Origin: an uncultured Actinomycetes bacterium
GTDB lineage: Bacteria > Actinomycetota > Thermoleophilia > UBA2241
Length of the DNA: 64,000 bases
Assembly: GCA_963725665.1 (NCBI GenBank)
Contig: CAVRZA010000002.1
Span: 352,001-416,000, forward strand
Reading direction: 5' to 3'
Part shown: piece after piece, positions 1-64,000 of the stretch
How the letters are laid out: the number at the start of each line of letters is the position of its first letter
Numbering within the stretch: the stretch's first letter is position 1
The notes under the pieces: generated by a model
Told to the model about the DNA's origin: nothing
Databases searched by the model: none
The model's input: only the letters and a program-made list of their open reading frames with translations
Position numbers and translations under genes: made by a program

Positions 1-2
1 CC

Positions 3-527
3 CCGGTCGCCGCCGTCGAGGACGCCATCGCGCTCGGCGGCCTCTCGGCGACCAAGGCGCCGCGCATCAAGGCGATCCTGGCGGCCATCAGCGAGCGCCG
101 CGGCGAGCCCGATCTGCGCGAGCTCGACGACCTGGACGACGCCGCGGCGCTCGCCTACCTGCAGCGGCTGCCCGGCGTCGGCCCCAAGACGGCGGCCTGC
201 GTCCTCTTGTTCGCGCTCGGGCGTCCCGCGATGCCGGTCGATACGCACGTGCACCGCGTGGCCGGCCGGCTGGGCCTGATCGTCCCCCGCGTGAGCGCCG
301 AGGACGCGCACGCGGTCCTCACCGCTCTTTCCGGCCCCGAGAACGTCTACCCGCTGCACGTCAACCTCGTGCGCCACGGCCGGGCCATCTGTCACGCGCG
401 GCGTCCCGAGTGTCGGCGCTGCCCGCTGCTGCGGGTTTGTCCTGCGGCGGAGGGCTTCCTGCGGGAGCGCGACGAACCGCAGGAGCGCCGACGCACCCCG
501 AGACGGGCGTCGTCGGCGCAGGGCTAG
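3..527 (+). CDS. nth: Endonuclease III family HhH-GPD DNA glycosylase (5'-partial)
   Basis: Open frame from the window edge with LPGVGPKTA helix-hairpin-helix, VDTHVHRV and C-terminal CHARRPECRRCPL..C [4Fe-4S] motif. Confidence 0.9.
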   Translation, partial: PVAAVEDAIALGGLSATKAPRIKAILAAISERRGEPDLRELDDLDDAAALAYLQRLPGVGPKTAACVLLFALGRPAMPVDTHVHRVAGRLGLIVPRVSAEDAHAVLTALSGPENVYPLHVNLVRHGRAICHARRPECRRCPLLRVCPAAEGFLRERDEPQERRRTPRRASSAQG

Positions 528-1561
528 AGGACGGGGGAGGCGGCGCTCGAGGCGGCTGAGCTCCGCCGGGCGGTGCGTGCGCCCCAGCTCCAGGAAAGCT
601 CGCTTGTGCAGGAGTGCTCGTTGAAGCCTTCGCTGCGATAGATGTGCTCGGCGTCGGGCGTATCGGAGTAGACGGTGAGCTTGACGCTGTTGAAGCCGAG
701 CTGACGCCCAGTGTCGATGGCCGCTCGCAGGAGCTGTCTGCCGAGCCCGCGCCCGCGGTATCTCGCCACCACCCCGAGCCGCGCGACGAAGTTCATTGCC
801 GTGCGTCCCTCGTAGTGACGTAGGACCTGTACGCAGCCGGCCAGGTCGCGGCCCTCGTAGAGGAACAGGGCGCCGTCGCGTATCAGCCACACGTCGCCGG
901 GCAGAGGGCGGAAGTTCTCGGGCATAGCCGGGATGAGCGACGGCGGCAGGAAGGCTTCGTTGAAGCGGGCCGCGATCTGACGCTCGTTGCCGGGGATGAT
1001 GTCGCGCACGAGGCGAAACCCTTCGGGGAAGCGCGGGCCCGGGTAATCGCGCGGTGGCGTGAAGACGAGGTAGCGGCAGCGCCGCACGCGGCTGAACCCT
1101 ATGTCCTCGAGGTGGGACTGCTCCGCCCGCATGGTACGGTCGTCGAGGAACGTGAACATGCCCTCGAGCGGGAGGTCGTCGCCGAGCAGCTTCTCCCTCG
1201 CGGTCTCGATGAGGGTGCGGATCGGGCCGGGACCCGGATACCGCGGCTCGACGTACAGCACCTCCATGTACGCCCGGCCGCCCGCCAGGTACTGCCGCTT
1301 GGTCGACATGAGCGAGACGCCGACCGCGCGATGGCGCCTCGTGAGCACTGTGATATCGCGCTCGGGGTGCGAGCCAGGGCCCAGGTATGCCGCGCGAAAC
1401 GAAGCGGCGCTGTACGGCACGACCGCCTCCGACAACGCGGCGCACGATCTGATCAGGCCGAGCACCTGGCCGAGCTTCGACTCCTCGAAGTCCCTCACGT
1501 GCAGGCCCTCGATCGTCTTCGCCGCGTCCCCTCTTCTGTGCCAGAGCATGGGCACCAGCAT
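524..1561 (-). CDS. Tandem-GNAT acetyltransferase (MshD-like fold)
   Basis: C-terminal VVARYRGRGLGRQLL acetyl-CoA motif A plus an N-terminal degenerate GNAT domain. Confidence 0.7.
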   Translation of the reverse strand: MLVPMLWHRRGDAAKTIEGLHVRDFEESKLGQVLGLIRSCAALSEAVVPYSAASFRAAYLGPGSHPERDITVLTRRHRAVGVSLMSTKRQYLAGGRAYMEVLYVEPRYPGPGPIRTLIETAREKLLGDDLPLEGMFTFLDDRTMRAEQSHLEDIGFSRVRRCRYLVFTPPRDYPGPRFPEGFRLVRDIIPGNERQIAARFNEAFLPPSLIPAMPENFRPLPGDVWLIRDGALFLYEGRDLAGCVQVLRHYEGRTAMNFVARLGVVARYRGRGLGRQLLRAAIDTGRQLGFNSVKLTVYSDTPDAEHIYRSEGFNEHSCTSELSWSWGARTARRSSAASSAASPVL

Positions 1562-1658
1562 ACTCCGCCGCCGATGTCTTGCACCCGTCGCGGACGAGGA
1601 GCGTCGCTGAACTGAGCGTTGCGAGTCCCACGACGATCATTACCCCCGGCGGGTATCG

Positions 1659-1723
1659 TTGACGTGGCGCACCTCGCGGCCCTATTCTAGACGAAAGTGG
1701 TGTTTCTGACTTTTTTTGTCAGA
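1659..1723 (+). promoter_or_regulatory. Sigma70-type promoter (TTGACG-18-TATTCT) followed by inverted repeat TCTGAC-N7-GTCAGA
   Basis: TTGACG 1659-1664, TATTCT 1683-1688, palindrome 1705-1723 in an AT-rich patch upstream of the DUF2318-ABC operon. Confidence 0.55.
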
Positions 1724-1803
1724 TTTGCCATCCACGGGCCCGCCTGCGGCGTCGACCAGGGCGAACGGCGTGTCGACAGGGCGCGCAGAGACTCACATGA
1801 CAT

Positions 1804-2472
1804 ATGAGCCGCCCGGCGTTCGCCGGGCACGGACGAAGGAGCACGAGGGTGGCCAAGCGCAGACAGCATCGCTCCGGCGGGGGTGCCCGGTCGGGTTCGG
1901 CAGCGTCGCGGCAGACGACGGTCTCCAGGAACTCGACGCGTGCGGGCGGCGGGTCAAGCGCACGAGAGCAGAAGCGTGCGCAGTTCACCGGCGACTCCTC
2001 GGCCGCCCGCTCCCGTCGTCCCCTCATCGTCGCCGCTGCCGCCGCAGTCGCCGTCCTGGCTGTTGCGGGCGCCCTGCTTCTGACCCGCGGAGGTGGCGGC
2101 TCGGAGTTCGCGCAGGCGAGCACCGCGCAGGGCAAGGTGGAGATCCCGCTCTCGCAAGTGACGGACGGCAAGGCGCACTTCTACACCTATGAGAGCGGCG
2201 GCACGAAGGTGAACTACTTCGTCCTGGAGAGCCCCGACGGCACCGTGCGCGCGGCCTTCGACGCTTGCGACGTCTGCTACCCGTACAAGAAGGGCTATCA
2301 CCAGAGCGGCGACTTCATGCAGTGCAACAACTGCGGTCGCCGCTTCCGCTCCGACCAGATCAACGTCCTCGAGGGTGGGTGCAACCCGGCTCCGCTCGAT
2401 CGCAAGGTGGTCGGCAGCCAGCTCGTCATCACGACGACCGACCTCGAGGCCGGAGCGCACTACTTCCTCTGA
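1804..2472 (+). CDS. Membrane-anchored DUF2318 (Fe-S/metal-binding) protein; true start may be downstream
   Basis: One TM segment, then DACDVC...CNNCG...GGCNP Cys pattern typical of DUF2318. Confidence 0.8.
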   Translation: MSRPAFAGHGRRSTRVAKRRQHRSGGGARSGSAASRQTTVSRNSTRAGGGSSAREQKRAQFTGDSSAARSRRPLIVAAAAAVAVLAVAGALLLTRGGGGSEFAQASTAQGKVEIPLSQVTDGKAHFYTYESGGTKVNYFVLESPDGTVRAAFDACDVCYPYKKGYHQSGDFMQCNNCGRRFRSDQINVLEGGCNPAPLDRKVVGSQLVITTTDLEAGAHYFL

Positions 2473-2506
2473 TCGGTCCTCCGGCGCATAGGCGGTCACT
2501 GGCGGC

Positions 2507-3664
2507 ATGAACCTGTTCTCGCTCGCCCTGAGCAACCTGCGACGGCGCAAGTCGCGCCTGCTCTTTCTGGTCGCCGGCCTCGTGGTCGGCATCGCCACCA
2601 TTGTGACCCTGCTGTCGCTGCAGAGAGCGCTGACCGTCGACGCGCAGAACAACCTCGAGAGCTACGGGGCGAACATAGTCGTCAGCCCCAAGAGCGACGA
2701 CCTGTCCCTGACCTACGGCGGCGTCGCCCTCGGCGGCGTCGCCCTTGCTCCTCGCGACCTGAGCATGAGGGACGTGGCGCGTATTCGCAGCATCCCCAAC
2801 CGCCGCAACGTGGCCATCGTGGCCCCCGAGCTGCTCGGGGTGACACACGTCGGCGGGCAAGAGGCCCTGCTCATGGGCGTCAAGCTCGACCAGGAGTTCA
2901 GGCTCAAGAAATGGTGGTCGATCGACGGGCGTGCCATTCAGAAGCCTGACGAGCTGGTCGCGGGCAGCGCGGTGGCGAAGCGGCTGGGTCTCGTCATGGG
3001 CGAGCCGGTCCAGGTGGGCGGAAGGTCGCTGACTCTCGTCGGCATCATCCGGGAGACTGGATCGCAGGACGACAACCTGCTGATCACCGACCTCGGCGTG
3101 GCCCAGGCGGTGCTGAACAAGCCCGGCAAGGCGACGATGGTCGAGGTGGCTGCCCTCTGCTCCAACTGTCCCATCGAGAAGATGGTCACGCAGATCTCGG
3201 GCATCTTCCCCGGCGCCAAGGTGTCTGCGGTCCAGCAGGTGGTAAAGGGCAGGATGCACGCCCTCGACCAGTTCCGCTCTTTCGGTCTTGCGCTCGCCGG
3301 CGTCGTCATCGCCATCGAAGCCCTGGTGGTCTTCATCACGGTCATGGGCTCGGTCACGGAGCGCACGCGCGAGATCGGCATCTTCAGGGCGCTCGGTTTC
3401 AGGCGCGGTCACGTCGTCGGTCTCATCCTCATCGAGGCCCTGGCCACCGCCGCGCTCGCCGGCGTGCTCGCCTACGTCGCGGGCATCGCCGTCACGGCCG
3501 TCCTCGTGCCCTTCCTGGCGCGCGGGCCAGTTGCCCTCGACTGGGAGCCGATGCTGCTCGGCGTGGCTGTCGCGCTCTCCCTCGTGGTGGGCGGTCTCGC
3601 GTCGCTCTACCCGGCGCTGCGGGCGAGCCACCTCGACCCGACCGAGGCGCTGCGCGCGCTCTAG
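2507..3664 (+). CDS. ABC transporter permease, MacB/FtsX family
   Basis: N-terminal TM, large extracytoplasmic domain with LCSNCP motif, ERTREIGIFRALG motif, ends LDPTEALRAL. Confidence 0.9.
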   Translation: MNLFSLALSNLRRRKSRLLFLVAGLVVGIATIVTLLSLQRALTVDAQNNLESYGANIVVSPKSDDLSLTYGGVALGGVALAPRDLSMRDVARIRSIPNRRNVAIVAPELLGVTHVGGQEALLMGVKLDQEFRLKKWWSIDGRAIQKPDELVAGSAVAKRLGLVMGEPVQVGGRSLTLVGIIRETGSQDDNLLITDLGVAQAVLNKPGKATMVEVAALCSNCPIEKMVTQISGIFPGAKVSAVQQVVKGRMHALDQFRSFGLALAGVVIAIEALVVFITVMGSVTERTREIGIFRALGFRRGHVVGLILIEALATAALAGVLAYVAGIAVTAVLVPFLARGPVALDWEPMLLGVAVALSLVVGGLASLYPALRASHLDPTEALRAL

Positions 3665-3668
3665 GACG

Positions 3669-4514
3669 ATGTCTGTGAGGAGCACGGTGCAAGGATCACG
3701 GGCCGAGACCGGCGATCTCGCTGCCGCCGAGGCCGGCGAGTCGATGGCACCGGCTGCCGCCGAGGCCGGCGAGTCGCCGGCGTTCGCCGGCGGCGAAGCA
3801 CGCGAGCCGATGCCGACGGTCAGCGTCGAGAGCGACCCACCGGCCTCGTTCATCGAGATCGCCGGTCTCGAGAAGGTCTACACGGGCGAGGCGGCGGTGC
3901 CCGTGCATGCTCTCAAGGGCATCGATCTGCGCGTCGACGAAGGGGCGTTCATCGGCGTCATGGGGCAGTCGGGGTCGGGCAAGAGCACCCTCCTGTCGAT
4001 CCTCGGCGGCCTCAGCCACCCCACGCGGGGGCGCGTGCTCGTCGACGGCATCGACCTCTACCGCCTGCCCGGAGAGCGTCTGGCCGACTTCAGGCGCGAG
4101 TACATCGGCTTCGTCTTCCAGGCGTTCAACCTGATCCCGTACTTGAACGCCGTCGAGAACGTGATGCTGCCTCTGAGCGTCAAGCGTCTGCCGCGCGGCG
4201 AGAAGCGCGAGCGAGCGCAGGAGGTGCTCACGCGCGTCGGCCTCTCGGCTCGCCTCGACCATCTTCCCAGTCAGCTTTCGGGGGGCGAGCAGGAGCGCGT
4301 GGCCATCGCCCGCGCCCTCGTCAACGAGCCGCCACTCGTCCTCGCCGATGAGCCCACCGGCAGCCTCGACACCGCGACGACGGCGGAGATCATGGAGCTA
4401 CTGCGGGAGCTCAATGAGGAGGGGCAGACGATGGTGATGGTGACCCACAACGCGGAGAACCGACGCTACTTCGATCGCACCGTCGTCCTGCGCGACGGGC
4501 TTCTCACCTCCTAA
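3669..4514 (+). CDS. ABC transporter ATP-binding protein (LolD/MacB type)
   Basis: Walker [19 protein letters not shown] signature, [10 protein letters not shown]; ATG at 3669 just after the permease stop. Confidence 0.92.
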
Positions 4515-4705
4515 CCGCCTGAGATCCCGGAGCCGCCTGGGAGAGGCCGGCGCAGTGGCTCAGCCGGATGACGCCCTTCTTCTACTCGGCGCTGCTCGCC
4601 CCGGCCAACCGCCTGGCAGGCGGCGGGCCAGCCGTCGCGCGTGGGGCCCTGACAGGGGCCGTGCCCGGGGATAGGCTTCGCGCAGGCGAACCGAGGAAGG
4701 CAGAG

Positions 4706-5137
4706 ATGATCGAGAGCGGGAGCGAGGCGACGAAGTACGTTGCGGCGCACATCGACGACATCCCCAACATCCCTTACGAGTGGGCGCCCGAGACGGAGTG
4801 GAAGCCGCTACGGCGTTTCTTCGGCATCGGCTCGTTCGGCACCAACCTCTTCCGGGCGGTCAAGGCGGGCGACGTGCTCACCGAGGACCACACCGAGGAC
4901 CCCGATTCGGGGACCAGGCACGAGGAGCTGTACCTCGTCGTGAGCGGCCACGCCACGTTCAAGGTCGACGATGAGGAGTTCGACGCGCCGGCGGGCACCT
5001 TTGTCTACGTTCCTGACCCGACCTCGGTACGCGGCGCGGTCGCGAGGGACGCGGGCACTGCCCTGCTCGCCGTCGGCGGCGAGCCCGGCGCCGTCTTCAG
5101 CCCGTCGGAATGGGACCGCGAGCCCCTGCCGGAGTGA
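4706..5137 (+). CDS. Cupin-domain protein
   Basis: HTE...HEELYLVVSGHATFKVDDEEFDAPAGTFVYV cupin motif; GAGGAAGG RBS before ATG 4706. Confidence 0.75.
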   Translation: MIESGSEATKYVAAHIDDIPNIPYEWAPETEWKPLRRFFGIGSFGTNLFRAVKAGDVLTEDHTEDPDSGTRHEELYLVVSGHATFKVDDEEFDAPAGTFVYVPDPTSVRGAVARDAGTALLAVGGEPGAVFSPSEWDREPLPE

Positions 5138-5148
5138 GGTGAGGGGAA

Positions 5149-5457
5149 GTGGCGACGGACGCCGGTATCGGCAGGCCCGAAGGGCCCGAGAAGGCGGATG
5201 ACGTCAGCGAGATAGGTCGCCCGGCGCCCGACCCCGCTACCGGCGCGAAACCATCGGCCGGTCTTGCCCCGGGCGGGGGTGCGGTGCGGGGGGACACGGA
5301 GGAGGGTTCGACCGCGCAGGCTTCACCGGCGAAACGTGAGTATCCGGCCCACAGCGACGGTGTCGTCTGCCGCTGTGCGGTGCACTGGAGAAGAGAGACG
5401 ATCGCGAGGGGCCTGAACCGTCTCTTCGCCGAGGGCGAAGAGACGTCGGACCCGTAG
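5149..5457 (+). CDS. Hypothetical protein
   Basis: GAGGGG RBS before GTG; low-complexity N-terminus with HSDGVVCRCAVHW near the C-terminus; no recognised family. Confidence 0.4.
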   Translation: MATDAGIGRPEGPEKADDVSEIGRPAPDPATGAKPSAGLAPGGGAVRGDTEEGSTAQASPAKREYPAHSDGVVCRCAVHWRRETIARGLNRLFAEGEETSDP

Positions 5458-5463
5458 ACCTCG

Positions 5464-5808
5464 CTAGACCTCGCTCATCACCTCGTCCTGGGTCAGGGCG
5501 ATGCTGACCTCTTTCGGGAGCGCCAGACCGGACGCGATGCGCAGCGCTTTGATGAGTGAGGCCGGAACCACGCAATCGGTGCACACGCGGGCCGTCCTGC
5601 CGGCGCCCAGGATCTCGCTCTCGCGTCGCGTGTCGATCTCGTGGTAGGCGTCGAAGCCCTCCTCGCGGGTGACCAGCTCCGCCAGGCGCTCGATGTTGGC
5701 GCAGGTGGTCTCCATGGCGAACGACACCTTGCGCGTGTCGGGCGTAGAGGCGTACGCGGTGGTCTTGTGCAGGCAGATCCCCGCCTCGATGTCGACACGA
5801 CCCTGCAC
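5464..5808 (-). CDS. DUF6951-like small Cys-containing protein
   Basis: AAGGAG RBS then GTG; GIC...TTC...CTDCVVPASLIKALRIASGLALPKEVSI pattern resembles DUF6951. Confidence 0.65.
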   Translation of the reverse strand: MQGRVDIEAGICLHKTTAYASTPDTRKVSFAMETTCANIERLAELVTREEGFDAYHEIDTRRESEILGAGRTARVCTDCVVPASLIKALRIASGLALPKEVSIALTQDEVMSEV

Positions 5809-5941
5809 GGCGCACTCCTTCTGCTCGGTTCCTGGACTGATCGGCAGCAAAGATACCCCTGTGGGTATCCTCGTCAAGCGTTGCCTGGGAAGGCGGGCTG
5901 GCCGATAGCGAACGCCGACCGAGGATCGCCGCGCTGCGTGG

Positions 5942-5983
5942 AGGCGCCGGCGGCGAGGTGTAGGGACCTCGCCGCCGGCGCCT
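5942..5983 (-). terminator. GC-rich hairpin downstream of the USP gene
   Basis: AGGCGCCGGCGGCGAGGT / ACCTCGCCGCCGGCGCCT perfect 18-bp stem; no U-tract. Confidence 0.5.
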
Positions 5984-6008
5984 AACCAGCTTCTGACTTC
6001 GGGGAGGG

Positions 6009-6464
6009 CTACTCCTTGGCGGGAACCACCAGGACCGGCACGTGAGCCGTGTGCAGCAGCTCCTGGGTGGTGGAGCCGAGCACCGTGGTCGTCTCGGAGG
6101 CGCCGGCGCCTCGCGCGCCGACCACGATCATGTCGGCGTCGACGTCGCGTGCCACCGTGACCACGATCGAGGCCGGGTTCCCCCGGCTGCAGGCCGTGGC
6201 CGCTTCGATCCCGGCGGCCCGCGCCGTCTTGGCCGCCTCCTCAAGATCGTCGTTGATCTTCGTCTCCATCTCGTCCCAGAGCTTCTCCATTTCCATGGCC
6301 GACTTCCAGAGCGGCTCGTAGCCGAGCCAGCCCGGCCGCCGGTCGTGGCCACAGGTGATGACGATCTTGGTACCTTGCCTGCCTTCGGCAAGATCGATGG
6401 TCGCCTTCAGGGCGTCCTTCGCAGCCGTCGAGCCGTCGTAGCCCACGACGAAGGTGCTCGCCAT
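6009..6464 (-). CDS. Universal stress protein (UspA family)
   Basis: VVGYDGS start, IVVGARG...LGSTTQELLHTAHVPVLVV end. Confidence 0.9.
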   Translation of the reverse strand: MASTFVVGYDGSTAAKDALKATIDLAEGRQGTKIVITCGHDRRPGWLGYEPLWKSAMEMEKLWDEMETKINDDLEEAAKTARAAGIEAATACSRGNPASIVVTVARDVDADMIVVGARGAGASETTTVLGSTTQELLHTAHVPVLVVPAKE

Positions 6465-6613
6465 AGCTCGTCCCCCTCTCGCTTCGTTTGGCACCGACCG
6501 ACGGGCAGTCGGCCGAAGGAAGCCGGCCGGGGCCGCCTTCCTGAGTCAATGCGGGTGCGCGGCGCGACCGTGAGTCGCGCCGCGCACCCCTAGGAACAGG
6601 CCGCCAGCGGCCG

Positions 6614-8237
6614 TCAGCCCGTCTCGCGCACGCCGGCGAAGAACTCGGCGTGGTCGTCGACGGGAGCCGCGGCGATGGCGTCGAGCCTCTCTTGCGGTGG
6701 CGGCGCCGTGACTAGGGTCACGACGATGCACGTAACGACACCGGCGATGACACCCCAGACCGCGTAGCCGAGCGCGCTCGCCGCCAGCTGGGACGGCCAG
6801 TAGTCGAACTCGAGCACGTACTTCTCGACGAAGTAGCCGATGAAGGCCGTGAGGCCACCTACCAGCGAACCGGCGAAGGCACCGCGCAGGTTGGCGCGCT
6901 TCCAGAACATCGCGAACACCGGCACCGCCACGCCGGCCGATAGGACGCCGCTCGACAGATAGTAGGCGTCCCACAATCCCTTCGGCAGGAGGTCGATGCC
7001 GAACGCGAAGAGGATCATCAGGAAGCACACGATGAGCGACCAGGCACGGCTCCAGGCCATGATCTTGCTGTCGCTCCAACCGCGCTTGCGGTACACGAGC
7101 GGCTGCAGGACGTCGTAGCTGATGTTCATGGCGCAGACGTTGGTGAAGGTCGCCATCGTCGACATCGACAGCGCGGCCAGCATGGGGAACAGGATGATAG
7201 AGGGCCCAGATCGGGAACTCCTGGCTCAAGAAGATGGTCATGATCTGGTAGGCGTCGCCGCCGAGCACAGCATCGTAGGCCGTCTTCGGCGGGAAGACAA
7301 CGAGAGCCAAGAGACCGAAGATGCTCGGCAGGATGAGCACCCAGATGTAGTTGTAGATGAGGTTGGCCCAGATGCCCTTGCGCGCCGCCTTCGTGTCCTT
7401 GGCCGACTGCGCCTTGAGCCACCAGTCCTCCTCGATCACCCACCCGGGAAGCAGGGCGACGATGGAGATGAAGATATACGGCACCCCCAGCGGGATAAGG
7501 CTCCAGGCGCTATAGCCCTCTCCGCTACCGGGCGGCACGACCCTTTTCAAATAGTCGTACATGCTCACCCCGGAGGGCAGGTCGCGGTAGGCGACGACGA
7601 CCATGGCGACGGTGACCACGGTGACGAAGATGATCGCCATGAAGAACTGCAGCACGTTGGAGTTGATCACCGAGTGGAAGCCGCCCATCCACATGTAGAT
7701 GGCGATCGGGATGCTGAACGCGAGGTACATCACCCACGGTTGCACGCCGAACTCGGGGGCGACGATGTGGGCGATAGTCCACACCTCGGCCGCCGACCAG
7801 ATGATGAAGGTGAAGATGTTGAACGGGCTCACCAGCACGCGCAGCGGGAGTCCGAAGCGGTTCTGCAGCATCTGCGGCTGCGAGATCGCCTTGATCGATC
7901 GCACCTTGGGCACCAACGCGACCATGCAGAACAGGAGGATGGACCAGGGTATCACCATCACCCAGATCCCCCCGAGGCCGTACATGTAGGTGCTATAGAT
8001 CGCCCAGGTGATGAAGCCGATCAGCAGCCACCCGGCGGCGATGCTGCAGCCCACGAGCAGCGCGCTTGTCGACCGGCTGGCCACCCAGTAATCCTTCTGC
8101 TGATCGTCCGCAGACCTCTTTCGGAGCATGCGGTAGATGGACTGGCCTATCCACAGGATGACCACGAAGTAGGCGATCATCGCCACCCAGAACCAGATGG
8201 CATGGCTCCCAACGGTGTCGGTTGCGGCTGCAACCAT
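6614..8237 (-). pseudogene. Sodium:solute symporter (SSS) family transporter, split by one frameshift near 7198-7200
   Basis: N-part (DYWVASRS, SQPQMLQNRFG, YMWMGGFHSVINSNVLQ) reads to ...EFPIWAL. The C-part continues in another frame (IILFPMLAALSMSTMATFTN...FWKRANLRGA). Could be a true lesion or an assembly error. Confidence 0.8.
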
Positions 8238-8432
8238 AGCTCCCCCTTTCGTAGCGATCACAGAAACGACCGTCCGCGATTCGGCCTGCGCCCTGCCGTG
8301 CGGCCGGGTGCACCAGGCCGCTCTCGCGACTCAAATGCGTCACGTTCTGCCTGCGCCCCCTTTCCTTCCGCTGCGAACGGTTTCCTGGCCACCGACGCGG
8401 GCGCGCCCCCTTGCGCGCCTGCGTCCGGATTA

Positions 8433-8472
8433 GCCTGGCGGCCCGGCTCGCCGGCGAGCCGGGCCGCCAGGC
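8433..8472. repeat. Perfect 40-bp palindrome between the corrinoid gene and the symporter
   Basis: GCCTGGCGGCCCGGCTCGCCGGCGAGCCGGGCCGCCAGGC equals its own reverse complement. Confidence 0.9.
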
Positions 8473-8515
8473 GCTCACCGTCGAGCTCGCCGGCTGCACA
8501 GTGACCTCGACGGGT

Positions 8516-9154
8516 TCAGACCTTGACCCCGGCGAGCTCCTTGCACCGCTCGACACCGATCGACGCGTTCGGTCCGTAGCCGTCGGCACCGATCTCCTTG
8601 GCGTAGGCCTCGCTCACCGGGGCGCCACCGACGATGACCTTCACCTGGTCACGCAGGCCGGCTTCCTTGAGCGCGTTGATCGTCTCCGGCATCTTGGGGA
8701 TCGTCGTGGTGAGCAGGCCGCTCATGCCGAGGACGTCGGGCTTGTGCTCCTTCACGGCGGCCACGAAGTCGGCCGGTTTGATCCCCTTGCCCAGGTTGAT
8801 GACGTTGAAGCCGCCGCCCGCCAAGAGCATCGCCACGAGGTTCTTGCCGATGTCGTGCATGTCGCCCTCGACGGTGCCGATGACGACCGTGCCGATCGTC
8901 GCGCTCTCGCCGGCCGCCATGTGCGGCTTCACGAGGTCGAGGCAGGCCTGCATCGTCTCCGCGCTCAGAAGCACCTCGGGGATGAAGAACTCGCCGCTCT
9001 TCATGCGCTGGCCCACGACTTCCATGCCGGGCAACAGCGACTGGTCGAGGATGTCGCGCGCCGAGGCGCCGTCTGCCAGCATCTTCTCCGTCTGGGCCGT
9101 CGCGTGATCATCGCCGGCGATGATCATCTCTTTCAGCGTCTCGAAGTCTGCCAT
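8516..9154 (-). CDS. mttC: Methyltransferase cognate corrinoid protein (MttC-like)
   Basis: B12 cap domain (GEFFIPEVLLSA), DMHDIGKNLV (DxHxxG) and SGLLTTT, VGGAPV; directly downstream of mttB. Confidence 0.88.
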   Translation of the reverse strand: MADFETLKEMIIAGDDHATAQTEKMLADGASARDILDQSLLPGMEVVGQRMKSGEFFIPEVLLSAETMQACLDLVKPHMAAGESATIGTVVIGTVEGDMHDIGKNLVAMLLAGGGFNVINLGKGIKPADFVAAVKEHKPDVLGMSGLLTTTIPKMPETINALKEAGLRDQVKVIVGGAPVSEAYAKEIGADGYGPNASIGVERCKELAGVKV

Positions 9155-9198
9155 ATGCTCCCTTTCCTTCACGTCGCGTTTCCTGTCGAAGCCCGGGC

Positions 9199-10677
9199 TC
9201 AGGAGATGGCGACGCCCGCCTTCTTCTCGACATCCCTCACGATGGCGCGGATCTCGTCCTGCACGTCGCTCGGGAGCGGCTCGACCTCGTAGGACTCGAT
9301 GACCTCCTTGGCCTTCTCGTTGCAGCGCTGGTAGTAGTCCTTGCTGCCGTCCATCTCCCACTCCTCGCGCACGCGCCGGTCGATGAGCCCTGCTCTCGAC
9401 TGGTGGGCGCGCATGTTGTCGCGCGTGCTCTTGCGGGAGAGGAAGTCCTTCTCGGAGCCCACGGCCACGATCTCGTCGACCATGAGCGTGGCATCGTTGG
9501 TGGGGATGCCGCGAAGGATGTACTTGCACATGCGCGCGGTCTCGTTGTCCATGACGAGCACCGCGTAGTCGATGGTGACGCCCGACTCGATCATCCCTGC
9601 ACCGTAGATCTGGTTGGCTCCTCCCAACGCAGGTACTAGTCCGGTGATGGTCTTCTCGTGTGCGGTCTGCGCATCACCTAGTTTGGAATCCGCCTACAAG
9701 CCGGCCACGTAGCTGGGCAGCAGGTAGTAGCGCGCCAGGGCCGGGACGGCGGCGCTGATGAGTGCCAGCTCCGGTGTGCCCACCGAGGCCGTGGCCCGCT
9801 GCAGGTCGAAGGCCGTCGTCGATGAGCCGTAGATCACCGGGCAGCCCTTCTCGGCCAGCTGGCAGAGAACGACGCCGCCCAAGACCTCGGCGTTGTGCGT
9901 GACCAGTGTGCCCGCCAGGGTGACCGGTGCCGAGCCGCCGGACATGGCCATCGAGAGCGGCATCGCTGGCATGTGAGCGCGCGCGGCCGAGATCATGCAG
10001 CCGGTGAACTCGCCCATCAGCTTCAAGGGGCTGACCGGGCAGCTCAGGAACTCGAGCATGGGACGCTCGGCCAGCTTGTCGCGGCCGCCGACGACGGCCG
10101 CCGCGGCGTCGATCGTTAACTCGGCGCCGTGATGGTTGAGCGCCAGGCTACAGATCGGCTTGGTGGTGTTGAGCAACGTGGCCTCGATGAGGTGCGCCTC
10201 GGCGACCTCCGGAGCGACGTCGTTGGCCGTCACGGCGACGGTGTAGACCTCGATGTCGTCGAGGGCGTCGACCAGCTTGGCGAGGTCACCGACGTCTTTC
10301 TTGGTCGTCTGGCGCAGCTCGCCTGTGTAGGGGTCGACCGCCTTGACGCCCTCGGCGAAGTTGGTGTAGCTGACGCGCTTGCCCTCGAGGACGACGTCCT
10401 TGTCGGGGGTGCGCCCGCAGAGGACGACCTTGGAGGGCGCCCAGGAAACGGTCTCCTCCAGGACGTGCTGCGGGATCCTGACCTTGCGCTCGGCCCGGTC
10501 CACCTTGCAGCCGCCGTCGGCGAAGAGGTCGAGAGCCTCGTCGTCCTCGACCCAGAGGCCCGTCTTCTCGAGCACTTCGACGGTCGCCCAGTGGATGTCG
10601 TCGAGCTCATCTTGGGTGAAGATCTCGACGCCGAGGCCTCCGTTGCGGAGACCGCCGGCATGCTGGGGTCGGATCAT
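9199..10677 (-). CDS. mttB: Pyrrolysine-containing trimethylamine:corrinoid methyltransferase (in-frame TAG at 9694-9696)
   Basis: ORFs 9694..10677 and 9199..9627 share a frame separated only by TAG. Read-through gives [44 protein letters not shown], the Pyl-site context of MttB; 492 aa in total. Confidence 0.93.
9620..9693 (-). promoter_or_regulatory. Candidate PYLIS-like stem-loop immediately 3' of the amber codon
   Basis: mRNA pairings UUCCAA/UUGGGA, ACUAG/CUAGU, GUGAUG/CAUCAC and inner UGCG/CGCA; 12 of 25 codons end in A/T versus 1 of 25 before the TAG. Confidence 0.55.
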
Positions 10678-11200
10678 ACTGCCTCCTCCTTCGCTTGACG
10701 TTGCGTCTGTGCCACGAGACGGGGCGTCTCTTTGCTCCTGCTCCCGTTCGAGGCACCATTCGGCGGCGCCGAATGAGTCGACCTGTGCATGAACCTCAGC
10801 GCGGCGCGGGTGAGTGCGCTTCCTAGGCGGAGAGGTCGGGGATCCGAAGGGCGGCGCGCGCCACCGAGACCGTGGCCACGGCGTCGCGCCGTCACAAGTG
10901 GGGGAATGGGCGGGCGCGATGCGAGGCGGCCGCGTCGGCGGCCAGGCCTACGGCGGCGGGTGGCCGGCGCCAGCGGCCAGGCCCACGGCGGTGAGGTGGG
11001 CGCTCTGGGCGGGGCAGCGGCCGAGTGTCGGGCTCTGAGGCTCGGACAGCCGCCGGCGCTCGCTCCGCATGCTACGAGAGTCCGCAGACAGGCTGCCTCG
11101 TCCGACCTGGCACCCCGAACGCATGGCTCCCCCCTAATCGTGAGCCAGATTGCCACACCGCTCGACCCCTGCCGCAGGGCAACGGTGGAATCCAACACGA

Positions 11201-11247
11201 ACAGTATAGAACAGCGCTGCGCGTGACAATCGTTTGTGCAGGATGTC
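11201..11247 (-). promoter_or_regulatory. Promoter of the mttB operon (TTGTCA-17-TACTGT) with overlapping GACA-N15-TGTC operator-like motif
   Basis: Near-identical in sequence and geometry to 63211-63257. Confidence 0.65.
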
Positions 11248-11288
11248 GTCGAGGTGTGCCCCTTCACTCACAACGGGAGCATGGAGAA

Positions 11289-11330
11289 GCGCGGCGGGCG
11301 GCGCCCTCGAAGGGGCGCCGCCCGCCGCGC
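11289..11330 (-). terminator. GC-rich hairpin after the por/bfu operon
   Basis: GCGCGGCGGGCGGCGCCC / GGGCGCCGCCCGCCGCGC 18-bp stem 30 nt past the stop codon. Confidence 0.55.
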
Positions 11331-11359
11331 GCGTTCGGCTGGTAGCCGGTCTAGTCTAG

Positions 11360-14300
11360 TCAGTCGCAGGTCATCGCCGCGTGCCCGGCGCGCCACTCGG
11401 CGTCGCTGGGCTCGCCGCACTTCTCGAGCAGCTCGTCCCACTCCCTGTCGACCCACTCCTCGAGCGCGCTCAGCACGCCCTCGTTGCCGGCCTTGAAGAG
11501 GTGCCCGAAGCGTCCCTGCTTCTTGAGCCATGGCGTCACCGGCTCCTTCTCGTGTGGCCGGTAGCTCAGGTGGTAGACGCCGTTCTCGACCTCGAACAGC
11601 GGCCAGTAGCAGGTGTTGACGGCCTCGCGAGCGAGCTCGATCGACGAGGCCCCCTCGCTGCGCCAGCCGCGGGGGCAGGGCGAGATGATGTTGAGGAAGG
11701 CCGGGCCGGGGGTGGCGAGGGCCTTGGCCGCCTTGCGCACCAGGTCGCGCGGGTCGTGCGGCGAGGCCTGGGCGACGTAGGGGATGCCGTGGGCGATCAT
11801 GATTCCGGTCAGGTCCTTGCGCTGCTGCATCTTGCCCGTCTGCTCAGCCCCGACGGGGCTCGTCGTCGTCCAGGCGCCGAGCGGCGTGGCGCCGGAGCGT
11901 TGGAAGCCGGTGTTCATGTAGGCGCCGTTGTCGTAGCAGACGTAGACGAGGTCGTGGCCACGCTCCATCGCCCCGGAGAGGGACTGCAGCCCGATGTCGT
12001 AAGTGCCGCCGTCGCCGCCGAAGGCGATGAACTTGACGTTCTCCGCGATCTTGCCCTGCTTCTTCAGGGAGCGGTAGGCGGTCTCGACGCCCGACAGCGT
12101 GGCGGCCACGTTCTCGAACGCGGTGTGGATGTAGCTGTTCGTCCATGAGGTGTAGGGGTAGATCGTCGTCGACACCTCGAGGCAGCCGGTGGCCGCCGCG
12201 GTCACGACCGGCTCGCTCGTGCCCATCAGCACCTGACGGGCCACGATCGGCGCGCCGCAGCCGGCGCACAGCCGGTGGCCGCCGGCCAGCTTCGAGCCCT
12301 GGGCGACCAGCGTGTGCCACTGCTCGCGGCCTTGCTCGAAGACGTTCGTCTCCTTGAGCGCGTCGACAGGGCAGACGTCGACGCACTGGTGGCAGAAGGT
12401 GCAGCGCGCCTCGTCGACCGCGTACGACTGCAGGACGCGGTGGTTGAAGCTGAGTGCCCCCGTCGGACAGGCCGTGACGCAGCGGCCGCAGGTGATGCAG
12501 TCGGCCAGTTGCAGCGACTCGCCGTAGGGCGTGTCGACCTTGATGCGGAAGCCGCGGCCGCTGAAGTCGTAGCAGGCCGGGCCGGCCACGTCGGCGCACA
12601 CGCGCACGCAGCGCCCGCAGGCGATGCACTTGTTCATGTCGCGCTCGATGAACGGGTGTCGCGCGTCGGACTCCTCGCGGCGCACGAGGCCGGGCGCCAA
12701 GGTCTTGGTCGCGGCGATCACGAGCTCGTTGTCGGTGATGTCGTACTCGATGCCCAGCCGCTGCAGATCGCAGCTGCCGTTGGCGTCGCAGACGCACTGC
12801 AGGCAGCGCGCCGCCTCGGCGCGCGCGGCCGCCGGAGTGAGTCCCCGCTCGACCTCGGTGAACGAATCGAGGCGCTTGGCCGCCGTCAGCTTGCTCTGCC
12901 GGGCGCGCGGCGCGGTGTCGGCGCCGATGCCCATCCTCAGCCAGACCGGGGCGTGCTCGGCCAGTCGCTGGCCGAGCTCACCGAGCTGGGCGGCGTCGCG
13001 TACCTGCTCGAGGTAGGGAAGGGCGGCGTAGAGCGCCAGCTTGCCCTCGAGCTCTTCGAGGTCGCTGCCCGAGAGCCAAGCGTCCATCGCCAGCGCCGCT
13101 CGCTTGCCGGCGGCGACGCCGTGGATGGCCGCCTTGGCGCCCGTCACGGCGTCGCCGCCGGCGAAGACGCCCTCTTGCGAGGTGCGCCCCGTGAAGGGGT
13201 TCGCCTCGAGCGTGCTCCACGATGACAGCGAGAGCTCGCCCTCGATCGTCTCGGCGTCGGGCGTGTAGCCCTGGGCCCAGAGCACGGTGCGCGCCGGCAC
13301 GTCGCGCGCCGCGGCCTTGGTGCGCTTCACGCCGTCGGCGTCGAGCTCGACGACCTGGACCGCGGCCGGCTTGCCGCCGCGGTCGAGCTTGATGCGCCGC
13401 GGCTCGACGGCGAACTCGAAGCGCACACCCTCGTCGCGGGCGGCGGCGACGTCGGCCGCGCCGGCCTCGACGCGGCGTTCCTCGTGCCGGCAGAGGACCG
13501 TCACCTCAGCGACGCCGAGACGGCGCGCGGAGCGGGCGGCGTCGAGCGCGGCGGAGCCGTCGCCGACGACGCAGACCGCGCCGCCGAGGCGCGGCTTCTT
13601 GCCGGCGCGGACCTCGGCGAGGAAGCCGAGGGCGTCGCGGGCCAACTTGCCGCCGGGGATCGTGACGGCCTGGCTCTTCCAGGCGCCGACGCCGACGAAG
13701 GCGGCGTCGTAGCCGCCGGAGAGCAGGCCGGCGAGCGAGATGTCGTCGCCGAGCCGTACGTCGCCGACGAAACGCGCGCCGGCCTTCCACAGGGGAGCCA
13801 GCTCGTTCTCGACGACCCCGGTCGGCAGACGGAACTCGGGGATGCCGTAGCGCAGCATGCCGCCCGGTTCGTCCTTGTCGTCGTAGACGGTCACGGCGTG
13901 GCCGGCCTGAAGCAGGTAGTAGGCGGCCGTCAGGCCGGCCACGCCGGCGCCGATGACGGCGACCCGCTTGCCGGTCGAGGGTGCGCACTCGATGTCGTCG
14001 GGGGCGCGGTCGCCGGCAGCCCGGTGCAAGGCGCAGATGGCGATGGGCTCTTCGACCTCACCGCGTCGGCAGACCGGTTCGCACGGCCGCGTGCAGATGC
14101 GCCCGAGGATGCCGGGGAAGGGCAGGTCGCGGCGCACGATGGCGGCCGCGGCGCCAAAGTCGCCCTCCTCGACCTTCGCGATGAAGGCGGGGATGTCGAT
14201 GTGTGCGGGGCAGCTCACCGAGCAGGGGGCCTCGCAGTAGGAGTTGTGGTCCGAGAGGTACATGCGCAGGTAGTTCGCCCGCCGCTCGCGTACGCGCTCT

Positions 14301-14551
14301 GTGTCGGTGTGCACGACGAGGTCGTCCTGCACCCAGGTCGTGCAGGCGGCCTGCAACTTGCCCCAGCCCTCGACCTCGATCAGGCAGAGGCGGCAGGCCG
14401 CCCAGGGCGCCATGCCTTCCTCGGCGCAGAGGGCCGGGATGTCGATACCGGCGCGCTGTGCCACCGCGAGCACGCTCTCGCCCGGCTGCGCCGATACTCG
14501 CCGCCCGTCGATGGTCAGCTTCACGGTTGCGGCCTTGGTATGGGTGCTCAT
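11360..14551 (-). CDS. Fusion: HydA/NuoG-like N-terminal Fe-S region + GltD/NfnB-like flavin module + ferredoxin motifs + pyruvate:ferredoxin oxidoreductase beta (TPP) subunit
   Basis: [2Fe-2S] ALC..ACRLC..AAC; APCSVSCPAH, GRICTRPCEPVC, VIGAGVAG, FAGGDAVTG (GltD-like); three CxxCxxCxxxC motifs; GHRLCAGCG, TGCLEVSTT, GGDGGTYDIGLQSLSG, YDNGAYMNTG (PorB). Confidence 0.9.
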   Translation of the reverse strand: MSTHTKAATVKLTIDGRRVSAQPGESVLAVAQRAGIDIPALCAEEGMAPWAACRLCLIEVEGWGKLQAACTTWVQDDLVVHTDTERVRERRANYLRMYLSDHNSYCEAPCSVSCPAHIDIPAFIAKVEEGDFGAAAAIVRRDLPFPGILGRICTRPCEPVCRRGEVEEPIAICALHRAAGDRAPDDIECAPSTGKRVAVIGAGVAGLTAAYYLLQAGHAVTVYDDKDEPGGMLRYGIPEFRLPTGVVENELAPLWKAGARFVGDVRLGDDISLAGLLSGGYDAAFVGVGAWKSQAVTIPGGKLARDALGFLAEVRAGKKPRLGGAVCVVGDGSAALDAARSARRLGVAEVTVLCRHEERRVEAGAADVAAARDEGVRFEFAVEPRRIKLDRGGKPAAVQVVELDADGVKRTKAAARDVPARTVLWAQGYTPDAETIEGELSLSSWSTLEANPFTGRTSQEGVFAGGDAVTGAKAAIHGVAAGKRAALAMDAWLSGSDLEELEGKLALYAALPYLEQVRDAAQLGELGQRLAEHAPVWLRMGIGADTAPRARQSKLTAAKRLDSFTEVERGLTPAAARAEAARCLQCVCDANGSCDLQRLGIEYDITDNELVIAATKTLAPGLVRREESDARHPFIERDMNKCIACGRCVRVCADVAGPACYDFSGRGFRIKVDTPYGESLQLADCITCGRCVTACPTGALSFNHRVLQSYAVDEARCTFCHQCVDVCPVDALKETNVFEQGREQWHTLVAQGSKLAGGHRLCAGCGAPIVARQVLMGTSEPVVTAAATGCLEVSTTIYPYTSWTNSYIHTAFENVAATLSGVETAYRSLKKQGKIAENVKFIAFGGDGGTYDIGLQSLSGAMERGHDLVYVCYDNGAYMNTGFQRSGATPLGAWTTTSPVGAEQTGKMQQRKDLTGIMIAHGIPYVAQASPHDPRDLVRKAAKALATPGPAFLNIISPCPRGWRSEGASSIELAREAVNTCYWPLFEVENGVYHLSYRPHEKEPVTPWLKKQGRFGHLFKAGNEGVLSALEEWVDREWDELLEKCGEPSDAEWRAGHAAMTCD

Positions 14552-16482
14552 CAGTTCCTCCCTCCGGCCACGGCGGTCAAGACGCCCGGTGACTCGACGT
14601 CGATGGCATCGAAGTTGCAGACCTGACGGCAGGTATCGCACTTGATGCAGAGCCTCTGGCTGATCTTCTGGACCTCTTTGCGCTCGCCGCTGACGGCCTT
14701 GGTGGGGCAGGCGACGTTGCACGCGAAGCAGCCGGTGCACTTCTCCTTGTTGACGGTGTAGCGGATGAGCGGCCGGCAGACCTTCGCCGGACAGCGCTTG
14801 TCGAGCACGTGGGCCACGTACTCGTCGCGGAAGTAGCGGATGGTCGTGAGGACGGGGTTGGGGGCGCTGCCGCCGAGCTGGCAGAGCGAGCCTTCGATGA
14901 CGTCGTCGGAGAGACGCTCGAGCAGATCGATGTCGTCGAGCGTGCCTTCTCCGGCAGTGATGCGCTCGAGGATCTCGAGCATGCGCTGCGTGCCCACGCG
15001 GCACGGTACGCACTTGCCGCAGGACTCCTCCGCCGTGAACTTGAGGAAGAACTTGGCGAAGTCGACCATGCAGGTGGAGTCATCGACCACCACCATGCCG
15101 CCGGAGCCCATCATCGAGCCCAGCGCGACGAGACTCTCGAAGTCGATCGGCGAGTCGAGGTACTCGGCCGGCACGCAGCCGCCCGAGGGACCGCCGAGCT
15201 GCACGGCCTTGAACTCGCGTCCGGGCTGCATGCCGCCGCCGATGTCGAAGATCACGTGACGCAGCGTGGCGCCCATGGGCACCTCGACGAGGCCGCTGTT
15301 GCGCACCTTGCCGGTCAGGGAGAAGATCTTCGTCCCCTTGGACGTCGCCGTCCCCATGCTCGCCAGCGCGTCGGCACCGTGGGCGATGATCCAGGGCACG
15401 GTAGCGTAGCTCTCGACGTTGTTGAGGTTCGTCGGCTGGCCGTAGAGGCCGTGGGCCACGGTGCGGATGTGCTTGCCGCGCGGCATGCCGCGACGGCCCT
15501 CGATGGAGGCCGTCAGGGCCGTCGACTCGCCGCAGACGAAGGCGCCGGCGCCCTGGTTGATGCGGATGTCGAAGTCGAACCCCGAACCGAGGATGTCCTC
15601 GCCCAGCAGGCCGCGCTCGCGCGCGGTCGCCAGCGCGAGACGGAGGCGTTGCACGGCGAGCGGGTACTCGTGGCGCACGTAGACGAAACCCTCGACGGGC
15701 ACGGTCCCCGATGCGATGGCGAAGGCGGCGATGATCATGCCCTCGATCACCGAGTGGGGGTTGTCCTCGAGGATGGCGCGGTCCATGAAGGCGCCCGGGT
15801 CGCCCTCGTCGCCGTTGCAGATGACGTACTTGCGCTCGCCGGGGTTAGCACGGCAGAAGCGCCACTTCTTGCCGGTCGGGAAGCCGGCGCCACCGCGACC
15901 CCGCAGGCCGCTCTTCTCGACTTCGTCGATGACGGCTTCGGGGTCGCCGCCGGCGAGCACCTTCGCCAGCGAGCTGTAACCGTTGCGAGCGAGGTAGTCG
16001 TCGATGGAGGTGGGGTCGATGAAACCGTTCGCCTCGCGCGCGACGCGCACCTGCGAGGCGTAGAAGGGGACGTCCTTCTCCTCGACGATCGTCTCGTCAG
16101 TCTCGGGGTGCCGGTACAGCAGGCGCTCGACGACCTCGTCGCCGACGACGCTCGTCTCGATGATGGAGGCGACGTCGCGTGCCTTGAGGCGCGGGTAGAA
16201 CACGCCCCGCGGATGGACGACGACGATGGGGCCTTCCTGGCAGAGACCGTGACAGCCGGTCTCGACCACCGCGACGCGGTCGCTGAGGCCACGCCGGGCA
16301 AGCTCCTCGTCGATGGCGGCGCGCAGGGCGGCGCGGCCTGAGGCATTGCAGGTCGTGCCGGCGCAGACGCGGATCTTGACCTCGTCTTCGCCCGGAGTCG
16401 CGTTCTCGGGATGGAACGCCCGCTTCAGGGCTCTTTCGATGGCCGTGGCCCGCCGGGCCGTTGATCGTGCCGTCGCAGCCAC
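14551..16482 (-). CDS. HydB/BfuB (NuoF-like) FMN/NADH-binding bifurcating subunit
   Basis: N-terminal thioredoxin-like [2Fe-2S] (CAGTTC, GCHGLC), SGLRGRGGAGFPTG, NGDEGDPGAFMDR, ESCGKCVPCR, H..DKRCPAKVC and C-terminal 2x[4Fe-4S]. Confidence 0.93.
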   Translation of the reverse strand: MAATARSTARRATAIERALKRAFHPENATPGEDEVKIRVCAGTTCNASGRAALRAAIDEELARRGLSDRVAVVETGCHGLCQEGPIVVVHPRGVFYPRLKARDVASIIETSVVGDEVVERLLYRHPETDETIVEEKDVPFYASQVRVAREANGFIDPTSIDDYLARNGYSSLAKVLAGGDPEAVIDEVEKSGLRGRGGAGFPTGKKWRFCRANPGERKYVICNGDEGDPGAFMDRAILEDNPHSVIEGMIIAAFAIASGTVPVEGFVYVRHEYPLAVQRLRLALATARERGLLGEDILGSGFDFDIRINQGAGAFVCGESTALTASIEGRRGMPRGKHIRTVAHGLYGQPTNLNNVESYATVPWIIAHGADALASMGTATSKGTKIFSLTGKVRNSGLVEVPMGATLRHVIFDIGGGMQPGREFKAVQLGGPSGGCVPAEYLDSPIDFESLVALGSMMGSGGMVVVDDSTCMVDFAKFFLKFTAEESCGKCVPCRVGTQRMLEILERITAGEGTLDDIDLLERLSDDVIEGSLCQLGGSAPNPVLTTIRYFRDEYVAHVLDKRCPAKVCRPLIRYTVNKEKCTGCFACNVACPTKAVSGERKEVQKISQRLCIKCDTCRQVCNFDAIDVESPGVLTAVAGGRN

Positions 16483-16483
16483 G

Positions 16484-17236
16484 TCAGGCCTCCTTCTTGC
16501 GACGAAGCTTGCGGACTAGCCGTCGCGCCTCGTTCGGGGTCATGCGACCGAAGGTCTCGTCCTCGCCAAGGCGGACGGCCGGGGCGAGGGCGCAGGCGCC
16601 GACGCAGTTGACCGTCTGCAGCGTGAAGAGCTCGTCGGGGCTCGTAGCGCCGATGGCGATGTCGAGCTCCTGTGCGAATGCCTCGGCCACGAGGGGAGCG
16701 CCGGCCACGTGGCAGGCCGTCCCCATGCATACACTGATCACATGCTTGCCTACGGGCTCCAGCCGGAACTGGTTGTAGAACGTCGCCACGCCGTAGACCT
16801 TCGAGAAGGGCATGCGTATCTCGTCAGCGATCTCCTCGAGCGCCCTGCGCGGGAGCCAGCCGAAGGAGTCCTGCGTCGCATGCAGGGCCTCGATCAACCC
16901 TGACCCGTCGCGCAACCGTTGTGCGACGTCGTCGAACTTGGCCATGTCGATCTCGGGCTGTGCCTCGGCGCGCGCCGCCTTCTCAGCAGCGGTGTCCCAG
17001 GGGAGGTCGGGGTGCTCGGGGCAATAGTCGATCTCGATGCAGTCGACGGGGCAGACGCGCTCGCACAGCGTGCAGGCGTAGCAGCGGTAGCCGCCGCGGC
17101 CGTCGCGAACCAGGTCGAAGAGCCCCCGCCCGCGCGCCTTGCCGAGCAGTTCGCGCTTCTCGAAGTCGATGCCCTGCAGCACCTCGTAGAGGGTCGGTGC
17201 CGTCCGGAGCTTGCCGTTGCCGTTGCCCGCCATCAC
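16484..17236 (-). CDS. HydC/BfuC (NuoE-like) subunit with an extra N-terminal CxxCxxCxxxCP motif
   Basis: VATFYNQF, CMGTACHV, CVGACALAP; N-terminal RCYACTLCERVCP. Confidence 0.9.
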   Translation of the reverse strand: MMAGNGNGKLRTAPTLYEVLQGIDFEKRELLGKARGRGLFDLVRDGRGGYRCYACTLCERVCPVDCIEIDYCPEHPDLPWDTAAEKAARAEAQPEIDMAKFDDVAQRLRDGSGLIEALHATQDSFGWLPRRALEEIADEIRMPFSKVYGVATFYNQFRLEPVGKHVISVCMGTACHVAGAPLVAEAFAQELDIAIGATSPDELFTLQTVNCVGACALAPAVRLGEDETFGRMTPNEARRLVRKLRRKKEA

Positions 17237-18441
17237 TGCTCCTCGTCCTTGCGCAGGTTCAGGTAGCGCCGCTTCACCGGGATCTCCTCGCCGGCCGCTG
17301 CGCTCTGGAGCACGGCGTAGGCCTCCTCGATGTTGGCGGGGAAGATGTCACGCCCGCCGAGGCCGTAGATGAAGGGGTAGATCTCGGGTCTCGTGGCGCA
17401 GTCGTACAGCGCCGACCGGACCTCGAGGAAGATGGGGCCGCCCTGGGCGCCGAACGAGTCGGCGCGATCGAGGACCCCGACCACCTTCACGCCCTGCAGG
17501 GCGTCGACGTACTCCTGCACGGGGAAGGGCCGCAGGGTGCGCACTTTCAGCACGCCCGCCTTGACGCCGGCGTCGCGCAGCTGATCGACGACCGTGCGCG
17601 TCGTCCCGGCCGTTGAGCCCACGACCACGATCGCGATCTCGGCGTCGTCGAGCCTGTAGGTCGAGAAGTGGTGATAGCGACGGCCGGTCAGCGCGGCGTA
17701 CTCCTCGGCGACCTCGTCGATGACGCGCAAGGCGCGCTCCATGGCGCGGTTCTGCGAGACCTTGTGCTCGAAGAACCAGCCGTGCAGGCCATCGAACGGG
17801 CCCACCGTGACGGGGTGCTTCGTGTCAAGCATCGGGTTGACGGCCACGTAGGGGCCGATGAACTCCTGCACGGCCTCGTCGGAGAGCATATTGAGCGGAC
17901 CGATGGCGCCGCTCACGATGAAGCCGTCCATCATCGTCATGACCGGCAGCCGCACCTCCATGTGCTCGGCGATGCGCACGGCCATCAGGTGGTTGTCGTA
18001 GGCCTCCTGGTGGTCCTCGCCGTAGAGCTGGATCCAGCCCGTATCGCGGGCGCCCATGGAGTCGGAGTGGTCGCAGTGGATGTTGATCGGGCCCGAGAGG
18101 GCGCGATTGACGTTGGCCATGACGACGGGCAGGCGGTAGGACGACGCGAGGTGCAGGAGCTCCCACATGAGAGCGAGGCCCTGCGAGCTCGTCGCGGTCA
18201 TCGTGCGCGCGCCGCCCGCGGCGGAGCCGATGACCGCGCTCATCGCCGAGTGCTCGCTCTCGACCGTGATGAACTCCGTGTCGACCTTACCGTCGGCGAC
18301 GAACTGGGCGAAGATCTGCACGATCTCAGTCGCCGGGGTGATGGGATAGGCGGCCACGACGTCGGGGTCGATCTGGCGCATGGCGTTGGCCACGGCCTCA
18401 TTGCCGGTGACCGCGATGGTGTTCACGTCGAGGGTCGCCAC
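17233..18441 (-). CDS. porA: Pyruvate:ferredoxin oxidoreductase alpha subunit
   Basis: TGNEAVA, AAYPITPAT, VESEHSAMS, TATSSQGLALM, PINIHCDHSD, YGLGGRD; GTG start after AAGGAG. Confidence 0.93.
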   Translation of the reverse strand: MATLDVNTIAVTGNEAVANAMRQIDPDVVAAYPITPATEIVQIFAQFVADGKVDTEFITVESEHSAMSAVIGSAAGGARTMTATSSQGLALMWELLHLASSYRLPVVMANVNRALSGPINIHCDHSDSMGARDTGWIQLYGEDHQEAYDNHLMAVRIAEHMEVRLPVMTMMDGFIVSGAIGPLNMLSDEAVQEFIGPYVAVNPMLDTKHPVTVGPFDGLHGWFFEHKVSQNRAMERALRVIDEVAEEYAALTGRRYHHFSTYRLDDAEIAIVVVGSTAGTTRTVVDQLRDAGVKAGVLKVRTLRPFPVQEYVDALQGVKVVGVLDRADSFGAQGGPIFLEVRSALYDCATRPEIYPFIYGLGGRDIFPANIEEAYAVLQSAAAGEEIPVKRRYLNLRKDEEQ

Positions 18442-18443
18442 GG

Positions 18444-18863
18444 TCACTCCTTCTCTTCGAGCAGCATGGTGATGGCCTTCGGGGGGCACTCGTGGGCGCA
18501 GATGCCGCATCCCTTGCAGTGCGCCAGGTCGACGGCGACCGCCTTGCCACCCTCGACGATGATGGCGGCGTCGGGGCAGTAGAAGTAGCAGAGCATGCAG
18601 CCGATGCACTTCTCGACGTCGATCTCGGGCACGAAGGTGCGCCAGCCGCCGGTCTCGTTGTAGATCGAGTTGCCCGCCTCGGGGATCACGGCCCCGAGCT
18701 CGTGACGGTCCGGGCCCCACTCCTGGATGTCGGAGATGTCCCAAGCCGGCTTGGGAGGGGCGCCTTTCGTCCCGTCGCCCTTGGCCCCGCCGCTCGCCGC
18801 GCGTGGGCCCTTGGGCGCCTTCGCCGCAGCGGGACGGGCGGCCGGTTTCTTGCTCGGAGTCAT
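18444..18863 (-). CDS. porD: Pyruvate:ferredoxin oxidoreductase delta subunit (2x[4Fe-4S])
   Basis: TGGWRTFVP, KCIGCMLCYFYCPD, HCKGCGICAHECP. Confidence 0.93.
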   Translation of the reverse strand: MTPSKKPAARPAAAKAPKGPRAASGGAKGDGTKGAPPKPAWDISDIQEWGPDRHELGAVIPEAGNSIYNETGGWRTFVPEIDVEKCIGCMLCYFYCPDAAIIVEGGKAVAVDLAHCKGCGICAHECPPKAITMLLEEKE

Positions 18864-19468
18864 TCGCCCTGGACCTCCTCGTAGGCGCGCTGGAGCGCCC
18901 GGATGTTGCCTTCGACGACCTTGGGCGGGAACTTGTGGCCAAAGTCCTCGCGCATGAACTCGACGACGTCGTCGAGCGGGAAGAGCTCGGTCGCACGCAC
19001 TAGGGCGCCGACCATGGGGGTGTTGGGGATGGCGCGGCCGATGGTCTCGGTGGCGATGCGCGTCGCCGCGACGGCGTAGAGCCGGCCTCCCTTGATGGCG
19101 TACTTCGCACGCAGCTGTTTGGGCGCCAGGTCGGTGTTGACGATGAGGACCGCGTCGGCGGACGTGCCGTCCATCACGTTGACGATGTTGAGCAGGCTGG
19201 GGTCGAGCACGACGACGATGCCGGGATGCTCGATGCCGGAGTAGATCTGGATGGGCGCGTCGCTGATGCGCGTGAAGGCGACGATGGGCGCGCCGGAGCG
19301 CTCGGGCCCGTACTCAGGGAACGCCTGGAAGTACTTCTTCTGGCCGAGCGCGACCTCGGCGACCATCTTGGCCGCGGTGACCGCACCCTGTCCGCCGCGG
19401 CCGTGCCAGCGGATCTCGGTCATGCGTGCGCCGGGCGCCTTCTCGCGATCGGCAGTCTTGGTCTTCAC
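18860..19468 (-). CDS. porC: Pyruvate:ferredoxin oxidoreductase gamma subunit
   Basis: EIRWHGRGGQGAVTA, FPEYGPERSGAP, IPNTPMVGA. Confidence 0.93.
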   Translation of the reverse strand: MKTKTADREKAPGARMTEIRWHGRGGQGAVTAAKMVAEVALGQKKYFQAFPEYGPERSGAPIVAFTRISDAPIQIYSGIEHPGIVVVLDPSLLNIVNVMDGTSADAVLIVNTDLAPKQLRAKYAIKGGRLYAVAATRIATETIGRAIPNTPMVGALVRATELFPLDDVVEFMREDFGHKFPPKVVEGNIRALQRAYEEVQGE

Positions 19469-19471
19469 GTC

Positions 19472-20077
19472 TCACCCCACCTGTCCGCGGCTGACCTCGC
19501 GCCGGCCGGCGAGAGCGCGGCCTAGCGTGAGTTCGTCTGCGTATTCGAGATCGCCGCCGACCGGCAGCCCGCTGGCGAGGCGCGAGACGCGCACCGCCTC
19601 GGGAAGCAGGTCGGCGATGTACAGTGCCGTAGCTTCGCCGGTCATCGTCGGGTTCGTGGCGAGGATGACCTCCCGGACCCCGTCGTCGACACGCCGCACC
19701 AGCTCGACCACGTGCAGGTCGGCCGGCTCGACGCCGTCGATGGGCGACAGGGCGCCGCCGAGCACGTGGTAGAGGCCGTGGAACTCGCGCGTGCGCTCGA
19801 TCGGCACAATGTCGGCCGGCTGCTCGACCACGCAGATCACGCTCGCATCGCGCCTCGTGTCGGCGCAGATGCCGCAGAGCTCGCCCTCGGCGAGATTGAA
19901 GCAGCGCGTGCAGAAGCCGATCTTCTCCTTGACCTCGACGATGGCCGCGGCGAGGGGAAGCACGTCGTCGGGGCGTTGTCTCAGGATGTGGAATGCGAGC
20001 CGCTGCGCGGTGCGTGGGCCGATGCCGGGAAGCTTGGCGAGCTCCGTGATCAGGCGTTCGACCGCAGGCGAATACAC
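19472..20077 (-). CDS. recR: Recombination mediator RecR
   Basis: LPGIGPRTAQRLA, C4 zinc finger, YHVLGGALSPIDG, LEYADELTL. Confidence 0.97.
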   Translation of the reverse strand: MYSPAVERLITELAKLPGIGPRTAQRLAFHILRQRPDDVLPLAAAIVEVKEKIGFCTRCFNLAEGELCGICADTRRDASVICVVEQPADIVPIERTREFHGLYHVLGGALSPIDGVEPADLHVVELVRRVDDGVREVILATNPTMTGEATALYIADLLPEAVRVSRLASGLPVGGDLEYADELTLGRALAGRREVSRGQVG

Positions 20078-20271
20078 GCTTCGTTACACTCCCTCGAGAG
20101 ATCGGGCGGCTCGTGCCGTTTCCGGCACCTGAACAAGGCGACAAGCCAACCACCGATTTTATGTGGCAGCCGGCCCACCGGCAACGCCGGTGGGCTGTCG
20201 CCGGCGGCCACCGCCTCGCCTCGCGGGGTGGTGACCCGCGCGGGGCCCGGCGCTGCGCCGCGGTAGACGGA

Positions 20272-20452
20272 CCACCCCTTATCCCACCCTTCACAAGCGA
20301 CCCGCCGGAGCGACGCTTGCGTCGCTGCAGACGGCGTTTCGAGGCGGCTTGCGGGACCGGCCCGGTGTGAGCGGAGACTCTCGTGCTCCTGTGCACAAGA
20401 GTACCGTGAAGGAGCCCGTCATTCAAGGTCTTGGGCCCGGTCTTGCAGGGAG
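20272..20452 (-). ncRNA. Candidate structured non-coding RNA of unknown family in the ybaB-recR gap
   Basis: Nested stems: CCTTCAC/GTGAAGG (20288-20294 / 20406-20412), AGCGACGC/GCGTCGCT (20309-20326), CUCUUGUGC/GCACGAGAG (20378-20401, a G-U pair only on the - strand); boundaries approximate. Confidence 0.4.
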
Positions 20453-20540
20453 TTTTGCCGGAGCGGCGGACCGCTGCGCCGGCAGGGAGAGCCGGCGCAC
20501 ACCTCTGAGGTGCGCGCGAGGGGCGCTTGCGTCGCCTCTG

Positions 20541-20864
20541 CTAGAAGAGTCCGGGGATGTTGGGCAGGTCGAGGCCCTGCGTGGCGCCGCCGAGCTTCTT
20601 TTGTGCCAGGTCCTGCGCGGAGCGCAGCGCCTCGTTGGTGGCCGCCATGACCAGGTCCTGGAGCATCTCGACGTCGTCGGGGTCGACCGCGTCCTTCTCG
20701 ATGTGCACCTCGCGCACCTCGAGGTTGCCGCTTGCGACCACCGTCACCATGCCGCCGCCGGCACTCGCCGAGACGGTCTCGCTGGCGAGCTCCTCCTGCG
20801 CCCTGGCCATCTGCTCCTGCATCTTCTGGACCTGCTTCATCATCTTGGAGTAGTTCTGGTTCAT
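20541..20864 (-). CDS. ybaB: YbaB/EbfC nucleoid-associated protein
   Basis: [34 protein letters not shown]; between dnaX and recR. Confidence 0.95.
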
Positions 20865-20880
20865 CTGGGGGGCGTCTCCT

Positions 20881-22860
20881 CTACTCGTCCTCGGGCAGGA
20901 CCCGTGCGTCGAGGGTCTGTTCAACCATTTTGACCTTCTCGGCCAGGCTGAGGCTCTTCTGGGGAGCGGGCGGCGGCGCAGCCGCCGCCCGCTCCCTCTC
21001 ATTCACCACGTACTCGACCGCGAACGCGCCGCCGCTCACCTCGTGCAGCGCCGTTGTCAGCATCTCGGTGTTGGCCGGCTCGCGCACCTTGCGCAGAGCG
21101 AACTCGGAGGGCACGGCCACGGTGAGCACGCCGTGCGCCAGCTCCGTCGGTCGCGCCTCCTTCAACGCTCCGTACAGCGTCGCGTCACGCCTCTCGAGTT
21201 GCTGGAGCACGAGGTTCCAGCCGCGCTTGAGCTTCTCGAGGCTCGGATGCTCGGGCCCCAAGTGTTGCGGGGCCGGCCCCGCTGGTTCGGGCGCCGTCGC
21301 ATCGGATGCAGACGCCGCTGCAGCGGCCGGTCCTTGGCTCGCCTCAGGCTCGGCTGCCGCTGACGGCGCCTCTGCTTCCGGTGACGGCGCCCGCGCCGAC
21401 GGCGCCGCCGAGTCCGATGACGGCTCGGCGGTCGTCGCCGAGGGCTCGCCTGCTGCGGCCGGCTCAGGTGGCGCGGTCGGTCCAGGCGCCGCGGGCGGCT
21501 CGGGGCCGCTTGCGACGTCGGTGGCAGGCGGCACAGCCGAGACGGCGCCGACACTCGCGGCGCCGGCGTCGCCGCCCTCGTCACGGACGCCGGGCTCGAC
21601 GCGCGTCGCGGCGTCGCCGACGGGTGGCGGCGCGCCCGGAGTCCCACCGGCTACCGGACGCCTGCCGCTCGCGGCCTCGAGGCGGCGCAGGCGCTCCTCG
21701 AGGCCGTCGGGCGAGAGGTCGACCTGCGGCTTGGTCGCCTTGACCAGGGCGAGCTCGAGCTGCAGCCGGCCGTCGAGGCCCGCCTTGATCTCGCTCTGGG
21801 CGTCGCCCAGCAGCTCGATCAGGCGGACCAGCTCGGCCGGCCGCAGGTTGTTGGCCTGCTCCTGCACCTTGTGCAGGCGCGCGTCGCCGAGCCCGAGACC
21901 GGTGTCGAGTGAGCGCACCACATCGGGGTCGCCGGTGTCGGAGTGCTGCACGATGAAGACGTGTCGCAGGTGGGTGAGGAGCTCCTTGATGAACTGCGCG
22001 TAGTTGGGCCCCCGCTCCGAGAGGCGTTGCACGAACAGAAGCGCTCCGGCCGCGTCGCGGTCGATGACGACGTCGGTCAGCTCGAAGAGGAGCTCGTCCT
22101 CGACCACGCCGAGCACGTCGAGCACGTCGCGGGCCTTGATCGTCTGGCCCTCGAAGAAGGTCACCATCTGGTCGAGGACGCCGACCGCGTCGCGGAAGCT
22201 TCCCTGCGCGTGCTCGGCGATCTCGGCCACGGCGGCGTCTTCGATGTCGATGCCCTCGCTCGCGGCGATGCGGCGCAAAACGTCGCGGATCTCGGGCAGC
22301 CCCGGGCGCTTGAAGTCGAAGCGCTGGCAGCGCGAGAGGATCGTCGTGGGGATCTTGTGCGGCTCGGTCGTGGCGAGCACGAACACCACGTGCGCCGGTG
22401 GCTCCTCGAGCGTCTTCAGGAGGGCGTTGAAGGCCGCCTCGGTGAGCATGTGGACCTCGTCGATGATGTAGACCTTCGACCGGCCGCGCACCGGTTGAAA
22501 GGCGACCTTGTCGCGGATCTCACGGATGTCGTCGATGCCGCGGTTCGAGGCGGCGTCCATCTCGATGACGTCGAGCGAGGTGGAGGCGGCGATGGCGACG
22601 CACTCGTCGCACACCCCGCAGGGCGTGACGGTCGGAGCGGTGACCGGCGTGCCGTCGGGGTTCTCGCCCACGCAGTTGAGCGCCTTGGCGAGGATCTTGG
22701 CCATGCTCGTCTTGCCGATGCCGCGCGGTCCGGCGAAGAGGTAGGCGTGCGCGACGGCGCTCGTGGAGACGGCGTTCTTGAGCGTGCGCGCCACGTGGTC
22801 CTGACCGACGACCTCGTCGAACGTCTGGGGACGGTACTTGCGGTAGAGGGAGAGCTTCAT
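20881..22860 (-). CDS. dnaX: DNA polymerase III subunit gamma/tau
   Basis: [46 protein letters not shown]; Pro/Ala-rich linker. Confidence 0.97.
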
Positions 22861-22950
22861 GGTCGGCCTAGTGTACCCGCGGTCGCCGACAGCGTGAAGG
22901 AGGTGCGGGCGCGAGCCCGCCGTCGCCGGGGGTAGACGGGGGGTAGACGT

Positions 22951-23224
22951 ATGGCCGCGCACCCGCCGTCGAGTACCATCCTCCGAGCGTCCCTGCCGGT
23001 GGCAAGCTCCGGCCGGGCGCCCCCGCGGCACATGGAAGTGCCTGCTTACCGCTGCTTCCTTCCGGACCTGACGGGGTTCGCAGGGTCCCATTGCGCGGGA
23101 CCCGGCCATCAACGCCGCACGCCGGCCGACGGCCTCGCGGGACGGCCCCTCGGGCGGGGATTCAGCCCCGCTGTAGCGGATTGCGGGTACAGGGCACCGC
23201 TAGCTCCCCGCCTAGCGCGACCAT
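22951..23224 (-). ncRNA. ffs: Signal recognition particle RNA, large (Alu-domain-containing) bacterial type
   Basis: S-domain CAGGUCCGGAAGGAAGCAGC; 5' GCUAGGCGGGGAGCUAGCGGUGCCCUGUACCCGCAAUCCGCU Alu-like region; ends pair; upstream of dnaX. Confidence 0.92.
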
Positions 23225-23229
23225 CAGCG

Positions 23230-23258
23230 AGTCTACCCATGGTCCGAAGGGGGGTCAA
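23230..23258 (-). promoter_or_regulatory. Sigma70 promoter of ffs-dnaX (TTGACC-17-TAGACT)
   Basis: Canonical spacing, a few nt upstream of the SRP RNA 5' end. Confidence 0.75.
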
Positions 23259-23287
23259 ACGCATGCTCGAGCCCTGCGCCCGGCGCG

Positions 23288-25975
23288 CTAGACGCGCAGC
23301 ACGATCTTGCGGATCTCGGGGTCGTCGGTGGGCCGCACGTCGAAGCCGAGCGACTCGGCGAAGCGCAGCATCCTCGTGTTGGCCGCCAGCACGTCGCCGT
23401 TGATCTCGCGCACGTGCTGGTCGCGCGCCGCTTGGATCAGGGCGTCCATGAGCTCCGTGCCCAGGCTCCTGCCTTGGTACTCGTCGCGTACGACGATGGC
23501 GAACTCGCCCTCTTCGGCGTTGCCCGTCTCCTTGGTCAGACGGGCAACGCCGAGCATCCTGGCCTTCTTCTTCTGCCCCTGGATGGCGACGATGGCGATC
23601 TCGCGGTCGTAGTCGATGTGCAGGTAGCGCACCAGCATCGACTTGGTGATCTCCTTGACCGGACCGAAGAAGCGGTACTCGGTCGTGGCCTCCGAGAGGG
23701 AGTTGATCATCTCCGACCACAAGGGTTCGTCCTCGGGCCGGATGGGACGCAGCTTGACCTTGTCCTTCTCGCCCTCGATGGCGAACTCGGACTCGTACTT
23801 GCTGGGGTACATCGAGATGATGAGGTGCGATCCCGGCAGGGCGATCTTGCGCACGTCCTTGGGCTCGATGACGATGCGCGCGTCGAGCGCGGCCAGCCCG
23901 TCGGCGCGCACCTGCACGGGGTTGGCGTCCATCTCGAGGATCTCGGGGAAGTCGACCAGCAGGTAGCTGAACTTCACCAGCGTCTGCTCGAGCGCCACCA
24001 TGTCGACCGCCGGACGGCCCCGGTAGCCTTCGAGCAGCCTCGAGACCTTCGTGTCGCGGATCATGGCGCGCGCGAGCGTCTCGTTGACGGGCGGGAAGTC
24101 GACGGCCACGTCGCGGTAGAGCTCGACGCCGGTGCCGCCCATGCCGAACATGAGCGCCGGGCCGAAGGTCGCGTCGCGCTTGGAGCCGATGATGACCTCG
24201 TAGCCGCCGCGCGGGGCCATCTCCTCGACGACCATGCCGAGGATCTCGGCCTCGGGCGCCGCCGCCTGCACGCGCTCGGAGACCTCTGTGTACTGCTTGG
24301 CGGCCTCGGGCGCCGAGCGGATGTTGAGCGCCACGCCGCCCACATCGGTCTTGTGCGTGATGTCGTGCGAGAGGACCTTCATCGCCACTGGGAAGCCCAA
24401 CTGCTCGGCGGCGGCGGCCGCCTCCTCGGGGCTCGTCGCGACGACCGTCTTGACCGCCGGGATCTCGTAGGCCTCGAGGACCTCCTTCGCCTCGACCTCG
24501 GTGAGGATTGACCGACCCGAGCGCGCCGCCGCGGTGAAGATGCGCTTCACACGTTCCCGGTCGGGGTTGAAGTCGGGCAGAAGGTCGGTCGGCGTCTCGT
24601 AGAGGAGCGCCAGGTTCTTGGTGTAGTCGTACATGTACATGTAGGCCCCCACGGCGTCCTCAGGGGTGTTAAACGTGGGGATGTGGGCCTGGCGCAGCGC
24701 CTCGATGCCGTCGCGCACCTTGATCTCGCCCATGAAGGAGGTGAGCAGCGGCTTGCGCGGGTGCGCCCTTGACACTTCGATGAGCGCCGCCGCGGTCTCG
24801 GTGGGGTGGCTCATCGCCTGCGGCGTGAGGATGGCGAGGACACCGTCGATGTTGGGGTCCTCCATCAGCGCCGCGGCCGCGTTGCCGTAACGCACCTCGT
24901 CGGCGTCTCCGCCCACGTCTACCGGGTTGCCGCGGGCCGCGAACCCGGGGAGGGCCGACTGCAGCTTGGCGTCGGTCTCGGGGCTCACGTCGGCGAGCTC
25001 GCCGCCGAGGGCGAGGAGGCGGTCGGAGGCCATCACGCCGGGGCCGCCGGCGTTGGTGAGGATCGCGAGGCGGGGACCTCTGGGGCTCGTCTGGCGGCTC
25101 AGCGCCTCGGAGGCGTCGAACAGGTCTTCGATCTCGTCGACGCGCACGACGCCGGCGCGACGGAAGGCGGCGCTGTAGAGCGTGTCGTCGCCGGCGATCG
25201 CGCCGGTGTGCGAGGCCGCCGCCATGGCGGAGCGGGCGCTGCGCCCCGCCTTGACGACGATGATCGGCTTGGTCTTGGCGAAGTGGCGCGCCGCGCTCAT
25301 GAACTTGCGCGCGTCGGTGATCGCCTCGATGTAGATGATGATCGAGCTCGTCTGCGGGTCGGCGCCGAAGCAGTCGATGAGGTCGCCGAAGTCGACGTCG
25401 CTCATCGACCCCACCGAGACGAAGGCCGAGAAGCCGACATGGTTGGCCGTCGCCCAGTCGAGGATGGCCGTGCCCAGGGCGCCGGACTGGCTGAAGAAGG
25501 CTACGCGGCCGGGCTCGGGCATGACGTGGGCGAAGGTGGCGTTGAGGTTGTGTCCCGGGCGGATGTAGCCGAGACAGTTGGGACCCAGGATGCGCAGGTC
25601 GTAGGACCGCGCGATGGCGAGCACCTGCTCCTCGAGCCGCTGTCCCTGGGCGCCGGTCTCCTTGAACCCGGCCGACACGATGACGCAGGCGCCTACCCCG
25701 GCCTCGCCGCATTCGCGCACCAGGTCGGGCACGGCTTTGGCCGGCACGGCGATGATGGCGAGGTCTACCTTGCGCGGTACCTGGGAGACGGTGGCGTAGG
25801 CCTGGATGCCCTGCACGGCCATTGCCGTCGGGTTGACGGGGTAGACGACGCCGTTGTACTCGGCGCCGATGAGATTGTGCAAGAGGATGTAGCCGACGGA
25901 GCCTTTCTTGTTGGAGGCGCCGATCACGGCGATGCTCTTGGGATCGAACAGCTTGTCGAGGTTCAGCGTGCTCAT
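23288..25975 (-). CDS. ADP-forming acyl-CoA synthetase family protein with C-terminal GNAT (Pat-type lysine acetyltransferase architecture)
   Basis: LFDPKSIAVIGAS, GPNCLG, SQSGA, ASHTGAIAG, HKTDVGGV ATP-grasp, C-terminal LRPIRPED...YQGRSLG GNAT. Confidence 0.92.
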   Translation of the reverse strand: MSTLNLDKLFDPKSIAVIGASNKKGSVGYILLHNLIGAEYNGVVYPVNPTAMAVQGIQAYATVSQVPRKVDLAIIAVPAKAVPDLVRECGEAGVGACVIVSAGFKETGAQGQRLEEQVLAIARSYDLRILGPNCLGYIRPGHNLNATFAHVMPEPGRVAFFSQSGALGTAILDWATANHVGFSAFVSVGSMSDVDFGDLIDCFGADPQTSSIIIYIEAITDARKFMSAARHFAKTKPIIVVKAGRSARSAMAAASHTGAIAGDDTLYSAAFRRAGVVRVDEIEDLFDASEALSRQTSPRGPRLAILTNAGGPGVMASDRLLALGGELADVSPETDAKLQSALPGFAARGNPVDVGGDADEVRYGNAAAALMEDPNIDGVLAILTPQAMSHPTETAAALIEVSRAHPRKPLLTSFMGEIKVRDGIEALRQAHIPTFNTPEDAVGAYMYMYDYTKNLALLYETPTDLLPDFNPDRERVKRIFTAAARSGRSILTEVEAKEVLEAYEIPAVKTVVATSPEEAAAAAEQLGFPVAMKVLSHDITHKTDVGGVALNIRSAPEAAKQYTEVSERVQAAAPEAEILGMVVEEMAPRGGYEVIIGSKRDATFGPALMFGMGGTGVELYRDVAVDFPPVNETLARAMIRDTKVSRLLEGYRGRPAVDMVALEQTLVKFSYLLVDFPEILEMDANPVQVRADGLAALDARIVIEPKDVRKIALPGSHLIISMYPSKYESEFAIEGEKDKVKLRPIRPEDEPLWSEMINSLSEATTEYRFFGPVKEITKSMLVRYLHIDYDREIAIVAIQGQKKKARMLGVARLTKETGNAEEGEFAIVVRDEYQGRSLGTELMDALIQAARDQHVREINGDVLAANTRMLRFAESLGFDVRPTDDPEIRKIVLRV

Positions 25976-26155
25976 CGGCGTCTCTCCAGATGCAGGCTCG
26001 GCGGTCTCCAGCGTTCACGCACCTTGCGGCGGCGCGTTGGGTCATGGCAAAAAAGAGACGGGACCACGCACGTGCCCCGCCCCCCTTCGCGTCTCCAGTC
26101 TATACCCGGCGGCGCTCCTTCCCGCCACGTGGCGTGACGGAGCGGAGCGTCCGGG

Positions 26156-27631
26156 CTACAGTCTCGCCGCCTCGCGTTCGGCCTGCTGGAGTACGCGGTC
26201 GAGGGCGGCGAGGACGTCGTCGGGCAGGGGCGCGGGCCGGTGCTCGCGCGCCAGGCGCGCGAACTCGGCCCGCGCCCCTGCCACGACCGGCTCCTCGCCG
26301 CCCATCGTGGGCGGGGCCAGTGGCGGGTGCAAGGGCCCGAAGCGCACGTCGCGCAGATGCTCGCGCGTGTGGCGGTGGGCGAGGAAGTGGCCGCGCGGTC
26401 CGATGTCGGCGATCACCTGTAAGGCAGGGTCGCCGAGGCCCGTGGTCGTTTGCTCGAGCCACTCGTAGGCGCGCAGCGCCGCCTCGTGCTGGAGCACCAG
26501 GAGATGGGGCTCGAGGACGGTCGCCCCGCCGAGCAGGCCGCCCATGTCGCCCGTGATCTCGCCTCCGTACAGGGGAAGCAGGGCTGCGCCGAGCCCGGCG
26601 TGGGCGCCGGCCTCCCAGCCGATGCGCCTGGCGTCGCTGGAGAGGCTCGAGCCCTGCAAGCAGGGCACGCCCCAGGCGTGCGCGAGCTGCACCAGAAGCC
26701 AGCCCACGGCGGCGTCGAACTCCGAGACGTAGCCGCCGCTGTGGGGGTCCATGACGGAGAGCAGGTTGCTGTGGAAGACGGCCGCGCCGGGGTGGGCGAG
26801 CTGCACAAGGACCATGGCGCTCACCACCTCGGCTTCGCCGAGAGCGATGGCACCCGCGAGCGACATCGGCGCCGTGCTCCCCATGGTCGGCATCGCCATG
26901 AAGCTCATCGGGATGCCGGCCTCGGCGTACACGAGCGCGGTCTCGACGCCGGTCGCGTCTTGGGAGAGGGGGCTGATGGTGCAGATGTTGGCGCAGATCG
27001 GCGGGCGGCGGCGGCGCGCCTCCTCCGACCCCGCGACGACGGTCGCCATCTCCACGATGCGGCGCGCCAGGACGGGGTGCACCGTCGTCGCACCGCGCAC
27101 GTGCTTCAGGGTGTTGGTGAGCCCGGCGTGGCACTCGTGGAGGGGGGCCGTCCGGGGGTGGTCCTGGGCGCTCACGCAGGGCCAGAAGAACGAGATCAGA
27201 GGCAGGGCGTCGGCCACACGCGCCATGAGCTCGATGTCGGCCGTGCGCGAGGCGCGCTCCTGGCCCGTCTCCGGGTCGCGCACGCGAACGCCCACACCCT
27301 CGGTACAGAGGTAGGTCCGCGCGCCGTCGAGCACCAGGTCGAAGCGCTCCTCACGTCCCGCGAGGACGAACGCACGCGGCGCCGTCGCGAGCGCGCGCTC
27401 GACGAGGTCCTGCGAGAGGCGCACGGCGCCGTCGTCGCCGACGACGGCGCCGTGCGCCCTGAAGATCTCGAGCGCGCGCTCGCACGGGAAGCACACCCCG
27501 ACGCCCTCGAGGATGTCGAACGTCGCCTGCTTGAGGCGCGCTACGCCGGCGGCGTCGAGCGGGTCGCGCCGCAGCCGGTCGGAGAACCAGAGGATGTCAG
27601 GGGTCGCCGTGCTCGTCGCGTCCGTGTTCAT
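26156..27631 (-). CDS. Non-pyrrolysine MttB-superfamily methyltransferase
   Basis: ALATAPRAFVLAGR, ISPL, MGSTAPMSLAGAIA, IGPRGHFLAHRHTR; no in-frame stop at the Pyl-equivalent region. Confidence 0.85.
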   Translation of the reverse strand: MNTDATSTATPDILWFSDRLRRDPLDAAGVARLKQATFDILEGVGVCFPCERALEIFRAHGAVVGDDGAVRLSQDLVERALATAPRAFVLAGREERFDLVLDGARTYLCTEGVGVRVRDPETGQERASRTADIELMARVADALPLISFFWPCVSAQDHPRTAPLHECHAGLTNTLKHVRGATTVHPVLARRIVEMATVVAGSEEARRRRPPICANICTISPLSQDATGVETALVYAEAGIPMSFMAMPTMGSTAPMSLAGAIALGEAEVVSAMVLVQLAHPGAAVFHSNLLSVMDPHSGGYVSEFDAAVGWLLVQLAHAWGVPCLQGSSLSSDARRIGWEAGAHAGLGAALLPLYGGEITGDMGGLLGGATVLEPHLLVLQHEAALRAYEWLEQTTTGLGDPALQVIADIGPRGHFLAHRHTREHLRDVRFGPLHPPLAPPTMGGEEPVVAGARAEFARLAREHRPAPLPDDVLAALDRVLQQAEREAARL

Positions 27632-27715
27632 GCGTCCGTCACCTCTTGGGGGTGTGTGTTCGCGATTGCGTCCGCATGCTACAGCCGCCCTCTCTCGGAC
27701 GGCTAGCCGAATGCA

Positions 27716-27755
27716 GCAGGGGCGGGCGGCGCCTTCCGGCGCCGCCCGCCCCTGC
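27716..27755 (-). terminator. GC-rich hairpin after acs
   Basis: GCAGGGGCGGGCGGCGCC-TTCC-GGCGCCGCCCGCCCCTGC perfect 18-bp stem. Confidence 0.6.
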
Positions 27756-27778
27756 GAGCCGTTCTCTGTCGCCTCGCG

Positions 27779-29755
<1,977 letters not shown>

Positions 29756-30023
29756 CCTCTTCACCTCCGTGAGGTTCTCATGCGTTTCGTCGCTGGCCGG
29801 CAGCCGAGCGCAGCGACCACCCTCGCCGCGGCCGACGTTGGCCGCTGTGGCCGATGCTCAGGCGCCGACTACTCCAATGTGGCATGGGAAGTGCCGCTCG
29901 GCGGGTCTGCTGGACCCGGCCGTTGGCCAGTATGGCAGACTACACCCCCCGCTGGGGACGGCGCAAGGCGAGGGGCGGGTCGGCGACCGCATGAGTCAGG
30001 GGGGCCAACGACCCGAGGGAGTG

Positions 30024-30098
30024 TGGTGGGCAATGTTGGATTTGAACCAACGACCTCCTGCGTGTGAAGCAGGCGCTCTCCCCCTGAGCTAATTGCCC
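30024..30098 (-). tRNA. tRNA-Val(CAC)
   Basis: GGGCAAT acceptor stem, anticodon arm CCTGC-TT-CAC-AC-GCAGG, GGTTCAAATCC, encoded CCA. Confidence 0.95.
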
Positions 30099-30203
30099 AC
30101 GGACGGCAAGGATACCAGACGCTGGAAGGGGACGGAACGGCGCTCCGTTCGTCCCCTGCAGCGGCGGCGGCGAAGGGCGCGCGGGTGGGTCGTTTTCGGC
30201 GCG

Positions 30204-30668
30204 ATGGGAACAGTCGTCATTGTGCCGGCGGAACGTGTGGAGGCGACGGATCGGGTGGATGAGAAGACGCTCACCATGCTGCGCGACGGCTATCGCGCCT
30301 TCGGCTTCGGGGCGCCCGAGGCCGTGCTGCGCTTGTTCGACCAGCACGTCCCCGAGGGCGAAGCGCACTGGGTCGTGCGCGAGGTGACCTCGACCACGCG
30401 TCACCGCTCCCGGGACGTCGTCGCCGATGACCTCTTCGGGTCGATCCCCCCGCACTGGCAGGTCGTGCGCGTCGTGCCGTTTCGCTTTCAGGAGCGGGGC
30501 GACCGCGTCGTCGTGACGGGGCACATCCGGTGCCGGCCGCGGGGCAGTTGGGACGTCATGTCAGTGCCCTTCGCGCACATCTGGACGGTCGCGCGCGGCA
30601 AGGTCGTCAGCGTGCTCAGCTACCTCGACGGTATCGAGATAGAGCGAGCGGCCCAGGGCGCGGCGTGA
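30204..30668 (+). CDS. SnoaL/NTF2-like protein (start uncertain)
   Basis: GDRVVVTGHIR...FAHIWTVARGKVV NTF2-like strand pattern. Confidence 0.7.
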   Translation: MGTVVIVPAERVEATDRVDEKTLTMLRDGYRAFGFGAPEAVLRLFDQHVPEGEAHWVVREVTSTTRHRSRDVVADDLFGSIPPHWQVVRVVPFRFQERGDRVVVTGHIRCRPRGSWDVMSVPFAHIWTVARGKVVSVLSYLDGIEIERAAQGAA

Positions 30669-30678
30669 GGATCGCCCC

Positions 30679-31206
30679 GTGATCGCTGCGTTCGCCGTCC
30701 TCGACGACGGCGGCGTGAGGTTGCGGCTGCTCGAGCTCGCGGACGCGACGTGGATAGCGAGCGCCGTCACGGCCGGGGAGACGTGCTGCCTGGACCCCAG
30801 ACCCGGCCCGCACTCGGCCGATGACGCGCGCGCCATGATCGCCTTGTGGGACGAGCTGCGCGGCGAGGGCCGGGGACTGGCCCTCGCCGCGCAGGACGAG
30901 GATCGCCTCGTCGGGCTGCTCGTCCTGCAGACGGCCGCGCCCGGTGACGTGGAGGTGGCGTACTGGATCGCGGCCGCTGAGCGCGGCAGGGGCTACGCCA
31001 CCCGCGCCGTGGGCCTGGTCTCGCGCTGGCTCGCCGAGTCGCGCGGCGCGCGCAGGGTCTGGCTCGAGACCGATCCCGCCAATCGCGCCTCGCAGCGGGT
31101 CGCCGAGAAGGCCGGCTTCGTGCGTGAGAGGCTCGCGCGCGACCACTGCGTGCGCGGCGGGGTGCCGCAGGACTGCGTGATCTACGCTCTGCCGCCGCCG
31201 GGCTAG
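30679..31206 (+). CDS. GNAT N-acetyltransferase, RimJ/RimL type
   Basis: EVAYWIAAAERGRGYAT, NRASQRVAEKAGF. Confidence 0.88.
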   Translation: MIAAFAVLDDGGVRLRLLELADATWIASAVTAGETCCLDPRPGPHSADDARAMIALWDELRGEGRGLALAAQDEDRLVGLLVLQTAAPGDVEVAYWIAAAERGRGYATRAVGLVSRWLAESRGARRVWLETDPANRASQRVAEKAGFVRERLARDHCVRGGVPQDCVIYALPPPG

Positions 31207-32240
31207 GTCAGCGGCGTCCGACGCCCCGCCCGCTTCGGGCTGTCGGGGTCCAAGCCCATGTACGTGCAGAGATGGTAGGCGAGGAGCTGCGCCGGCAAGA
31301 TCGCGACCAGCGGAGAAGCGGCCTCCGGGACCGTCGCGGGCAGCTCGATGGCCACGGTGGCGGACTCCGCGGCGGGGCCCCGCTGCCCGACGACGAGCAG
31401 GTCGAGCCCGCGCCGGCGCAGCTCGCGCACGAGGTCGGTCATGTAGCCCTGGGCCATCCCGGGCAGGGCGAAGATGATGGCCGGCAGGCCGCGCTCGATG
31501 CCGGCGATCGGACCGTGCATCAGGTCGGCGCCGGCGTACGCCGCGGCGAACAGGTGGCACGTCTCGCGCAGCTTGAGGGCCGTCTCGAGCGCCGTAGCGT
31601 AGTTGTAGCCGCGGCCCACGACGACGAGGTGCTCGCGCGAGCGGTAGCGCGGGGCTATGCGTCTGATCTGCGCCTCGAGGCCGAGCGCCGCCTCCATGGC
31701 CGCGGGCACCTCGTTGCGGAGGGCCGCGAGCAGCTTCTCGTCGCCGCTCCACGCGGCCCAGAAGAGCGCCAGCGCGGCGAGATGGCTGGTGTAGGTCTTC
31801 GTCGCCGGTCGGTCCTCTTCAGGCTCTGTGCGGGTCGGGACGACGGCCTGTGCGACCGCCGCGAGGGGGCTCGTCTCGTCGTGCGTGATGGCGACGGTAA
31901 ACGCTCCCCGGCGGCGGGCTTCGCTCACGTAGTCCATGACGTCGGGGGTGCGCCCGCTCTGACTGATGCCCACCACGAGACAGTCGCGGAGGTCCATGTC
32001 GGCGCCGTACAGCGTCGCGGCGCTGGGTATCGCCAGCCCGGCGGGAAGGCCGGCGTGGATCGCCGCGAGGTACTTGCCGTACATGGCGGCGTTGTGGCTC
32101 GCGCCGCGGGCGACGAAGAGGACGAAGCGGCTGCCGCTCGCCTTCGCGGCCGTTACGGCATCGCGCAGCGAAGAGACGTCGGTCGCCATCCGGGCCACGA
32201 TGGCCGGCTGCTCACGGATATTCGCAAGCATCTGCTCCAC
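31203..32240 (-). CDS. Two-SIS-domain sugar isomerase/deaminase (GlmS C-terminal-like)
   Basis: IREQP, ARGASHNAA, ISQSGRTPD, ATKTY, LKLRET, HGP. Confidence 0.85.
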   Translation of the reverse strand: MEQMLANIREQPAIVARMATDVSSLRDAVTAAKASGSRFVLFVARGASHNAAMYGKYLAAIHAGLPAGLAIPSAATLYGADMDLRDCLVVGISQSGRTPDVMDYVSEARRRGAFTVAITHDETSPLAAVAQAVVPTRTEPEEDRPATKTYTSHLAALALFWAAWSGDEKLLAALRNEVPAAMEAALGLEAQIRRIAPRYRSREHLVVVGRGYNYATALETALKLRETCHLFAAAYAGADLMHGPIAGIERGLPAIIFALPGMAQGYMTDLVRELRRRGLDLLVVGQRGPAAESATVAIELPATVPEAASPLVAILPAQLLAYHLCTYMGLDPDSPKRAGRRTPLT

Positions 32241-32331
32241 GTCTCCCTCCACATGGTACGGTACCCGCCTCATACTACATGGAGTCGTCACCCCGGAGGC
32301 GCGGCGTCTTCGAGGAAGGAAGTGCGGAGCT

Positions 32332-32895
32332 GTGGCTGAGTTGCTGGTTCTCGGTGTCTGCGGCAGTCTGCGCAGGGGCTCCTACAACCGCATGCTGCTG
32401 CGCGCCGCGCAGGAGCTTGCGCCGCCGGGCGTCGCGATCGAGGAGTTCACCGGGCTGCGCGAGATCCCGCCCTACGACGACGACGTGCGCGTCGGCGAGG
32501 GCGATCCGCCGCCGGTCGCCGAGCTGAAGCGGCGGATCGCCCTCGCCGACGCCCTCCTCATCGCGTCGCCGGAGTACAACTTCGGCCCCCCGGGCGTTCT
32601 CAAGAACGCCATCGACTGGGTCTCCCGCCCGCCGCTCGAGTCGCCCCTGCGGCACAAACCGGTCGCGCTGATGGGCGCGAGCACGGGGCGCATGGGCACG
32701 GTGCGCGCGCAGCTTGCGCTGCGCCAGAACCTCGCGTACTTGGAGTCCTACGTGCTCCTCAAACCGGAGGTACTGGTGAGCGGCGCCGCGGCGGCCTTCG
32801 ATCAGGACGGTCGGCTCACCGACGAGACGGTGCGGGCGCTCGTCGGGCAGCTGCTGGCCGGGCTGGTCGTCTGGACGCGCAAGGTCGCTACGTAG
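32332..32895 (+). CDS. NADPH-dependent FMN reductase (ChrR/SsuE family)
   Basis: GSLRRGSYN, SPEYNFGPPGVLKNAIDWVSR, GTVRAQ. Confidence 0.9.
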   Translation: MAELLVLGVCGSLRRGSYNRMLLRAAQELAPPGVAIEEFTGLREIPPYDDDVRVGEGDPPPVAELKRRIALADALLIASPEYNFGPPGVLKNAIDWVSRPPLESPLRHKPVALMGASTGRMGTVRAQLALRQNLAYLESYVLLKPEVLVSGAAAAFDQDGRLTDETVRALVGQLLAGLVVWTRKVAT

Positions 32896-32953
32896 GGGAG
32901 CCCGCGAGGGGTCCGGCTAGCCCATCGCGTCGGACGTGGCCCATAATGGCCGG

Positions 32954-34282
32954 ATGGCGCGCGTCCTTCTGATAGCCGCGAACCGCGAGCAGTTCCCCGA
33001 GCCGGCGTTCCCGCTGGGCGCCGCCTACGTGGCCGGCGCGCTCGAGGCGCACGGCTGCGACGTGCGCCTCTTCGACGCCGGCCTCGCGCGGCGCCCGCTG
33101 GCGGCTCTGCGGCGCGCCGTGACCGACCACGCTCCCGACGTCATCGGCCTCTCGTTGCGCAACATCGACAACGCGGCCTACCCCTGCACGAGGAGCTACG
33201 TCGGCTGGTACGAGGAGCTGGCGGGCGCCGCGCGCAGCGCGGCGCCCGCCGCCCGCCTGATCGTCGGCGGGTCGGCCTTCGCCATCTTCCCCGCGGAGCT
33301 CCTCGAGTTGCTCGGCGCCGACGTCGGCGTGACGGGCGACGGCGAGGCCGGGATGCTGGCGGCGCTCGGCAACGGGCACTCGGGGGTCGTCGAGCGGCGC
33401 CTAGACGACCTGGCGGCGGTCCGCCTGCCCGCCGGACTCGAGCGCGTCTTTCCCTCGTTCCGACGCTACCGGACGATCGGGGTGCAGTCGGCTCGCGGCT
33501 GTCCGTACCGCTGCCTCTACTGCACCTACCCGCTCCTGGAGGGTCGCCGCTTGCGGCGCCGTCCGCCCGCAGCGGTAGCCGACGAGCTCGCCGCGCTGCA
33601 GGCCCTGCACCCGTCGGCCGAGTACTTCATCGTCGACTCGGCCTTCAACGCCGACGAGGAACACCTCGCCGGCGTCTGCCGCGCCATCATCGCCCGGCGC
33701 CTGGGACTGCGTTTCTCGTGCTACCTTCAGCCCGTGATGAGCGACCCCTCGCTCTTCGACCTGCTCGCCGAGGCGGGCTGCATGGCCGTCGATTTCGGCA
33801 CCGACAGCGCCAGCGAGACCATGCTCGCGAGTCTGGGAAAGAGCTTCACCGTCGAGGAGCTGCGCGCCGCCTCGACTGCCTGCAGACGCGCCGGCATCGA
33901 CTTCTGCCACTCGCTCCTCTTCGGTGGACCCGGCGAGACGCGGGAGACGGTGGCCGAGACGGTGCGGGTGATGGACGAGGTCGCGCCCAACGCGGTCGTG
34001 GCCATGGTCGCCATGCGCATCTACCCCGGCACCGATCTCGCGGCGCTGGCGGAGGGAGTGGACGGCGGCTCCCTCCTTACCCCGCGGTTCTACGTCGCCG
34101 AGAGCGAGCCGGGCTGGCCCTACTCACAAGTGCGCTCGGCTGCCGCCGAGCGACGCTCGTGGTTCCTGCCCGGCTCCCGTGACTGGAGCACGCTGCTGGG
34201 TCCGAAGCTCCTGAGGCTCGTGCACGGCGAGGGACCGTTGTGGCGCAGCTTCCCGCGCCCGCGCTGGTACCGCTTCTTCTAG
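32954..34282 (+). CDS. B12-binding domain radical SAM protein
   Basis: N-terminal cobalamin-binding Rossmann (PLGAAYVA, IGLSLRNID, VGGSAF, GDGE) and RGCPYRCLYC CxxxCxxC. Confidence 0.88.
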   Translation: MARVLLIAANREQFPEPAFPLGAAYVAGALEAHGCDVRLFDAGLARRPLAALRRAVTDHAPDVIGLSLRNIDNAAYPCTRSYVGWYEELAGAARSAAPAARLIVGGSAFAIFPAELLELLGADVGVTGDGEAGMLAALGNGHSGVVERRLDDLAAVRLPAGLERVFPSFRRYRTIGVQSARGCPYRCLYCTYPLLEGRRLRRRPPAAVADELAALQALHPSAEYFIVDSAFNADEEHLAGVCRAIIARRLGLRFSCYLQPVMSDPSLFDLLAEAGCMAVDFGTDSASETMLASLGKSFTVEELRAASTACRRAGIDFCHSLLFGGPGETRETVAETVRVMDEVAPNAVVAMVAMRIYPGTDLAALAEGVDGGSLLTPRFYVAESEPGWPYSQVRSAAAERRSWFLPGSRDWSTLLGPKLLRLVHGEGPLWRSFPRPRWYRFF

Positions 34283-34301
34283 CGTCCCTCAGCCAGTGCC
34301 T

Positions 34302-34574
34302 TCAGCCCTCGTCGGCCGACAGCCGGCGCAAGTCCCGCGCCTTGACCTTCTCGACGCGCTGCGCCGTCGCACGCGCACGCAGGAAGGCCGGCAGGTAGTC
34401 CTCGATGGCCTCACCGGCGCTGCCCGCGCGCACGAACGCATAACCGGTGTGGTCTCCCACGACGCAACCCCAGTGGAACGCCTCCTGGAACTGCGGCCCC
34501 TGGTTGAGGGTCTCCTCGAGGGCGCGTCGGTGCTCGTCGGGGTCGTGCAGCGACACGATGAGGAAGCTGGCCAC
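34302..34574 (-). CDS. Small hypothetical protein
   Basis: AGGAGG RBS then GTG; HWGCVVGDHTGY motif; coding-like codon usage. Confidence 0.55.
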   Translation of the reverse strand: MASFLIVSLHDPDEHRRALEETLNQGPQFQEAFHWGCVVGDHTGYAFVRAGSAGEAIEDYLPAFLRARATAQRVEKVKARDLRRLSADEG

Positions 34575-34701
34575 GGTTCGTCCTCCTGAGCGACGGGGTG
34601 CCGGTGGCCCGCCGCCTGTGCCAGCCGTTCCCGTCGCGCTGCGGGGTTAAACGAGGGGTATGGTAGTGCAGCAGGTGTGAACGACGAGGAGGCTCGGTGA
34701 G

Positions 34702-35148
34702 ATGGCGGCACAACGACGGGCAGAGGTGATCTGGGAGGGCTCTCTCGAACAGGGACGAGGGCTTCTCGATCTGAAGAGCAGCGGCGCGGTCTCAGGGCTG
34801 CCGGTGACCTGGGCGTCGCGCACGCAGCGCTCCGAGGGCATGACCAGCCCCGAGGAGCTCATCGCGGCGGCTCACGCGAGCTGCTTCGCCATGGCGTTCT
34901 CGGGCGAGCTGGCGCAGGCCGGCACGGCGCCGGAGAAGCTCGATGTGACGGCCACCTGCACCATCGACCAGGTCGACGGCGGCTGGCGTGTGACGGCGAG
35001 CGCGATCGAGGTAGAGGGCGTGGTCCCCGGGCTCGACGAGGCGAGCTTCGTGCAGGCCGCCGAGCGAGCCAAGGACGGCTGCCCGGTGTCGGGCGCCCTG
35101 AAGGGCAACCTCGAGATCACGGTGCAGGCGAGGCTGGCCCAGAACTAG
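34702..35148 (+). CDS. osmC: OsmC family peroxiredoxin
   Basis: WEGSL, TSPEELIAAAHASCFAMA, AKDGCPVSGAL. Confidence 0.92.
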   Translation: MAAQRRAEVIWEGSLEQGRGLLDLKSSGAVSGLPVTWASRTQRSEGMTSPEELIAAAHASCFAMAFSGELAQAGTAPEKLDVTATCTIDQVDGGWRVTASAIEVEGVVPGLDEASFVQAAERAKDGCPVSGALKGNLEITVQARLAQN

Positions 35149-35282
35149 CGGCCAGCCTCGCTCTCGCGGGCGAGCCAGCGCCGGGGTCGGCGACCGCGCC
35201 AGGCTCGTCGGCGGCGCCCGGCGCGGTTCATCTCGCGACCGGTCAAGCACTCGGTCCGGCCCGCCGACAATAGGGGGCGACG

Positions 35283-37934
35283 ATGTCGGGCCTTGAGTCG
35301 ACACCCGTTGCCAACGACCTCTTCGCACTGCTCGGCGAGGTGACTGCTGCCGTGGCATCGCCGGGTGACGTCGACGAGACTCTGCGCCTGGTCGTGAGAC
35401 GCCTCGGCGAGGCGCTGGGCGTGTCGGAGTGCCGCCTCTACGAGTACGCCGGCGACGAGCATCACCTCACCCTGGCGGCACGCTGGGTAGCCGAGTCTGC
35501 GGTGGGTCCCGACGATGGGGCCGACGAGTCCGCGGACGCGTGCGACCGGCCGTCCCTTCGCGCGAGCCTGGTCGACCGGCAGGTGACCGAAGCGTACATC
35601 GACGACCCCGGCCTCGACCCCCTCGACCGCAGCGATCTGGAGCGCCGGTCCGCGTGCTCGCGCCTCACGGCTCCACTGGTGTTCGGCGACGAGGTCGTCG
35701 GGCTCGTGGATCTCATCGAGAGGCGCGGCGGGCGGCGGTTCGCCAAAGGCGAGAGGGAGATCGCGGCGACGTTCGCCGTCCCGGCGGCAATCGCGCTCCA
35801 TGAGGCGCATACGCAGCGTCTCGAGGCGGACCAACGGCGCTTTTTGTCGTCGCTCGTGAGCGCGAGCCGGGCCTTCACGCAGAACGAGGTCGTCGAGGAC
35901 GTGCTCAACCGCGTCGCTCGCGAGGCGGCCGAGGCGCTCGACGCCTCGCAGGCGGCCATCTACGAATACGACCCCGAAGCGCAGGCACTCATCTACAGCG
36001 TGCTGTGCGAGCGTGAGAAGTCGATCGGGCCCGACGACAGCCTTGGGTCCTCGTACGAGCTCGACGACTACCCCGGAGAGCGCCGGATCCTCATGAGCGA
36101 CGGCATCGTCCTCGAGCTGATGTCCGATCCCGACTTGCCCAACGATCGCCGCGGCTGCATGGAGACGTGGGGCGAGAAGAGCGTTCTGAGCGTGCCGCTG
36201 CGCTTCCACGACCGGCGGCTCGGCATACTGCGCATCTACGCCTTCGACAGGGAGCGCATCTTCACCGAGGCCGAGCGCAAGCTGGCGGCCGGGCTGGGCG
36301 AGCTGGCGAGTGCGGCCATCCACAACGCGCGCGCCTACCGCTCACAGGAGGACCGCACTCGCCAGCTCGCCTCGCTCCTCGACGCCAGCACCAGCATGAC
36401 GTCGACGGTCGTCCTCGAGGATGTCCTCGAGCTCGTCGCCCGCAAGACGGCCGAGGCGCTCGGTTCGCAGCAGTGCGTCATCTACGAGTACCTGAAAGAC
36501 AGGGACGCCATCGCCACGCGCTCCCTCTACAACCGCCGCGACAGGCCGCAGGACGACTGCGTGGACGAGATCGGCACCGTCTTCGCGCTCGATCTCTACC
36601 CCAGCGACAGGAAGCTGCTGGCCAGCGGCGAGATCGTGCAGCAACACCTCGGCGATCCGGGACTGCCCCGCGACGTCCGCGAGACCATGGACGCCTTCGG
36701 TGAGATGGCTTGCCTGAACGTCCCCCTCCTCTTCCGCGGCGAGGCGCTCGGGATCCTGGTGCTCGTCGAGTTCGACCACGAGCGTCACTACACGGGGGAG
36801 GAAATAGAGCTTGCCAAGGGGCTGTCCGAGCAGGCGGCCACGGCCATCCATCATGCCCGTCTCTACCGGCAGCAGGAGGAGCAGAACCGTCTGCTCGTCA
36901 CGCTCCTCGACGTGAGTCAGCGCATCGCCGCCTCACTCGACGCGCACACCGTGCTGCGTGAGGTCGCGGCCGGCGTGTCACGGCTGTTCGCCGCCGAGAC
37001 CGCGAGTGCATGCGTCTGGCTGCATACGGGCGACGGCCGCTTCGAGCCCGCCGACCAGCGAGGTGTCAGCTTGGGCGACAGCGGTGCCCAGGCTGGTCCT
37101 GGCGACGACGGCGGCGACGCGCTGGTCGCAAGGATGCTCCAGAGCGGCGACCCGCTCCAGGAGGGCCTGGGAGCCGACGGCCACCGCCTCGTCCTGCCGC
37201 TCGTCGTCCACGGCGCGCTGACGGGGTATGTCGAGGTGCGCAGCGAGCGGTCGGACCCACTCAGCGCCGACGACTTGCAGGTGCTACAGGTGCTGGCCAG
37301 CGAGGCCACCGTGGCGCTCGAGAACGCCGACAACTACGGCAAGCTCGAGGACACGTACCTGGAGACGGTCACGGCGCTCGCCGCGGCCATGGAGGCCAAG
37401 GACCAGTACACCGCCGATCACGCCGACATGCTGGCTAACATGGCCGTCGCCATCGGCCGTCGCCTGGGCCTCGTCGAAGCCGACCTGCGCGATCTGCAGT
37501 ATGCCGCCGTCCTGCACGACATCGGCAAGATCGGTATCCCTGGAGCCATCCTCAACAAGCCCGACCAGCTCACCGATGAGGAGTTCGCCGTCATGGCCGA
37601 GCACACGGTCATCGGAGAGCGGATCATCTCGCGGATCGCGCACTTGCGCTCCATCGGGCATATCGTGAGGGCGGCGCACGAGCGCTGGGACGGCAGCGGC
37701 TACCCGGATGGCCTCGGCGGTGAAGAGATCCCCCTGCCGTCGCGCATCCTGCTGGTCTGCGACGCCTATCACGCCATGACCTCGGATCGTCCCTATCGCG
37801 AGGCTCTGGCCGAAGACGTCGCTCTCGGGGAGCTACGGCAGAACGCCGGGACGCAGTTCGACCCCGCGGTCGTCGAACGCTTCCTCGAGACGTGGCCACA
37901 CTTCGAGACGGAGCACTCCGCGGCGGTCAACTAG
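35283..37934 (+). CDS. Multi-GAF sensor HD-GYP phosphodiesterase
   Basis: Four GAF-like repeats, then AKDQYTADH, LHDIGK, HERWDGSGYPDGL, AMTSDRPYR. Confidence 0.9.
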   Translation: MSGLESTPVANDLFALLGEVTAAVASPGDVDETLRLVVRRLGEALGVSECRLYEYAGDEHHLTLAARWVAESAVGPDDGADESADACDRPSLRASLVDRQVTEAYIDDPGLDPLDRSDLERRSACSRLTAPLVFGDEVVGLVDLIERRGGRRFAKGEREIAATFAVPAAIALHEAHTQRLEADQRRFLSSLVSASRAFTQNEVVEDVLNRVAREAAEALDASQAAIYEYDPEAQALIYSVLCEREKSIGPDDSLGSSYELDDYPGERRILMSDGIVLELMSDPDLPNDRRGCMETWGEKSVLSVPLRFHDRRLGILRIYAFDRERIFTEAERKLAAGLGELASAAIHNARAYRSQEDRTRQLASLLDASTSMTSTVVLEDVLELVARKTAEALGSQQCVIYEYLKDRDAIATRSLYNRRDRPQDDCVDEIGTVFALDLYPSDRKLLASGEIVQQHLGDPGLPRDVRETMDAFGEMACLNVPLLFRGEALGILVLVEFDHERHYTGEEIELAKGLSEQAATAIHHARLYRQQEEQNRLLVTLLDVSQRIAASLDAHTVLREVAAGVSRLFAAETASACVWLHTGDGRFEPADQRGVSLGDSGAQAGPGDDGGDALVARMLQSGDPLQEGLGADGHRLVLPLVVHGALTGYVEVRSERSDPLSADDLQVLQVLASEATVALENADNYGKLEDTYLETVTALAAAMEAKDQYTADHADMLANMAVAIGRRLGLVEADLRDLQYAAVLHDIGKIGIPGAILNKPDQLTDEEFAVMAEHTVIGERIISRIAHLRSIGHIVRAAHERWDGSGYPDGLGGEEIPLPSRILLVCDAYHAMTSDRPYREALAEDVALGELRQNAGTQFDPAVVERFLETWPHFETEHSAAVN

Positions 37935-37938
37935 GTTG

Positions 37939-38031
37939 TGGCGGAGAGGGAGGGATTCGAACCCTCGAAGCGCCAAACGACGCTTAACGGTTTTCGAGAC
38001 CGCCGCTTTCAGCCATCTCAGCCACCTCTCC
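37939..38031 (-). tRNA. tRNA-Ser(CGA)
   Basis: GGAGAGG acceptor, anticodon GCGGT-CT-CGA-AA-ACCGT, long variable arm, CCA. Confidence 0.95.
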
Positions 38032-38064
38032 GCGAGGGGCTGCGCACGGGCCACAGGTGGTCGC

Positions 38065-38158
38065 TGGCGGAGAGGGTGGGATTCGAACCCACGAGGCAGC
38101 TTATCGCCGCCCACGCGATTTCCAGTCGCGCTCCTTAAGCCAACTCGGACACCTCTCC
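38065..38158 (-). tRNA. tRNA-Ser(GGA)
   Basis: Anticodon CGCGA-CT-GGA-AA-TCGCG, long variable arm, CCA. Confidence 0.95.
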
Positions 38159-38261
38159 GGGCCCGTGGGCGAGAACGAAGTATAGCCCAGGGCGGGGCGC
38201 TTGGTGAACGAAGCAGCCGTGCCTGAACGCGTCTGCCGGTCAGCCTCGCGGCGGCGGGCCG

Positions 38262-38735
38262 CTACTTCTCGCCGGCCTCGCGGCGGCGGTTGAAGAACTC
38301 CTGCAAGAGCGCGACCGACTCGTCCTCGAGGACCCGGCTGCGCACCTCGGTGAAGTGGTTCAGGCGGGGGTCTCGGGCGATGTCGAAGACCGTGCCCGCG
38401 GCCCCCGCCTTCTCGTCGCGCGCGCCGTAGACGAGGCGCGGGACGCGCGCCTGGCTGATCGCGCCGGCGCACATCGGGCAGGGCTCGATGGTGACGTAGA
38501 TGGTGGTCTCGAGCAGGCGCCAGTGGCCGATGCGCGCCGCGGCCTCCTCGATGGCGAGGATCTCCGCGTGCGCCGTCGGCGACTGGCGCAGCTCGCGCTC
38601 GTTGTGGGCAGCGGCGATGACCTCGCCGCCGCGCACGACGACGGCCCCCACAGGCACGTCGTCGTGCGCGACTGCCCGCGCCGCCTCGCGCAGCGCCAAG
38701 CGCATGAAGTACTCGTCGTCGGTCAGCTCGTTCAT
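38262..38735 (-). CDS. tadA: tRNA adenosine(34) deaminase
   Basis: VPVGAVVV, PTAHAE, VTIEPCPMCAGA, RLNH. Confidence 0.95.
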   Translation of the reverse strand: MNELTDDEYFMRLALREAARAVAHDDVPVGAVVVRGGEVIAAAHNERELRQSPTAHAEILAIEEAAARIGHWRLLETTIYVTIEPCPMCAGAISQARVPRLVYGARDEKAGAAGTVFDIARDPRLNHFTEVRSRVLEDESVALLQEFFNRRREAGEK

Positions 38736-38865
38736 CTCAGCGCATCGTCGGTCAGCTCGTTCATCTCAGCGCGGAGTCGATCAGGTCGCTCGTGTGGGCA
38801 CGCCATAGGTCAGCTCGCTCATCGAGGCACGCCATCGGTCGTCTCGATCATCGGGGCACGTCTCG
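38716..38865. repeat. Five degenerate tandem units of 29-nt period spanning the tadA start
   Basis: Units begin at 38721, 38750, 38779, 38808 and 38837; the first two share an exact 28-mer TCGTCGGTCAGCTCGTTCATCTCAGCGC. Confidence 0.8.
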
Positions 38866-38961
38866 CACGTACGCTCGTCAGGTCGCGGATGCTATCACGC
38901 CACGCGAGGTATCTTCCCTTGTGCACGCGGCGCCCCACCCGGAAAGAATGGAGGCCGTTCC

Positions 38962-39264
38962 ATGCTGAGCTATCGCCTGGTGGAGGTCCGGCTCGACAAC
39001 GAGCCGCAGGAGTTCGAGTCTGCGTATGTGTACATCCCGGAGAACGAGGAGCTCGGAGGCTGGCGCGTCACTTTCGAGAGCCGGCAGGACCCGATGCTCG
39101 AACCGTCCGACGAGCGCCTGGCTCTTCTGCTGCGCGCCGAGGGCGACGTGCGCCTCGCGGGCACGGGCCACGTGAGCAACGTGCGCTTCGTCGACGGTGG
39201 CGCCTACGTCGAGGTCATGGGGCAGGGAGAGCTCGACGGCGTGACCGACCTGGGCGACTTCTGA
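38962..39264 (+). CDS. Hypothetical protein
   Basis: GGAGG RBS, ATG, GC3-rich codons; no recognised motif. Confidence 0.6.
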   Translation: MLSYRLVEVRLDNEPQEFESAYVYIPENEELGGWRVTFESRQDPMLEPSDERLALLLRAEGDVRLAGTGHVSNVRFVDGGAYVEVMGQGELDGVTDLGDF

Positions 39265-39382
39265 GGAGTCGCGGCTGCGAGACCGATTCTGCACGGGTGC
39301 CTGCGAACGTGTACGGACGAGGCGACTTGGGGATACACATTCTCACGGTGGGAGGCGATTCGCGCGGTGGAGGAGGTCGTCC

Positions 39383-39727
39383 GTGACAGATGCCGCTGGC
39401 AGTCTTGTGAGACGTCGTCACGGGTCGCTCGTGCCCGTGAGGACGTTCGGAAACGGCCGCGTTTGCAGCGCCGAGGGCTGCAGCACGGTGCTCTCCCTCT
39501 ACAACCCCTCGGACCTGTGCGCGGTGCACGAGCGTCACGTCACGCACATCGACGATGAGCCCAGCCGGCGGCTGCTCGGCCCGTTGCTGGTAGCGCGTTG
39601 CGCCTACAGCGAGTGCGCCAACACGTTCACGACGCGCAACCCGCGACGCAAGTACTGCAGCGACTCCTGCAGGATGAAGGCCTTCCAGCGCCGCGAGCGG
39701 ACCGACAGCGAGCTCCGGGCGGCGTAG
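39383..39727 (+). CDS. Small double zinc-finger-like protein (C-terminal CGNR-like)
   Basis: CSAEGC...LCAVH and CAYSEC...KYCSDSCRMKAFQRR; GGAGGAGG RBS. Confidence 0.65.
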   Translation: MTDAAGSLVRRRHGSLVPVRTFGNGRVCSAEGCSTVLSLYNPSDLCAVHERHVTHIDDEPSRRLLGPLLVARCAYSECANTFTTRNPRRKYCSDSCRMKAFQRRERTDSELRAA

Positions 39728-39913
39728 GCGAAGTCCGAGACCGCCCTAGCTCGCTGTCCTGCCTGACTACGGATTCCAGTCTGGCCCCCTGCCCGTCTGC
39801 GTCGGTTTCTCGTACCATGCAAGAGCGGACTCATTCTCGGAAACGTGGTGCCGGAATGCTTCGGCGCCGCGAGTGCACGGCGGCCGGGCCGCCGTTGCCG
39901 TGGGGGGTGTGGG

Positions 39914-40357
39914 ATGGCCTACAACTACGAGTTCAAGTACCCGCGCAAGAAGCTGCACGAGATCGTGAGCCGTTACCTGCTGCAGATGCACACCATGGGC
40001 CGGGCTCCCAACTGCGGTGTGTTCTTCGTCGAGCAGACGTTCGCGGCGCCGGACGTGCGCGGCTGGCTCCTTACCTATCGCGAAGACGTCGGGCCGGAGG
40101 ACCGCTACGTGTTGCTCGAAGACGGCGATGTCTGGATCGACATGGAGGGCGCCAGCGACGGGCACGATGAGGGACGAGGGTGGCTGGACGCGCCGACAGA
40201 CGATCTGGCGGTGCTGCTGGCCCAGTCGCTCAAGAGCGCGCGCATGGGAGGGGACGGGCTCCTGTTCTCGGGCGATGCCGCCGCGTGTCAGGTGGTCGTC
40301 GAGGACCGTCGCGAGACGATGAAGGCGTTCATGGGCCGGGAGAACCGCGTCCACTAG
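39914..40357 (+). CDS. Hypothetical protein
   Basis: ATG at 39914 (MAYNYEFKYP), coding-like codon usage. Confidence 0.55.
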   Translation: MAYNYEFKYPRKKLHEIVSRYLLQMHTMGRAPNCGVFFVEQTFAAPDVRGWLLTYREDVGPEDRYVLLEDGDVWIDMEGASDGHDEGRGWLDAPTDDLAVLLAQSLKSARMGGDGLLFSGDAAACQVVVEDRRETMKAFMGRENRVH

Positions 40358-40793
40358 CCCGACGGGCGTCTCGGGGCAGCAAAAAGCCCGCCGCACTATC
40401 TGCAGTTCGCCGCACGGGTCTCCTCTTTGCTTCTCGGGACCGAAGCCCCTTGGGAGTAGATCCCTTGCGGGGTCTGCTCCTCACGAAGAGGATCTCCGCC
40501 GCGTCCCACAAAACGTGACGGCGGGCAAGCGGCACTCTAGTTGTCCGTCAACGGCGATGCAATACCAAAAGCCTCGGCCTCTCGCAGAGGGTTGGCTTTC
40601 GCCGCCGCCTGAGGGCGGGGCTCATCCACTGGTTGAGGTTTGGGAGGTTCCAGGCTCGCAGGTGGGTGTCCCGCGATGGTGGGTGTCCCGCGGTGGTAAG
40701 TGGGGCGCGTCACCAGAGACGTCAGTCACTGCAGCGTAGCGCGCGGGCGGCGCGTTGCCGCGCCGCCCGCGCGCTCGTCAGGCTCAGCAGGAA

Positions 40794-40964
40794 TCAGAGC
40801 GTTGCGCTTGGCGTGAAGGGCGGCCGATCCAGGATCAGCCTCGCCGTGTAGGGCGATGCGCTCAGGTCTGTGGGGTCGATCGTGCCGCAGACCCAGACCC
40901 AGTCGCCGATCTTGATGTCGCGGAGGCCGGCAGCGGTCTTGGAGCCCTCCCGGCAGCGGAAGAG
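40794..40964 (-). pseudogene. Orphan 3' fragment of an unrelated gene fused to truncated istA
   Basis: LFRCREGSKTAAGLRDIKIGDWVWVCGTIDPTDLSASPYTARLILDRPPFTPSATL* begins where transposase similarity stops. Confidence 0.45.
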
Positions 40965-41656
40965 GAGCTGTCACGGTCGATGACCAGCTTGGCGGGCACA
41001 CCTCCCAGGCGGGTAAGGCAGCCGAGCAGCGCCGGCACGGCGTCGGCCGTCGTCTGGGAGTGGGTAAAGACGACGGCGTGGGCGCCCGAGAAGGGCAGCG
41101 TGGCAACGAAGCCGTAGGCCTTGCGCAGAACGCCTTTGCCCACCGGCACCTCGATGCCGGTGTCCCACCAATCGGCCTGCAGCAACTCCCCGGGCACGTA
41201 GGTCGTCCGTCCATGGAGTTCGCGAGGGGCGTAGCGCGGCCGGATCTCGCGCAAGTGGTCCTTGAGGATGGAGATGCCGCCGCCGTAGCCGAGCGTCCGC
41301 AGACGCTCGAGGATGACGGTCGCCGGGGCCGTGTGGTCGTCGTTCAGCAGTTGCTCGATCTCGGCCCTGAAGGGATCGAGCAGCGAGCCGGCACGGGCGC
41401 GCTCGTAGCGCGGCGGCGTCTGCAGAGCGAGCAAGCGATAGACGGTTCCGGGGCTGCAGCCCAGACGCTTGGCGATGCGCCTCTTGGGCACGCCCTCCCG
41501 TGCCAGCTCCCGCACCTTCACCCAGTCGTGCACCTGATACACCCCTTCCTCCCTTGCGCGCTTTGCCTTGCGCAAGGGTTCGTCACCGGTCGCGTGCTTC
41601 AAGAGTGTTCAGTTTTCGACCGGCGCAGAGTGTTCAGTTTTCAACCGTCGTCGACA
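40965..41656 (-). mobile_element. istA: Truncated IS21-family element (left end + 5' half of istA; no istB or right end)
   Basis: Left end TGTCGACGACGGTTGAAAACTGAACACTCT with repeated GAAAACTGAACACTCT; GTG 41542 start, HTH (IAKRLGCSPGTV), SLLDPF, GYGGGISILK, PGELLQADW, LGGVPAKLVIDRD, then similarity stops. Confidence 0.9.
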
Positions 41657-42138
41657 TACCGTCCTGAGCGTGGAAGACGGGAGTCGAGTGCTACCTGAAG
41701 GTGACGAGAGCCAACCAGAGCCGCTGAGTCTGGTTGCAGACGGGTTGCAGAACCGCCCACTCATCGTCTCATTGACCTCCACGCCCGTAGGGAAGGGGTC
41801 GTGGCTCGAATCCGGTGGCGCCCCCCCGCATCTAGGGGACTCCTCGCTCGCACCCCTCCGCTGAGCCCGTCGGCTGCAACCACTTAGCAACGCAAATGGG
41901 CGGCTTTGGGCAGCATCCGGCGGGGGAGCGCCTGGCGTGATTGCCTATGCTTGCCGCCGCCGCGGCTCCGCGTGATCTCATGCGGGCTCAGGCCTCATAG
42001 GAGTCCGCTGGGCTCTTCTCCCTACTCATCTGCTGCGTAATCGGTTCTTAATCGAGGCCACGTCATGCTGCCTCCGCGACTGTCAGTCGTGGGTCGCATC
42101 CAGCGCGAGGCGACCCCACAACCGAGAAGGAGGAGAGC

Positions 42139-42558
42139 ATGAAGAGGATGACTGCGGCGGTTGTCGCCGTGAGCGCAGTCCTGATGGCGTTCGCGCTGAC
42201 GAGCGTCTCGCCGGCGCAAACGGGAGCAGCGGCCAAGGGTGCGGGATCTGCCATGGCCAGCTTGAGGGCCGACGCGTCTTGCCACGACCCCTGTGACGAC
42301 CCCTTCTGGCTGAAGGCGTGGGTGAAGGACGCCAACGGGAAAGGCATCGGCGGCGTCAAGGTGAGGTTCTCGTTCCGGCTCGCGACAGGGCAGGTCACAG
42401 GTCACGCGCACACCAACGCCGCGGGATACGCTCACCTGCACGTGAAGCTGACTCCCTCTACGGCCCCGGGAGGCGTACGTGTGAAGGTCACCGCCCGGGC
42501 CACCCACGACGGCGTCAGCCGGACGGCGACGACCTGGTTCACCCCCAACTACAGCTGA
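42139..42558 (+). CDS. Secreted Ig-like/beta-sandwich hypothetical protein
   Basis: AGGAGGAG RBS, signal peptide, VKDANGKGIGGVKVRF...TNAAGYA pattern. Confidence 0.65.
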   Translation: MKRMTAAVVAVSAVLMAFALTSVSPAQTGAAAKGAGSAMASLRADASCHDPCDDPFWLKAWVKDANGKGIGGVKVRFSFRLATGQVTGHAHTNAAGYAHLHVKLTPSTAPGGVRVKVTARATHDGVSRTATTWFTPNYS

Positions 42559-42794
42559 TCGGCGGCTGGGCGTCGACCCAGCGCCGAGGCCGGAGCGGCG
42601 TGCTCCCTCGGCGGCGATGTGCCCCCTTGGCGGCGAACCACGGGGCTACAGAGGGGCGACATACGGGGCGGCGGGCAAGCAGCCTGCCGCCCCGACTCAG
42701 TCCGGTCGCTCCGTCAGAGGGAGTGCGGATACCGGCGCAACCGCCGCCGGGGATCCCATTCCGAGGGCAAGGGCAAACTGAAGACCGGCACAGC

Positions 42795-44093
42795 TCAGCC
42801 CCGCTCCGCAAACCGAAGGCCGACCTCGCCCTCACCCAAGGTCGCCGCAGCCGTCTTGCGCCCCTTCCAGACGTTCGCCATCCGCCCCGGGTTGTCCAGC
42901 ACCAGCGAGACCGCGGCGACGAAGTAGAACGCAGTGAACAGCCGCCGTGTCTCCTCTCCCGCCAGGCCCATGAAGGCGTCGCCTGGAAGCAGACCGATCA
43001 ACGAGGGTGCCAGCAACTGCCCGGCGAAGAGGCCAAACAGTAGCAGGGCGTGGCCGAGCGACAGCCTGAGGGAGGCGAGGACCACCACCGCGAGCACCGA
43101 CTGGGCCGCCGTAAGCAGGATCTCGTCCATCTGGAGCCGGCCCATCGGGATGGGGTGGGCCAGTGACCCGTGGGCGAGCGCGTAGACGCCCGGGATCATG
43201 CCCACCAGCAGTGTCCACTGGTTCACCTTCGCCGAGAGGAGGCTGCCGAGCCCCAGGGCCGCCCGGCCGCTGAACGCCAGCATCAAGGCGACGATGAACT
43301 CGGGCGCTTCGGAGGCGATCGGTGCAAGCCACTGCACAAGGAGGAACTCGTCGACGCCCAGCACGGCACCCGTTTGCACGAGGCCCTCGCTGAACGGCGC
43401 GGCGTTGATCACGATCGTGCCCGCGGCCGTTGCGAACAGTGCCATGGTCACGAAGCGTCGACGACGTCTGGGCAGACTGATCAGGAGTCTCGCCGGCCCA
43501 TGGGCCTCACTCGCGGTGACCGGACGGCGGGCCGCCGTCGACATGTACCACACGTAGATGCCGAGGAACACGACGCCGTCGTACCAGGCGAGCGTGCCCT
43601 TGACCGGGATGACGAGCGCATACGCGGTCGCCAGACCCAGGAAGAACAACTCCGTGCGACGGTCTCCGTCGAGGCGGACGGGGCTCCGCGTCCTGCTCCA
43701 GCAGATGAACGCGACGGCCGCCCAGGCGACTCCGATCAGCAGCCGGTTGGCTCCGGTCATGTTGGCGATGGCGTAGCTCGCGTACTCGCTGTCGGGATTC
43801 GTACCGGCTTGCCACGTGAAGTACATGTCGACCGCATACTCCGGGAGCACGGCGATCAGCGCGACGACGGCGAGAGCCAGGGCCTGCGAGACATCGGCCT
43901 GAGCCGCGTCGCAAGCCCAGACGAGCAGGAACGCGGCACCGAAGATGGCCGCGCCCGCAACGAGTGCCTGCAGGGGTGGGTCGAGCGGGATACCCATGAA
44001 GCGCACGACCATGCCGGGTAGGATTGCGGCAAGGGCGAGAGCCATCGGCGCAAGCTTGCGGGCGACCATTTGGACCTCCGGGTGCATCCTCAT
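42795..44093 (-). CDS. Sodium:calcium (CaCA) antiporter family protein
   Basis: Alpha repeats AVLPEYAVD / ANMTGANR and IASEAPEF / SAKVNQWTLL; about 11 TM segments. Confidence 0.88.
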   Translation of the reverse strand: MRMHPEVQMVARKLAPMALALAAILPGMVVRFMGIPLDPPLQALVAGAAIFGAAFLLVWACDAAQADVSQALALAVVALIAVLPEYAVDMYFTWQAGTNPDSEYASYAIANMTGANRLLIGVAWAAVAFICWSRTRSPVRLDGDRRTELFFLGLATAYALVIPVKGTLAWYDGVVFLGIYVWYMSTAARRPVTASEAHGPARLLISLPRRRRRFVTMALFATAAGTIVINAAPFSEGLVQTGAVLGVDEFLLVQWLAPIASEAPEFIVALMLAFSGRAALGLGSLLSAKVNQWTLLVGMIPGVYALAHGSLAHPIPMGRLQMDEILLTAAQSVLAVVVLASLRLSLGHALLLFGLFAGQLLAPSLIGLLPGDAFMGLAGEETRRLFTAFYFVAAVSLVLDNPGRMANVWKGRKTAAATLGEGEVGLRFAERG

Positions 44094-44109
44094 GACCTGA
44101 CGGTGCGGC

Positions 44110-44226
44110 GCGAGCCGCTCGATCGTCGCTGCCGCGCATCGACGATGCGCCGGTGAGCGGTGGAGCGGAGGCTCACCGATGACGACCCGCCGGGGCCCGG
44201 AGGACGGACCCTGCTACTCCCCGCAA
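44110..44226 (-). ncRNA. Probable yybP-ykoY (Mn2+) riboswitch
   Basis: GGGGAGUAGC followed by a stem, UCGUCAUC and GGUGAGC/GCUCACC stem, directly 5' of a cation antiporter; 3' part less canonical. Confidence 0.55.
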
Positions 44227-44258
44227 GCGGATGGGCGTTCCGATCGTGACGGGTGGCG

Positions 44259-44278
44259 CCTTAAGACATCCTTAAGAC
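44259..44278. promoter_or_regulatory. CCTTAAGAC direct repeat (11-nt period), OmpR-type binding site candidate
   Basis: CCTTAAGAC-AT-CCTTAAGAC between the divergent antiporter and response regulator; weaker TTAAC-N6-TTAGG at 46222. Confidence 0.5.
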
Positions 44279-44304
44279 GGACCTGCTATCGTCCCCTCTC
44301 AGCC

Positions 44305-44964
44305 ATGGATGTGCTTATCGTAGAAGACAACCGCCGACTGGCCGCCAACGTGCGACGCTATCTCGAGCTCGAAGGCTACTCGGCGGACGTCGCCTACGAC
44401 GGCGTCGACGGCCTCGAGAAGACTCTCGCGACGGCGCCGGATTGTCTCATCCTCGACCTCAACCTCCCCCGACTCGACGGCCTCGAGGTCTGCACGAGGC
44501 TGCGTGACAACGGCGTCGCCGTCCCCATCCTCATGCTCACGGCCCGCAGCGACACGCGGGATGTCGTGCGAGGCCTCGACACCGGCGCCGACGACTACCT
44601 CGTCAAGCCGTTCGAGATGGAGGAGCTCCTGGCCCGCGTGCGCACCCTGCTCCGCCGCCCCGTCGCCGATCGCGGTCCGGTGCTCAGAGCCGGCGAGGTC
44701 GTCGTCGACACGAACAGCCACGAGGTGCGCAGGGGTGGGAAGGTCGTCCATCTCGCGCCGCGAGAGTACGACCTGCTTGAGTACCTGCTGCGCAACAGAG
44801 GGGTGGCTCACGATCGCCTGAAGCTCATCGAAGATGTCTGGGGCGAGTACGACGACCTGCTGTTCTCCCAGACCGTCGACGTGCACGTGGCCTACCTGCG
44901 CCGCAAGCTGGGCAAGGACCTGATCACGACGGTGCCCGGCAAGGGCTACCTGATCCCCGGCTAG
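44305..44964 (+). CDS. OmpR-family response regulator
   Basis: VLIVEDN, ILDLNLP, GADDYLVKPF, VDVHVAYLRRKL, TVPGKGY. Confidence 0.95.
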   Translation: MDVLIVEDNRRLAANVRRYLELEGYSADVAYDGVDGLEKTLATAPDCLILDLNLPRLDGLEVCTRLRDNGVAVPILMLTARSDTRDVVRGLDTGADDYLVKPFEMEELLARVRTLLRRPVADRGPVLRAGEVVVDTNSHEVRRGGKVVHLAPREYDLLEYLLRNRGVAHDRLKLIEDVWGEYDDLLFSQTVDVHVAYLRRKLGKDLITTVPGKGYLIPG

Positions 44965-44973
44965 GATAGCCAG

Positions 44974-46132
44974 ATGTTCTCGCGGCTTCGCCTCGAGACT
45001 GGCGCTGCAGTTCACGGCCATCGTGTTCGTGCTTACGTTGCTCGCCGGTGTGGTCTTCCTTGCGATCGAGTATGTCGAGACGCACCGTCACCTCGATCGA
45101 AGCCTCGAGCTCTCGGCGCACATTGCTGGTGACATCTACCTCCCCCTTGATGCGGAGGAGGCGGCCTGGTTGCGCCGCCGTGACGCCGCCGTGCGCATCG
45201 TCGGCCCTGACGGTTCAGTGCTCTACGAGGCCGACGCGTTCGCGCGCCTGCGCGTGCCGGTCGGCTCAACGGGCTTCACGAGCGTGCGGCTGGGTGCGGA
45301 CACGTACCGCATCTACACCACGCGACTGCCCAACGGCGGACTACTCCAGCTGGCCGCCCTCGATCGCATCGGCATCGCTCAGCTCAAGGGCGAGGCCCGC
45401 GTGTTCCTCCTCGCCAGCGTGGCGGTCTCGCTGATCACGTTCCTGGCAGGGCTGTATTTCGCGCGGAGGAGCCTGGCTCCGGCGGAGAGGATGTTCGCCC
45501 AGCTCACGCAGTTCACACACGACGCCAGCCACGAGCTGCGCACGCCGCTTGCAGTGGTCAACTCGGAGCTCGATCTCGCCCTGCGCACCGGCGACTACGA
45601 GAAGGGCGTGAGAGCTGCCAAGGAGGAGCTCCGGCAAGGTTCGGAGATCGTAGAGGGCCTGCTCCAGCTGGCCTCGCTGGACAGCGCCACGCTCGACGCC
45701 AACCCGTTCGACCTGTCGGCGCTCGTGCAGCGCGAACTCGAGCGCGTCGAGCCACTCGCTGCCGAGCGCGACATAGAGCTTCAGGACAGCGTCGCTCCCT
45801 CGGTCACCGCTCGCGGCGGCGACCGCCTCGTGAGGCAGCTCACGGCCAACCTGCTGGGCAACGCCCTCAAGTTCACGCCCCGTGGCGGTCAAGTCACCGT
45901 GTCTCTCACGCGCGACGAGCTGCGTGTGAGCGACACCGGGCCCGGCATCCCTGCGGCCGAGCTCGAGCACATCTTCGAGCGCTTCTACCAGTCCGACACG
46001 TCACGGGCCCAGGAGGGGCACGGACTCGGACTGGCCATCGCGAGACGCATCGCCGATGTCCACGGGTGGCGGATCTGGGCCGAGAGCCAAGCCGGCGACG
46101 GGGCGACCTTCGTGGTCTCGCTTCGCGGCTGA
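44974..46132 (+). CDS. Sensor histidine kinase; apparent 1-nt frameshift near 44995 in the N-terminus
   Basis: DASHELRTPL, NLLGNALKFT, DTGPGI, FERFY, GHGLGLAI. ATG 44974 (MFSRLRL) is out of frame with RLALQFTAIVFVL; an alternative GTG lies at 45023. Confidence 0.85.
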
Positions 46133-46303
46133 TCTCGCCGGGGCAACCTAGCCGGACCGGACGGTTCTGGTGCCCCAGACGACTCGGCTCCCTTGACAAG
46201 CTCCGCACATCCTCCACGTCGTTAACCAGCTCTTAGGGACCCTTCAGTGACACTGTCGGCGAGACAGGGGCGGACCAAGCGTCCGCGATCGCAGGAGGAT
46301 GCT

Positions 46304-46780
46304 ATGAGGAGACTGTGCGTGATGGCCGTCGTGCTGGTGTTGGGCGCTGTGTCTGCCGGTGCGGCGTTCGCCGCCGTGAGCTCCAGCCGCTCGATGGCTC
46401 CGCCGGCCTCTGACCAGACCGGCGATGCCGTCGCGGGCGACGAGGCGGCCAAGTCGAAGGGCAAGGCCGTCGGCAAGAGCGCGTCGGCAGCGACGAAACC
46501 GCGCGCGAAGCCTCACTCGACTAAGGCGTCACCGCGCGTCTCTCCGCCTCCGACGCCCATCACGGGTGCTGTTGTGCACGACCCCGACGACTGCGGCGAT
46601 GTGTGCCTCGACAGCACGCCGGATAGCGACGATTGCGCGATCGACGACTGCTCCGCAGATGACTGCTCCACCGACGACTGCTCGGCCGACGGCACGCCGA
46701 CACAGCCCGCCAGTCCTTCCGGTATCGACGACGACGGAGACGGCGACGGCGGCGACTGTGGCGAGGCCGACGGCGATTGA
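46304..46780 (+). CDS. Secreted Asp/Cys-rich protein with DDC repeats
   Basis: AGGAGG RBS, signal peptide, DDCGDVCLD..DDCAIDDCSADDCSTDDCSAD, DDDGDGDGGDC tail. Confidence 0.65.
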   Translation: MRRLCVMAVVLVLGAVSAGAAFAAVSSSRSMAPPASDQTGDAVAGDEAAKSKGKAVGKSASAATKPRAKPHSTKASPRVSPPPTPITGAVVHDPDDCGDVCLDSTPDSDDCAIDDCSADDCSTDDCSADGTPTQPASPSGIDDDGDGDGGDCGEADGD

Positions 46781-46908
46781 TCCCCCCGGGCCCCTCCCAC
46801 CCCTGAGACGGGGGGCGGCAGCTTCGCCCCACGCGAGCTGCCATGGGCGGCGGAACCGCAGAACAGCGGGTCCGCCGCCCGCTCAAGTCCACGCCGAGGA
46901 GCAGTGCT

Positions 46909-47235
46909 ATGAAGAAGACCCTGCGGACCATCCGTACCGACATCAGCTTCCTGACCGGTCTCTGCCTGGCGGGCTTCGTCGTGCTGGCAGTTCTCACAGG
47001 CACGGGCATGGACGAGCGTGTCGAGCTGTTCGTCTCGCCTGACGACCTGCACGCCCTGGCCGGCTACGGACTTGCCCTCGTCGCCGCCCTACATGTCCTT
47101 TTGCAGACAGGCAGGATGAGGTCATACCTCTCGCGCAGGCTGAGGTCCGTCGTCGTGGCATCGAGAGATCAGCGACGTCGCGAGGTCGGCCACCGCACGA
47201 TGAGCCCGCACCGACGGATTCTTACCCCCGAATGA
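46909..47235 (+). CDS. DUF4405-like small membrane protein
   Basis: VLTG TM helix, then LHALAG...ALHVLL paired His. Confidence 0.55.
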   Translation: MKKTLRTIRTDISFLTGLCLAGFVVLAVLTGTGMDERVELFVSPDDLHALAGYGLALVAALHVLLQTGRMRSYLSRRLRSVVVASRDQRRREVGHRTMSPHRRILTPE

Positions 47236-47254
47236 CCAACCGAAGGAGACGACC

Positions 47255-47584
47255 ATGAGGTGTCCGAACTGCGATGTCCAGTTGCTGATGGCGGAGCGTC
47301 AAGGCGTCGGCATCGACTACTGTCCCCAGTGCCGTGGGATCTGGCTCGAGCGGGGCAAGCTCGACGAGATCATCCACGGCGTCTCTCAGTCCGACGAGGC
47401 ACCGGGCCCCAAGACCGCGAGCCGCTTACCGTACGACAAGTGGTCCGACGAGGAGCGAAGGGATCACAGCGACGCGCGTCAAAGCGGCTACCGCGACGAA
47501 CACGACCGCGACGACGGAGACCAAAAGCGCAAGAAGAAGTCGAGCTTCCTTGGCGACATCCTGGGAGGCATCGGGGGCGGATGA
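47255..47584 (+). CDS. zf-TFIIB zinc-ribbon protein
   Basis: MRCPNC...IDYCPQCRGIWLERGKLD, KKKSSFLGDI tail. Confidence 0.88.
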   Translation: MRCPNCDVQLLMAERQGVGIDYCPQCRGIWLERGKLDEIIHGVSQSDEAPGPKTASRLPYDKWSDEERRDHSDARQSGYRDEHDRDDGDQKRKKKSSFLGDILGGIGGG

Positions 47585-50340
47585 GGCTGCCCGCACGTGA
47601 GGGCATCGTTTGGCCGTCGCCGCTCTGCCCTGATACCGTCGCGCGCGTGGGCACCGCGCACATCGACCCCCCGCTCCCCGGCCTCAGCGACGAGGAGGCC
47701 GCGCGCCGTCGCGCCGCCGGGCAGGGCAACGACGTCGAGATCAGCGCCGGCCGCAGCTACGGCCGCATCGTCCGCGACAACGTCTTCAACTTCATCAACA
47801 ACCTGTTCTACGTGCTCGGCATCGTGCTGCTGGTGCTGGGCAAGCCGCTCGACGCCTTCGTCGTCAGTTTCGTGATCTTCGCCAACACCATCGTGAGCCT
47901 GGTGCAGGAGCTGCGCGCCAAGCGCGTGATCGACCGCATCAGCATCCTCACGCGCCCCAAGGCGAGCGTCGTCAGGGACGGCAAGGTGGCGAGCGTGGAC
48001 CCGGCGCAGATCGTCGTCGGCGACGTGCTGTACGTGCACCCGGGCGACCAGGTGGTCGTGGACGGCCCCATGGCCGGTGAAGGCCGCATGGAAGTGGACG
48101 AGTCGCTGCTCACCGGCGAGTCGGACCTGGTGGCCAAGAGGCCCGGCGACGACCTGCTGTCGGGCAGCTTCTGCGTCACCGGCGGCGGCTACTACGAGGC
48201 GCATAAGGTGGGTCTGGAGAGCTTCGCCAACAAGCTCACGGCCAAAGCCAAGGGCTTCAAACGTGAGCTCACCCCCCTGCAGCGCCAGGTGAACCAGATC
48301 GTCCGCGTGCTGCTCGTGGTGGTGGTCATCTTCGAGATCCTGGTGTGGGTACGGAACACCGTCGTTGACGTGCCCTTCGTGGAGAGCGTACGCATGTCCA
48401 CCGTGATCCTCGCGCTGATCCCCAACGGCCTGGTGCTCTCCATCGCCCTGGCATATGCCCTTGGCACGGTGCGCCTGCTGGGGCGCGACATGCTGGTGCA
48501 GCAGGCGAACGCCGTGGAATCGCTGTCCAACGTCGACGTGCTGTGCACGGACAAGACCGGCACGCTCACGTCCGGCGTGGTCAAGACAGAGCATGTGCTG
48601 GCGCTGGGCGCCGAGCAGCGGCACGCCGAAGAGCTGCTCGGCGCGTTCGCCGCCAGCACGACGGATGCGAACCGCACCATCGAGGCGCTGCGTCAGTCGT
48701 TCCCGGCGCAGCGCCTCGAGCCCACGCACGAGGCGTTCTTCTCGTCGGCGCGCAAGTGGAGCGGCCTCGCCTTCGGCGCGGGCGGCGCGCGAGGCACGTA
48801 CGTGCTGGGCGCGCCGGAGATGCTCGAACCGGCGCTGGCTCCGGGCAACGCCGACGGCCCGCCCGACTGGCACGCGCAGGCAGCGGCGTGGACGGCCCAG
48901 GGCCTGCGCGTGGTGCTCTTCGCGGGGCGGCCGGAGCCGCTCGCCTTCAGCGAGCAGGACCGGCCGCCCGAACTGCCCTCCGACCTGGAGCCTCTCGCCT
49001 TGGTGTGCTTCAGTGACGAGCTGCGACCCGGCGTGCGCCTTACGCTGGACGAGTTCGCGGAGGCCGGCATCGAGGTCAAGATCATCTCCGGCGACAACCC
49101 TACGACCGTGAGCGCCCTGGCGAAGCAGGCCGGCATCCACACGCTGCACCTTCGCGAGGGTGTCGACGCGTACTGCGAGGTCGTGCTGGACCACAGCGAT
49201 GAGGCTGGAGACGGGGGGGCGGATGGGGCGCCGAGCAGCGGGCCGCAAGAGCTGGCTGTCGCCGGCGCCGACGAGCGCGCGCCGCTCGAGCTCGTGGCCG
49301 TGTCCGGCACCGACCTCGAGCGCATGTCGCCGGAGGAGTTTGCGGCCGCGGCGGAGCAGGCGAGCATCTTCGGCCGCGTCACGCCCGAACAGAAAGAGGA
49401 CTTGCTGCTCGCCCTGCGCGGCCGCGGCCGCTACGCGGCGATGATCGGCGACGGCGTCAACGACGTGATCGCGCTGAAGCAGGCGAACGTGGCGGTCGCC
49501 ATGCAGGGCGGGAGTCAGGCGGCGCGGGGTGTCTCCGACCTGATTCTGCTCAACGATACGTTCGCGCCGCTCCCCTACGCCTTCCGCGAGGGGCAGCGCA
49601 TCATCAACGGCATGAGCGACATCCTGCGGATCTTCATGGTGCGTATCTTCTACAAGGCGACGATCATCGCCGCCATCACCGCGCTGGGCGGCTTCCCCTT
49701 CGCGCCACGGCAGGCGTCGCTCATCTCGTTCGTCACCGCCGGCGTGCCGGCGGCCGCGTTCGCCTTGTGGGCCAGGCCCGGTCCTACGCCCAAGGTCTCC
49801 ATGTTCAAGCTGCTGGCACGCTTCGTGCTGCCCACGACGATCCTGCAGCTCGTGATGTCCATCGGCGTCTACCTCGCCTTCGCCGTCCCCGAGAAGAGCA
49901 GCTATCTTGCTGCCCATCCCGGCGCCGGCGAAAGCCAGCTCATCGAGTTCGCCTACCCGCCGGCCCAGACCGCGCTCACGCTGTTCGCTGCGTTCTGTGG
50001 CATCCTGCTCATCGTGCTCGCCGTGCCGCCGACCAGATGGTGGGCCGCCGGTGCCGTGTACCGCGGCGACCACCGCATCGCCGGTGTGGCGGTGGCCATG
50101 TTCGGCTTCGTCATCGGCGTCCTGATCCTGCCGTTCGGCCGCACCCTGTTCGAGCTGAGTGAGCTGCCGGTCTGGCAGTACTTTGCCATCTTCGGCCTCG
50201 CCGTCGTCTGGAGCCAGCTCTGCCTGCTCATCTGGCGTACAGGGCTGCTTGACCGCTGGCTTGGCACGGCGACGGATCCGGGAAACGTGTGCGCCACGCG
50301 GGAGGCGGCCGCACGCGACCTGCGCAGCGCGGCTGCCTAG
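47581..50340 (+). CDS. P-type cation-transporting ATPase (CtpE-like, type II)
   Basis: VDESLLTGES, DKTGTLT, FSSARKWS, ISGDNP, FGRVTPEQK, MIGDGVND; TM4 motif IPNGL; start at 47581 or GTG 47647. Confidence 0.92.
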   Translation: MRLPAREGIVWPSPLCPDTVARVGTAHIDPPLPGLSDEEAARRRAAGQGNDVEISAGRSYGRIVRDNVFNFINNLFYVLGIVLLVLGKPLDAFVVSFVIFANTIVSLVQELRAKRVIDRISILTRPKASVVRDGKVASVDPAQIVVGDVLYVHPGDQVVVDGPMAGEGRMEVDESLLTGESDLVAKRPGDDLLSGSFCVTGGGYYEAHKVGLESFANKLTAKAKGFKRELTPLQRQVNQIVRVLLVVVVIFEILVWVRNTVVDVPFVESVRMSTVILALIPNGLVLSIALAYALGTVRLLGRDMLVQQANAVESLSNVDVLCTDKTGTLTSGVVKTEHVLALGAEQRHAEELLGAFAASTTDANRTIEALRQSFPAQRLEPTHEAFFSSARKWSGLAFGAGGARGTYVLGAPEMLEPALAPGNADGPPDWHAQAAAWTAQGLRVVLFAGRPEPLAFSEQDRPPELPSDLEPLALVCFSDELRPGVRLTLDEFAEAGIEVKIISGDNPTTVSALAKQAGIHTLHLREGVDAYCEVVLDHSDEAGDGGADGAPSSGPQELAVAGADERAPLELVAVSGTDLERMSPEEFAAAAEQASIFGRVTPEQKEDLLLALRGRGRYAAMIGDGVNDVIALKQANVAVAMQGGSQAARGVSDLILLNDTFAPLPYAFREGQRIINGMSDILRIFMVRIFYKATIIAAITALGGFPFAPRQASLISFVTAGVPAAAFALWARPGPTPKVSMFKLLARFVLPTTILQLVMSIGVYLAFAVPEKSSYLAAHPGAGESQLIEFAYPPAQTALTLFAAFCGILLIVLAVPPTRWWAAGAVYRGDHRIAGVAVAMFGFVIGVLILPFGRTLFELSELPVWQYFAIFGLAVVWSQLCLLIWRTGLLDRWLGTATDPGNVCATREAAARDLRSAAA

Positions 50341-50655
50341 GTGGCTAACCGCCCCTCCAGGGCGGCAACAGGGAGATTCTCACGACCCTTCCGTGAACGT
50401 GGAGGCGGCGGAGTCCCCCCTCCCGGTCTCCACGCGCAACCATCCTGCAACCCGCGACTCCCCACACATGACAGAGTCAGGCGTCGGTCTCCCTAACCTC
50501 TGCCCCCGCCTCAGCGGACTCGTTTTCGAGCCGATGCCCGCGCGTTACCCGCGCCACTGAGCCGTAGTGGAGGAAGCGGGCCGGCCACGAGCTGAGCGTG
50601 CCGCGGATGGAGGCGGAGGAGTTTGAGGCCCGGCTCGACGGGCCTGAGAGCGAAA

Positions 50656-50675
50656 CGTGTACTTTCGTGTACTTT
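50656..50675. repeat. Tandem CGTGTACTTT repeat about 70 bp past the tRNA-Arg 3' end (integrase arm-site-like)
   Basis: CGTGTACTTT x2 in an AT-rich patch. Confidence 0.45.
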
Positions 50676-50742
50676 TAGGGGGTCTGCCGCCCGGCAGGCC
50701 GCCCTCGTCGCGCTCGGAAAGGGCGATTACCAGGGAGTTAGT

Positions 50743-50820
50743 TGGTGCGCCCAGAGAGATTCGAACTCCCGACCTTCGGTTCCGTAGACCGACGCTCTAA
50801 TCCAGCTGAGCTATGGGCGC
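50743..50820 (-). tRNA. tRNA-Arg(ACG)
   Basis: GCGCCCA acceptor, anticodon TCGGT-CT-ACG-GA-ACCGA, CCA. Confidence 0.95.
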
Positions 50821-50955
50821 ACCGGGGCAAGGCAGTATACCGCAGAACGGTCGGGCGGTGAACCGGTCGTGGCAGGCGTCTACGTGCACGCGGCGTGGAC
50901 GGGCGCGGGAGAGCCGATGGGGAGGAGACAAGCGGGTCATGCCTGTGGAGGCGAC

Positions 50956-51049
50956 TGGCGGAGACGCCGGGATTCGAACCCGGGAAGGAGGCTTATACCC
51001 CCTTAACCGCTTAGCAGGCGGCTGCCTTCAGCCTCTCGGCCACGTCTCC
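50956..51049 (-). tRNA. tRNA-Ser(GCT)
   Basis: GGAGACG acceptor, anticodon GCCGC-CT-GCT-AA-GCGGT, long variable arm, CCA. Confidence 0.95.
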
Positions 51050-51076
51050 GCCGTGGAGCGCCCATGATACCAAAGC

Positions 51077-51111
51077 GATGGGCGGGTGAGGCAGAGCCTC
51101 ACCCGCCCATC
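51077..51111 (-). terminator. Hairpin downstream of the DUF378 gene
   Basis: GATGGGCGGGTGAGGC / GCCTCACCCGCCCATC 16-bp stem. Confidence 0.55.
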
Positions 51112-51165
51112 CTGCGAGCCGACCGGGAAGCCCAGTCGACTACGTGCGTGTGAGAAAGGTCGGCC

Positions 51166-51744
51166 TCAGGCGGCGTGTCTGTGCTCCTCCTCTGAGACCT
51201 CCGTCTCGACGGTCGTCTCCTCGCTCACGATCTCGAGCCTCTCGCGCTCGACGACCTCATGAGGTCGCACGAGGGATAGCTGGCCCGAGAGCAGCGAGAC
51301 CGCGAAGGGGATCAGTACGAGGCCGGAGATACCGACCAACGTGAAGAAGATCCGGTTGCCGGCCGCCAATGTCCCGAAGCTGAGTCCGGCGATAGCGCCG
51401 ACGACATCGTACTTGGCGATGCCGATGAAACCCCAGTTCAGGGCGCCGAGGGTGGCCATCAACAACGCCGCCCAACCGGTCATGAGCCAAGCGTCGGACG
51501 TGGGATACTCCTCACGCGCCTTCGTGCGCCCGGTACCCAGTGCCACCAGCCACGGGATCATGACCAGCCCGGCGATGCCGATCACCGTGAAGACGATGCG
51601 GCTGCCGGTGGTTACGTCGCCGAAGGTGCCGCGAGCCAAGTGACCGATGATGTCGTACTTGGCGATGCCCACGAAACCGATGTTGATGGCCGACAAGACT
51701 ACGACGATGAACGCGAGCACGCTCAGAAAACGCCACGCTTTCAT
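51166..51744 (-). CDS. Membrane protein with two DUF378-like repeats
   Basis: AINIGFVGIAKYDII...SRIVFTVIGIAG and GALNWGFIGIAKYDVV...NRIFFTLVGISG; AGGAGGTG RBS. Confidence 0.8.
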   Translation of the reverse strand: MKAWRFLSVLAFIVVVLSAINIGFVGIAKYDIIGHLARGTFGDVTTGSRIVFTVIGIAGLVMIPWLVALGTGRTKAREEYPTSDAWLMTGWAALLMATLGALNWGFIGIAKYDVVGAIAGLSFGTLAAGNRIFFTLVGISGLVLIPFAVSLLSGQLSLVRPHEVVERERLEIVSEETTVETEVSEEEHRHAA

Positions 51745-52036
51745 CTTCGTTTCACCTCCTTTTGCAGGTGTTTGCCTACGGTCGGCCATGTTCCCTTTCG
51801 GTGCGCGGCTAAACGGGGGTACGTTCTGAAGAGCCCGTCCGATGACGGCGTACGCCCAAGCGTGGTCGCCCTCGCGAGCGATCCGCGAATGCGCGTGTGA
51901 TCGGCGAATCGGGTGTCGCCGGCCCGCCAGATCGTCGCGGGCGAAGATGGGGGCTGGTCTTCAGGGGGAGGGCCGCCGCCGGGCGCGCCTCGCCGCACCC
52001 GGCGAGGCGCGCCCGGCGGCGCGCTGCGGAGGTTTG

Positions 52037-52957
52037 TCAGATCCTCAGGTAGGAGTCTGCGTAGATGACCTGGTTCTGCAGCATGCGGTAGGTCTTAAGG
52101 AGCGCCACCTGGTCGGGGTCATCGCCGTCGACCAGACGCTCGTCGAGCTCCTCCATGACCGCCGTGGCGTCGTGTAGCGCCAGCACCAGCCTGTTCAGCG
52201 GCGTCGAGTCATCGCGCTCCTCCACGACCCTGATCCACTCCATCTGCACCGCGTCTAGCGGGTCGGCGATGGCGCTGTCGAGCCCGGCCCCCATGAGCAT
52301 GACCAGGTAGGCGCGGTTGATCAGCGGGCGCGAGTCCGGGTCGCAGCCGTTGGAGACGTTGGAGAGTCCCACGGTCGTCGTCGGCGGCGGGTCGGCGAGC
52401 ATCTTGAACATGCGGATCGCCTCGACCGAGACGTGGGCCACGTCCTGGTTGCAGGTCACGGTGAGCACGAGAGGATCGAGGAAGACGTCTTCGACCGGCA
52501 CGCCGGCGGCCTCGGCGGCGGGCAGCAGGGCCTCCATGGCGATGCCCACGCGGCCGTCGGAGGTCGTGGGGATGCCCTCGACGCCCATCGTCAGAGAGAT
52601 GACGCGCGCCTTGTGGCGCGCGGCGAGCTCCATGACCCTGTCGAGGCGCTCCGGGTCGGCCGAGGCCGAGTTGAGCATCGCGCGCTGCTTGCAGACGGCG
52701 AGCCCGGCCTCCATGGCGAAGAGGTTCGTGGTGTCGAGTGAGAGCGGCACGTCGACGACCTCCTGGACCGCCTCGACGATCCAGGGCATGATCTCAGCCC
52801 CGAGCTTCTTCTGGGGCCCGATGTTCAGGTCGAGGATGCCCGCGCCGGCCTCGACCTGGCGCACGGCGAGCTCCTGGATGTAGCCCGCTTCGCGCCCCTC
52901 GATTGCCTCCTTCACGCGGGGAGAGATGATGTGGATGTTCTCACCGATGATGAGCAC
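52037..52957 (-). CDS. acsE: Methyltetrahydrofolate:corrinoid Fe-S protein methyltransferase
   Basis: MLIIGENI, LDLNIG, PLSLDTTN, FLDPLV, VGLSNVS, GLDSAIADP; last gene of the acs cluster. Confidence 0.9.
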   Translation of the reverse strand: MLIIGENIHIISPRVKEAIEGREAGYIQELAVRQVEAGAGILDLNIGPQKKLGAEIMPWIVEAVQEVVDVPLSLDTTNLFAMEAGLAVCKQRAMLNSASADPERLDRVMELAARHKARVISLTMGVEGIPTTSDGRVGIAMEALLPAAEAAGVPVEDVFLDPLVLTVTCNQDVAHVSVEAIRMFKMLADPPPTTTVGLSNVSNGCDPDSRPLINRAYLVMLMGAGLDSAIADPLDAVQMEWIRVVEERDDSTPLNRLVLALHDATAVMEELDERLVDGDDPDQVALLKTYRMLQNQVIYADSYLRI

Positions 52958-53741
52958 CGAGCGTCTCCTTTACGGTCGACAGGGACATGAGGGTGTCGAC
53001 GACGTCGTCGACGCCGGCGGCCACGGCGCTCGTCTCCGGCAGGTCGACGAGCGGGCTGCCGACGGCGTCGAACTCGGCCACCTGGCGGTCTTCGGGCAGC
53101 GTGGCGAGCAGGTTGAGGCCGTACCGCGCGATGACCTCCCGGAGTTCGGGCGCGAGCCCGTTCGGGGCGCGGTTGATGACGAGGTAGTGGTGGCCGACCT
53201 TGGTCTTGAGCTCGCCGATGAGCTCGACGACGCGGCCGGCGGTCGTCAGCCCGCGCACCGTGGGGTCGCTGACGATGAGCAGCACGTCGACGTCGCGCGT
53301 CGTGCGCCGCGAGAGGTGCTCGAGCCCAGCTTCGTTGTCGATCACCACGCACTCGTAGGAGCCGGCGATGCGGTCGACGATGGTGCGCAGCATCGTGTTG
53401 GCCGCGCAGTAGCAGCCCGGTCCCTCGGGCCGGCCCATGGCCAGCAGGTCGACGCCCTCGCCCTCCACGAGGCTCGCGTTGATCTCGTAGTCGAGCAGGT
53501 CGGCCTTGGCGACGCCGGCCTCGAGCTGACCGGATCGCGCCTTCTCCGAGGTGTCCTCGCGGATGTCGCCCACCGTGCGCTCGAGAGGCAGGTCGAGCAC
53601 GGTGTTGAGGTTGCTCGCCGGGTCGGCGTCGATGGCCAGCACCGGCCGCATGCCCCGCTCGAGGAGGCTGCGGATGAGGAGGGCGGCGATGGTCGTCTTG
53701 CCCGTGCCGCCCTTGCCGGCGACGGCGATGGTCACGGTCAT
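52941..53741 (-). CDS. cooC: CooC/AcsF-type nickel-insertion ATPase
   Basis: AVAGKGGTGKTT, IDADP, MGRPEGPGCYC, IDNEAGLEHLSR. Confidence 0.92.
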   Translation of the reverse strand: MTVTIAVAGKGGTGKTTIAALLIRSLLERGMRPVLAIDADPASNLNTVLDLPLERTVGDIREDTSEKARSGQLEAGVAKADLLDYEINASLVEGEGVDLLAMGRPEGPGCYCAANTMLRTIVDRIAGSYECVVIDNEAGLEHLSRRTTRDVDVLLIVSDPTVRGLTTAGRVVELIGELKTKVGHHYLVINRAPNGLAPELREVIARYGLNLLATLPEDRQVAEFDAVGSPLVDLPETSAVAAGVDDVVDTLMSLSTVKETLGAHHR

Positions 53742-55870
53742 GGTCTTTCGTCCCTTCGATCGGCATGGTCGGCCGCGGTGCTCTCCCTGCTGCCGGTGTT
53801 GGTCTCCTCGAGCAGCGCCTTGACGGTAGGGAAGGCATCGAGGTCGGTGTGGGGCAAGAAGAGGGCGGAGGTGTATTGCTCCATGAAGCTGTTGTCGACG
53901 GAGAGCTCGAGGTAGGTCATCTTGGCGGCGACGTCGAGGATGTCGTGGCGGCAGTTGACGCACAGGAGGGCGGTGTATGCGCCGAGGGCGCTCGTGTTGC
54001 CCAGGAAGTGGAAGCGCTGCACCGGCTGGTCGGGCAGCAGGCCGATCTGGATGGCCTTCTCCACGTTGATGTACTGGCCGAAGGCGCCGCCGATGAGTAT
54101 CTGCTCGACCGCGGCCAGGTCGACACCCACACTCCGGCAGAGCACGGAGAAGCCGGCGTAGATGGCCGCCTTGGCGCGCACCAGGCTGCCGACGTCGCTC
54201 TCGGTCAGCACGATGTCGTGTCCCACGCCGGTCTCGGACGCCCAGGCGACGACGTATTCGAGGCCGTGCTCGCCCTCGCGCAGCCGTGGAGTGAGGTCGG
54301 TAGCAGTGCGGTCGAAGCGGCCGCCCTTGTCGAGCAGACCAGTGACGAACAGCTCGGCGAGCAGGTCGATGAGACCGCTGCCGCAGATGCCCTGCGGGCG
54401 GGCGTTGTCGATCGTCCGGTAAGTGGGCTCGAAGGTCTCGGCGCTGATCCACACGTCCTCGATCGCACCCGTGCTGGCACGCATGCCGTGGTAGACCTCG
54501 CCGCCCTCGAAGGCGGGCCCGGCCGAACAGGCGCACGAGATGAGCCAGTCCTTGCTGCCGAGCACGATCTCGCCGTTGGTACCCACGTCGATGAAGAGGG
54601 TGAGCCGTTCGGTGGCGAACATCCCCGAGGAGATGACGCCGGCTGTGATGTCACCGCCCACGTAGCTGCCCACGGAGGGCAAACAGTGCACGCGCGCCAG
54701 TGGATTGACGTTGAGGTCTAGCTCGCGAGCGACGAGTTTTGGTGGCGTGGTCACGGTGGGTACGTAGGGCTCTTCGCGGAGGTACTTGGGGTCGAGGCCC
54801 AGCAGCAGGTGGGTCATGGTGGTGTTGCCCGCGATGACGACCTCGTGGATGGCGGTCGGCAGGATGTCGTTGCGGGCGGCGAGCTCTTTGATGAGCTCGT
54901 TGAGAGTACCGACGGCGAGGCGCTCGAGCGTGTACAGGCCGCGCCCGCGCTGCGAGTAGACGATGCGCGCGATGACGTCGTCGCCGTGGGACACCTGGGC
55001 GTTGTAGGCGCTGGCCGTGTCGACGACGCGCGCGGTGCTGAAGTCGACCAGGTAGACCACCACGCTCGTGGTGCCCAGGTCGACGGCGAGCCCGTAGTCG
55101 GTGCGCTCGTCGGCTGCGGGCCTCACGTCGATGATCCGCGGCGGGAGGTAGGAGCCGTAGACCCAGTCACGCATCTCGAGGGTCACGGCGACCTTCCAGT
55201 CGGCCTCGCGCAGGGTGCGCGCGAGTCGCTTGATGATGTCCAGCTCGGCGCGCAGGTCGTCGATGCCGAACTGGCGATTCATCGCTCGCCGCAAGCGGTC
55301 GAAGTCGGTCGTCTGATCGGCCAGCGAGGGCGGCGTGATGTCGAGCACGAACGTGCGCACGGCCGGGTTTCGCTGCCAGTCGCAGCTCACCGGCAGGGCC
55401 TCGGGCTTCGCCGCCGCGTGGCCGGTGGGGAAGACGGGCCCCTTCACCCGGCGCGGCGCGACGACCGTGATCGAGGTCACCGGCTGGTCGGTGACGGCGG
55501 CGGCCTGTTCGGTCGCGCTCGCGACCTGGTCCACGCCGGCCGCCTGGCCGCCCGCAACGGAGGGCACGCCGGGTCCCTCGGCCACGAAGGTCTGACAGGC
55601 CAGCGCGTAGCCTTCTGCCTGTTCCTCGGGCTTGAGGTGCGCGCTGCTGCGCACGCGGAAGGCGCTGCGGGCGGTGGCCGGGTCCGCGAAGCGGACCTTG
55701 CACCGCCCGCAGCGCCCCTGCCCGCCGCACGGCGTCTCGACCGTGACGCCGGCCTCGCTGGCGAGGTCGGCCAGGCTCGCGCCGGGCTGAGCGGCGATCT
55801 TCACCCCGTACGGTTCGAACGCCACGAGCAGCCGCGTCTCGACGGCCGTCTCGGGGGTCCTCCCGCTCAT
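53738..55870 (-). CDS. acsV: Corrinoid reductive activator (AcsV/RACo; [2Fe-2S] + ASKHA ATPase)
   Basis: PCGGQGRCGRC, AVDLGTTS, IDVGTNGE, SAGPAFEG, GICGSG, GGAFG, LGNTS. Confidence 0.92.
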   Translation of the reverse strand: MSGRTPETAVETRLLVAFEPYGVKIAAQPGASLADLASEAGVTVETPCGGQGRCGRCKVRFADPATARSAFRVRSSAHLKPEEQAEGYALACQTFVAEGPGVPSVAGGQAAGVDQVASATEQAAAVTDQPVTSITVVAPRRVKGPVFPTGHAAAKPEALPVSCDWQRNPAVRTFVLDITPPSLADQTTDFDRLRRAMNRQFGIDDLRAELDIIKRLARTLREADWKVAVTLEMRDWVYGSYLPPRIIDVRPAADERTDYGLAVDLGTTSVVVYLVDFSTARVVDTASAYNAQVSHGDDVIARIVYSQRGRGLYTLERLAVGTLNELIKELAARNDILPTAIHEVVIAGNTTMTHLLLGLDPKYLREEPYVPTVTTPPKLVARELDLNVNPLARVHCLPSVGSYVGGDITAGVISSGMFATERLTLFIDVGTNGEIVLGSKDWLISCACSAGPAFEGGEVYHGMRASTGAIEDVWISAETFEPTYRTIDNARPQGICGSGLIDLLAELFVTGLLDKGGRFDRTATDLTPRLREGEHGLEYVVAWASETGVGHDIVLTESDVGSLVRAKAAIYAGFSVLCRSVGVDLAAVEQILIGGAFGQYINVEKAIQIGLLPDQPVQRFHFLGNTSALGAYTALLCVNCRHDILDVAAKMTYLELSVDNSFMEQYTSALFLPHTDLDAFPTVKALLEETNTGSRESTAADHADRRDERP

Positions 55871-55906
55871 CCTGTCGTTGCTTTGCTCATGTATCCAGAG
55901 ACACCA

Positions 55907-57253
55907 TCACGCCTGTGACCAGACGGTCTTCAGGTAGCTCGGGATGTCGACCGCCTCGCGCGGTCCGACCATGATCTGCCAGCCCGGCAGCTCCTCCTCG
56001 GTCTCGCCCGAGAGCGAGGCGACGTGGCCGGGAATGACGAGCTTCTTGTGCGCCAGCTTGTCGGCGACGCCCGACTCCTTGACCGTCTTGGCGATCTTCT
56101 CGGCGTCGAACTTGCCGGCTGCCCAGCTTGTGAGCACCGACTGGCCGTCGGCGTCGGCCACGAGCAGCCAGGCCGGGTTGCCGGCGCCCTCCACCTCGCC
56201 CGAGACGCTGAAGTAGGTGAGCGAGAAGTTCGTCGTGATGAGCAGCGGGCTGTCGGCGCCCGGCTCGCCGATCTGGTAGAGGCCTGGCTCAACCTGGATC
56301 GGCTTCTGCGGGTCCGTGTAGATGTTCAGCCGCAGCGAGAGCAGCGGATAGATCCCCTCCGCCTGGCCGTGGTCGAGCACGACGAGGCCGGCGTACTTGG
56401 CGATCGCCTGGGTGGCGAGGGCGGTCTGGTCTTCGACCGTCTCTCCGCCGGCGAAGGCGATGAGGGGGAACCCGAAGGGCCGGAAGCTCTTCTTGAGCGC
56501 CAGACGGCGAAGCTGCGTGAAGGCCGCCAGGCTGTCGCCCAGGCCGCGGGTGCCGGGGTCGATGACGAGGTCCTCGACCCCGGCGCCGCGAACGTCGTCG
56601 GAGAGCCGAGCGAGAACCTCGAGGTCGCCGTCGTCGGCGCGGATGGCCAGCGGGCAGCCGTGCTGCTTGGCGAGCGCGGCCATCGCTTGCCAGTTCGCCG
56701 CCGTCGCGGCGTGCAGGAGCGGCCGCGCCGGTGCGACCTCGGCCAGGGCCGCGCCCATCGCCGTCGCGTCCTCGCACAGGAGGACCAGCGGCACGTCCGC
56801 GGCGGCGGCCGTGGCCGCCGCCGCGCGCGCGAAGGCGGCGGCGTCGCCCGAGGCGTTCTCGAGCGCGATGAAGTCGAGGCGCAGCCCGATGCCGACGCGC
56901 TCGACGGCGTAGGCGGCGACTTGTGCCGCGTGCGCGGCCAGGTCGGGATCGTCGTCGGCCAGCCGCACGCCGAGCCCCGGCTGGTTGAAGAAGGTCTTCT
57001 CGTGCCTGAAGAGCACGGTCTCGTTACCCACGGAGAAAGCGCGTTCGCCGGCGCCCACAGTGACGAGCTTGACGGGCGGTGCCGACGCCGCTTCGAGCGC
57101 CGCCCGCGTCTCCTCGGTGACGTAGGGGCACTTGTCGAGCTCGGTCCCCTTCTGGGCCAGCTTCATGGCGAAGGCCAGGCAGGTGGGAAAGCCGCACTCC
57201 TTGCAGTTCGTCTTGGGGAGCAGCTTGTAGATCTCGAGTCCGGTGAGAGCCAT
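55907..57253 (-). CDS. acsC: Corrinoid Fe-S protein large (gamma) subunit
   Basis: LPKTNCKECGFPTCLAFA, IYTDPQKP, TTNFSLTY, SVLTSWAAGKF, VGPREA. Confidence 0.97.
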   Translation of the reverse strand: MALTGLEIYKLLPKTNCKECGFPTCLAFAMKLAQKGTELDKCPYVTEETRAALEAASAPPVKLVTVGAGERAFSVGNETVLFRHEKTFFNQPGLGVRLADDDPDLAAHAAQVAAYAVERVGIGLRLDFIALENASGDAAAFARAAAATAAAADVPLVLLCEDATAMGAALAEVAPARPLLHAATAANWQAMAALAKQHGCPLAIRADDGDLEVLARLSDDVRGAGVEDLVIDPGTRGLGDSLAAFTQLRRLALKKSFRPFGFPLIAFAGGETVEDQTALATQAIAKYAGLVVLDHGQAEGIYPLLSLRLNIYTDPQKPIQVEPGLYQIGEPGADSPLLITTNFSLTYFSVSGEVEGAGNPAWLLVADADGQSVLTSWAAGKFDAEKIAKTVKESGVADKLAHKKLVIPGHVASLSGETEEELPGWQIMVGPREAVDIPSYLKTVWSQA

Positions 57254-57269
57254 CGAACTCACCTGCCTT

Positions 57270-58286
57270 TCAGGACGCCGTGGCGGTCGCGGGGCCGGAC
57301 AAAGACGCCGCCGCGACGGCCGCGCCGGGCGGCGTCATGAGATCGGCGATGCTCTTCTGCACGCGCTTGATGGAGCGCGGGTGGCGCATGACGACGATGT
57401 CGGCGCCCGACTCGAGCAGCGTGGTCGCAGTGATCGTCTCCCAGAGCACGCCGCGCGTGGCGAACTCGCCCCACTCCTCGGGCACGCCCTCGGGCACGCG
57501 AGACTCCTTCTGGCGCCACGACTCCTCGCCCACGTTGCAGATCATGGGCTGCTGCGTCATCGAGTCGCCCATCAGGGCGGCGAGACGCAGGCGCTCCATC
57601 ACAGAGTAGGTGTACTCGATGCCGTAGCCGAGGGCGCCGGTGTTGGGGTCCATGAGCACGCGCTCGAGCGGCAGCCCCATGTCGCTGATGAGGATGTTGA
57701 GCTGCTTCGCCAGGTTGACGTCGATGGGCGAGAAGGCGGCCACCAGGTGGCCGTTGCCGAGCGCCGCGGCGACGATCGTGCGGTAGTTCTTGTCCTCGCA
57801 GTTGGCGAGGCAGATGCACTCTCCCTTGGTCGCCTCGGCGACGGCGATGAGCACCTCGTTGTCCTTGTCGGCCACACCGGGCCCGTAGACGATCAGCGGC
57901 ACGCCCACGGCGGCGAGCACGCGGTCGACCACCCGGACGGCGTCGCTCGCGCTCGTGTCGCCGCGCTCGGGATGGCAGCTGCGCAGCTTGAGAGCGATGA
58001 GATCGGCGCCCTGCTCGACGGCCCACTCTGCCCACGCCGCGGGGTCGTGCGCCGCCTCACCGAGGGCTGAAAGCAGCTCCGGTGACCAATCGGTGGGATA
58101 GGCGTCCGCGACCTCGGCGGCGACCACCGGGCGGTGGGGTATGGCGCCCTCGAAATGCAGGAACGGCAGCGTCGTCTCGCCGCCCACCGTCACGGTCGCC
58201 GCTCGCGTGCCGGAGCCGTGGCTCGCGCCCAGGGTCACCTCACGTACGGCGCCGGGCCACTTCTCCTTCGGTGTCTCCACACTCAT
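57270..58286 (-). CDS. acsD: Corrinoid Fe-S protein small (delta) subunit
   Basis: VGGETTLPFLHFEG, SPIDVNLAKQLN, ALGYGIEYTYSVMER, VMRHP. Confidence 0.97.
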   Translation of the reverse strand: MSVETPKEKWPGAVREVTLGASHGSGTRAATVTVGGETTLPFLHFEGAIPHRPVVAAEVADAYPTDWSPELLSALGEAAHDPAAWAEWAVEQGADLIALKLRSCHPERGDTSASDAVRVVDRVLAAVGVPLIVYGPGVADKDNEVLIAVAEATKGECICLANCEDKNYRTIVAAALGNGHLVAAFSPIDVNLAKQLNILISDMGLPLERVLMDPNTGALGYGIEYTYSVMERLRLAALMGDSMTQQPMICNVGEESWRQKESRVPEGVPEEWGEFATRGVLWETITATTLLESGADIVVMRHPRSIKRVQKSIADLMTPPGAAVAAASLSGPATATAS

Positions 58287-58337
58287 CGCTTCACTCCTCA
58301 AAGGGTAGGGAGGGATTGCCACAAGGAAGGGCGCCCA

Positions 58338-60620
58338 TCAGAACAGCGGATCCATGGTCAGCGCCGGGTGCCCCTTCTCCTCGAGGAAGGGCAGTAGCTC
58401 CTCGACGCTGGTGGCCACGGTCTCGTCGGCGATCTGCTCGAGCAGGCCGGGGACGCCATCACGCTCGCAGACCTCCTCGATAGCCGGCCCCATCGACTCT
58501 TTGAGGATGCTGCTCATCCAGACGATGCGCTTCATGCCACCGTCGGCGGAGAGGAACTTCTTGCTCGTCAGGTAGTACTTGCCCATGCCCATCATGCCTG
58601 GCGTCTGCATACCGCCGCCGGCGGTGCCGGCCAGGGTCGAGAAAGTCATGCCGCACGGTGTCATGCTGGGGTCCTCGCGACTCACGATCATGAATCCGTT
58701 GGCCTCGGGCACCAAGACGGCGATGCACTCGAAGCAGCCGCACGAGGTCATGGGTGCGTCCATCATCGAGTAGAAGGTGCAGCGCTCGACCGTCTGGTTG
58801 GAGGTCACTCTGATGAACTCGTTGGGGCCCGAGAACTCGCCCTTCACGGGGTCGATGATGATGCCCTTGGGCACCGGCTGGTTCGGCCCCGTGGGGTTGA
58901 TCTCGAAGCTCGCCTTGCAGTCGAGCCAGTTGTAGGCGCCACAGAGGCCCACACGCTCGGGGTTCACCACGCAGACGTGGTTGGGTGCGAAGCTCTGGCA
59001 GAGCAGGCAGCTGTAGAAGGTGTCGACCGACTCGTCGGTGAGGGTGGCGATGCGGTCGTTGCGCTCCTTGTAGGCGGCGCGCGCCTCCTCGAGCAGGGGG
59101 TCGATCAGGGCCTCTTCGGTGACCAACTGCACCTGCACCTTGTCGACGATGTTGCCGAACACGTCGTGGATGCGCGCGTGCAGGAGCTTGCCCAGGTGCT
59201 CGAGGCGGAAGCCCTTGGCGAAGGCGTTCTTGCTCACGCGGATCCAGGTGATGTCGCGCTGGCCGTTGTGCTGGATGCCCTCGGCGCCGTTGGTGAAGTA
59301 GTGGAACTGGCGCTCGACGATGGGCTCGAAGTCCTTCTGCATCTTGCGCCCGGCGACGTCGACGATGATGCCCAGCGGCATGGCCCCGCCCTCCTCGACC
59401 GAGTCGAGGTCGGCGCCGGTGAGGATGATCTTGCCGTCCTCGACCTGGTCGGTCGGCCTCATGCGCAGGAACTCGAAGGCGCGCGTGCGCTTGCCGCCGA
59501 ACTCCATCTGCATGATCTCCTTGCGCACGCGCTCGCCCTCGAAGGCCGAACCGTAGGCGACGGGGATGCCGATCTTCTTCTGGCGCACCTTGACGCCGCG
59601 CACCTCGATGCAGCGTTGGATGAGCTTCTCGGCGCGCTCCAGGTCGTCGGCGCCGGGGATCTCGTCGAAGGGCATCGAGACGACGTGCTCGTAGGTCGTG
59701 ACGCCGGTGGGGAGGATCTGTGGTATGCGCGTGTCGGCAATGACCGGGAAGCCGTAGGAGATGGCGCCGGCCGCGGTGGCGTACTTGAGGTCGTCGACCT
59801 CGCCCAGCGCGAGCACGAAGGCGAACACGCGGTACTTGTTGTAGAGCATGATCTCGCGCGCCTGGCCCGGGCTCATGCCGCCGAAGGTCAGGGCCGAGCG
59901 GGCGGCGAAACCCAGCGCGTAGATGGCCGAGATGGTGTCTACGCCGAACGGCACCGTGAAGGTGTCGTAGCCGAGCTGCACGCCCTCTTCGATGAGCTGG
60001 TGGATGATGCTGCGCCCGTTGACGTTGCCGGAGAGGAAGATGAGGATGCCGCGGCTCTGCAGCTGACGCACGATCTCGACCGCCACCTCGTTCGACTTGG
60101 CGCAGCCGACGATGGCGGCGAACCCGGGCATGCGCCCGTCGACGAGCTGGATGCCCCAGGCCCTGAGCTGGATGTCGTCGATGGGGCCGTTGAGCACCGC
60201 CTTGTCGCCGTGCACGAAGACGTCGCTGCCGCCGAAGCGTTCGCTGGACTTGTGTCCACCGAGCACGATGCGCTGCGGCTCGAGGCCCTCGGCGAAGCGC
60301 GCGCCCTCGATTGCCTCCTCGGCCAGCAGCGTAGCCACGCCGGAGTCGAGGGTCTCGCCCAAGTAGGGGAGCCAGAACGATTCCGCCGGCTCGGGATGCA
60401 GGAGCGACCTGGCGCGCTCTACCACCGGCGCCAGGTCGCCCAGCTTCTCGACCTTGTGGCCGAGGAAGGCGTAGGTGACGGGCAGGTAGTAGGCGGTGTT
60501 GGTGAACTGCACGGGGGCTTCGGGGCCGAGGCGCTCGATCGCGTCGGCGACGAGCGCCTCGGCCTCGCCCACGATGGCGTTGGCGCCCCTGATGGCGCTG
60601 GTGGCGACGTAGCGCGACAC
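58338..60620 (-). CDS. acsB: Acetyl-CoA synthase (bacterial type)
   Basis: NTAYYLP, GQRD, YSCLLCQSFAPNHVC, GLCGA, PMTSCGCFE A-cluster motifs. Confidence 0.97.
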   Translation of the reverse strand: MSRYVATSAIRGANAIVGEAEALVADAIERLGPEAPVQFTNTAYYLPVTYAFLGHKVEKLGDLAPVVERARSLLHPEPAESFWLPYLGETLDSGVATLLAEEAIEGARFAEGLEPQRIVLGGHKSSERFGGSDVFVHGDKAVLNGPIDDIQLRAWGIQLVDGRMPGFAAIVGCAKSNEVAVEIVRQLQSRGILIFLSGNVNGRSIIHQLIEEGVQLGYDTFTVPFGVDTISAIYALGFAARSALTFGGMSPGQAREIMLYNKYRVFAFVLALGEVDDLKYATAAGAISYGFPVIADTRIPQILPTGVTTYEHVVSMPFDEIPGADDLERAEKLIQRCIEVRGVKVRQKKIGIPVAYGSAFEGERVRKEIMQMEFGGKRTRAFEFLRMRPTDQVEDGKIILTGADLDSVEEGGAMPLGIIVDVAGRKMQKDFEPIVERQFHYFTNGAEGIQHNGQRDITWIRVSKNAFAKGFRLEHLGKLLHARIHDVFGNIVDKVQVQLVTEEALIDPLLEEARAAYKERNDRIATLTDESVDTFYSCLLCQSFAPNHVCVVNPERVGLCGAYNWLDCKASFEINPTGPNQPVPKGIIIDPVKGEFSGPNEFIRVTSNQTVERCTFYSMMDAPMTSCGCFECIAVLVPEANGFMIVSREDPSMTPCGMTFSTLAGTAGGGMQTPGMMGMGKYYLTSKKFLSADGGMKRIVWMSSILKESMGPAIEEVCERDGVPGLLEQIADETVATSVEELLPFLEEKGHPALTMDPLF

Positions 60621-60622
60621 GG

Positions 60623-62701
60623 TCAGGCCTCCGTCGGGTCGGCGCCTGCGGGCTCGGCGGCGGCGCCTGCCTCCGCCGTTGCTGCTGCGAGTTCGTGCGT
60701 GTGCGCCTCGCCGTGGTCGTGCCCGTGCTCGTTGCCGCCGCCGTTGCCGCCGTAGCCGCCGAGCTGATCCTTGATGGCGTCGAAATAGAGGGTGTCGCCG
60801 CTCTGCCCAAACTGGGAGGGGTCGTAGGGCTGCAGCTTGATCGCCTCGCGTTTGGCATCGATGATCTCCAGCGAGCGCTCGAGCATCTTGTTCCAGTCAG
60901 GCTCGAACTCGAGGCTGCCGCCGACGAGCTTCTCCCAGCCCTTCGTCATCAGGTCCGTCACCACGCTCGAGGCACCGACGGGGCTCGAGACGCCAAAGAT
61001 CACGTGGGCCCCGCTGGCGGCGAAGTAGGTGCCGATGGCGATGGCCTTCTCGCACATCCACTCCGGGCAGAGGCCGACGGCGGGGATGTCGTCGATATCC
61101 TCGCCGACCCCTCCCTCCGTGGCCACCTGGGTCAGCACGGTCAGGATGCGCGAGTTGTCGACGCAGCTCCCGAGGTGCAGCACGGGCGGGATGCCGATGG
61201 CCTCCATGACCTCGCGCAGGCCGGGACCGGCGGAGTCGAGGATCTCGGGAGACAGGTAGCCGTGCTTGGCGCCGGCGGTGGCGGCGCAACCGGTGACGAC
61301 CACCAGCACGTCGCGGGCGATGAAGTTCTTGATCAGCTCGACGATGCCCTCGTCTTGCGTCACGCGCGCGTTGTTGCAGCCCACGACGCCGGCCAGACCG
61401 CGGATGCGTCCGGCGATGATGGCGTCGTTCAGGGGCCTGAAGCTGGCGCGGTAGAAGCCGCCCTGCATGTAGTTGAGGTACTCGTGCGAGAAGCCGGCGA
61501 CGAGTCTCTCCTTGTACTCCGGGATGTGGATGGGGCCGCGGTTGGGGTAGTTGTCGATGGCCATGCGCACGATCGTCTTGGCCGTCTCGAGCGCCGTGGT
61601 CTCGTCGAACTCGATGTGCTCGGCGCCCGGTATCTTCGCCTTGGGAGACGTGGTGATCAGCTTGGTGTGGAAACGCTGCGAGAGCGGCGAGAGCGCCTGC
61701 ATGATGCACTGCACGTCGACGACCATGACCTCCACGGCCCCCGTCAGCACGGCCAGCTCCTGGTGCAGGAAGTTACCCGCCGCCGGGATGCCGTAGCGCA
61801 TGAGGATCTCGTTGGCCGTGCAACAGATACCGGCCAGGTTGATGCCCTCGGCTCCCTTGGCCTTCGCCTCGGCGATCAGCTCGGGGTCGCGGGCGGCCTC
61901 GACCATCATCGCCGACAGCGACGGCTCGTGGCCGTGCACGACGACGTTGACCTGGTCGTCCTTGAGGACGCCGAGGTTGACCTCGGAGGCGAGGGGAGAA
62001 GGGGTGCCGAAGAGGATGTCGGAGATGTCGGTCGAGAGCATCGCTCCGCCCCAGCCGTCGGCCAGCGAGCAGCGCAGGGCCGCCTTGAGGATGTTCTCAG
62101 GGTCGAGATCGACGCCCTCGTGCGTGCGGTGCATGACCTCGGTGACCTCGCGGTCGACCGCGCGCGGCGTGAGCTTGAGACTCTTCCACAGCTCCTGCCG
62201 CTTGGGTGTTGCGCGTTTCGTCGTCAGGATCTCGCCGTGAGCCTGGCCGAATTGCTCGAGCGCCTTCTCGGCCACGTCGGCAGCGATCTCCGCGACCGAA
62301 CGGTCGGCGATGGCGACGCCGAGGTAGCCTGCGACCACGATGAGCTTCTGCTGGTCGCGGATGACGTAGTCGGGCGCCTCGCCGGTGGCCGCCGCGAGCA
62401 GCGTCAGCGCCATGTCGCGGCCGTGGTCGGAGTGCGCCGCGACACCGCCGGCGACCTGGCGCGCGAAGTGGCGCGCGGCCACCGTCGGCAGGTCCGCGCC
62501 GCAGATGCCCGTCTTGGTCTCGGCGTCCTTGCCCACGAGACGGCAGGGGCCCATGCTGCAGATGCGGCAGCAGGCGCCCACCTCGCCGATGGGACAGGGC
62601 TTCATCTCGCTCGCCCGGCTGAAGGCGGTGCCGATGCCGCACGATTCCGCGTGCGCCAGCATCTCTACCGCGGCCGGGTCGATGCTCCTCGCGTCTCCCA
62701 T
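60623..62701 (-). CDS. cooS: Anaerobic Ni-CO dehydrogenase catalytic subunit (AcsA) with His-rich C-terminal tail
   Basis: CCRICSMGPC, AAHSDH, VHGHEP, GICCTANE, DVQC, GCNN, TGCA, GSCVDN, EWMCEKA. Confidence 0.97.
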   Translation of the reverse strand: MGDARSIDPAAVEMLAHAESCGIGTAFSRASEMKPCPIGEVGACCRICSMGPCRLVGKDAETKTGICGADLPTVAARHFARQVAGGVAAHSDHGRDMALTLLAAATGEAPDYVIRDQQKLIVVAGYLGVAIADRSVAEIAADVAEKALEQFGQAHGEILTTKRATPKRQELWKSLKLTPRAVDREVTEVMHRTHEGVDLDPENILKAALRCSLADGWGGAMLSTDISDILFGTPSPLASEVNLGVLKDDQVNVVVHGHEPSLSAMMVEAARDPELIAEAKAKGAEGINLAGICCTANEILMRYGIPAAGNFLHQELAVLTGAVEVMVVDVQCIMQALSPLSQRFHTKLITTSPKAKIPGAEHIEFDETTALETAKTIVRMAIDNYPNRGPIHIPEYKERLVAGFSHEYLNYMQGGFYRASFRPLNDAIIAGRIRGLAGVVGCNNARVTQDEGIVELIKNFIARDVLVVVTGCAATAGAKHGYLSPEILDSAGPGLREVMEAIGIPPVLHLGSCVDNSRILTVLTQVATEGGVGEDIDDIPAVGLCPEWMCEKAIAIGTYFAASGAHVIFGVSSPVGASSVVTDLMTKGWEKLVGGSLEFEPDWNKMLERSLEIIDAKREAIKLQPYDPSQFGQSGDTLYFDAIKDQLGGYGGNGGGNEHGHDHGEAHTHELAAATAEAGAAAEPAGADPTEA

Positions 62702-62793
62702 TGAGCTGCTCCTCGCGTCGAGACGGCGGGCGGGGGCGCGGCGCCAACCCTCGCGGGTGCGCGTCGGTCCTGCCGCCGTCGTGTGATCGGACG

Positions 62794-63117
62794 TCAGTAC
62801 TTGCGGTGGTCGCCCGACATCTTCAGGTCGACGGGGTTGGTCCGCGTGATGCGGATGCCAGCGCCGGCCCACTCGGGCTTGCTTTGCGGCGTATCATGAG
62901 CAGCCTCGGGCTCCCCTGGCGGGTAGCCGGCCGCGGCCAGATGATCGCTGACCCGCGCGGCGTCAAGCCGTGCAGGGTCGATGAGCAGCGTCAGGGTGCG
63001 TTCTTTCGCGCTCGCCTCGACGCGCTCCAGCCCGTCGAGAGTGGCGAGCGCGTCCCTGACCTTCAGGACGTGGTGGTCGGCCCAGAGGTCGGGGACGGTG
63101 AGGGTGAGTTCTTGCAC
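62794..63117 (-). CDS. HMA-fold small protein with a WADHH motif in place of MxCxxC
   Basis: LTVPDLWADHHVLKVRDALATLDGLERVEAS...LAAAGY ferredoxin-like pattern; GAGGAGGA RBS; first gene of the CODH/ACS operon. Confidence 0.75.
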   Translation of the reverse strand: MQELTLTVPDLWADHHVLKVRDALATLDGLERVEASAKERTLTLLIDPARLDAARVSDHLAAAGYPPGEPEAAHDTPQSKPEWAGAGIRITRTNPVDLKMSGDHRKY

Positions 63118-63210
63118 ACAGTCCTCCTCGTCGCTGCCGCAGCCCCTGGCTGCGGCTCCTCATAGAAGGAACACCCCGAGGACGCATGGGGTGTTCACTC
63201 TATGGTTGTC

Positions 63211-63257
63211 ACTGTACAGAAGAGCGACTGTCTCGACAATTGTTTGTACTGCATGTC
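63211..63257 (-). promoter_or_regulatory. Promoter of the CODH/ACS operon (TTGTCG-17-TACAGT) with overlapping GACA-N15-TGTC motif
   Basis: Matches 11201-11247 in sequence and spacing. Confidence 0.65.
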
Positions 63258-63398
63258 ACAAGCAGAAGCCGCTGAGCAGGCAAAACAGCCGTGACGCGGG
63301 GGACTGGAGCTAGCAGCCCGGCGGCGCAGGCGTGCGGCCCGCTTGGTCGTGAGCTCTGCGTGGTAGAAGGGGCTACGAGACCGGCAACAGGAGGGGTC

Positions 63399-64000
63399 AT
63401 GCGCAGCACCGAGGGTGAGGTAGAGCTGTCGGAGGTGTACGGGCGGCTGGCGGCGCTCGACCTCGTCGTCGACGGTTACGAGGTCGAGCGCCGCCAGCTC
63501 GAGGTCTCGAGCGGTTTCACGCGCGTGACGACCACCGTCGTGTTGAGCGGCGGCGGCCACGCGGGACGCGGCGAGGACGTGAGCTACGTGGCCCAGGACC
63601 ACGACGACTTCCCGCTCGAGCTGCCCGTGGGTCTGCCCGCGGGCGTAAGCGCCTCCCTGGGGACGTTCTGCGCACGGCTCGAGGACCTCGCCGGCGTCGG
63701 CGAGGGCCGGCTCTTCGCTCGGCCTCCGGTGGGCCCCACTGTCTCCGTGGCGTACCGTCGCTGGGCCTTCGAGAGCGCCGCTCTCGATCTCGTCCTGCGC
63801 CAGGCCGGCGCCTCGCTCGGCGAGGTCGTCGGTCGTCCGTATCGGCCCGTGCGCTTCGTCGTCTCGACGCGCCTCGACATCCGGCCGTGGCTGGCGCTCT
63901 ACCCGGCTCTCGAGTTCAAGCTCGACCCGACGAGCGAGTGGGACCCGGAGTTCATGCGCGAGATCGCCGCCACCGGCGCCGTGCGCGTGCTCGACTTCAA
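63399..64000 (+). CDS. Enolase-superfamily-like hypothetical protein (3'-partial)
   Basis: AGGAGGGG RBS, open to the window edge; GRGEDVSY, RRWAFESAALDLVLRQAG, EFKLDP. Confidence 0.65.
   Translation, partial: MRSTEGEVELSEVYGRLAALDLVVDGYEVERRQLEVSSGFTRVTTTVVLSGGGHAGRGEDVSYVAQDHDDFPLELPVGLPAGVSASLGTFCARLEDLAGVGEGRLFARPPVGPTVSVAYRRWAFESAALDLVLRQAGASLGEVVGRPYRPVRFVVSTRLDIRPWLALYPALEFKLDPTSEWDPEFMREIAATGAVRVLDF

Follow-up and report, generated by a model that had tools for sequence, protein, structure and literature searches.

A TAG-linked RNA hairpin 3′ of the amber codon in bacterial pyrrolysine-type mttB genes

Pyrrolysine-type trimethylamine:corrinoid methyltransferase (mttB) genes of Actinomycetota and Desulfobacterota carry a conserved RNA hairpin 3′ of their in-frame amber codon, and the hairpin is linked to the presence of the TAG. 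We describe it from a window of 64,000 nucleotides, the whole stretch of DNA that was analysed, which comes from a Thermoleophilia-like actinobacterium with a pyrrolysine-type mttB.

Results

The gene and its genome setting

The locus comprises the following features.
9199–10677, reverse strand: mttB, pyrrolysine-type trimethylamine:corrinoid methyltransferase, 492 codons plus a TGA stop
9694–9696, reverse strand: in-frame amber, presumed pyrrolysine codon 328, aligned with TAG in 76 of 76 high-GC relatives
8519–9154, reverse strand: MttC-like corrinoid protein gene, 3′ of mttB (Pfam B12-binding_2 and B12-binding)
6549–8261, reverse strand: downstream gene of the sodium:solute symporter family (Pfam SSF, E = 5.5 × 10−10)

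Assignment to the Pyl-type MttB proteins was supported by a score of 657.1 bits against NCBIfam TIGR02369 (trimeth_pyl; cut-off 525), by a UAG at the conserved Pyl position, which is the single in-frame TAG of the translation, and by the presence of PylS (C-terminal domain, 314.6 bits) and tRNA-Pyl(CUA) in the genome. The tRNA-Pyl gene lies on the same contig as the PylS gene and away from the PylS locus, where an ARAGORN search found no tRNA. Both mttC and the transporter gene come after mttB in the same direction. The genome contains 14 Pyl genes from three unrelated families, and TAG terminates 588 of 1597 crude ORFs (37%), which roughly bears out the claim of the earlier note on this DNA that TAG is a common stop here.

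Codon usage after the amber codon

Two features describe the codons that flank the amber.
9619–9693, reverse strand: 25 codons 3′ of the TAG, 12 of them A/T-ending by codon counts
9697–9699, reverse strand: TTG for Leu at codon −1, a rare choice that accounts for 6.4% of Leu codons in the rest of these genes

The earlier note had counted 12 A/T-ending codons among the 25 after the TAG versus 1 among the 25 before it, and recounting returned exactly these values and the same 12 codons. Such codons are rare in the genome; they number 45 of 493 over the whole mttB, and the post-TAG count is the highest of all sliding 25-codon windows in the gene. Given the amino acids and the codon usage of the 14 Pyl genes, 2.11 would be expected after the TAG (Poisson-binomial P = 1.7 × 10−7). 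Methyltransferase genes served as the codon usage background in place of the crude genome-wide ORF set, whose wrong frames and over-extended starts made the genome-wide frequency of AT3-rich windows unusable. The five TAG-mttB paralogs of the genome, this gene included, have 12, 7, 4, 5 and 6 A/T-ending codons per 25 after the TAG, and the 14 Pyl genes pooled have 74 versus 29.6 expected. At the equivalent codons of 20 non-Pyl MttB paralogs from the same genome, 9.0% were A/T-ending compared to 10.8% gene-wide.

The shift recurs, mostly at a few fixed positions, in 76 high-GC TAG-mttB genes and in 62 unrelated TAG-mtbB genes. The search for mttB relatives found 571, of which 80 were kept; mtmB yielded one high-GC relative among 80 loci, so that the family test was limited to mttB and mtbB. 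Trees were built with FastTree, most sequences came from MAGs and the relatives are non-independent. Among the 76 mttB genes, the proportion of A/T-ending codons per 10-codon bin was 17.5, 15.4, 21.4, 13.7 and 9.9% in bins 0 to +40 after the TAG, and 3–10% elsewhere, except for elevated values in the first bin (24.5%) and the last bin printed (16.6%). Eight of the 14 hot columns in the alignment fall at codons −2 to +43, and these hot positions are shared among genes with overall identity down to about 50%. Four of the 12 A/T-ending codons in the window gene occupy family-wide hot positions (alignment codons +7, +12, +22 and +25) and the others are clade- or gene-specific, most relatives having 3–10 such codons. 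With hot columns removed, the remaining diffuse enrichment was weak (8.3% vs 6.0%, Mann-Whitney p = 0.44); the post-TAG enrichment is site-specific, not diffuse. Selectivity extends to the codon before the TAG, where Leu is always encoded by TTG or TTA and never by CTN (33 of 33 cases in mttB, 61 of 61 in mtbB).

A covarying hairpin downstream of the UAG

9610–9632, reverse strand: conserved hairpin (5′ arm 9632–9630 and 9628–9624 with C9629 bulged, loop 9623–9618, 3′ arm 9617–9610)

The hairpin is an 8–9 bp RNA whose first loop base is an invariant A, with its first paired base 64 nt after the U of the UAG and its loop at +70 to +77. In the window it folds at −10.5 kcal/mol, a stability matched by 7 of 200 shuffles, and accounts for 94.5% of the ensemble, with pair probabilities of 0.98–1.0 in context. 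Across the 76 genes it is paired in 94.6% of cells, compared to 14–47% for controls slid along the alignment, and none of 500 shuffles reached the observed pairing or covariation score. The covariation in mttB rests on three pairs: one pair occurs as AU in 37 genes, GU in 27 and UA in 12 with zero mismatches, another as UA in 70, CG in 5 and CA in 1, and the 3′ partners of these two changed at least four and at least two times on the tree. At the level of codons, CCT occurs only with CAG, and CCA, CCG or GCA with CTG. The G-U pairs mean that the pattern fits sense-strand RNA only. The loop in the window resembles a strong Shine-Dalgarno motif, and the majority of mttB loops as well as the mtbB loops contain related G-rich motifs.

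Contigs from four public sequencing runs included relatives at 90–99% identity in soil, peat and paddy libraries. One contig from an RNA library (373 nt, 25 differences), represented by its contig sequence only, spans the TAG and the hairpin.

Distribution and linkage to the TAG

The hairpin is kept in the 76 Actinomycetota genes and in 13 lower-GC TAG-mttB genes (12 labelled Desulfobacterota and one from a worm-associated deltaproteobacterium), all 13 of which retain GCG, TTG, GCA and GCC at the hairpin codons. It is not dictated by the protein sequence; the archaeal and Thermincola mttB genes use other codons for an identical or almost identical PALAGAN peptide and have no hairpin. Among 11 Firmicutes-labelled mttB genes, counted without the mis-anchored rows L286, L294 and L298, the hairpin was perfect in one and had one mismatch in three. 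Absence from Pyl-decoding archaea, Thermincola and most sampled Firmicutes means that the hairpin cannot be generally required.

A comparison within the family came from six close homologs whose Pyl position holds Leu or Val. Of nine pairs, 3, 3, 4, 3, 7 and 4 are broken in these genes, which have 4, 3, 3, 2, 3 and 1 A/T-ending codons among the next 25, while in two comparators that have the TAG 0 and 1 pairs are broken and 7 and 6 of these codons end in A/T. The structure is associated with UAG in evolution, as would be asked of a functional PYLIS, in that the 76 and 13 TAG genes keep it and all six TAG-less genes have it broken; the six form one clade and therefore represent a single evolutionary event.

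A parallel hairpin in mtbB

In all 62 TAG-mtbB genes, two pairings that link third codon positions to each other are canonical, with four and five pair types and at least eight and at least nine changes of the 3′ partners on the tree; control pairings of other third positions were canonical in 39–66%. The mtbB hairpin covaries more strongly than the one in mttB and lies at a similar distance from the UAG. It corresponds to the 3′ hairpin of Rfam RF02509 PYLIS_2 (mtbB; model positions 73–92, 7 bp, a 4-nt loop starting A-G), which is located about 72–91 nt after the UAG of this unrelated Pyl methyltransferase gene and was bacterial-specific in our sample; the mtbB of the same genome scored 89.3 bits against PYLIS_2. 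Gene family and stem sequence differ between the two hairpins, the mtbB one is 6–8 nt further from the UAG, and mtbB has an additional proximal hairpin right after the UAG that mttB lacks. The GGA codon contributing the first loop base is kept in 17 of 17 lower-GC bacterial mtbB genes, whereas 7 of 7 archaeal mtbB genes have GGT and broken pairs. Natroniella mtbB (GC3 0.28) is an example of a low-GC bacterium that keeps the hairpin with G/C-ending codons that are rare there.

The nested stem and other candidate pairings

The earlier note had proposed a different structure, a nested three-stem fold with an inner hairpin right after the UAG, built by the rare codons and promoting read-through; such a fold would act as is proposed for the archaeal mtmB PYLIS. 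The complementary segments that it named are indeed in the sequence, window-private synonymous choices (two CTA and one GAT) create the complements, the GUGAUG/CAUCAC stem is seen in the MFE structure of the 90-nt piece, and a start 5 nt past the UAG would suit a recoding stimulator. As a structure, however, the stem fared poorly: positions 9610–9699 have an MFE of −22.5 kcal/mol compared to −21.15 ± 3.09 for dinucleotide shuffles (z = −0.44; 59 of 200 fold at least as well), and synonymous permutation from the TAG to +30 codons gave −22.4 ± 2.4 compared to −21.4 for the native sequence (z = +0.41). Recoding the stretch with usual codons gave −31.9 ± 3.1, and 100 of 100 recodings were more stable, so that the rare codons weaken folding and do not build the stem. 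Within a 102-nt context, the three-stem model reaches −11.2 compared to the MFE of −29.2, with pair probabilities of at most 0.01 because its outer arm UUGGGA is taken by the conserved hairpin. In 10 orthologs the nested stem is 72% paired, its middle stem (ACUAG/CUAGU, 37.5% of cells) is specific to the window, and 152 of 500 shuffles covary as well; in public-run contigs of close relatives, the first CTA is replaced by CTT (place 9679). With shuffles, recoding, ortholog covariation and pair probabilities all against it, the three-stem model was rejected. In silico it is largely refuted, and we consider it very improbable that such a fold stimulates read-through. The broader claim, that synonymous sites here are constrained by RNA structure, survives in part: there is constraint, it partly maintains a hairpin and it is tied to the TAG, but the hairpin is not the nested stem.

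On average, the 60 nt starting at +6 form the least stable such window of the whole mttB (−14.3 vs −20.8, s.d. 2.8). Compared with typical recodings, the post-TAG stretch of the window gene folds much more weakly (z = +3.4), and the other 13 Pyl genes are mixed; given this, and the site-specific enrichment, weakening of structure by rare codons was only partly kept as a family-wide cause. Since the diffuse enrichment is weak, amino acid composition may do more than selection to explain why the spacer as a whole folds weakly.

One further pairing involves the amber region itself.
9603–9608, reverse strand: candidate long-range partner of the amber region, weak (pairs with 9698–9693, RNAalifold)

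This UAG/UCUACG pairing, with its partner 3′ of the hairpin, is 97.7% paired with one-sided changes only and zero compensatory ones, and both of its sides are held constant by the TAG and the conserved codons for Ile-Tyr-Gly. A 5-bp GUGAC/GUCAC helix, which would explain GGT at alignment codons +7 and +12, is 76–84% paired, also with zero compensatory changes, and does not form in the window gene. An all-against-all scan for pairs was discarded as too permissive, with clade effects dominating. Base skew, (C − G)/(C + G), was negative in several post-UAG bins (mttB −0.11, −0.06 and −0.33; mtbB −0.23, −0.27 and −0.20), and depletion of C at third positions was patchy, bins 0 and +10 of mttB being normal at 0.52. 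Because of these patchy profiles, C-depletion or rut avoidance was dropped as an explanation of its own and was kept only as part of the polarity explanation considered below.

Discussion

Relation to known elements

9597–9696, reverse strand: match to Rfam RF02510 PYLIS_3 (pyrrolysine insertion sequence, mttB), 71.4 bits, gathering score 38

PYLIS_3 corresponds to the same 100 nt, immediately after the Pyl UAG of mttB, and the window exceeds its gathering score. The consensus has helices of 1–3 bp only and does not include the covarying hairpin at 9632–9610; its 3-bp helix (model positions 33–35 with 60–62) is non-canonical in the window at 3 of 3 pairs, so that the match scores because of sequence. 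The consensus sequence is like archaeal codon choices, and the family derives from Have et al. 2013 (PMC3639795). The Methanosarcina mtmB1 element (Rfam RF01982 PYLIS_1) shares the concept of a post-UAG mRNA structure proposed to favour Pyl insertion, but is a large two-level archaeal structure that starts about 10 nt after the UAG; the mtmB of the same genome scored 57.8 against it, under the gathering score of 70. Two reports (PMC3639795; bioRxiv 10.1101/2024.09.30.615893) describe the PYLIS of mtmB as dispensable in E. coli. An analysis from 2007 detected no RNA structure common to bacterial Pyl genes (PMC1976440), and one from 2013 detected none of significance for mttB (PMC3639795). The bacterial SECIS is placed immediately downstream of UGA (PMC1976440).

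The hairpin resembles the bacterial SECIS in being a coding-region hairpin 3′ of a recoded stop codon, in bacteria that also use that codon as a stop. SECIS works through the dedicated factor SelB, and no Pyl-specific elongation factor is known. A SECIS-like place right after the recoded stop would let a bound factor reach the A site, whereas the mttB hairpin starts too far downstream for this. A ribosome decoding the UAG holds about 12–15 nt of mRNA, and since a distance of 64 nt is outside that stretch, the action of known recoding stimulators or of the bacterial SECIS does not transfer directly.

Weighing the explanations

The comparisons point, with a probability somewhat above even, to a TAG-linked bacterial hairpin that acts as a cis element for decoding UAG as Pyl. 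Nucleotide-level selection operates on synonymous sites over roughly 45 codons after the amber, and its clearest product is the hairpin at 9632–9610, placed after the least-structured 60 nt of mRNA in the family. The hairpin is a property of UAG-bearing mttB in Actinomycetota and Desulfobacterota, has its counterpart in mtbB in the 3′ hairpin of PYLIS_2, and decays once a sense codon takes the place of the TAG. It would serve Pyl decoding in bacteria that also terminate often at UAG, and would most likely do so by increasing how much full-length protein is made, presumably through an effect on read-through that would have to act at 64 nt. The window-private A/T-ending codons leave the stretch from UAG to hairpin with little folding and do not form the stem first proposed. 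A bolder version, on which we would not stake more than a tentative suggestion, is that bacteria with UAG as both stop and Pyl mark their Pyl codons by a downstream hairpin signal that arose independently in mttB and mtbB and is read by a trans factor or the translation machinery, favouring Pyl-tRNA over RF1. The signal would be a short hairpin, its loop opening with an invariant A-G, about 65–90 nt after the UAG in weakly folded surroundings. If true, this would amount to a bacterial counterpart of SECIS; the conclusion of earlier searches had been that there is no such counterpart.

The same TAG linkage could arise if the hairpin and the fixed codons dealt with what follows when translation terminates at the UAG and not with its decoding, for instance by acting as a block or timer for Rho-dependent polarity that affects mttC and the transporter gene, or by protecting or marking ribosome-free 3′ mRNA when Pyl-tRNA is scarce. 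The position of the hairpin better suits an element on naked RNA behind a terminated ribosome than one acting on a decoding ribosome, genes that could be subject to polarity follow mttB in the same direction, the post-UAG stretch is G-rich relative to C in several bins, and loss of the hairpin in the TAG-less clade fits equally well. The patchy C3 depletion speaks against such a role, and a simple roadblock predicts neither an invariant loop A nor a similar placement in two families, which together leave it unlikely. It is harder still to attribute the A/T-ending codons to translation speed, with rare codons or the Shine-Dalgarno-like loop pausing ribosomes and RNA structure playing no part. 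Their rarity in the genome and the G-rich loops of mttB and mtbB would be in keeping with pausing, but the enrichment is site-specific, the covarying codon pairs are explained by pairing and not by rarity, and low-GC bacteria such as Natroniella maintain the hairpin with codons of the opposite, G/C-ending kind that are locally rare; we therefore regard this explanation as improbable. That the codon shift is a functionless relic or chance, such as a patch of gene conversion or transfer from a lower-GC homolog, is hardly credible: the window gene does exceed most relatives in A/T-ending codons and some of these are private to it, but its count alone defies chance, the same hot positions recur in 76 divergent genes, and the effect is absent from the 20 non-Pyl paralogs and lost in the TAG-less clade.

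Implications

How cells distinguish pyrrolysine UAGs from those that mean stop is a standing question in the field, and this genome, with its 14 Pyl genes and more than a third of its crude ORFs ending in TAG, makes the problem acute. The hairpin is a candidate for a signal in bacterial pyrrolysine decoding, and one that can be tested. It is small, defined to the base, backed by compensatory changes and lost with the TAG, so that a few synonymous mutations could test it. Should it increase Pyl insertion, it would have a further use in amber-suppression engineering; should polarity or mRNA fate be its target instead, it would show how operons cope with a leaky in-frame stop.

The mttB gene and its host genome

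The amber codon at issue lies in a gene whose product scores 657.1 bits on NCBIfam TIGR02369 (pyrrolysine-type trimethylamine:corrinoid methyltransferase; cut-off 525).

Features of the window by position and strand
10677..9199, minus strand: mttB ORF with one in-frame TAG (9696-9694); 492-residue protein
8519-9154, minus strand: corrinoid-protein gene downstream of mttB (B12-binding_2 and B12-binding)
Downstream of mttB, same (minus) strand: sodium:solute symporter gene
9632-9630 and 9628-9624 paired with 9617-9610, loop 9623-9618, minus strand: mttB hairpin

The host genome (3.73 Mb, 68% GC) encodes PylS and tRNA-Pyl(CUA) and carries 14 methylamine methyltransferase genes with an in-frame TAG (five mttB paralogs among 31 MttB-superfamily matches, eight mtbB and one mtmB), beside about 25 non-Pyl MttB-superfamily genes. 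The eighth mtbB match (G000:C2:503975-505331; G000 is the host genome) spreads over two frames side by side (503975-505138, 505140-505331), and an mtmB-like match (C4:222297-223123) into three short neighbouring pieces; both may be frameshifted or decaying copies. TAG is a common stop here, as the earlier note held, ending 588 of 1597 crude ORFs (37%) in a rough ORF set.

MAGs labelled Thermoleophilia supplied the nearest mttB relatives. An mttB 81% identical to the window gene (L016, titled 'uncultured Coriobacteriaceae bacterium') groups with these MAGs, and its taxonomic label or binning may be off. Close MttB homologs occur in 84 of the 89 genomes of the host's family, with an in-frame TAG listed for nearly all, and some mttB relatives have two in-frame TAGs (L082, at codons 282 and 325; G014:C75:845-2302, L305; G035:C58:48822-50285; G220:C15:143227-144624). 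A literature search on pyrrolysine in Thermoleophilia gave one incidental hit.

Codon usage shifts after the amber codon

The abrupt codon shift reported earlier was exact in its counts: A/T is the last base in 12 of the 25 codons that follow the TAG and in one of the 25 that precede it, 12 being the maximum among all 25-codon windows of a gene in which 45 of 493 codons end this way. The expectation, from the amino acids and from codon usage in the 14 Pyl genes of the genome, was 2.11 (P = 1.7 × 10−7). The five TAG-mttB paralogs have 12, 7, 4, 5 and 6 such codons. When 25 of the 31 superfamily matches were aligned, six partial ones being left out, A/T-ending codons made up 27.2% of the 25 post-TAG codons in the five Pyl paralogs versus 9.2% gene-wide, and 9.0% at the equivalent codons versus 10.8% gene-wide in the 20 non-Pyl paralogs. 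Across all 14 Pyl genes, which span three non-homologous families and are not independent, 74 were observed against 29.6 expected.

We then drew on a one-genome-per-species scan, which gave at least 80 further TAG-mttB loci, together with six relatives' loci and the five paralogs; removing L082 and one duplicate left 76 distinct genes with GC3 >0.8 and 13 with GC3 0.36-0.63. Among the 76, A/T-ending codons were at 3-10% per 10-codon bin except in the first bin, the last printed bin (16.6%) and the bins at 0, +10, +20, +30 and +40 after the TAG (17.5, 15.4, 21.4, 13.7 and 9.9%). The first bin, at 24.5%, bears the usual relaxed-structure signature of gene starts, about as strong as the signal after the TAG. 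Of the 14 columns in which at least 30% of codons end in A/T, eight lie between -2 and +43, and with the hot columns removed the post-TAG region had 8.3% versus 6.0% elsewhere (Mann-Whitney p = 0.44). The mttB signal is site-specific, and the shift is real and wider than the window gene, a family trait tied to TAG.

Codons at selected positions of the 76-gene mttB alignment, counted from the TAG
-2: GGT 38, GGG 34, GGC 4
+7: GGT 33, AGT 13
+12: GGT 51
+23: GCG 76/76
+24: TTG 70, CTG 6
+25: GCA 65, GGA 11 (100% A-ending)

The codon directly before the TAG also has marked preferences. Leu at this position is TTG/TTA, never CTN, in 33/33 high-GC mttB (9697-9699 in the window) and 61/61 high-GC mtbB, TTG being about 6% of Leu codons in Pyl genes; Ala is GCG in 38/39. 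TTG/TTA also precedes the TAG in four of five bacterial mtmB sampled (own gene, L198-L201), the fifth (L253, Tissierellaceae) having ATA, which is the archaeal codon in 7/7 mtbB and 58/75 mtmB.

A conserved hairpin in place of the proposed stem

The earlier note proposed that these codons build a nested three-stem RNA directly after the TAG. The complementary segments it named exist, but they form no structure beyond chance: 9610-9699 has an MFE of -22.5 kcal/mol, dinucleotide shuffles averaging -21.15 ± 3.09 (z = -0.44), and the TAG plus 30 codons reach -21.4 versus -22.4 ± 2.4 for synonymous permutations within the segment. In a 102-nt context the three stems amount to -11.2 versus an MFE of -29.2, with pair probabilities ≤0.01. 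Across 10 orthologs (8 distinct rows) the model was 72.1% paired, its ACUAG/CUAGU helix 37.5%, and its covariation score was matched by 152 of 500 shuffles. With stability and covariation at chance level, the nested stem was rejected as a conserved element. Recoding the same segment with the genes' usual codons gave -31.9 ± 3.1, all 100 recodings being more stable than the native RNA, so the rare codons loosen the post-TAG RNA.

The broader suggestion that RNA structure constrains synonymous sites did hold, for a different hairpin that overlaps the 3′ end of the interval. RNAalifold on the orthologs directed attention to 9632-9610; UUGGGA of the rejected stem lies within the 5′ arm of this hairpin, so the two models are mutually exclusive. 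In the window it folds at -10.5 kcal/mol (94.5% of the ensemble), with pair probabilities of 0.98-1.0 in context. Its nine pairs were formed in 94.6% of cells of the 76-gene alignment (72 distinct rows), pairing and covariation score were each reached by 0/500 shuffles, and sliding the partner by 1-3 columns reduced pairing to 14-47%.

Three pairs vary on both sides. The third base of codon +22 and the middle base of codon +29 are A-U in 37 genes, G-U in 27 and U-A in 12, with no mismatch in 76, such that NCT occurs only with CAG and NCA/NCG only with CTG. Between the Leu codon's first base and the middle base of codon +28 the pair is U-A in 70, C-G in 5 and C-A in 1, TTG going with AAC and CTG with AGC. 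On a FastTree tree built without the hairpin-pair columns, the 3′ partners of these two pairs changed at least four and at least two times. The apical pair is C-G in 51, G-C in 4 and mismatched in 21, the window among them, hence its 6-nt loop. The many G-U pairs fit a sense-strand RNA, not DNA or the antisense strand, and a sense-strand RNA hairpin in mttB is under selection.

Counting the U of UAG as 0, the stem runs from +64 to +86 and the loop from +74 to +77 (+70 to +75 in the window, where it is larger). Among 60-nt windows of the 76 genes (mean MFE -20.8, sd 2.8 between positions), the least stable of the whole gene starts at +6 (-14.3); those containing the hairpin go down to -23, and starts from +72 to +150 are weak again. 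The window's loop with flanking stem bases (9618-9625) resembles a strong Shine-Dalgarno motif, with no start codon at a usable distance after it.

Hairpin distribution and loss with TAG

The 13 lower-GC mttB genes (12 labelled Desulfobacterota and one from a worm-associated deltaproteobacterium) use GCG, TTG, GCA and GCC in 13/13, and AAC and CTG in 12/13 each. The same or nearly the same peptide, PALAGAN, is encoded by other codons in genes of Methanosarcina (2), Methanolobus, Methanococcoides and Thermincola (2), none of which forms the hairpin; the hairpin is not dictated by the protein. We checked 18 readable additional mttB genes. A high-GC MAG labelled Deltaproteobacteria keeps the hairpin in four (three perfect, one with an apical mismatch); 11 labelled Firmicutes include one perfect, three with one mismatch, three with two and four with at least three; two from Thermodesulfovibrionales have 3 and 4 mismatches and one from Methanosalsum has 6.

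Among 151 genomes of the class and 89 of the family, a search yielded six TAG-less close homologs that are 63-68% identical to TAG genes: G149:C4:793926-795347 (L316), with five relatives (L317-L321), all having Leu (CTC) or Val (GTC) where TAG genes encode Pyl. The hairpin is broken in all six, with 3, 3, 4, 3, 7 and 4 mismatches among its nine pairs; (P/A)ALAGAN is still encoded in four. Of the 25 codons after the former Pyl position, 4, 3, 3, 2, 3 and 1 end in A/T, and GGC GGC stands before it, except for GGC GGA in one and GGT GGT in another. In two TAG comparators, one of them a direct neighbour of a TAG-less copy within its genome, 0 and 1 pairs are mismatched and the A/T-ending codons number 7 and 6. 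TAG genes enclose the six as one clade (SH-like support 100), so TAG loss was a single evolutionary event, although its members are deeply diverged from one another. The hairpin is thus specific to bacterial TAG-containing genes and was lost together with TAG.

A parallel hairpin in mtbB

The hairpin has a parallel in mtbB, an unrelated gene family. We took 80 loci minus one with many TGA codons, plus seven own-genome paralogs (a truncated eighth was left out), giving 62 distinct genes with GC3 >0.8. Against a background of about 3-13% A/T-ending codons per bin (one bin 15.6%), the five bins after the TAG had 16.1, 11.1, 35.5, 10.2 and 11.0%, and nine of 12 hot columns lay within +2..+60. Codon +26 is GGA in 62/62, and a hairpin of 7 bp, capped by a 4-nt loop, spans codons +24 to +30 (stem about +73 to +91, loop +80 to +83). 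Two third-position pairs are canonical in 62/62, one being C-G 31, U-G 16, G-C 13 and U-A 2, the other C-G 36, G-C 11, A-U 6, U-A 5 and U-G 4, and their 3′ partners changed at least eight and at least nine times; other third-position pairings were 39-66% canonical. Among 24 lower-GC mtbB, GGA is present in 17/17 bacterial genes; the seven pairs are complete in 14 of these and three show a single mismatch, with one intact hairpin at a GC3 of only 0.28; the archaeal genes have GGT GAC with 1-2 broken pairs (7/7).

Both loops start with A-G, the A being invariant and at a free third codon position, and the mtbB and majority mttB loops hold G-rich motifs related to the Shine-Dalgarno-like one of the window, this A belonging to each. 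Both hairpins adjoin poorly folding RNA, the least stable 60-nt windows of mtbB starting at +78 to +108. Downstream of the TAG, most mtbB of the host genome are more stably folded than their synonymous permutations (z down to -2.7), consistent with the proximal hairpin that Rfam PYLIS_2 places directly behind the UAG (2554-2585 in L030, an mtbB locus) and that mttB lacks.

Relation to known elements

The 3′ stem-loop of PYLIS_2, on which the genome's own mtbB scores 89.3 bits, is the mtbB hairpin, which was therefore already known. For mttB, the post-TAG region is likewise a known Rfam family: 9597-9696 (minus strand) matches RF02510, PYLIS_3, at 71.4 bits versus a gathering score of 38. Its consensus structure is limited to helices of 1-3 bp, the 3-bp one being non-canonical in the window, and lacks the hairpin at 9632-9610; hairpin structure and TAG link are absent from the family description. 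The paper from which the PYLIS_3 model derives states that mtmB and mtbB each allow a canonical structure to be drawn and that mttB gives no sign of a common one (PMC3639795), and an earlier manual search is reported to have found none in bacterial Pyl genes (PMC1976440). Recent papers hold that no mechanism is known for targeted Pyl insertion (PMC12626013) and that E. coli does not need PYLIS (bioRxiv 10.1101/2024.09.30.615893). Full-text searches on pyrrolysine and Thermoleophilia or bacterial UAG hairpins returned no description of the mttB hairpin in the text they retrieved.

Possible role in UAG decoding

At 64 nt, the hairpin lies beyond the stretch of mRNA that a ribosome covers while UAG occupies its A site. 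Any effect would therefore require a bound factor, looping of the spacer or action after termination. The last of these, in which the hairpin would act on Rho polarity on mttC or on mRNA fate, is one that we consider unlikely. For an effect on decoding itself, a factor might bind the hairpin, or the weakly folded spacer between UAG and hairpin might loop. The SECIS-like role proposed in the earlier note for its own stem would, in its boldest form, make this hairpin a dedicated bacterial Pyl signal, a tentative reading that we find possible though doubtful. On balance, the comparative pattern leads us to lean towards a hairpin that serves the decoding of UAG as Pyl in bacteria; most simply, it would let more full-length protein be made in a cell whose RF1 reads UAG too.

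What the first reader, a model, noticed from the sequence alone, without database searches (positions are those of the whole stretch)
9199..10677. Pyrrolysine-encoding mttB in a high-GC bacterium that also carries CODH/ACS
Seen: the two predicted ORFs are one frame broken by a single TAG (9694-9696). Read-through gives SYVAGL-[TAG][29 protein letters not shown], and a corrinoid protein follows directly. Established: this is the position of the catalytic pyrrolysine in trimethylamine methyltransferases, and Pyl is known mainly from methanogens and some Bacillota/Desulfobacterota. Inference: this organism, which looks actinobacterial, uses a 22nd amino acid to demethylate trimethylamine. Standard annotation would call the gene a broken pseudogene.
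Basis: partly seen in the sequence, partly recalled or inferred. Interest (0 to 1): 0.9.

Follow-up and report, generated by a model that had tools for sequence, protein, structure and literature searches.

The report
Pyrrolysine trimethylamine methyltransferase with marked codon
This is an intact gene whose internal TAG 'stop' almost certainly encodes the rare 22nd amino acid pyrrolysine in an uncultured high-GC actinobacterium, a trait already reported for the phylum; the less expected part is that the mRNA around that TAG carries conserved marks (a rare codon just before it and a small hairpin about 70 bases after it) that ordinary TAG stops lack.

Summary
Confirmed. The minus-strand gene (10677-9199) has one TAG, at codon 328, aligned with Pyl334 of M. 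barkeri MttB; read-through scores 657 bits on TIGR02369 (cut-off 525). The genome has pylB/C/D, tRNA-Pyl(CUA), pylSc, pylSn and 14 TAG-containing methylamine methyltransferases (5 mttB, 8 mtbB, 1 mtmB). pylSc is in 54 of 58 sampled genomes of the family. RpoB is 83% identical to a record titled Thermoleophilia. Pyl in Actinomycetota is already in print (Guo 2022; Ellenbogen 2023), so the gene is a new member of a known kind. Added here: TAG ends about 37% of genes, yet Pyl sites are marked. A leucine before the TAG is TTG at 10 of 10 such sites (background 5%). An AG-loop hairpin 72-78 nt downstream occurs at 11 of 14 Pyl sites versus 12 of 1025 true TAG stops, with compensatory changes. Rfam PYLIS_2 already predicts the mtbB hairpin; PYLIS_3 lacks the mttB one. 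This scan noted the hairpins before on other genomes and the Pyl genes elsewhere in this genome. Function of the marks, substrate and acetogenesis are inferred; the window enzyme has Ala at conserved Gly110.

The parts
9199..10677 (-). mttB, Pyl-type [trimethylamine-corrinoid protein] Co-methyltransferase, 492 aa with read-through
   Evidence: TIGR02369 657 bits, cut-off 525; PF06253; PDB 7xcl/7xcm E<1e-110
9694..9696 (-). In-frame TAG, codon 328, equivalent to Pyl334 of M. barkeri MttB
   Evidence: conserved in 8 of 8 orthologs
9697..9702 (-). Codons -2/-1 (GGC TTG): rare Leu codon TTG directly before the Pyl TAG
   Evidence: TTG at 10 of 10 Leu-preceded Pyl sites in this genome versus 4 of 83 Leu-ending true TAG stops and 4.9% genome-wide; 68 TTG + 4 TTA + 1 CTG among 73 Leu-preceded sites in family loci
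9610..9632 (-). mRNA hairpin +62 to +84 after the TAG; core stem at 9613-9628; here a 6-nt loop, in most homologs a 6-bp stem with an AGGN tetraloop whose A is at +72
   Evidence: fold of this strand, 0.95 of ensemble, z -1.9; alignment A1 91% of cells paired, 9 both-side changes, 0/500 shuffles; RNAalifold finds the stem unprompted
9597..9696 (-). Rfam RF02510 PYLIS_3 match (71 bits, gathering 38); the Rfam consensus structure does not contain the hairpin above
8516..9154 (-). Cognate corrinoid protein (MttC-like), His-on motif DMHDIG
   Evidence: PF02310, PF02607; TIGR02370 185 bits, below its cut-off of 215; found next to the ortholog in 12 of 16 loci examined, several of the others being too short
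6546..8261 (-). Sodium:solute symporter family permease, candidate substrate importer (start uncertain)
   Evidence: PF00474; near the ortholog in 2 of 16 short loci
6009..6464 (-). Universal stress protein, syntenic with this mttB subclade
   Evidence: PF00582; in 5 of 16 loci
26156..27631 (-). Non-Pyl MttB-superfamily paralog (no TAG), part of the internal control set
   Evidence: TIGR02369 247 bits, no stop
52037..62872 (-). Wood-Ljungdahl cluster: acsE-like, cooC/acsF-like ATPase, acsV-like activator, acsC, acsD, acsB, cooS; probable sink for the methyl group
   Evidence: NF040764 964 bits, TIGR01702 597, NF003195 574, NF003376 403 (all over cut-off); NF040756 648 and NF005719 242 (under cut-off)

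Best explanation
The gene is an intact Pyl-dependent MttB. PylB/C/D make pyrrolysine from lysine, PylSc plus PylSn charge tRNA-Pyl(CUA), and the ribosome inserts Pyl at codon 328 (genes shown; activity inferred from established pathway knowledge). Pyl activates trimethylamine or a closely similar tertiary amine, and the methyl group passes to the adjacent corrinoid protein (inferred from homology). A stand-alone methylcorrinoid:THF methyltransferase then moves it to tetrahydrofolate; methyl-THF is partly oxidised through MetF/Fhs and, in this genome, partly condensed to acetyl-CoA by CODH/ACS (genes shown, flux inferred). Eight MtbB and one MtmB strip the remaining methyls. Because TAG is also the stop of about 37% of genes, Pyl codons are marked in the mRNA: a constrained codon in the P-site position (TTG for Leu, GCG for Ala) and a 5-10 bp hairpin with an AG[AG]N loop 72 nt (mttB) or 78 nt (mtbB) downstream. 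Selection on these marks is shown; that they raise Pyl insertion over RF1 termination is inferred. My odds: Pyl insertion 0.96; TMA-like substrate 0.75; acetogenic sink in this genome 0.6; hairpin is a selected RNA structure 0.9; marks promote read-through 0.55.
For: Pyl column and catalytic neighbours: O328, Y358 (=Tyr364) and M243 (=Met249) kept. pylB 449, pylC 339, pylD 211 bits, all over cut-off and contiguous with tRNA-Pyl on contig C6; the tRNA folds as a cloverleaf, z -3.4; pylSc 314 and pylSn 119 bits. 14 TAG methyltransferases in three non-homologous families. pylSc in 54 of 58 family genomes, 7 of 47 in one other family, 0 of 195 in the rest of the class sample; Pyl-type mttB in 75 of 80. 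Fhs, MetF and two stand-alone NF005719 methyltransferase genes, one inside the mtmB/mtbB island; no dsrA found. TAG ends 1184 of 3235 called genes. Codon outliers cluster at -2..+42 in Pyl genes (z down to -13) and are absent from 22 non-Pyl clusters (lowest -4.0; at the same columns above -1.1). Hairpin descriptor: 11 of 14 Pyl sites, 12 of 1025 true TAG stops, 9 of 1595 TGA stops, 0 of 64 non-Pyl homolog sites; synonymous-shuffle expectation 0.2-1.1 per set against 52 of 55, 46 of 58, 77 of 79, 19 of 21, 14 of 30 and 5 of 6 observed. One mtbB pair formed by two third codon positions takes CG, UA, AU, GC and UG forms. A homolog nested in the Pyl clade that has CTC in place of TAG (L153) lacks the hairpin.
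Against: No protein-level evidence. Ala108/Glu109 replace Gly110/Thr111, and Gly110 is described as 100% conserved in 66 Pyl-MttBs (PMC9842639), so substrate or activity of this paralog may differ. ACS was found in only 15 of 36 family genomes. The hairpin descriptor was fitted on the family set, including a 6-nt-loop option that the window copy needs; mtmB lacks it (0 of 6); it is patchy in Bacillota mttB (14 of 30; 74% of cells paired, 9/500 shuffles; pair-type measures not above shuffle). The 117-nt region of the window copy as a whole folds no better than shuffles (z -0.62). Shuffle controls ignore kinship. Published work holds that Pyl insertion needs no element (PMC12626013, PMC13663744, PMC2933860). 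A hairpin 70 nt downstream lies outside the ribosome footprint (own knowledge), so the mechanism is not obvious, and I looked for but saw no second SelB/EF-Tu-like factor.
Confidence: 0.8

Rival explanations
1. Pyl is inserted by plain, context-free amber suppression switched on with the pyl genes. The hairpin and rare codons are selected for another reason, such as shielding the naked mRNA behind a ribosome paused at UAG from RNase or Rho, or binding a regulator.
For: Suppression without an element is established in archaea and E. coli; UAG pausing is reported for M. acetivorans mtmB; the hairpin is 72-78 nt away; mtmB and many Bacillota mttB lack it.
Against: The -1 codon constraint lies at the P site and is shared by three unrelated protein families. 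Genes I identify as EF-Tu, EF-G, RF1 and RF2 end in TAG, and several operon genes are followed in frame by the next gene, so context-free suppression would be costly.
Confidence: 0.35
2. Pyl is inserted, but this paralog acts on an amine other than trimethylamine (another tertiary or N-methylated amine imported by the neighbouring symporter).
For: The five Pyl-MttBs of the genome are only 49-58% identical to the window copy; its subclade has NFAEG at the Gly110-Thr111 site in all 9 members aligned; it passed E<1e-200 in only 8 of 80 relatives; its neighbour is an SSS symporter.
Against: Well over the TIGR02369 equivalog cut-off; Pyl, Tyr364 and Met249 equivalents kept; other Pyl-MttBs also vary at Gly110 (Asp, Ser).
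Confidence: 0.25
3. The codon bias and hairpin are passengers of shared ancestry or gene conversion among paralogs, or a DNA palindrome bound by a transcription factor.
For: Sequences are related; nucleotide identity between paralogs is somewhat higher just after the TAG (0.74-0.81) than just before it (0.62-0.76); the mttB stem is nearly a perfect inverted repeat.
Against: The other 180-190 columns of the same alignments follow genome codon usage (median z about 0.3); mttB and mtbB are not homologous yet both have an AG-loop hairpin; invariant G-U pairs and compensatory flips point to RNA, not DNA; low-GC Bacillota keep the stem with A-U flips.
Confidence: 0.07
4. Pseudogene, sequencing error or bin contamination.
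For: Contamination estimate 5.04%; the pyl genes are on another contig than the window.
Against: Same column in 5 paralogs, hundreds of family homologs and independent metagenome contigs; frame after the TAG intact with GC3 about 0.9; all large contigs 68% GC; the trait is family-wide.
Confidence: 0.01

Closest known systems
Methanosarcina barkeri MttB/MttC (PDB 7XCL, 7XCM, 7XCN; PMC9842639; TIGR02369)
   Same: Same family score, Pyl column, Tyr364 and Met249 equivalents, adjacent corrinoid protein.
   Different: Bacterial host without methanogenesis (acceptor inferred to be THF); Ala/Glu at Gly110/Thr111. The mttB1 mutagenesis primer printed in PMC9842639 shows GCC, not GCA/GGA, at the loop codon, a hint that the AG loop is absent there (one primer).
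Pyl-decoding bacteria with split PylSc/PylSn: Desulfitobacterium hafniense, Olavius delta-1 symbiont, marine Deltaproteobacteria (PMC1976440, PMC8318568, PMC9630628)
   Same: Split synthetase, pylBCD, TAG still a frequent true stop, Sec and Pyl in one genome.
   Different: Actinomycetota; 14 Pyl enzymes against the 8 called a bacterial maximum in 2007; pylSc/pylSn lie about 45 kb from pylBCDT; trait nearly fixed in a family.
Actinobacteria with PylRS (Guo 2022) and Pyl-mttB/mtbB-expressing Actinobacteriota MAGs (Ellenbogen 2023)
   Same: Same phylum and trait; one PylSc entry is titled 'Thermoleophilia bacterium'.
   Different: In the passages seen, those papers give two genomes or 'some MAGs', no family-wide count and no analysis of UAG context.
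Rfam PYLIS_2 (RF02509, mtbB) and PYLIS_3 (RF02510, mttB); M. barkeri mtmB PYLIS
   Same: Region 100 nt after the UAG; the PYLIS_2 consensus already draws the distal mtbB hairpin with the same loop.
   Different: PYLIS_3 has no such hairpin and its source paper says mttB shows no common structure; no common structure was found in bacterial Pyl genes in 2007; the shared AG-loop form, the -1 codon rule and the contrast with true stops are not in the passages I saw.

Membership tests
Pyl-dependent MttB (TIGR02369) | Score over curated cut-off | tested here: met
   657 vs 525 bits
Pyl-dependent MttB (TIGR02369) | In-frame TAG at the Pyl334 column | tested here: met
Pyl-dependent MttB (TIGR02369) | Tyr364 and Met249 equivalents | tested here: met
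   Y358 and M243 in the alignment to 7xcl
Pyl-dependent MttB (TIGR02369) | Gly110 (reported fully conserved in 66 sequences) | tested here: not met
   Ala108; other TAG-bearing homologs have Asp or Ser there, so the residue is not strictly family-defining
Pyl-dependent MttB (TIGR02369) | Adjacent cognate corrinoid protein with DxHxxG | tested here: met
Pyl-dependent MttB (TIGR02369) | TMA:cob(I)alamin methyl transfer; Pyl present in the protein | not testable with these tools
   needs enzyme assay and mass spectrometry
Pyl-decoding organism | pylB, pylC, pylD | tested here: met
   TIGR03910/03909/03911 over cut-off
Pyl-decoding organism | PylRS (pylSc + pylSn) | tested here: met
   TIGR02367, TIGR03912 over cut-off, no internal stops
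Pyl-decoding organism | tRNA-Pyl with CUA anticodon | tested here: met
   ARAGORN call at C6:343702-343774 and cloverleaf fold; Rfam returned no match on that locus at gathering threshold
Class Thermoleophilia (Actinomycetota) | Marker-gene placement | tested here: inconclusive
   RpoB 83% to the genome titled 'uncultured Thermoleophilia bacterium', 88% to a same-family genome, 65% to a same-class genome, 50-59% to one titled Eubacteriales; best PylSc hits titled Actinomycetes and Thermoleophilia. One marker and depositor titles only; no multi-marker tree
Wood-Ljungdahl acetogen | cooS, acsB, acsC, acsD, acsE, fhs, metF | tested here: met
   acsE-like gene below cut-off; folD and formate dehydrogenase not tested
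Wood-Ljungdahl acetogen | Acetate formation from methylamines with energy conservation | not testable with these tools
   uncultured; ATP-forming step not identified
PYLIS-type recoding element | Conserved structure 3' of the UAG with compensatory changes | tested here: met
   weaker in Bacillota mttB; not found in mtmB
PYLIS-type recoding element | Absent at true stops and in non-Pyl homologs | tested here: met
   12 of 1025 true TAG stops; 0 of 64 non-Pyl homolog sites
PYLIS-type recoding element | Raises Pyl insertion in vivo | not testable with these tools
   needs reporter mutagenesis

The most novel reading that the evidence does not exclude
Bacteria that keep TAG as a major stop codon have a real, two-part Pyl insertion signal: a P-site codon rule (TTG or GCG before UAG) plus a distal hairpin with an AG[AG]N tetraloop that arose separately in the unrelated mttB and mtbB genes and is read by an unidentified factor (PylSn, a separate RNA-binding subunit here, is one candidate). 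This would answer how bacteria tell Pyl-UAG from stop-UAG and give a portable enhancer for site-specific amber suppression.
Probability: 0.4. Interest if true: 0.85.

Novelty: new member of a known kind. Interest (0 to 1): 0.55.

Why it matters
The gene itself extends a known enzyme to a lineage where the trait was noted only in passing. The counts here show a whole family of high-GC actinobacteria in which Pyl is nearly universal and Pyl enzymes are multiplied (14 in this genome), so they may compete with methanogens for methylamines in wet soils, peat and sediments, and ordinary annotation hides this. The larger point is the open question, restated in 2025 (PMC12626013), of whether any targeted mechanism selects Pyl UAG codons. 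A genome with about 92% GC at third codon positions makes synonymous constraints visible, and they name exact bases to mutate, which turns the question into a simple reporter experiment.

Tried and rejected
Sec plus Pyl in one protein: two orthologs were listed with '1 TGA, 1 TAG'; the TGA is the terminal stop. A long stem directly after the TAG in the window copy (rare CTA...CTA GTA codons): not in the minimum-energy fold, not conserved in alignment A1, whole-region z -0.62. Pairing of the UAG with +90..+94: predicted by RNAalifold but without both-side changes and fixed by the protein sequence. Proximal mtbB hairpin (+11..+28): 83% paired, one pair with both-side change; left open. New Pyl proteins from coding potential after TAG: the list is dominated by in-frame neighbouring genes and the TGA control looks alike; none of the 12 true TAG stops with a hairpin looked like a read-through gene. 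A Pyl-specific elongation factor: only one SelB-like and one EF-Tu-like protein among motif and BLAST hits. CsrA-type GGA loop (recalled motif): the fourth loop base varies. Window 23288-25975 as ATP-forming acetate-CoA ligase: it is fused to a GNAT domain and is below cut-off, more like a Pat acetyltransferase. Donor of the Pyl genes: the tree had no archaeal or Desulfobacterota rows and no clade test, so no donor is claimed; a first tree script returned no answer. Expression: only contigs were available; the one RNA run laid (X16, share 0.07) covers part of the gene at about 93% identity and does not show transcription. Paper searches pyrrolysine + Thermoleophilia (1 hit) and Thermoleophilia + Wood-Ljungdahl + methylamine (2 hits) gave nothing evidently relevant from listings and abstracts; PMC8382752 was irrelevant. 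No structure or complex prediction was run.

Full report
Observation. The feature lies on the minus strand. Translation of 10677-9199 gives 492 codons with one internal stop, TAG at 9696-9694, codon 328. The read-through product scores 657 bits on TIGR02369 (cut-off 525) and aligns over residues 13-485 with M. barkeri MttB, the TAG falling on residue 334, which is X in 7xcl and K in 7xcm. A corrinoid protein follows 44 bases downstream, then a sodium:solute symporter and a universal stress protein. cooS, acsB, acsD, acsC, an acsV-like, an ATPase and an acsE-like gene occupy 52037-62872.

Not an error. The genome (G000; 3.73 Mb, 12 contigs, 68% GC, 97.5% complete, 5.0% contamination) has 32 matches to TIGR02369. 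The five over the cut-off each carry one TAG; the other 27 matches (some are fragments) carry none. Eight mtbB genes and one mtmB also have one TAG each, 14 in all. In 80 other genomes of the family, 75 have a Pyl-type mttB; all 150 matches listed of 325 have a TAG. The eight closest orthologs have it at codon 328.

Machinery. pylB, pylC, pylD and tRNA-Pyl(CUA) are contiguous on contig C6; pylSc and pylSn lie about 45 kb away, separated by a corrinoid and a radical SAM gene. A tRNA-Sec and a SelB-like gene are also present. pylSc was found in 54 of 58 family genomes, 7 of 47 in one other family and 0 of 195 in the remaining families sampled from the class.

Host. RpoB is 83% identical to that of a genome whose record is titled 'uncultured Thermoleophilia bacterium', against 50-59% for one titled Eubacteriales. 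This rests on one marker and depositor titles. Related contigs were laid from soil, peat and freshwater-sediment runs.

Enzyme and pathway. Tyr364 and Met249 of M. barkeri MttB are kept (Y358, M243), but Gly110-Thr111 is Ala-Glu, as in all nine members of this subclade. Other TAG-bearing homologs have Gly, Asp or Ser there, so I still file it as MttB but leave the substrate at about 75% for TMA or a close analogue. Fhs, MetF and two stand-alone methylcorrinoid:THF methyltransferase genes are present, one beside mtbB/mtmB; dsrA was not found. The simplest reading is methylotrophic acetogenesis. ACS was found in only 15 of 36 family genomes (incomplete genomes included), so the Pyl trait does not depend on it.

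The decoding problem. With my own rough gene caller, TAG ends 1184 of 3235 genes (852 of 2247 long, high-scoring ones), including genes I identify by motif as EF-Tu, EF-G, RF1 and RF2 (motifs recalled). The cell must therefore both stop and read through at UAG.

Marks around the Pyl codon. I collected Pyl sites from the loci in hand (the best-scoring 30 loci per search, not all matches; sites with under 300 nt of flank dropped, 150 nt downstream for the metagenome set; four loci of the Eubacteriales-titled genome moved to the Bacillota set; the family set includes loci of the two actinobacterial-titled genomes). In clustered alignments of 100 codons either side, typical columns follow genome codon usage (median z about 0.3), while the strongest outliers are mttB +24 (GCA/GGA in 19 of 19, z -13), +23 (TTG) and -2 (GGT), and mtbB -1 (TTG in 19 of 20) and +26 (GGA in 20 of 20); 22 non-Pyl clusters show nothing below -4. 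Leucine before a Pyl TAG is TTG at 10 of 10 sites in this genome, against 4 of 83 true TAG stops, 4.9% genome-wide, 5.7% after Gly and 2.3% upstream in the same genes. In Bacillota mttB the -1 residue is Gly or Thr and no such rule is visible.

The downstream outliers build hairpins. In mttB it is a 6-bp stem with an AGGN loop at +66..+81 (91% of cells paired, 9 both-side changes, 0/500 shuffles); the window copy has a 5-bp stem with a 6-nt loop at 9613-9628 plus three more pairs. In mtbB it is a 7-bp upper stem with an AGAY loop at +71..+88 on a looser lower stem; in 25 further metagenome and Bacillota sequences 89% of cells pair, with 35 both-side changes. One pair made of two third codon positions occurs as CG, UA, AU, GC and UG. 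A simple descriptor (AG[AG]N loop, at least 5 pairs, loop starting near +69 to +84) hits 11 of 14 Pyl sites in G000, 12 of 1025 true TAG stops, 0.6% of sense positions and 0 of 64 non-Pyl homolog sites; synonymous shuffles predict about one hit or fewer per set. A metagenome homolog with CTC in place of TAG nests inside the Pyl clade and has lost the hairpin (one case, with a weaker second case in Bacillota).

Limits. The descriptor was fitted on the family set. The metagenome set probably contains many kin of that family. mtmB lacks the hairpin (0 of 6). Bacillota mttB is only partly consistent (14 of 30). The shuffles ignore kinship. Nothing here shows function.

Literature seen. Guo 2022 (PMC9630628; passages and supplement rows): two Actinobacteria with PylRS, one titled Thermoleophilia; repeated in PMC11764691 (passages). 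Ellenbogen 2023 (PMC10805028; passages, supplements not read and they may name the genomes): some Actinobacteriota MAGs express Pyl mttB and mtbB. Li 2023 (PMC9842639; passages): active site. Theil Have 2013 (PMC3639795; passages and section 17): a structure for mtbB, none for mttB; Rfam PYLIS_2 draws the distal mtbB hairpin, PYLIS_3 does not draw the mttB one. Zhang and Gladyshev 2007 (PMC1976440; passages): no common RNA structure in bacterial Pyl genes. PMC12626013, PMC13663744 and PMC2933860 (passages): no element required, no targeted mechanism known. PMC8318568 (passages): Sec plus Pyl in Deltaproteobacteria. Searches returned no paper whose listing or passages describe the mttB hairpin or the -1 codon rule; subscription journals are not covered.

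Earlier notes of this scan. One search showed notes on other Pyl genes of this genome; one drew my attention to the codon before the UAG, which one search had already printed, and others named Thermoleophilia and prior reports, which I then checked. I derived the hairpins; one search then showed three earlier notes describing such hairpins in other genomes. These are not independent support.

Verdict. It is a new member of a known kind in a phylum where the trait is already recorded. The interest lies in the family-wide prevalence and in sequence marks that separate Pyl-UAG from stop-UAG well enough to be tested directly.

Noticed in passing
L001:8471-8502 (G000 C6:342470-342501): The 3' 32 nt of tRNA-Pyl are repeated (31 of 32 identical) about 1.2 kb downstream of the gene, like an attachment-site remnant of an element that integrated into pylT, or a decayed second copy.
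   Followed up: partly
L004:1453-1854 and L001:9830-10831: pylSn and pylD themselves end in TAG, as do the genes I identify as RF1, RF2, SelB, EF-Tu and EF-G; pylSn is one of the 12 true TAG stops with a hairpin hit (5 bp, +80), possibly chance.
   Followed up: no
G000 C2 near 113758-114684 and others: Several TAG stops are followed directly and in frame by the next gene's ATG (for example rpoA then rplQ, identified from recalled sequence features), so read-through would make fusion proteins.
   Followed up: no
L113 (G000 C2:503975-505331): One mtbB copy has its last 60 codons in another frame: a frameshift or an assembly error.
   Followed up: no
G000, whole genome: About 25 non-Pyl MttB-superfamily genes and three non-Pyl MtmB-like loci (one in pieces); some relatives have 60-78 MttB candidates. 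A very large demethylase repertoire.
   Followed up: no
G010:C9:10153-10875: One relative's pylSc match contains an in-frame TAG: possible autoregulation, or an error in a 51% complete genome.
   Followed up: no
L118, L121, L122, L124, L132, L134, L135, L144, L145: Bacillota mttB genes that lack the AG-loop hairpin often fold a different hairpin at the same place.
   Followed up: no
mttB +106..+128; mtbB codon +39; mtmB codons +32 and +46: Further rare-codon outliers downstream (GAT at mttB +42, AGG at mtbB +39, AAT and CAT in mtmB) suggest second hairpins or larger structures.
   Followed up: partly
L019 and metagenome loci L154, L159, L194, L209: A subgroup of TAG-bearing MttBs has Phe at the Tyr364 position, the substitution reported to cut activity about 28-fold in M. 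barkeri.
   Followed up: no
window 11360-19468: Cluster of pyruvate:ferredoxin oxidoreductase subunits next to NuoE/NuoF-like genes and a 1063-aa fusion of a 2Fe-2S/GltD-like domain with a PorB-like TPP domain, possibly an electron-bifurcating 2-oxoacid oxidoreductase.
   Followed up: no
window 22955-23220: Large-type bacterial SRP RNA (RF01854, 191 bits).
   Followed up: no
L226:17225-18028 and L227:8965-9768: Two apparently identical copies of the stand-alone methylcorrinoid:THF methyltransferase gene on different contigs; the mtmB/mtbB island also holds an ammonium transporter and an NF053774 amine-oxide permease homolog.
   Followed up: partly
L001:35-7217: An A/T-richer block beside the pyl genes encodes a LarA-family racemase, a cyclodeaminase-family protein, glycerate kinase and an enolase-like protein.
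   Followed up: no

Follow-up and report, generated by a model that had tools for sequence, protein, structure and literature searches.

A PorB fusion and a split NuoI connector point to a six-gene pyruvate oxidoreductase complex of the Bfu family

The operon at positions 11360 to 19468 of the 64,000-nucleotide stretch analysed here (the window) appears to encode one six-gene complex of the Bfu family that acts on pyruvate. With somewhat better than even confidence we favour a mainly oxidative reaction, 2 pyruvate + 2 CoA + NAD+ + Fd(ox, 2 e-) -> 2 acetyl-CoA + 2 CO2 + NADH + Fd(red). A first-pass annotation had proposed a single soluble complex that links pyruvate to NAD(H) and ferredoxin, for example for synthesis from Wood-Ljungdahl acetyl-CoA. 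The single complex is still the best reading, given the covalently attached PorB, the cofactor ligands of BfuB and BfuC and the bifurcation-type residues; the synthetic role is not part of it.

All six genes lie on the minus strand in the order porC-porD-porA-bfuC-bfuB-[nfnA::porB], as had been annotated with correct coordinates and fusion length, and they abut or overlap, for instance with TGATG at the border of bfuB and the fusion gene. The gamma subunit PorC (18860..19468, 202 residues) matched PF01558 and TIGR02175, the latter above cut-off, and the delta subunit PorD (18444..18863), with both CxxCxxCxxxC motifs intact, matched TIGR02179 above cut-off. The alpha subunit PorA (17233..18441, 402 residues; PF01855, PF17147) had its best PDB match in the PFOR alpha subunit of 9BT4 (E 6.6e-88). 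The NuoE-like BfuC (16484..17236; PF01257) carries an N-terminal half-NuoI extension, and the NuoF/HydB-like BfuB (14551..16482), assigned by Pfam, aligned with its ligands to A. mobile HydB (7T2R, E 2e-240). The last gene (11360..14551) encodes a fusion of 1063 residues that comprises an NfnA-type BfuA, a second NuoI half and PorB, identified by Pfam and PDB matches and modelled by AlphaFold with a mean pLDDT of 84.8. Its Pfam domains are Fer2_4 (8-84), Fer4_20 (105-183), Pyr_redox_2 (196-481), Fer4_Nqo3 (633-700), Fer4 (711-733) and TPP_enzyme_C (788-955). Among the 23 Pfam families listed there was no H-cluster or molybdopterin family and the Por operon had no membrane subunit, both as annotated. 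The fused porB had been called the only one; this holds for the operon, but the genome contains a further two distant PorB-like genes.

The NfnA-PorB fusion recurred beyond the window. Among the matches listed, 105 of 119 non-self homologue clusters (clustered at 90%) contained both parts in a protein of at least 1000 residues, with 57-74% identity to the fusion of the window. Of 13 fusion loci in named MAGs, 11 had the identical six-gene order, and the remaining two begin within the gene. Mis-assembly of the fusion is ruled out by these clusters and loci. The fusion reading frame was unbroken in 6 and frameshifted in 5 of the named-MAG loci. The fusion junction was found in 83 of 301 genomes of the class, all in two families (45/55 and 37/55), against 0/190 in the rest of the class. 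Automatic annotation frequently labels the gene formate dehydrogenase or simply PorB.

The N-terminal part of the fusion had been described as a HydA/NuoG region with an inserted GltD-type flavin module. The inserted module was found, but residues 1-700 resemble NfnA/StnC (9BOV, 8OH5, 9N5U) rather than HydA. The [2Fe-2S] domain A1 (14258..14530; C42/53/56/70) and the 2x[4Fe-4S] domain A2/A4 (12452..12655; Fer4_Nqo3; C642-652 and C685-695) were invariant in 105/105 fusion clusters. Between them, the A3 ligands H102, C106, C588 and C594 enclose the GltD/NfnL arm with A6 and A7 (12770..14257), all assigned by alignment to 9BOV and to the cluster description in PMC11829005. The A3, A6 and A7 cysteines were present in 105/105 clusters, the FAD motif GxGxxG in 104-105/105 and the Asp of the GD motif in 91/105, and Arg241 was kept in 98/105 with Lys in the other 7. 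The motifs that we take to form the NADP(H) site of Nfn-type BfuA, GGGN/F-T-A and YRR, were lost: YRR occurred in 0/105 fusions versus 129/132 NfnA controls, and GGG[N/F] in 1/105 versus 126/132. The NADP domain was the least conserved part of the fusion (0.50 versus 0.71-0.89 for most others). Judged by these motifs the NADP site is decayed family-wide, which bears out the annotated degenerate second nucleotide motif and possible loss of NADP binding. At A7, His176 replaces a Lys (His in 103/105 fusions versus Lys in 131/132 controls); the Lys170 at this cluster is described as important in the StnABC study (PMC10482914). Since Nuo-linked copies whose NADP motifs are intact also have the His, it is by itself no sign of decay.

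The connector between the Bfu and Por parts is predicted to be a NuoI cut in two. The first half, on BfuC (17012..17191), matched TIGR01971 at profile positions 19-62 (E 3.3e-8) and has the 2x[4Fe-4S]-type ligands C52/55/58/62 and the conserved C66 and C72; C52-C62 and C72 were kept in 114/114 homologues and C66 in 111/114. The second half, fusion residues 702-745 (12317..12448) with C717/720/723/727, matched the non-overlapping positions 69-109 (E 1.2e-11) and stands where NfnA has A5 and the FdhF-like domain. NuoI carries two CxxCxxCxxxCP motifs in one chain; here each chain has one. From these profile matches the BfuC N-terminus and fusion 702-745 are complementary NuoI halves on two chains. 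Folded alone, the second half had a pLDDT below 50. The complex model of both halves scored 0.73, whereas the best of 3 controls scored 0.00; the mark for this score was reached by 116/157 solved complexes and 2/215 mismatched pairs, rough counts that hold for our own alignments. Contact agreement between runs was at least 87% and partner pLDDT at least 62. In the model C723 contacts C58, the strand 708-713 pairs with 66-71, and BfuC 1-95 docks on fusion 702-745 and also contacts the A4 motif and PorB. Split-gene halves may reach a passing score through resemblance to solved NuoI. The first-pass annotation mentioned neither the half-NuoI motifs of BfuC and fusion 717-727 nor an origin from complex I.

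The BfuB and BfuC core is complete in its recognisable sites. BfuB has an N-terminal thioredoxin-like Fe-S domain, the FMN/NAD site, B1, the Zn site B2 and the C-terminal B3/B4; the B1 motif, the N-terminal Fe-S site and the two C-terminal motifs were kept in 12/12 Por-linked copies. The B2 ligands Cys/His/Cys/Cys were seen by alignment to 7T2R and 8A6T, and a fixed-spacing B2 pattern matched in no row. The published bifurcation signature of BfuB consists of A/E232, M234, F367 and GGPSG (PMC7311640), and AFM, F and GGPSG were present in 12/12 Por-linked copies; BfuB thus has the sequence features predictive of bifurcation, which are correlative. The f6 complex I copy of BfuB has SEK and no GGPSG, so that loss is visible where it occurs. 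In BfuC the C1 [2Fe-2S] ligands C170/175/211/215 were kept in 112-113/114 homologues. The FMN site and the metal sites B1-B5 of BfuB, C1 and the bifurcation-type residues place the proteins in the BfuABC family.

PorA, PorB, PorC and PorD are all present, with the TPP motif and three [4Fe-4S] sites. The PorB domain (11417..12304; best PDB match 9BT4_C, E 8.2e-79) has the cluster ligands C762/765/790/959, GDG and YDNxAYMNTG, each position kept in 97-105/105 fusions. By alignment PorA carries the YPITP of pyruvate enzymes, not the YPIRP of oxalate oxidoreductase. Both subunits scored below the NCBIfam pyruvate synthase cut-offs (PorA 486.7 versus 550, PorB 352.8 versus 405), so pyruvate is the likely but not the proven substrate. 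A substrate other than or besides pyruvate, such as 2-ketoisovalerate, would fit these missed equivalog cut-offs and the additional matches to Vor models (alpha 332, beta 285.5 bits). It is hardly likely at all, since the Por models outscore Vor, the best PDB matches of PorA and PorB are M. acetivorans PFOR, and the genes lie beside dnaX-recR, where the lineage has its own porCDAB locus.

The same genome has a nuo operon, nuoA-(B)-C-D-H-[nuoI5'::bfuC]-bfuB-[nfnA::nuoI3']-J-(K)-L-M-N (G000:C1:430473-445514), in which the bfuC-bfuB-nfnA cassette stands in the place of nuoI between nuoH and nuoJ. The nuoI5'::bfuC fusion was present in 29/29 genomes of the host's own family. Por- and Nuo-linked NfnA grouped together against 45 other NfnA (SH-aLRT 95) in a quick tree search with 45 of the 132 controls and flagged compositional bias. 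Relatives of the class without the fusion had plain porCDAB in 8/8, which indicates insertion of the cassette between porA and porB. We infer that the cassette inside nuoI of the complex I operon gave rise to a copy which took both nuoI halves along, entered the Por operon between porA and porB and joined the latter in frame, so that the wire ending at NuoB in complex I would now end at POR. In the family f4 the Por cassette was present and the Nuo-linked cassette was found in 0/25, so this history requires loss or transfer. A rejoined form, with both NuoI halves directly before PorB, was found at 20/20 fetched loci and nests within the fusion clade (100/100).

Electrons would pass from TPP to the PorB cluster, probably via PorD, then to the split NuoI-type 2x[4Fe-4S], A4, A2, A1 and B1/FMN/C1, and there divide to NAD+ and, via B3/B4, to ferredoxin. 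A gene for a small 2x[4Fe-4S] ferredoxin lies in the genome at C2:120825. Entry through the connector and A4 would turn the A4 branch, which leads nowhere in NfnA/StnC, into a live input. Nfn takes in electrons through its FAD arm (A7-A6-A3); here the arm is retained and probably an NADP-blind side arm. Its cluster ligands and Arg241, not needed in a dead arm, speak against this. The conservation of the arm would suit a still catalytic third port, with NADP(H) bound otherwise or with another acceptor, that makes a four-way hub with pyruvate, NAD and ferredoxin, and the A7 His does not contradict it. This port is distinctly improbable, as the NADP motifs are gone and their substitutions vary in a pattern of decay and not of new specificity. 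Looser coupling on the same wire is unlikely, if less so. PorD, with both clusters kept, might still donate to free ferredoxin, which would uncouple the reaction and leave the Bfu module as a parallel route to NAD+. NAD+ and ferredoxin are both downhill or level from pyruvate, so that thermodynamics does not force coupling, and fusion 716-1022 matched NF045766 (phenylglyoxylate dehydrogenase beta), whose family name marks it as an NADH-linked relative. Against this stand the bifurcation residues, retained in 12/12 Por-linked BfuB copies and lost in the f6 copy, and the likewise low-potential Wor-Bfu, which the passages in PMC9304861 describe as strictly coupled.

Confurcating synthesis of pyruvate from Wood-Ljungdahl acetyl-CoA with NADH and ferredoxin, the annotation's example, is very unlikely as the role of the complex. 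The potentials in Table 1 of Schut et al. (PMC9304861) are -500 mV for pyruvate, -500 mV for Fd and -280 mV for NADH; the mean for NADH and Fd is -390 mV, so synthesis becomes harder with NADH added than with Fd alone, uphill by about 110 mV or, as computed, about +42 kJ for two pyruvate. In favour, the reaction could in principle run either way, the window contains acsB at a distance of 40 kb, and one passage of that paper suggests that the Dehalococcoides type makes pyruvate for gluconeogenesis. However, among 54 hand-picked relatives (40 with the fusion, 14 without; kin are not independent), 23/40 fusion genomes had no ACS match (PF03598), among them genomes in 1 and 2 contigs that are 98% complete, while 14/31 ACS genomes lacked the fusion and all 14 non-fusion relatives had ACS. 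The cassette-free NuoI-PorB paralogue lay beside acs-cluster genes at 8/20 loci, as expected if synthesis uses a ferredoxin-only form.

Returning to the oxidative complex, a wider proposal is tentative. The electron-input end of bifurcating complex I may be a portable cassette, whose split NuoI 2x[4Fe-4S] socket forms only on assembly and plugs into NuoB/D or POR. The enzyme would be strictly coupled, pyruvate:(NAD+ + ferredoxin), with a 1:1 output that fits what the cell's own Nuo-Bfu takes in, and the rejoined NuoI-PorB of some relatives would be a spare beta subunit that makes PorACD a ferredoxin-only pyruvate synthase. The module would have shifted between complex I and a TPP enzyme along with its connector, bringing back into use an Fe-S branch that leads nowhere in Nfn/Stn. 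Gene neighbourhoods have been the sole basis for predicting Por-Bfu; the covalent link to PorB, retained in roughly three quarters of the genomes sampled from two families, is evidence at the gene level for a single physical machine and provides a defined target for the question why low-potential reactions employ Bfu modules. NADH and ferredoxin balances would need redrawing for these uncultured soil and sediment anaerobic actinobacteria.

That Por-Bfu had been predicted genomically yet was uncharacterised biochemically agrees with the relevant passages of Schut et al. 2022 (PMC9304861). As described there, Por-BfuABCDEFG has seven separate subunits and a Type 2 BfuA without A3/A5, is represented by 12 sequences from Chloroflexi and Proteobacteria, and has its BfuB in clade 35, 44 or 45. 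Both types share POR genes and a BfuBC core in one operon and the proposed pyruvate-NAD-ferredoxin coupling. Unlike the type in those passages, the window has six genes with PorB covalently on BfuA, an Nfn-type BfuA with A3 (105/105) and FAD arm, a split NuoI connector and Thermoleophilia-type hosts; it probably arose independently. With the accounts of the Nfn-Bfu/Stn enzymes (C. saccharolyticus NfnABC, 9BOV, PMC11829005; S. ovata StnABC, 8OH5, PMC10482914; T. sibiricus NfnABC, 9N5U) fusion residues 1-700 share A1, the GltD-split A3, A6/A7/FAD and A2/A4, the BfuBC type is the same and the equivalent of StnC Arg239 is retained. The fusion differs from them by the half-NuoI and PorB in place of the FdhF-like domain and A5, the lost NADP motifs and the His for Lys170; the A4 branch, called non-functional in both PMC11829005 and PMC10482914, is probably the input here. 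The connector is derived from the NuoI of complex I, and a complete nuo operon houses the paralogous cassette, but the NuoI of the window is cut in two, on BfuC and BfuA, and no membrane subunits are encoded in the Por operon. Nuo-Bfu is Type 3 and from other phyla in PMC9304861, whose passages on it mention neither an NADP arm nor a split NuoI. With the heterotetrameric PFOR of M. acetivorans (9BT4) the operon shares PorA, B, C and D with their TPP, substrate and cluster motifs, whereas its PorB is not free and insertions coding for three flavo/Fe-S proteins separate porA from porB. Phenylglyoxylate dehydrogenase (Pad) likewise oxidises a 2-oxoacid, extends its beta subunit at the N-terminus by an Fe-S region and delivers its electrons to a pyridine nucleotide, but the fusion scores far below the Pad cut-off (218 versus 700). 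Pad is NADH-dependent and is not known to have a BfuBC core or to bifurcate. In its predicted protein architecture, the PorB-fused, split-NuoI Por-Bfu is a variant of the enzyme class predicted in 2022.

The operon is encoded on the minus strand and reads porC, porD, porA, a NuoE-like gene (bfuC), a NuoF-like gene (bfuB) and an ORF of 1063 residues, with neighbouring genes abutting or overlapping; the gene order and the fusion claimed by the first-pass annotation were thus borne out. Pfam detected in the ORF a 2Fe-2S domain, a GltD-type Fe-S/FAD module, ferredoxin domains and a TPP domain. Residues 1-700 were closest to the Nfn-type Bfu subunits NfnA/StnC (9BOV, E 8.8e-142; 8OH5; 9N5U) and residues 753-1029 matched PFOR beta (9BT4, E 8.2e-79). 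A Foldseek search with the AlphaFold model concurred for both parts. The promoter scan of the locus gave two weak sigma-70 matches, and predicted terminators were fewer than in shuffles. At window 19472-23112 (minus strand), dnaX, a probable ybaB and recR lead straight into porC with a gap of 3 bp, and this dnaX-recR-por linkage was also seen in relatives and in the Halanaerobiales loci L015 and L016.

The fusion might have been a mis-assembly in the source genome (3.7 Mb, completeness 97.5%, contamination 5.0%). When sequencing runs were screened with sampled words, no run contained as many as half of them. Read contigs from 4 runs of relatives covered all 30 bins in short pieces only, and none of the contigs listed spanned the PorB junction; short pieces were also present in one RNA run, which is by itself no sign of transcription. 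With residues 480-1063 as query, 378 proteins matched at E ≤1e-30, and 105 of the 119 non-self matches listed were at least 1000 residues long. The named MAGs that carry the fusion were assigned to Thermoleophilia, Actinomycetes or Actinomycetota. The junction of the second half-NuoI with PorB was searched with residues 690-800 (E 5e-39 or better, rows counted by hand) and was found within the own family in 45 of 55 genomes, and within f4, another family of the class, in 37 of 55. It was absent from all 190 genomes of ten other families of the class, and its single occurrence in a phylum sample of 300 genomes was in f4. Since the fusion is conserved across homologues, loci and genomes, mis-assembly was ruled out. 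Among the 150 top-ranking representatives clustered at 50% identity, just one covered the whole protein, so the fusions form one tight clade. One relative's genome carries two complete fused operons 2.5 Mb apart (L109 and L110, G106:C6). The fused Por-Bfu operon is real and conserved, and its origin can be traced.

The first-pass annotation did not include the complementary half-NuoI motifs of BfuC and the fusion. A single CxxCxxCxxxCP motif is found in BfuC, and a second one stands immediately ahead of PorB in the fusion; on the NuoI profile the two halves occupy positions 19-62 and 69-109, respectively, and do not overlap. Folded alone, the half on the fusion had a pLDDT below 50. Co-folding of BfuC 1-95 with fusion 575-1063 gave a score of 0.73, against 0.00 for the highest of 3 controls. 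Of 157 solved complexes 116 reached the mark, as did 2 of 215 mismatched pairs; both counts are only rough with our own alignments. At least 87% of the contacts agreed between runs, with a partner pLDDT of at least 62. The modelled contacts include C723-C58 and a pairing of strand 708-713 with 66-71, and the interface also takes in the A4 cluster motif (679-689) and PorB residues. Split-gene halves tend to pass this mark through likeness to solved structures, and the model therefore stands for a NuoI-like fit that has been kept, not for binding in the cell. At this level, it shows that the halves of BfuC and the fusion still fit together like NuoI.

A second, natural test of the halves belonging together is a standalone gene, derived from the fusion, in which both NuoI halves are joined straight onto PorB (L013:8644-10314; L111-L130). 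It was present in all 20 loci taken from second-best matches of the junction search, where 5-15 kb were fetched each. No porA, porC or porD was near it in these 20 loci, and acs-cluster genes were near it in 8. The rejoined protein nests within the fusion clade in the tree, and the gene was not found in the source genome. Its AlphaFold model (pLDDT 57.8) was too poor for use. It may supply an extra beta subunit to a POR that works with ferredoxin only.

BfuB aligned end to end with bifurcating HydB/NfnB. The A-F-M, F and GGPSG positions, which discriminate bifurcating enzymes according to Losey et al. (PMC7311640), were present in all 12 Por-linked copies; each of these also carries the B1 motif, the site at the N-terminus and the pair of C-terminal clusters. 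The B2 pattern matched no BfuB row, owing to its spacing, and BfuC has kept the C1 cluster. By these residues BfuB would be of the bifurcating type, which they indicate but do not prove. Contigs C1, C2, C4 and C6 of the source genome hold six NuoF-family genes, four with bifurcation-type residues, and an additional split copy lies at C3:132286-133166.

For the flavin arm, 105 fusions were compared with 132 NfnA-like controls retained out of a set of 143 representatives. The fusions have kept every cluster cysteine and the glycine motif for FAD, and likewise Arg241, which corresponds to StnC R239 (PMC10482914). The YRR motif was found in none of the fusions and in 129 controls, GGG[N/F] in one fusion and in 126 controls, and conservation along the fusion is lowest in the NADP domain. 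The suspected loss of NADP binding thus holds for the whole family. The A7 lysine is replaced by histidine in 103 of the 105 fusions; this was dismissed as a sign of decay, as copies with intact NADP motifs have the same histidine. The present role of the arm may be structural or one of electron storage.

A paralogous cassette lies in the source genome at C1:434407-439671, between nuoH and nuoJ of a nuo operon (L081, C1:430473-445514), with identities of 51% for BfuC, 65% for BfuB and 40% for NfnA. Here the 5' half of nuoI is fused to bfuC and the 3' half to nfnA. The nuoI5'::bfuC fusion was present in 29 of 29 own-family genomes and in 0 of 25 f4 genomes. The NADP motifs of the Nuo-linked NfnA are intact in the source genome; of 11 metagenome copies, 9 keep them, one is degenerate and one unclear, and the copy of a relative (G014) is degenerate. 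The L081 operon is a candidate membrane-bound bifurcating complex I fed by NADH, ferredoxin and NADPH. In a third family, f6, the one genome read has a nuo operon (L104, G024:C1:4000-23000) in which a shortened NuoF lacking bifurcation-type residues carries the 5' half of nuoI; next comes nfnA joined to the 3' half of nuoI, its NADP motifs intact. A similar match to the nuoI5' fusion was found in 6 of 6 f6 genomes. The L104 operon is a candidate non-bifurcating complex I fed by NADPH and NADH.

In a quick tree, 15 Por-linked and 4 Nuo-linked NfnA grouped together against 45 of the 132 controls (SH-aLRT 95), with the f6 copy outside the Por-linked and own-family Nuo-linked sequences (93). Plain porC-D-A-B was found in 8 of 8 class genomes without the fusion, in two of them behind dnaX-recR as in the source operon, and the fused PorB branches among the PorB of fusion-free class genomes. 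In the simplest history, a bfuC-bfuB-nfnA cassette would have settled within nuoI of the nuo operon, been copied in between porA and porB and been fused to porB, with the NADP site decaying afterwards. The direction from nuo to por is presumed because NuoI is native to the nuo operon, and this history needs loss or transfer in f4.

In C. saccharolyticus NfnA the path runs FAD-A7-A6-A3-A2-A1, and A2-A4-A5 is termed a dead-end remnant (PMC11829005); the Stn paper likewise describes the A4 branch as a dead end (PMC10482914). The fusion has the split NuoI and PorB at the tip of the A2-A4 branch and a decayed NADP entry. Electrons from pyruvate may thus enter via the split domain and A4 and would be divided between NAD+ and ferredoxin at B1/FMN/C1. 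With potentials of -500 mV for pyruvate and ferredoxin and -280 mV for NADH (PMC9304861), the coupled reaction is computed to run downhill by about 110 mV when pyruvate is oxidized and uphill by as much when it is made; Schut et al. propose oxidation and synthesis in separate passages of that article. Among 54 f1 (own-family) and f4 genomes, hand-picked from those with any junction-search match, the fusion occurred together with ACS in 17 and without it in 23; 14 had ACS but no fusion, and no genome lacked both. These counts come from non-independent kin and incomplete MAGs. Two of the fusion genomes without ACS are assembled in 1-2 contigs and 98% complete. This distribution favours oxidation, and on its basis a link of the fusion to the Wood-Ljungdahl pathway was rejected; the pyruvate synthesis from Wood-Ljungdahl acetyl-CoA proposed earlier is unlikely.

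Elsewhere in the window, a stretch of the minus strand at about 52900-62900 includes a gene for acetyl-CoA synthase (PF03598, C2:411109) and, going by the sequences of the neighbouring genes, is presumably a CODH/ACS cluster. An mttB gene of the trimethylamine methyltransferase family (9199-10677, minus strand) has a single in-frame TAG at codon 328 and, read through, gives a 492-aa protein. A PylS C-terminal domain scored above the cut-off at C6:296347, with no tRNA in the surrounding 3.7 kb; together with the TAG, it suggests that pyrrolysine may be used. A corrinoid protein gene follows mttB (about 8516-9202). A sodium:solute symporter seems to be split between two frames (6546-8261 and 6614-7183, minus strand; PF00474 on the first part), through a frameshift or a sequencing error. 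In a second 2-oxoacid oxidoreductase, outside the window (L083, C1:520050-524726), the PorC-like subunit forms one fusion protein with a GltD-like flavoprotein plus a ferredoxin domain.

Two Nitrospirota MAG loci (L022, L044) carry bfuC-bfuB-bfuA, the last NuoG-like, immediately 5' of unfused porCDAB. They were rejected as the unfused form, as their BfuA has neither the GltD arm nor the half-NuoI, and are a separate arrangement, another Por-Bfu layout. No report of a PorB fusion or a split NuoI was found in the literature searched, in which subscription journals were thinly covered; a mention elsewhere is possible, because this coverage was partial and the 1558-sequence list of Schut et al. 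was outside the comparison. The fused operon belongs to the Bfu family and resembles the predicted Por-Bfu in its working. It differs from Por-Bfu as described in PMC9304861 by having neither seven subunits nor a Type 2 BfuA, and from the Nfn-Bfu description by lacking both the NADP site and the A7 lysine. It is a newly described variant of a predicted class, with a wiring that is open to test.
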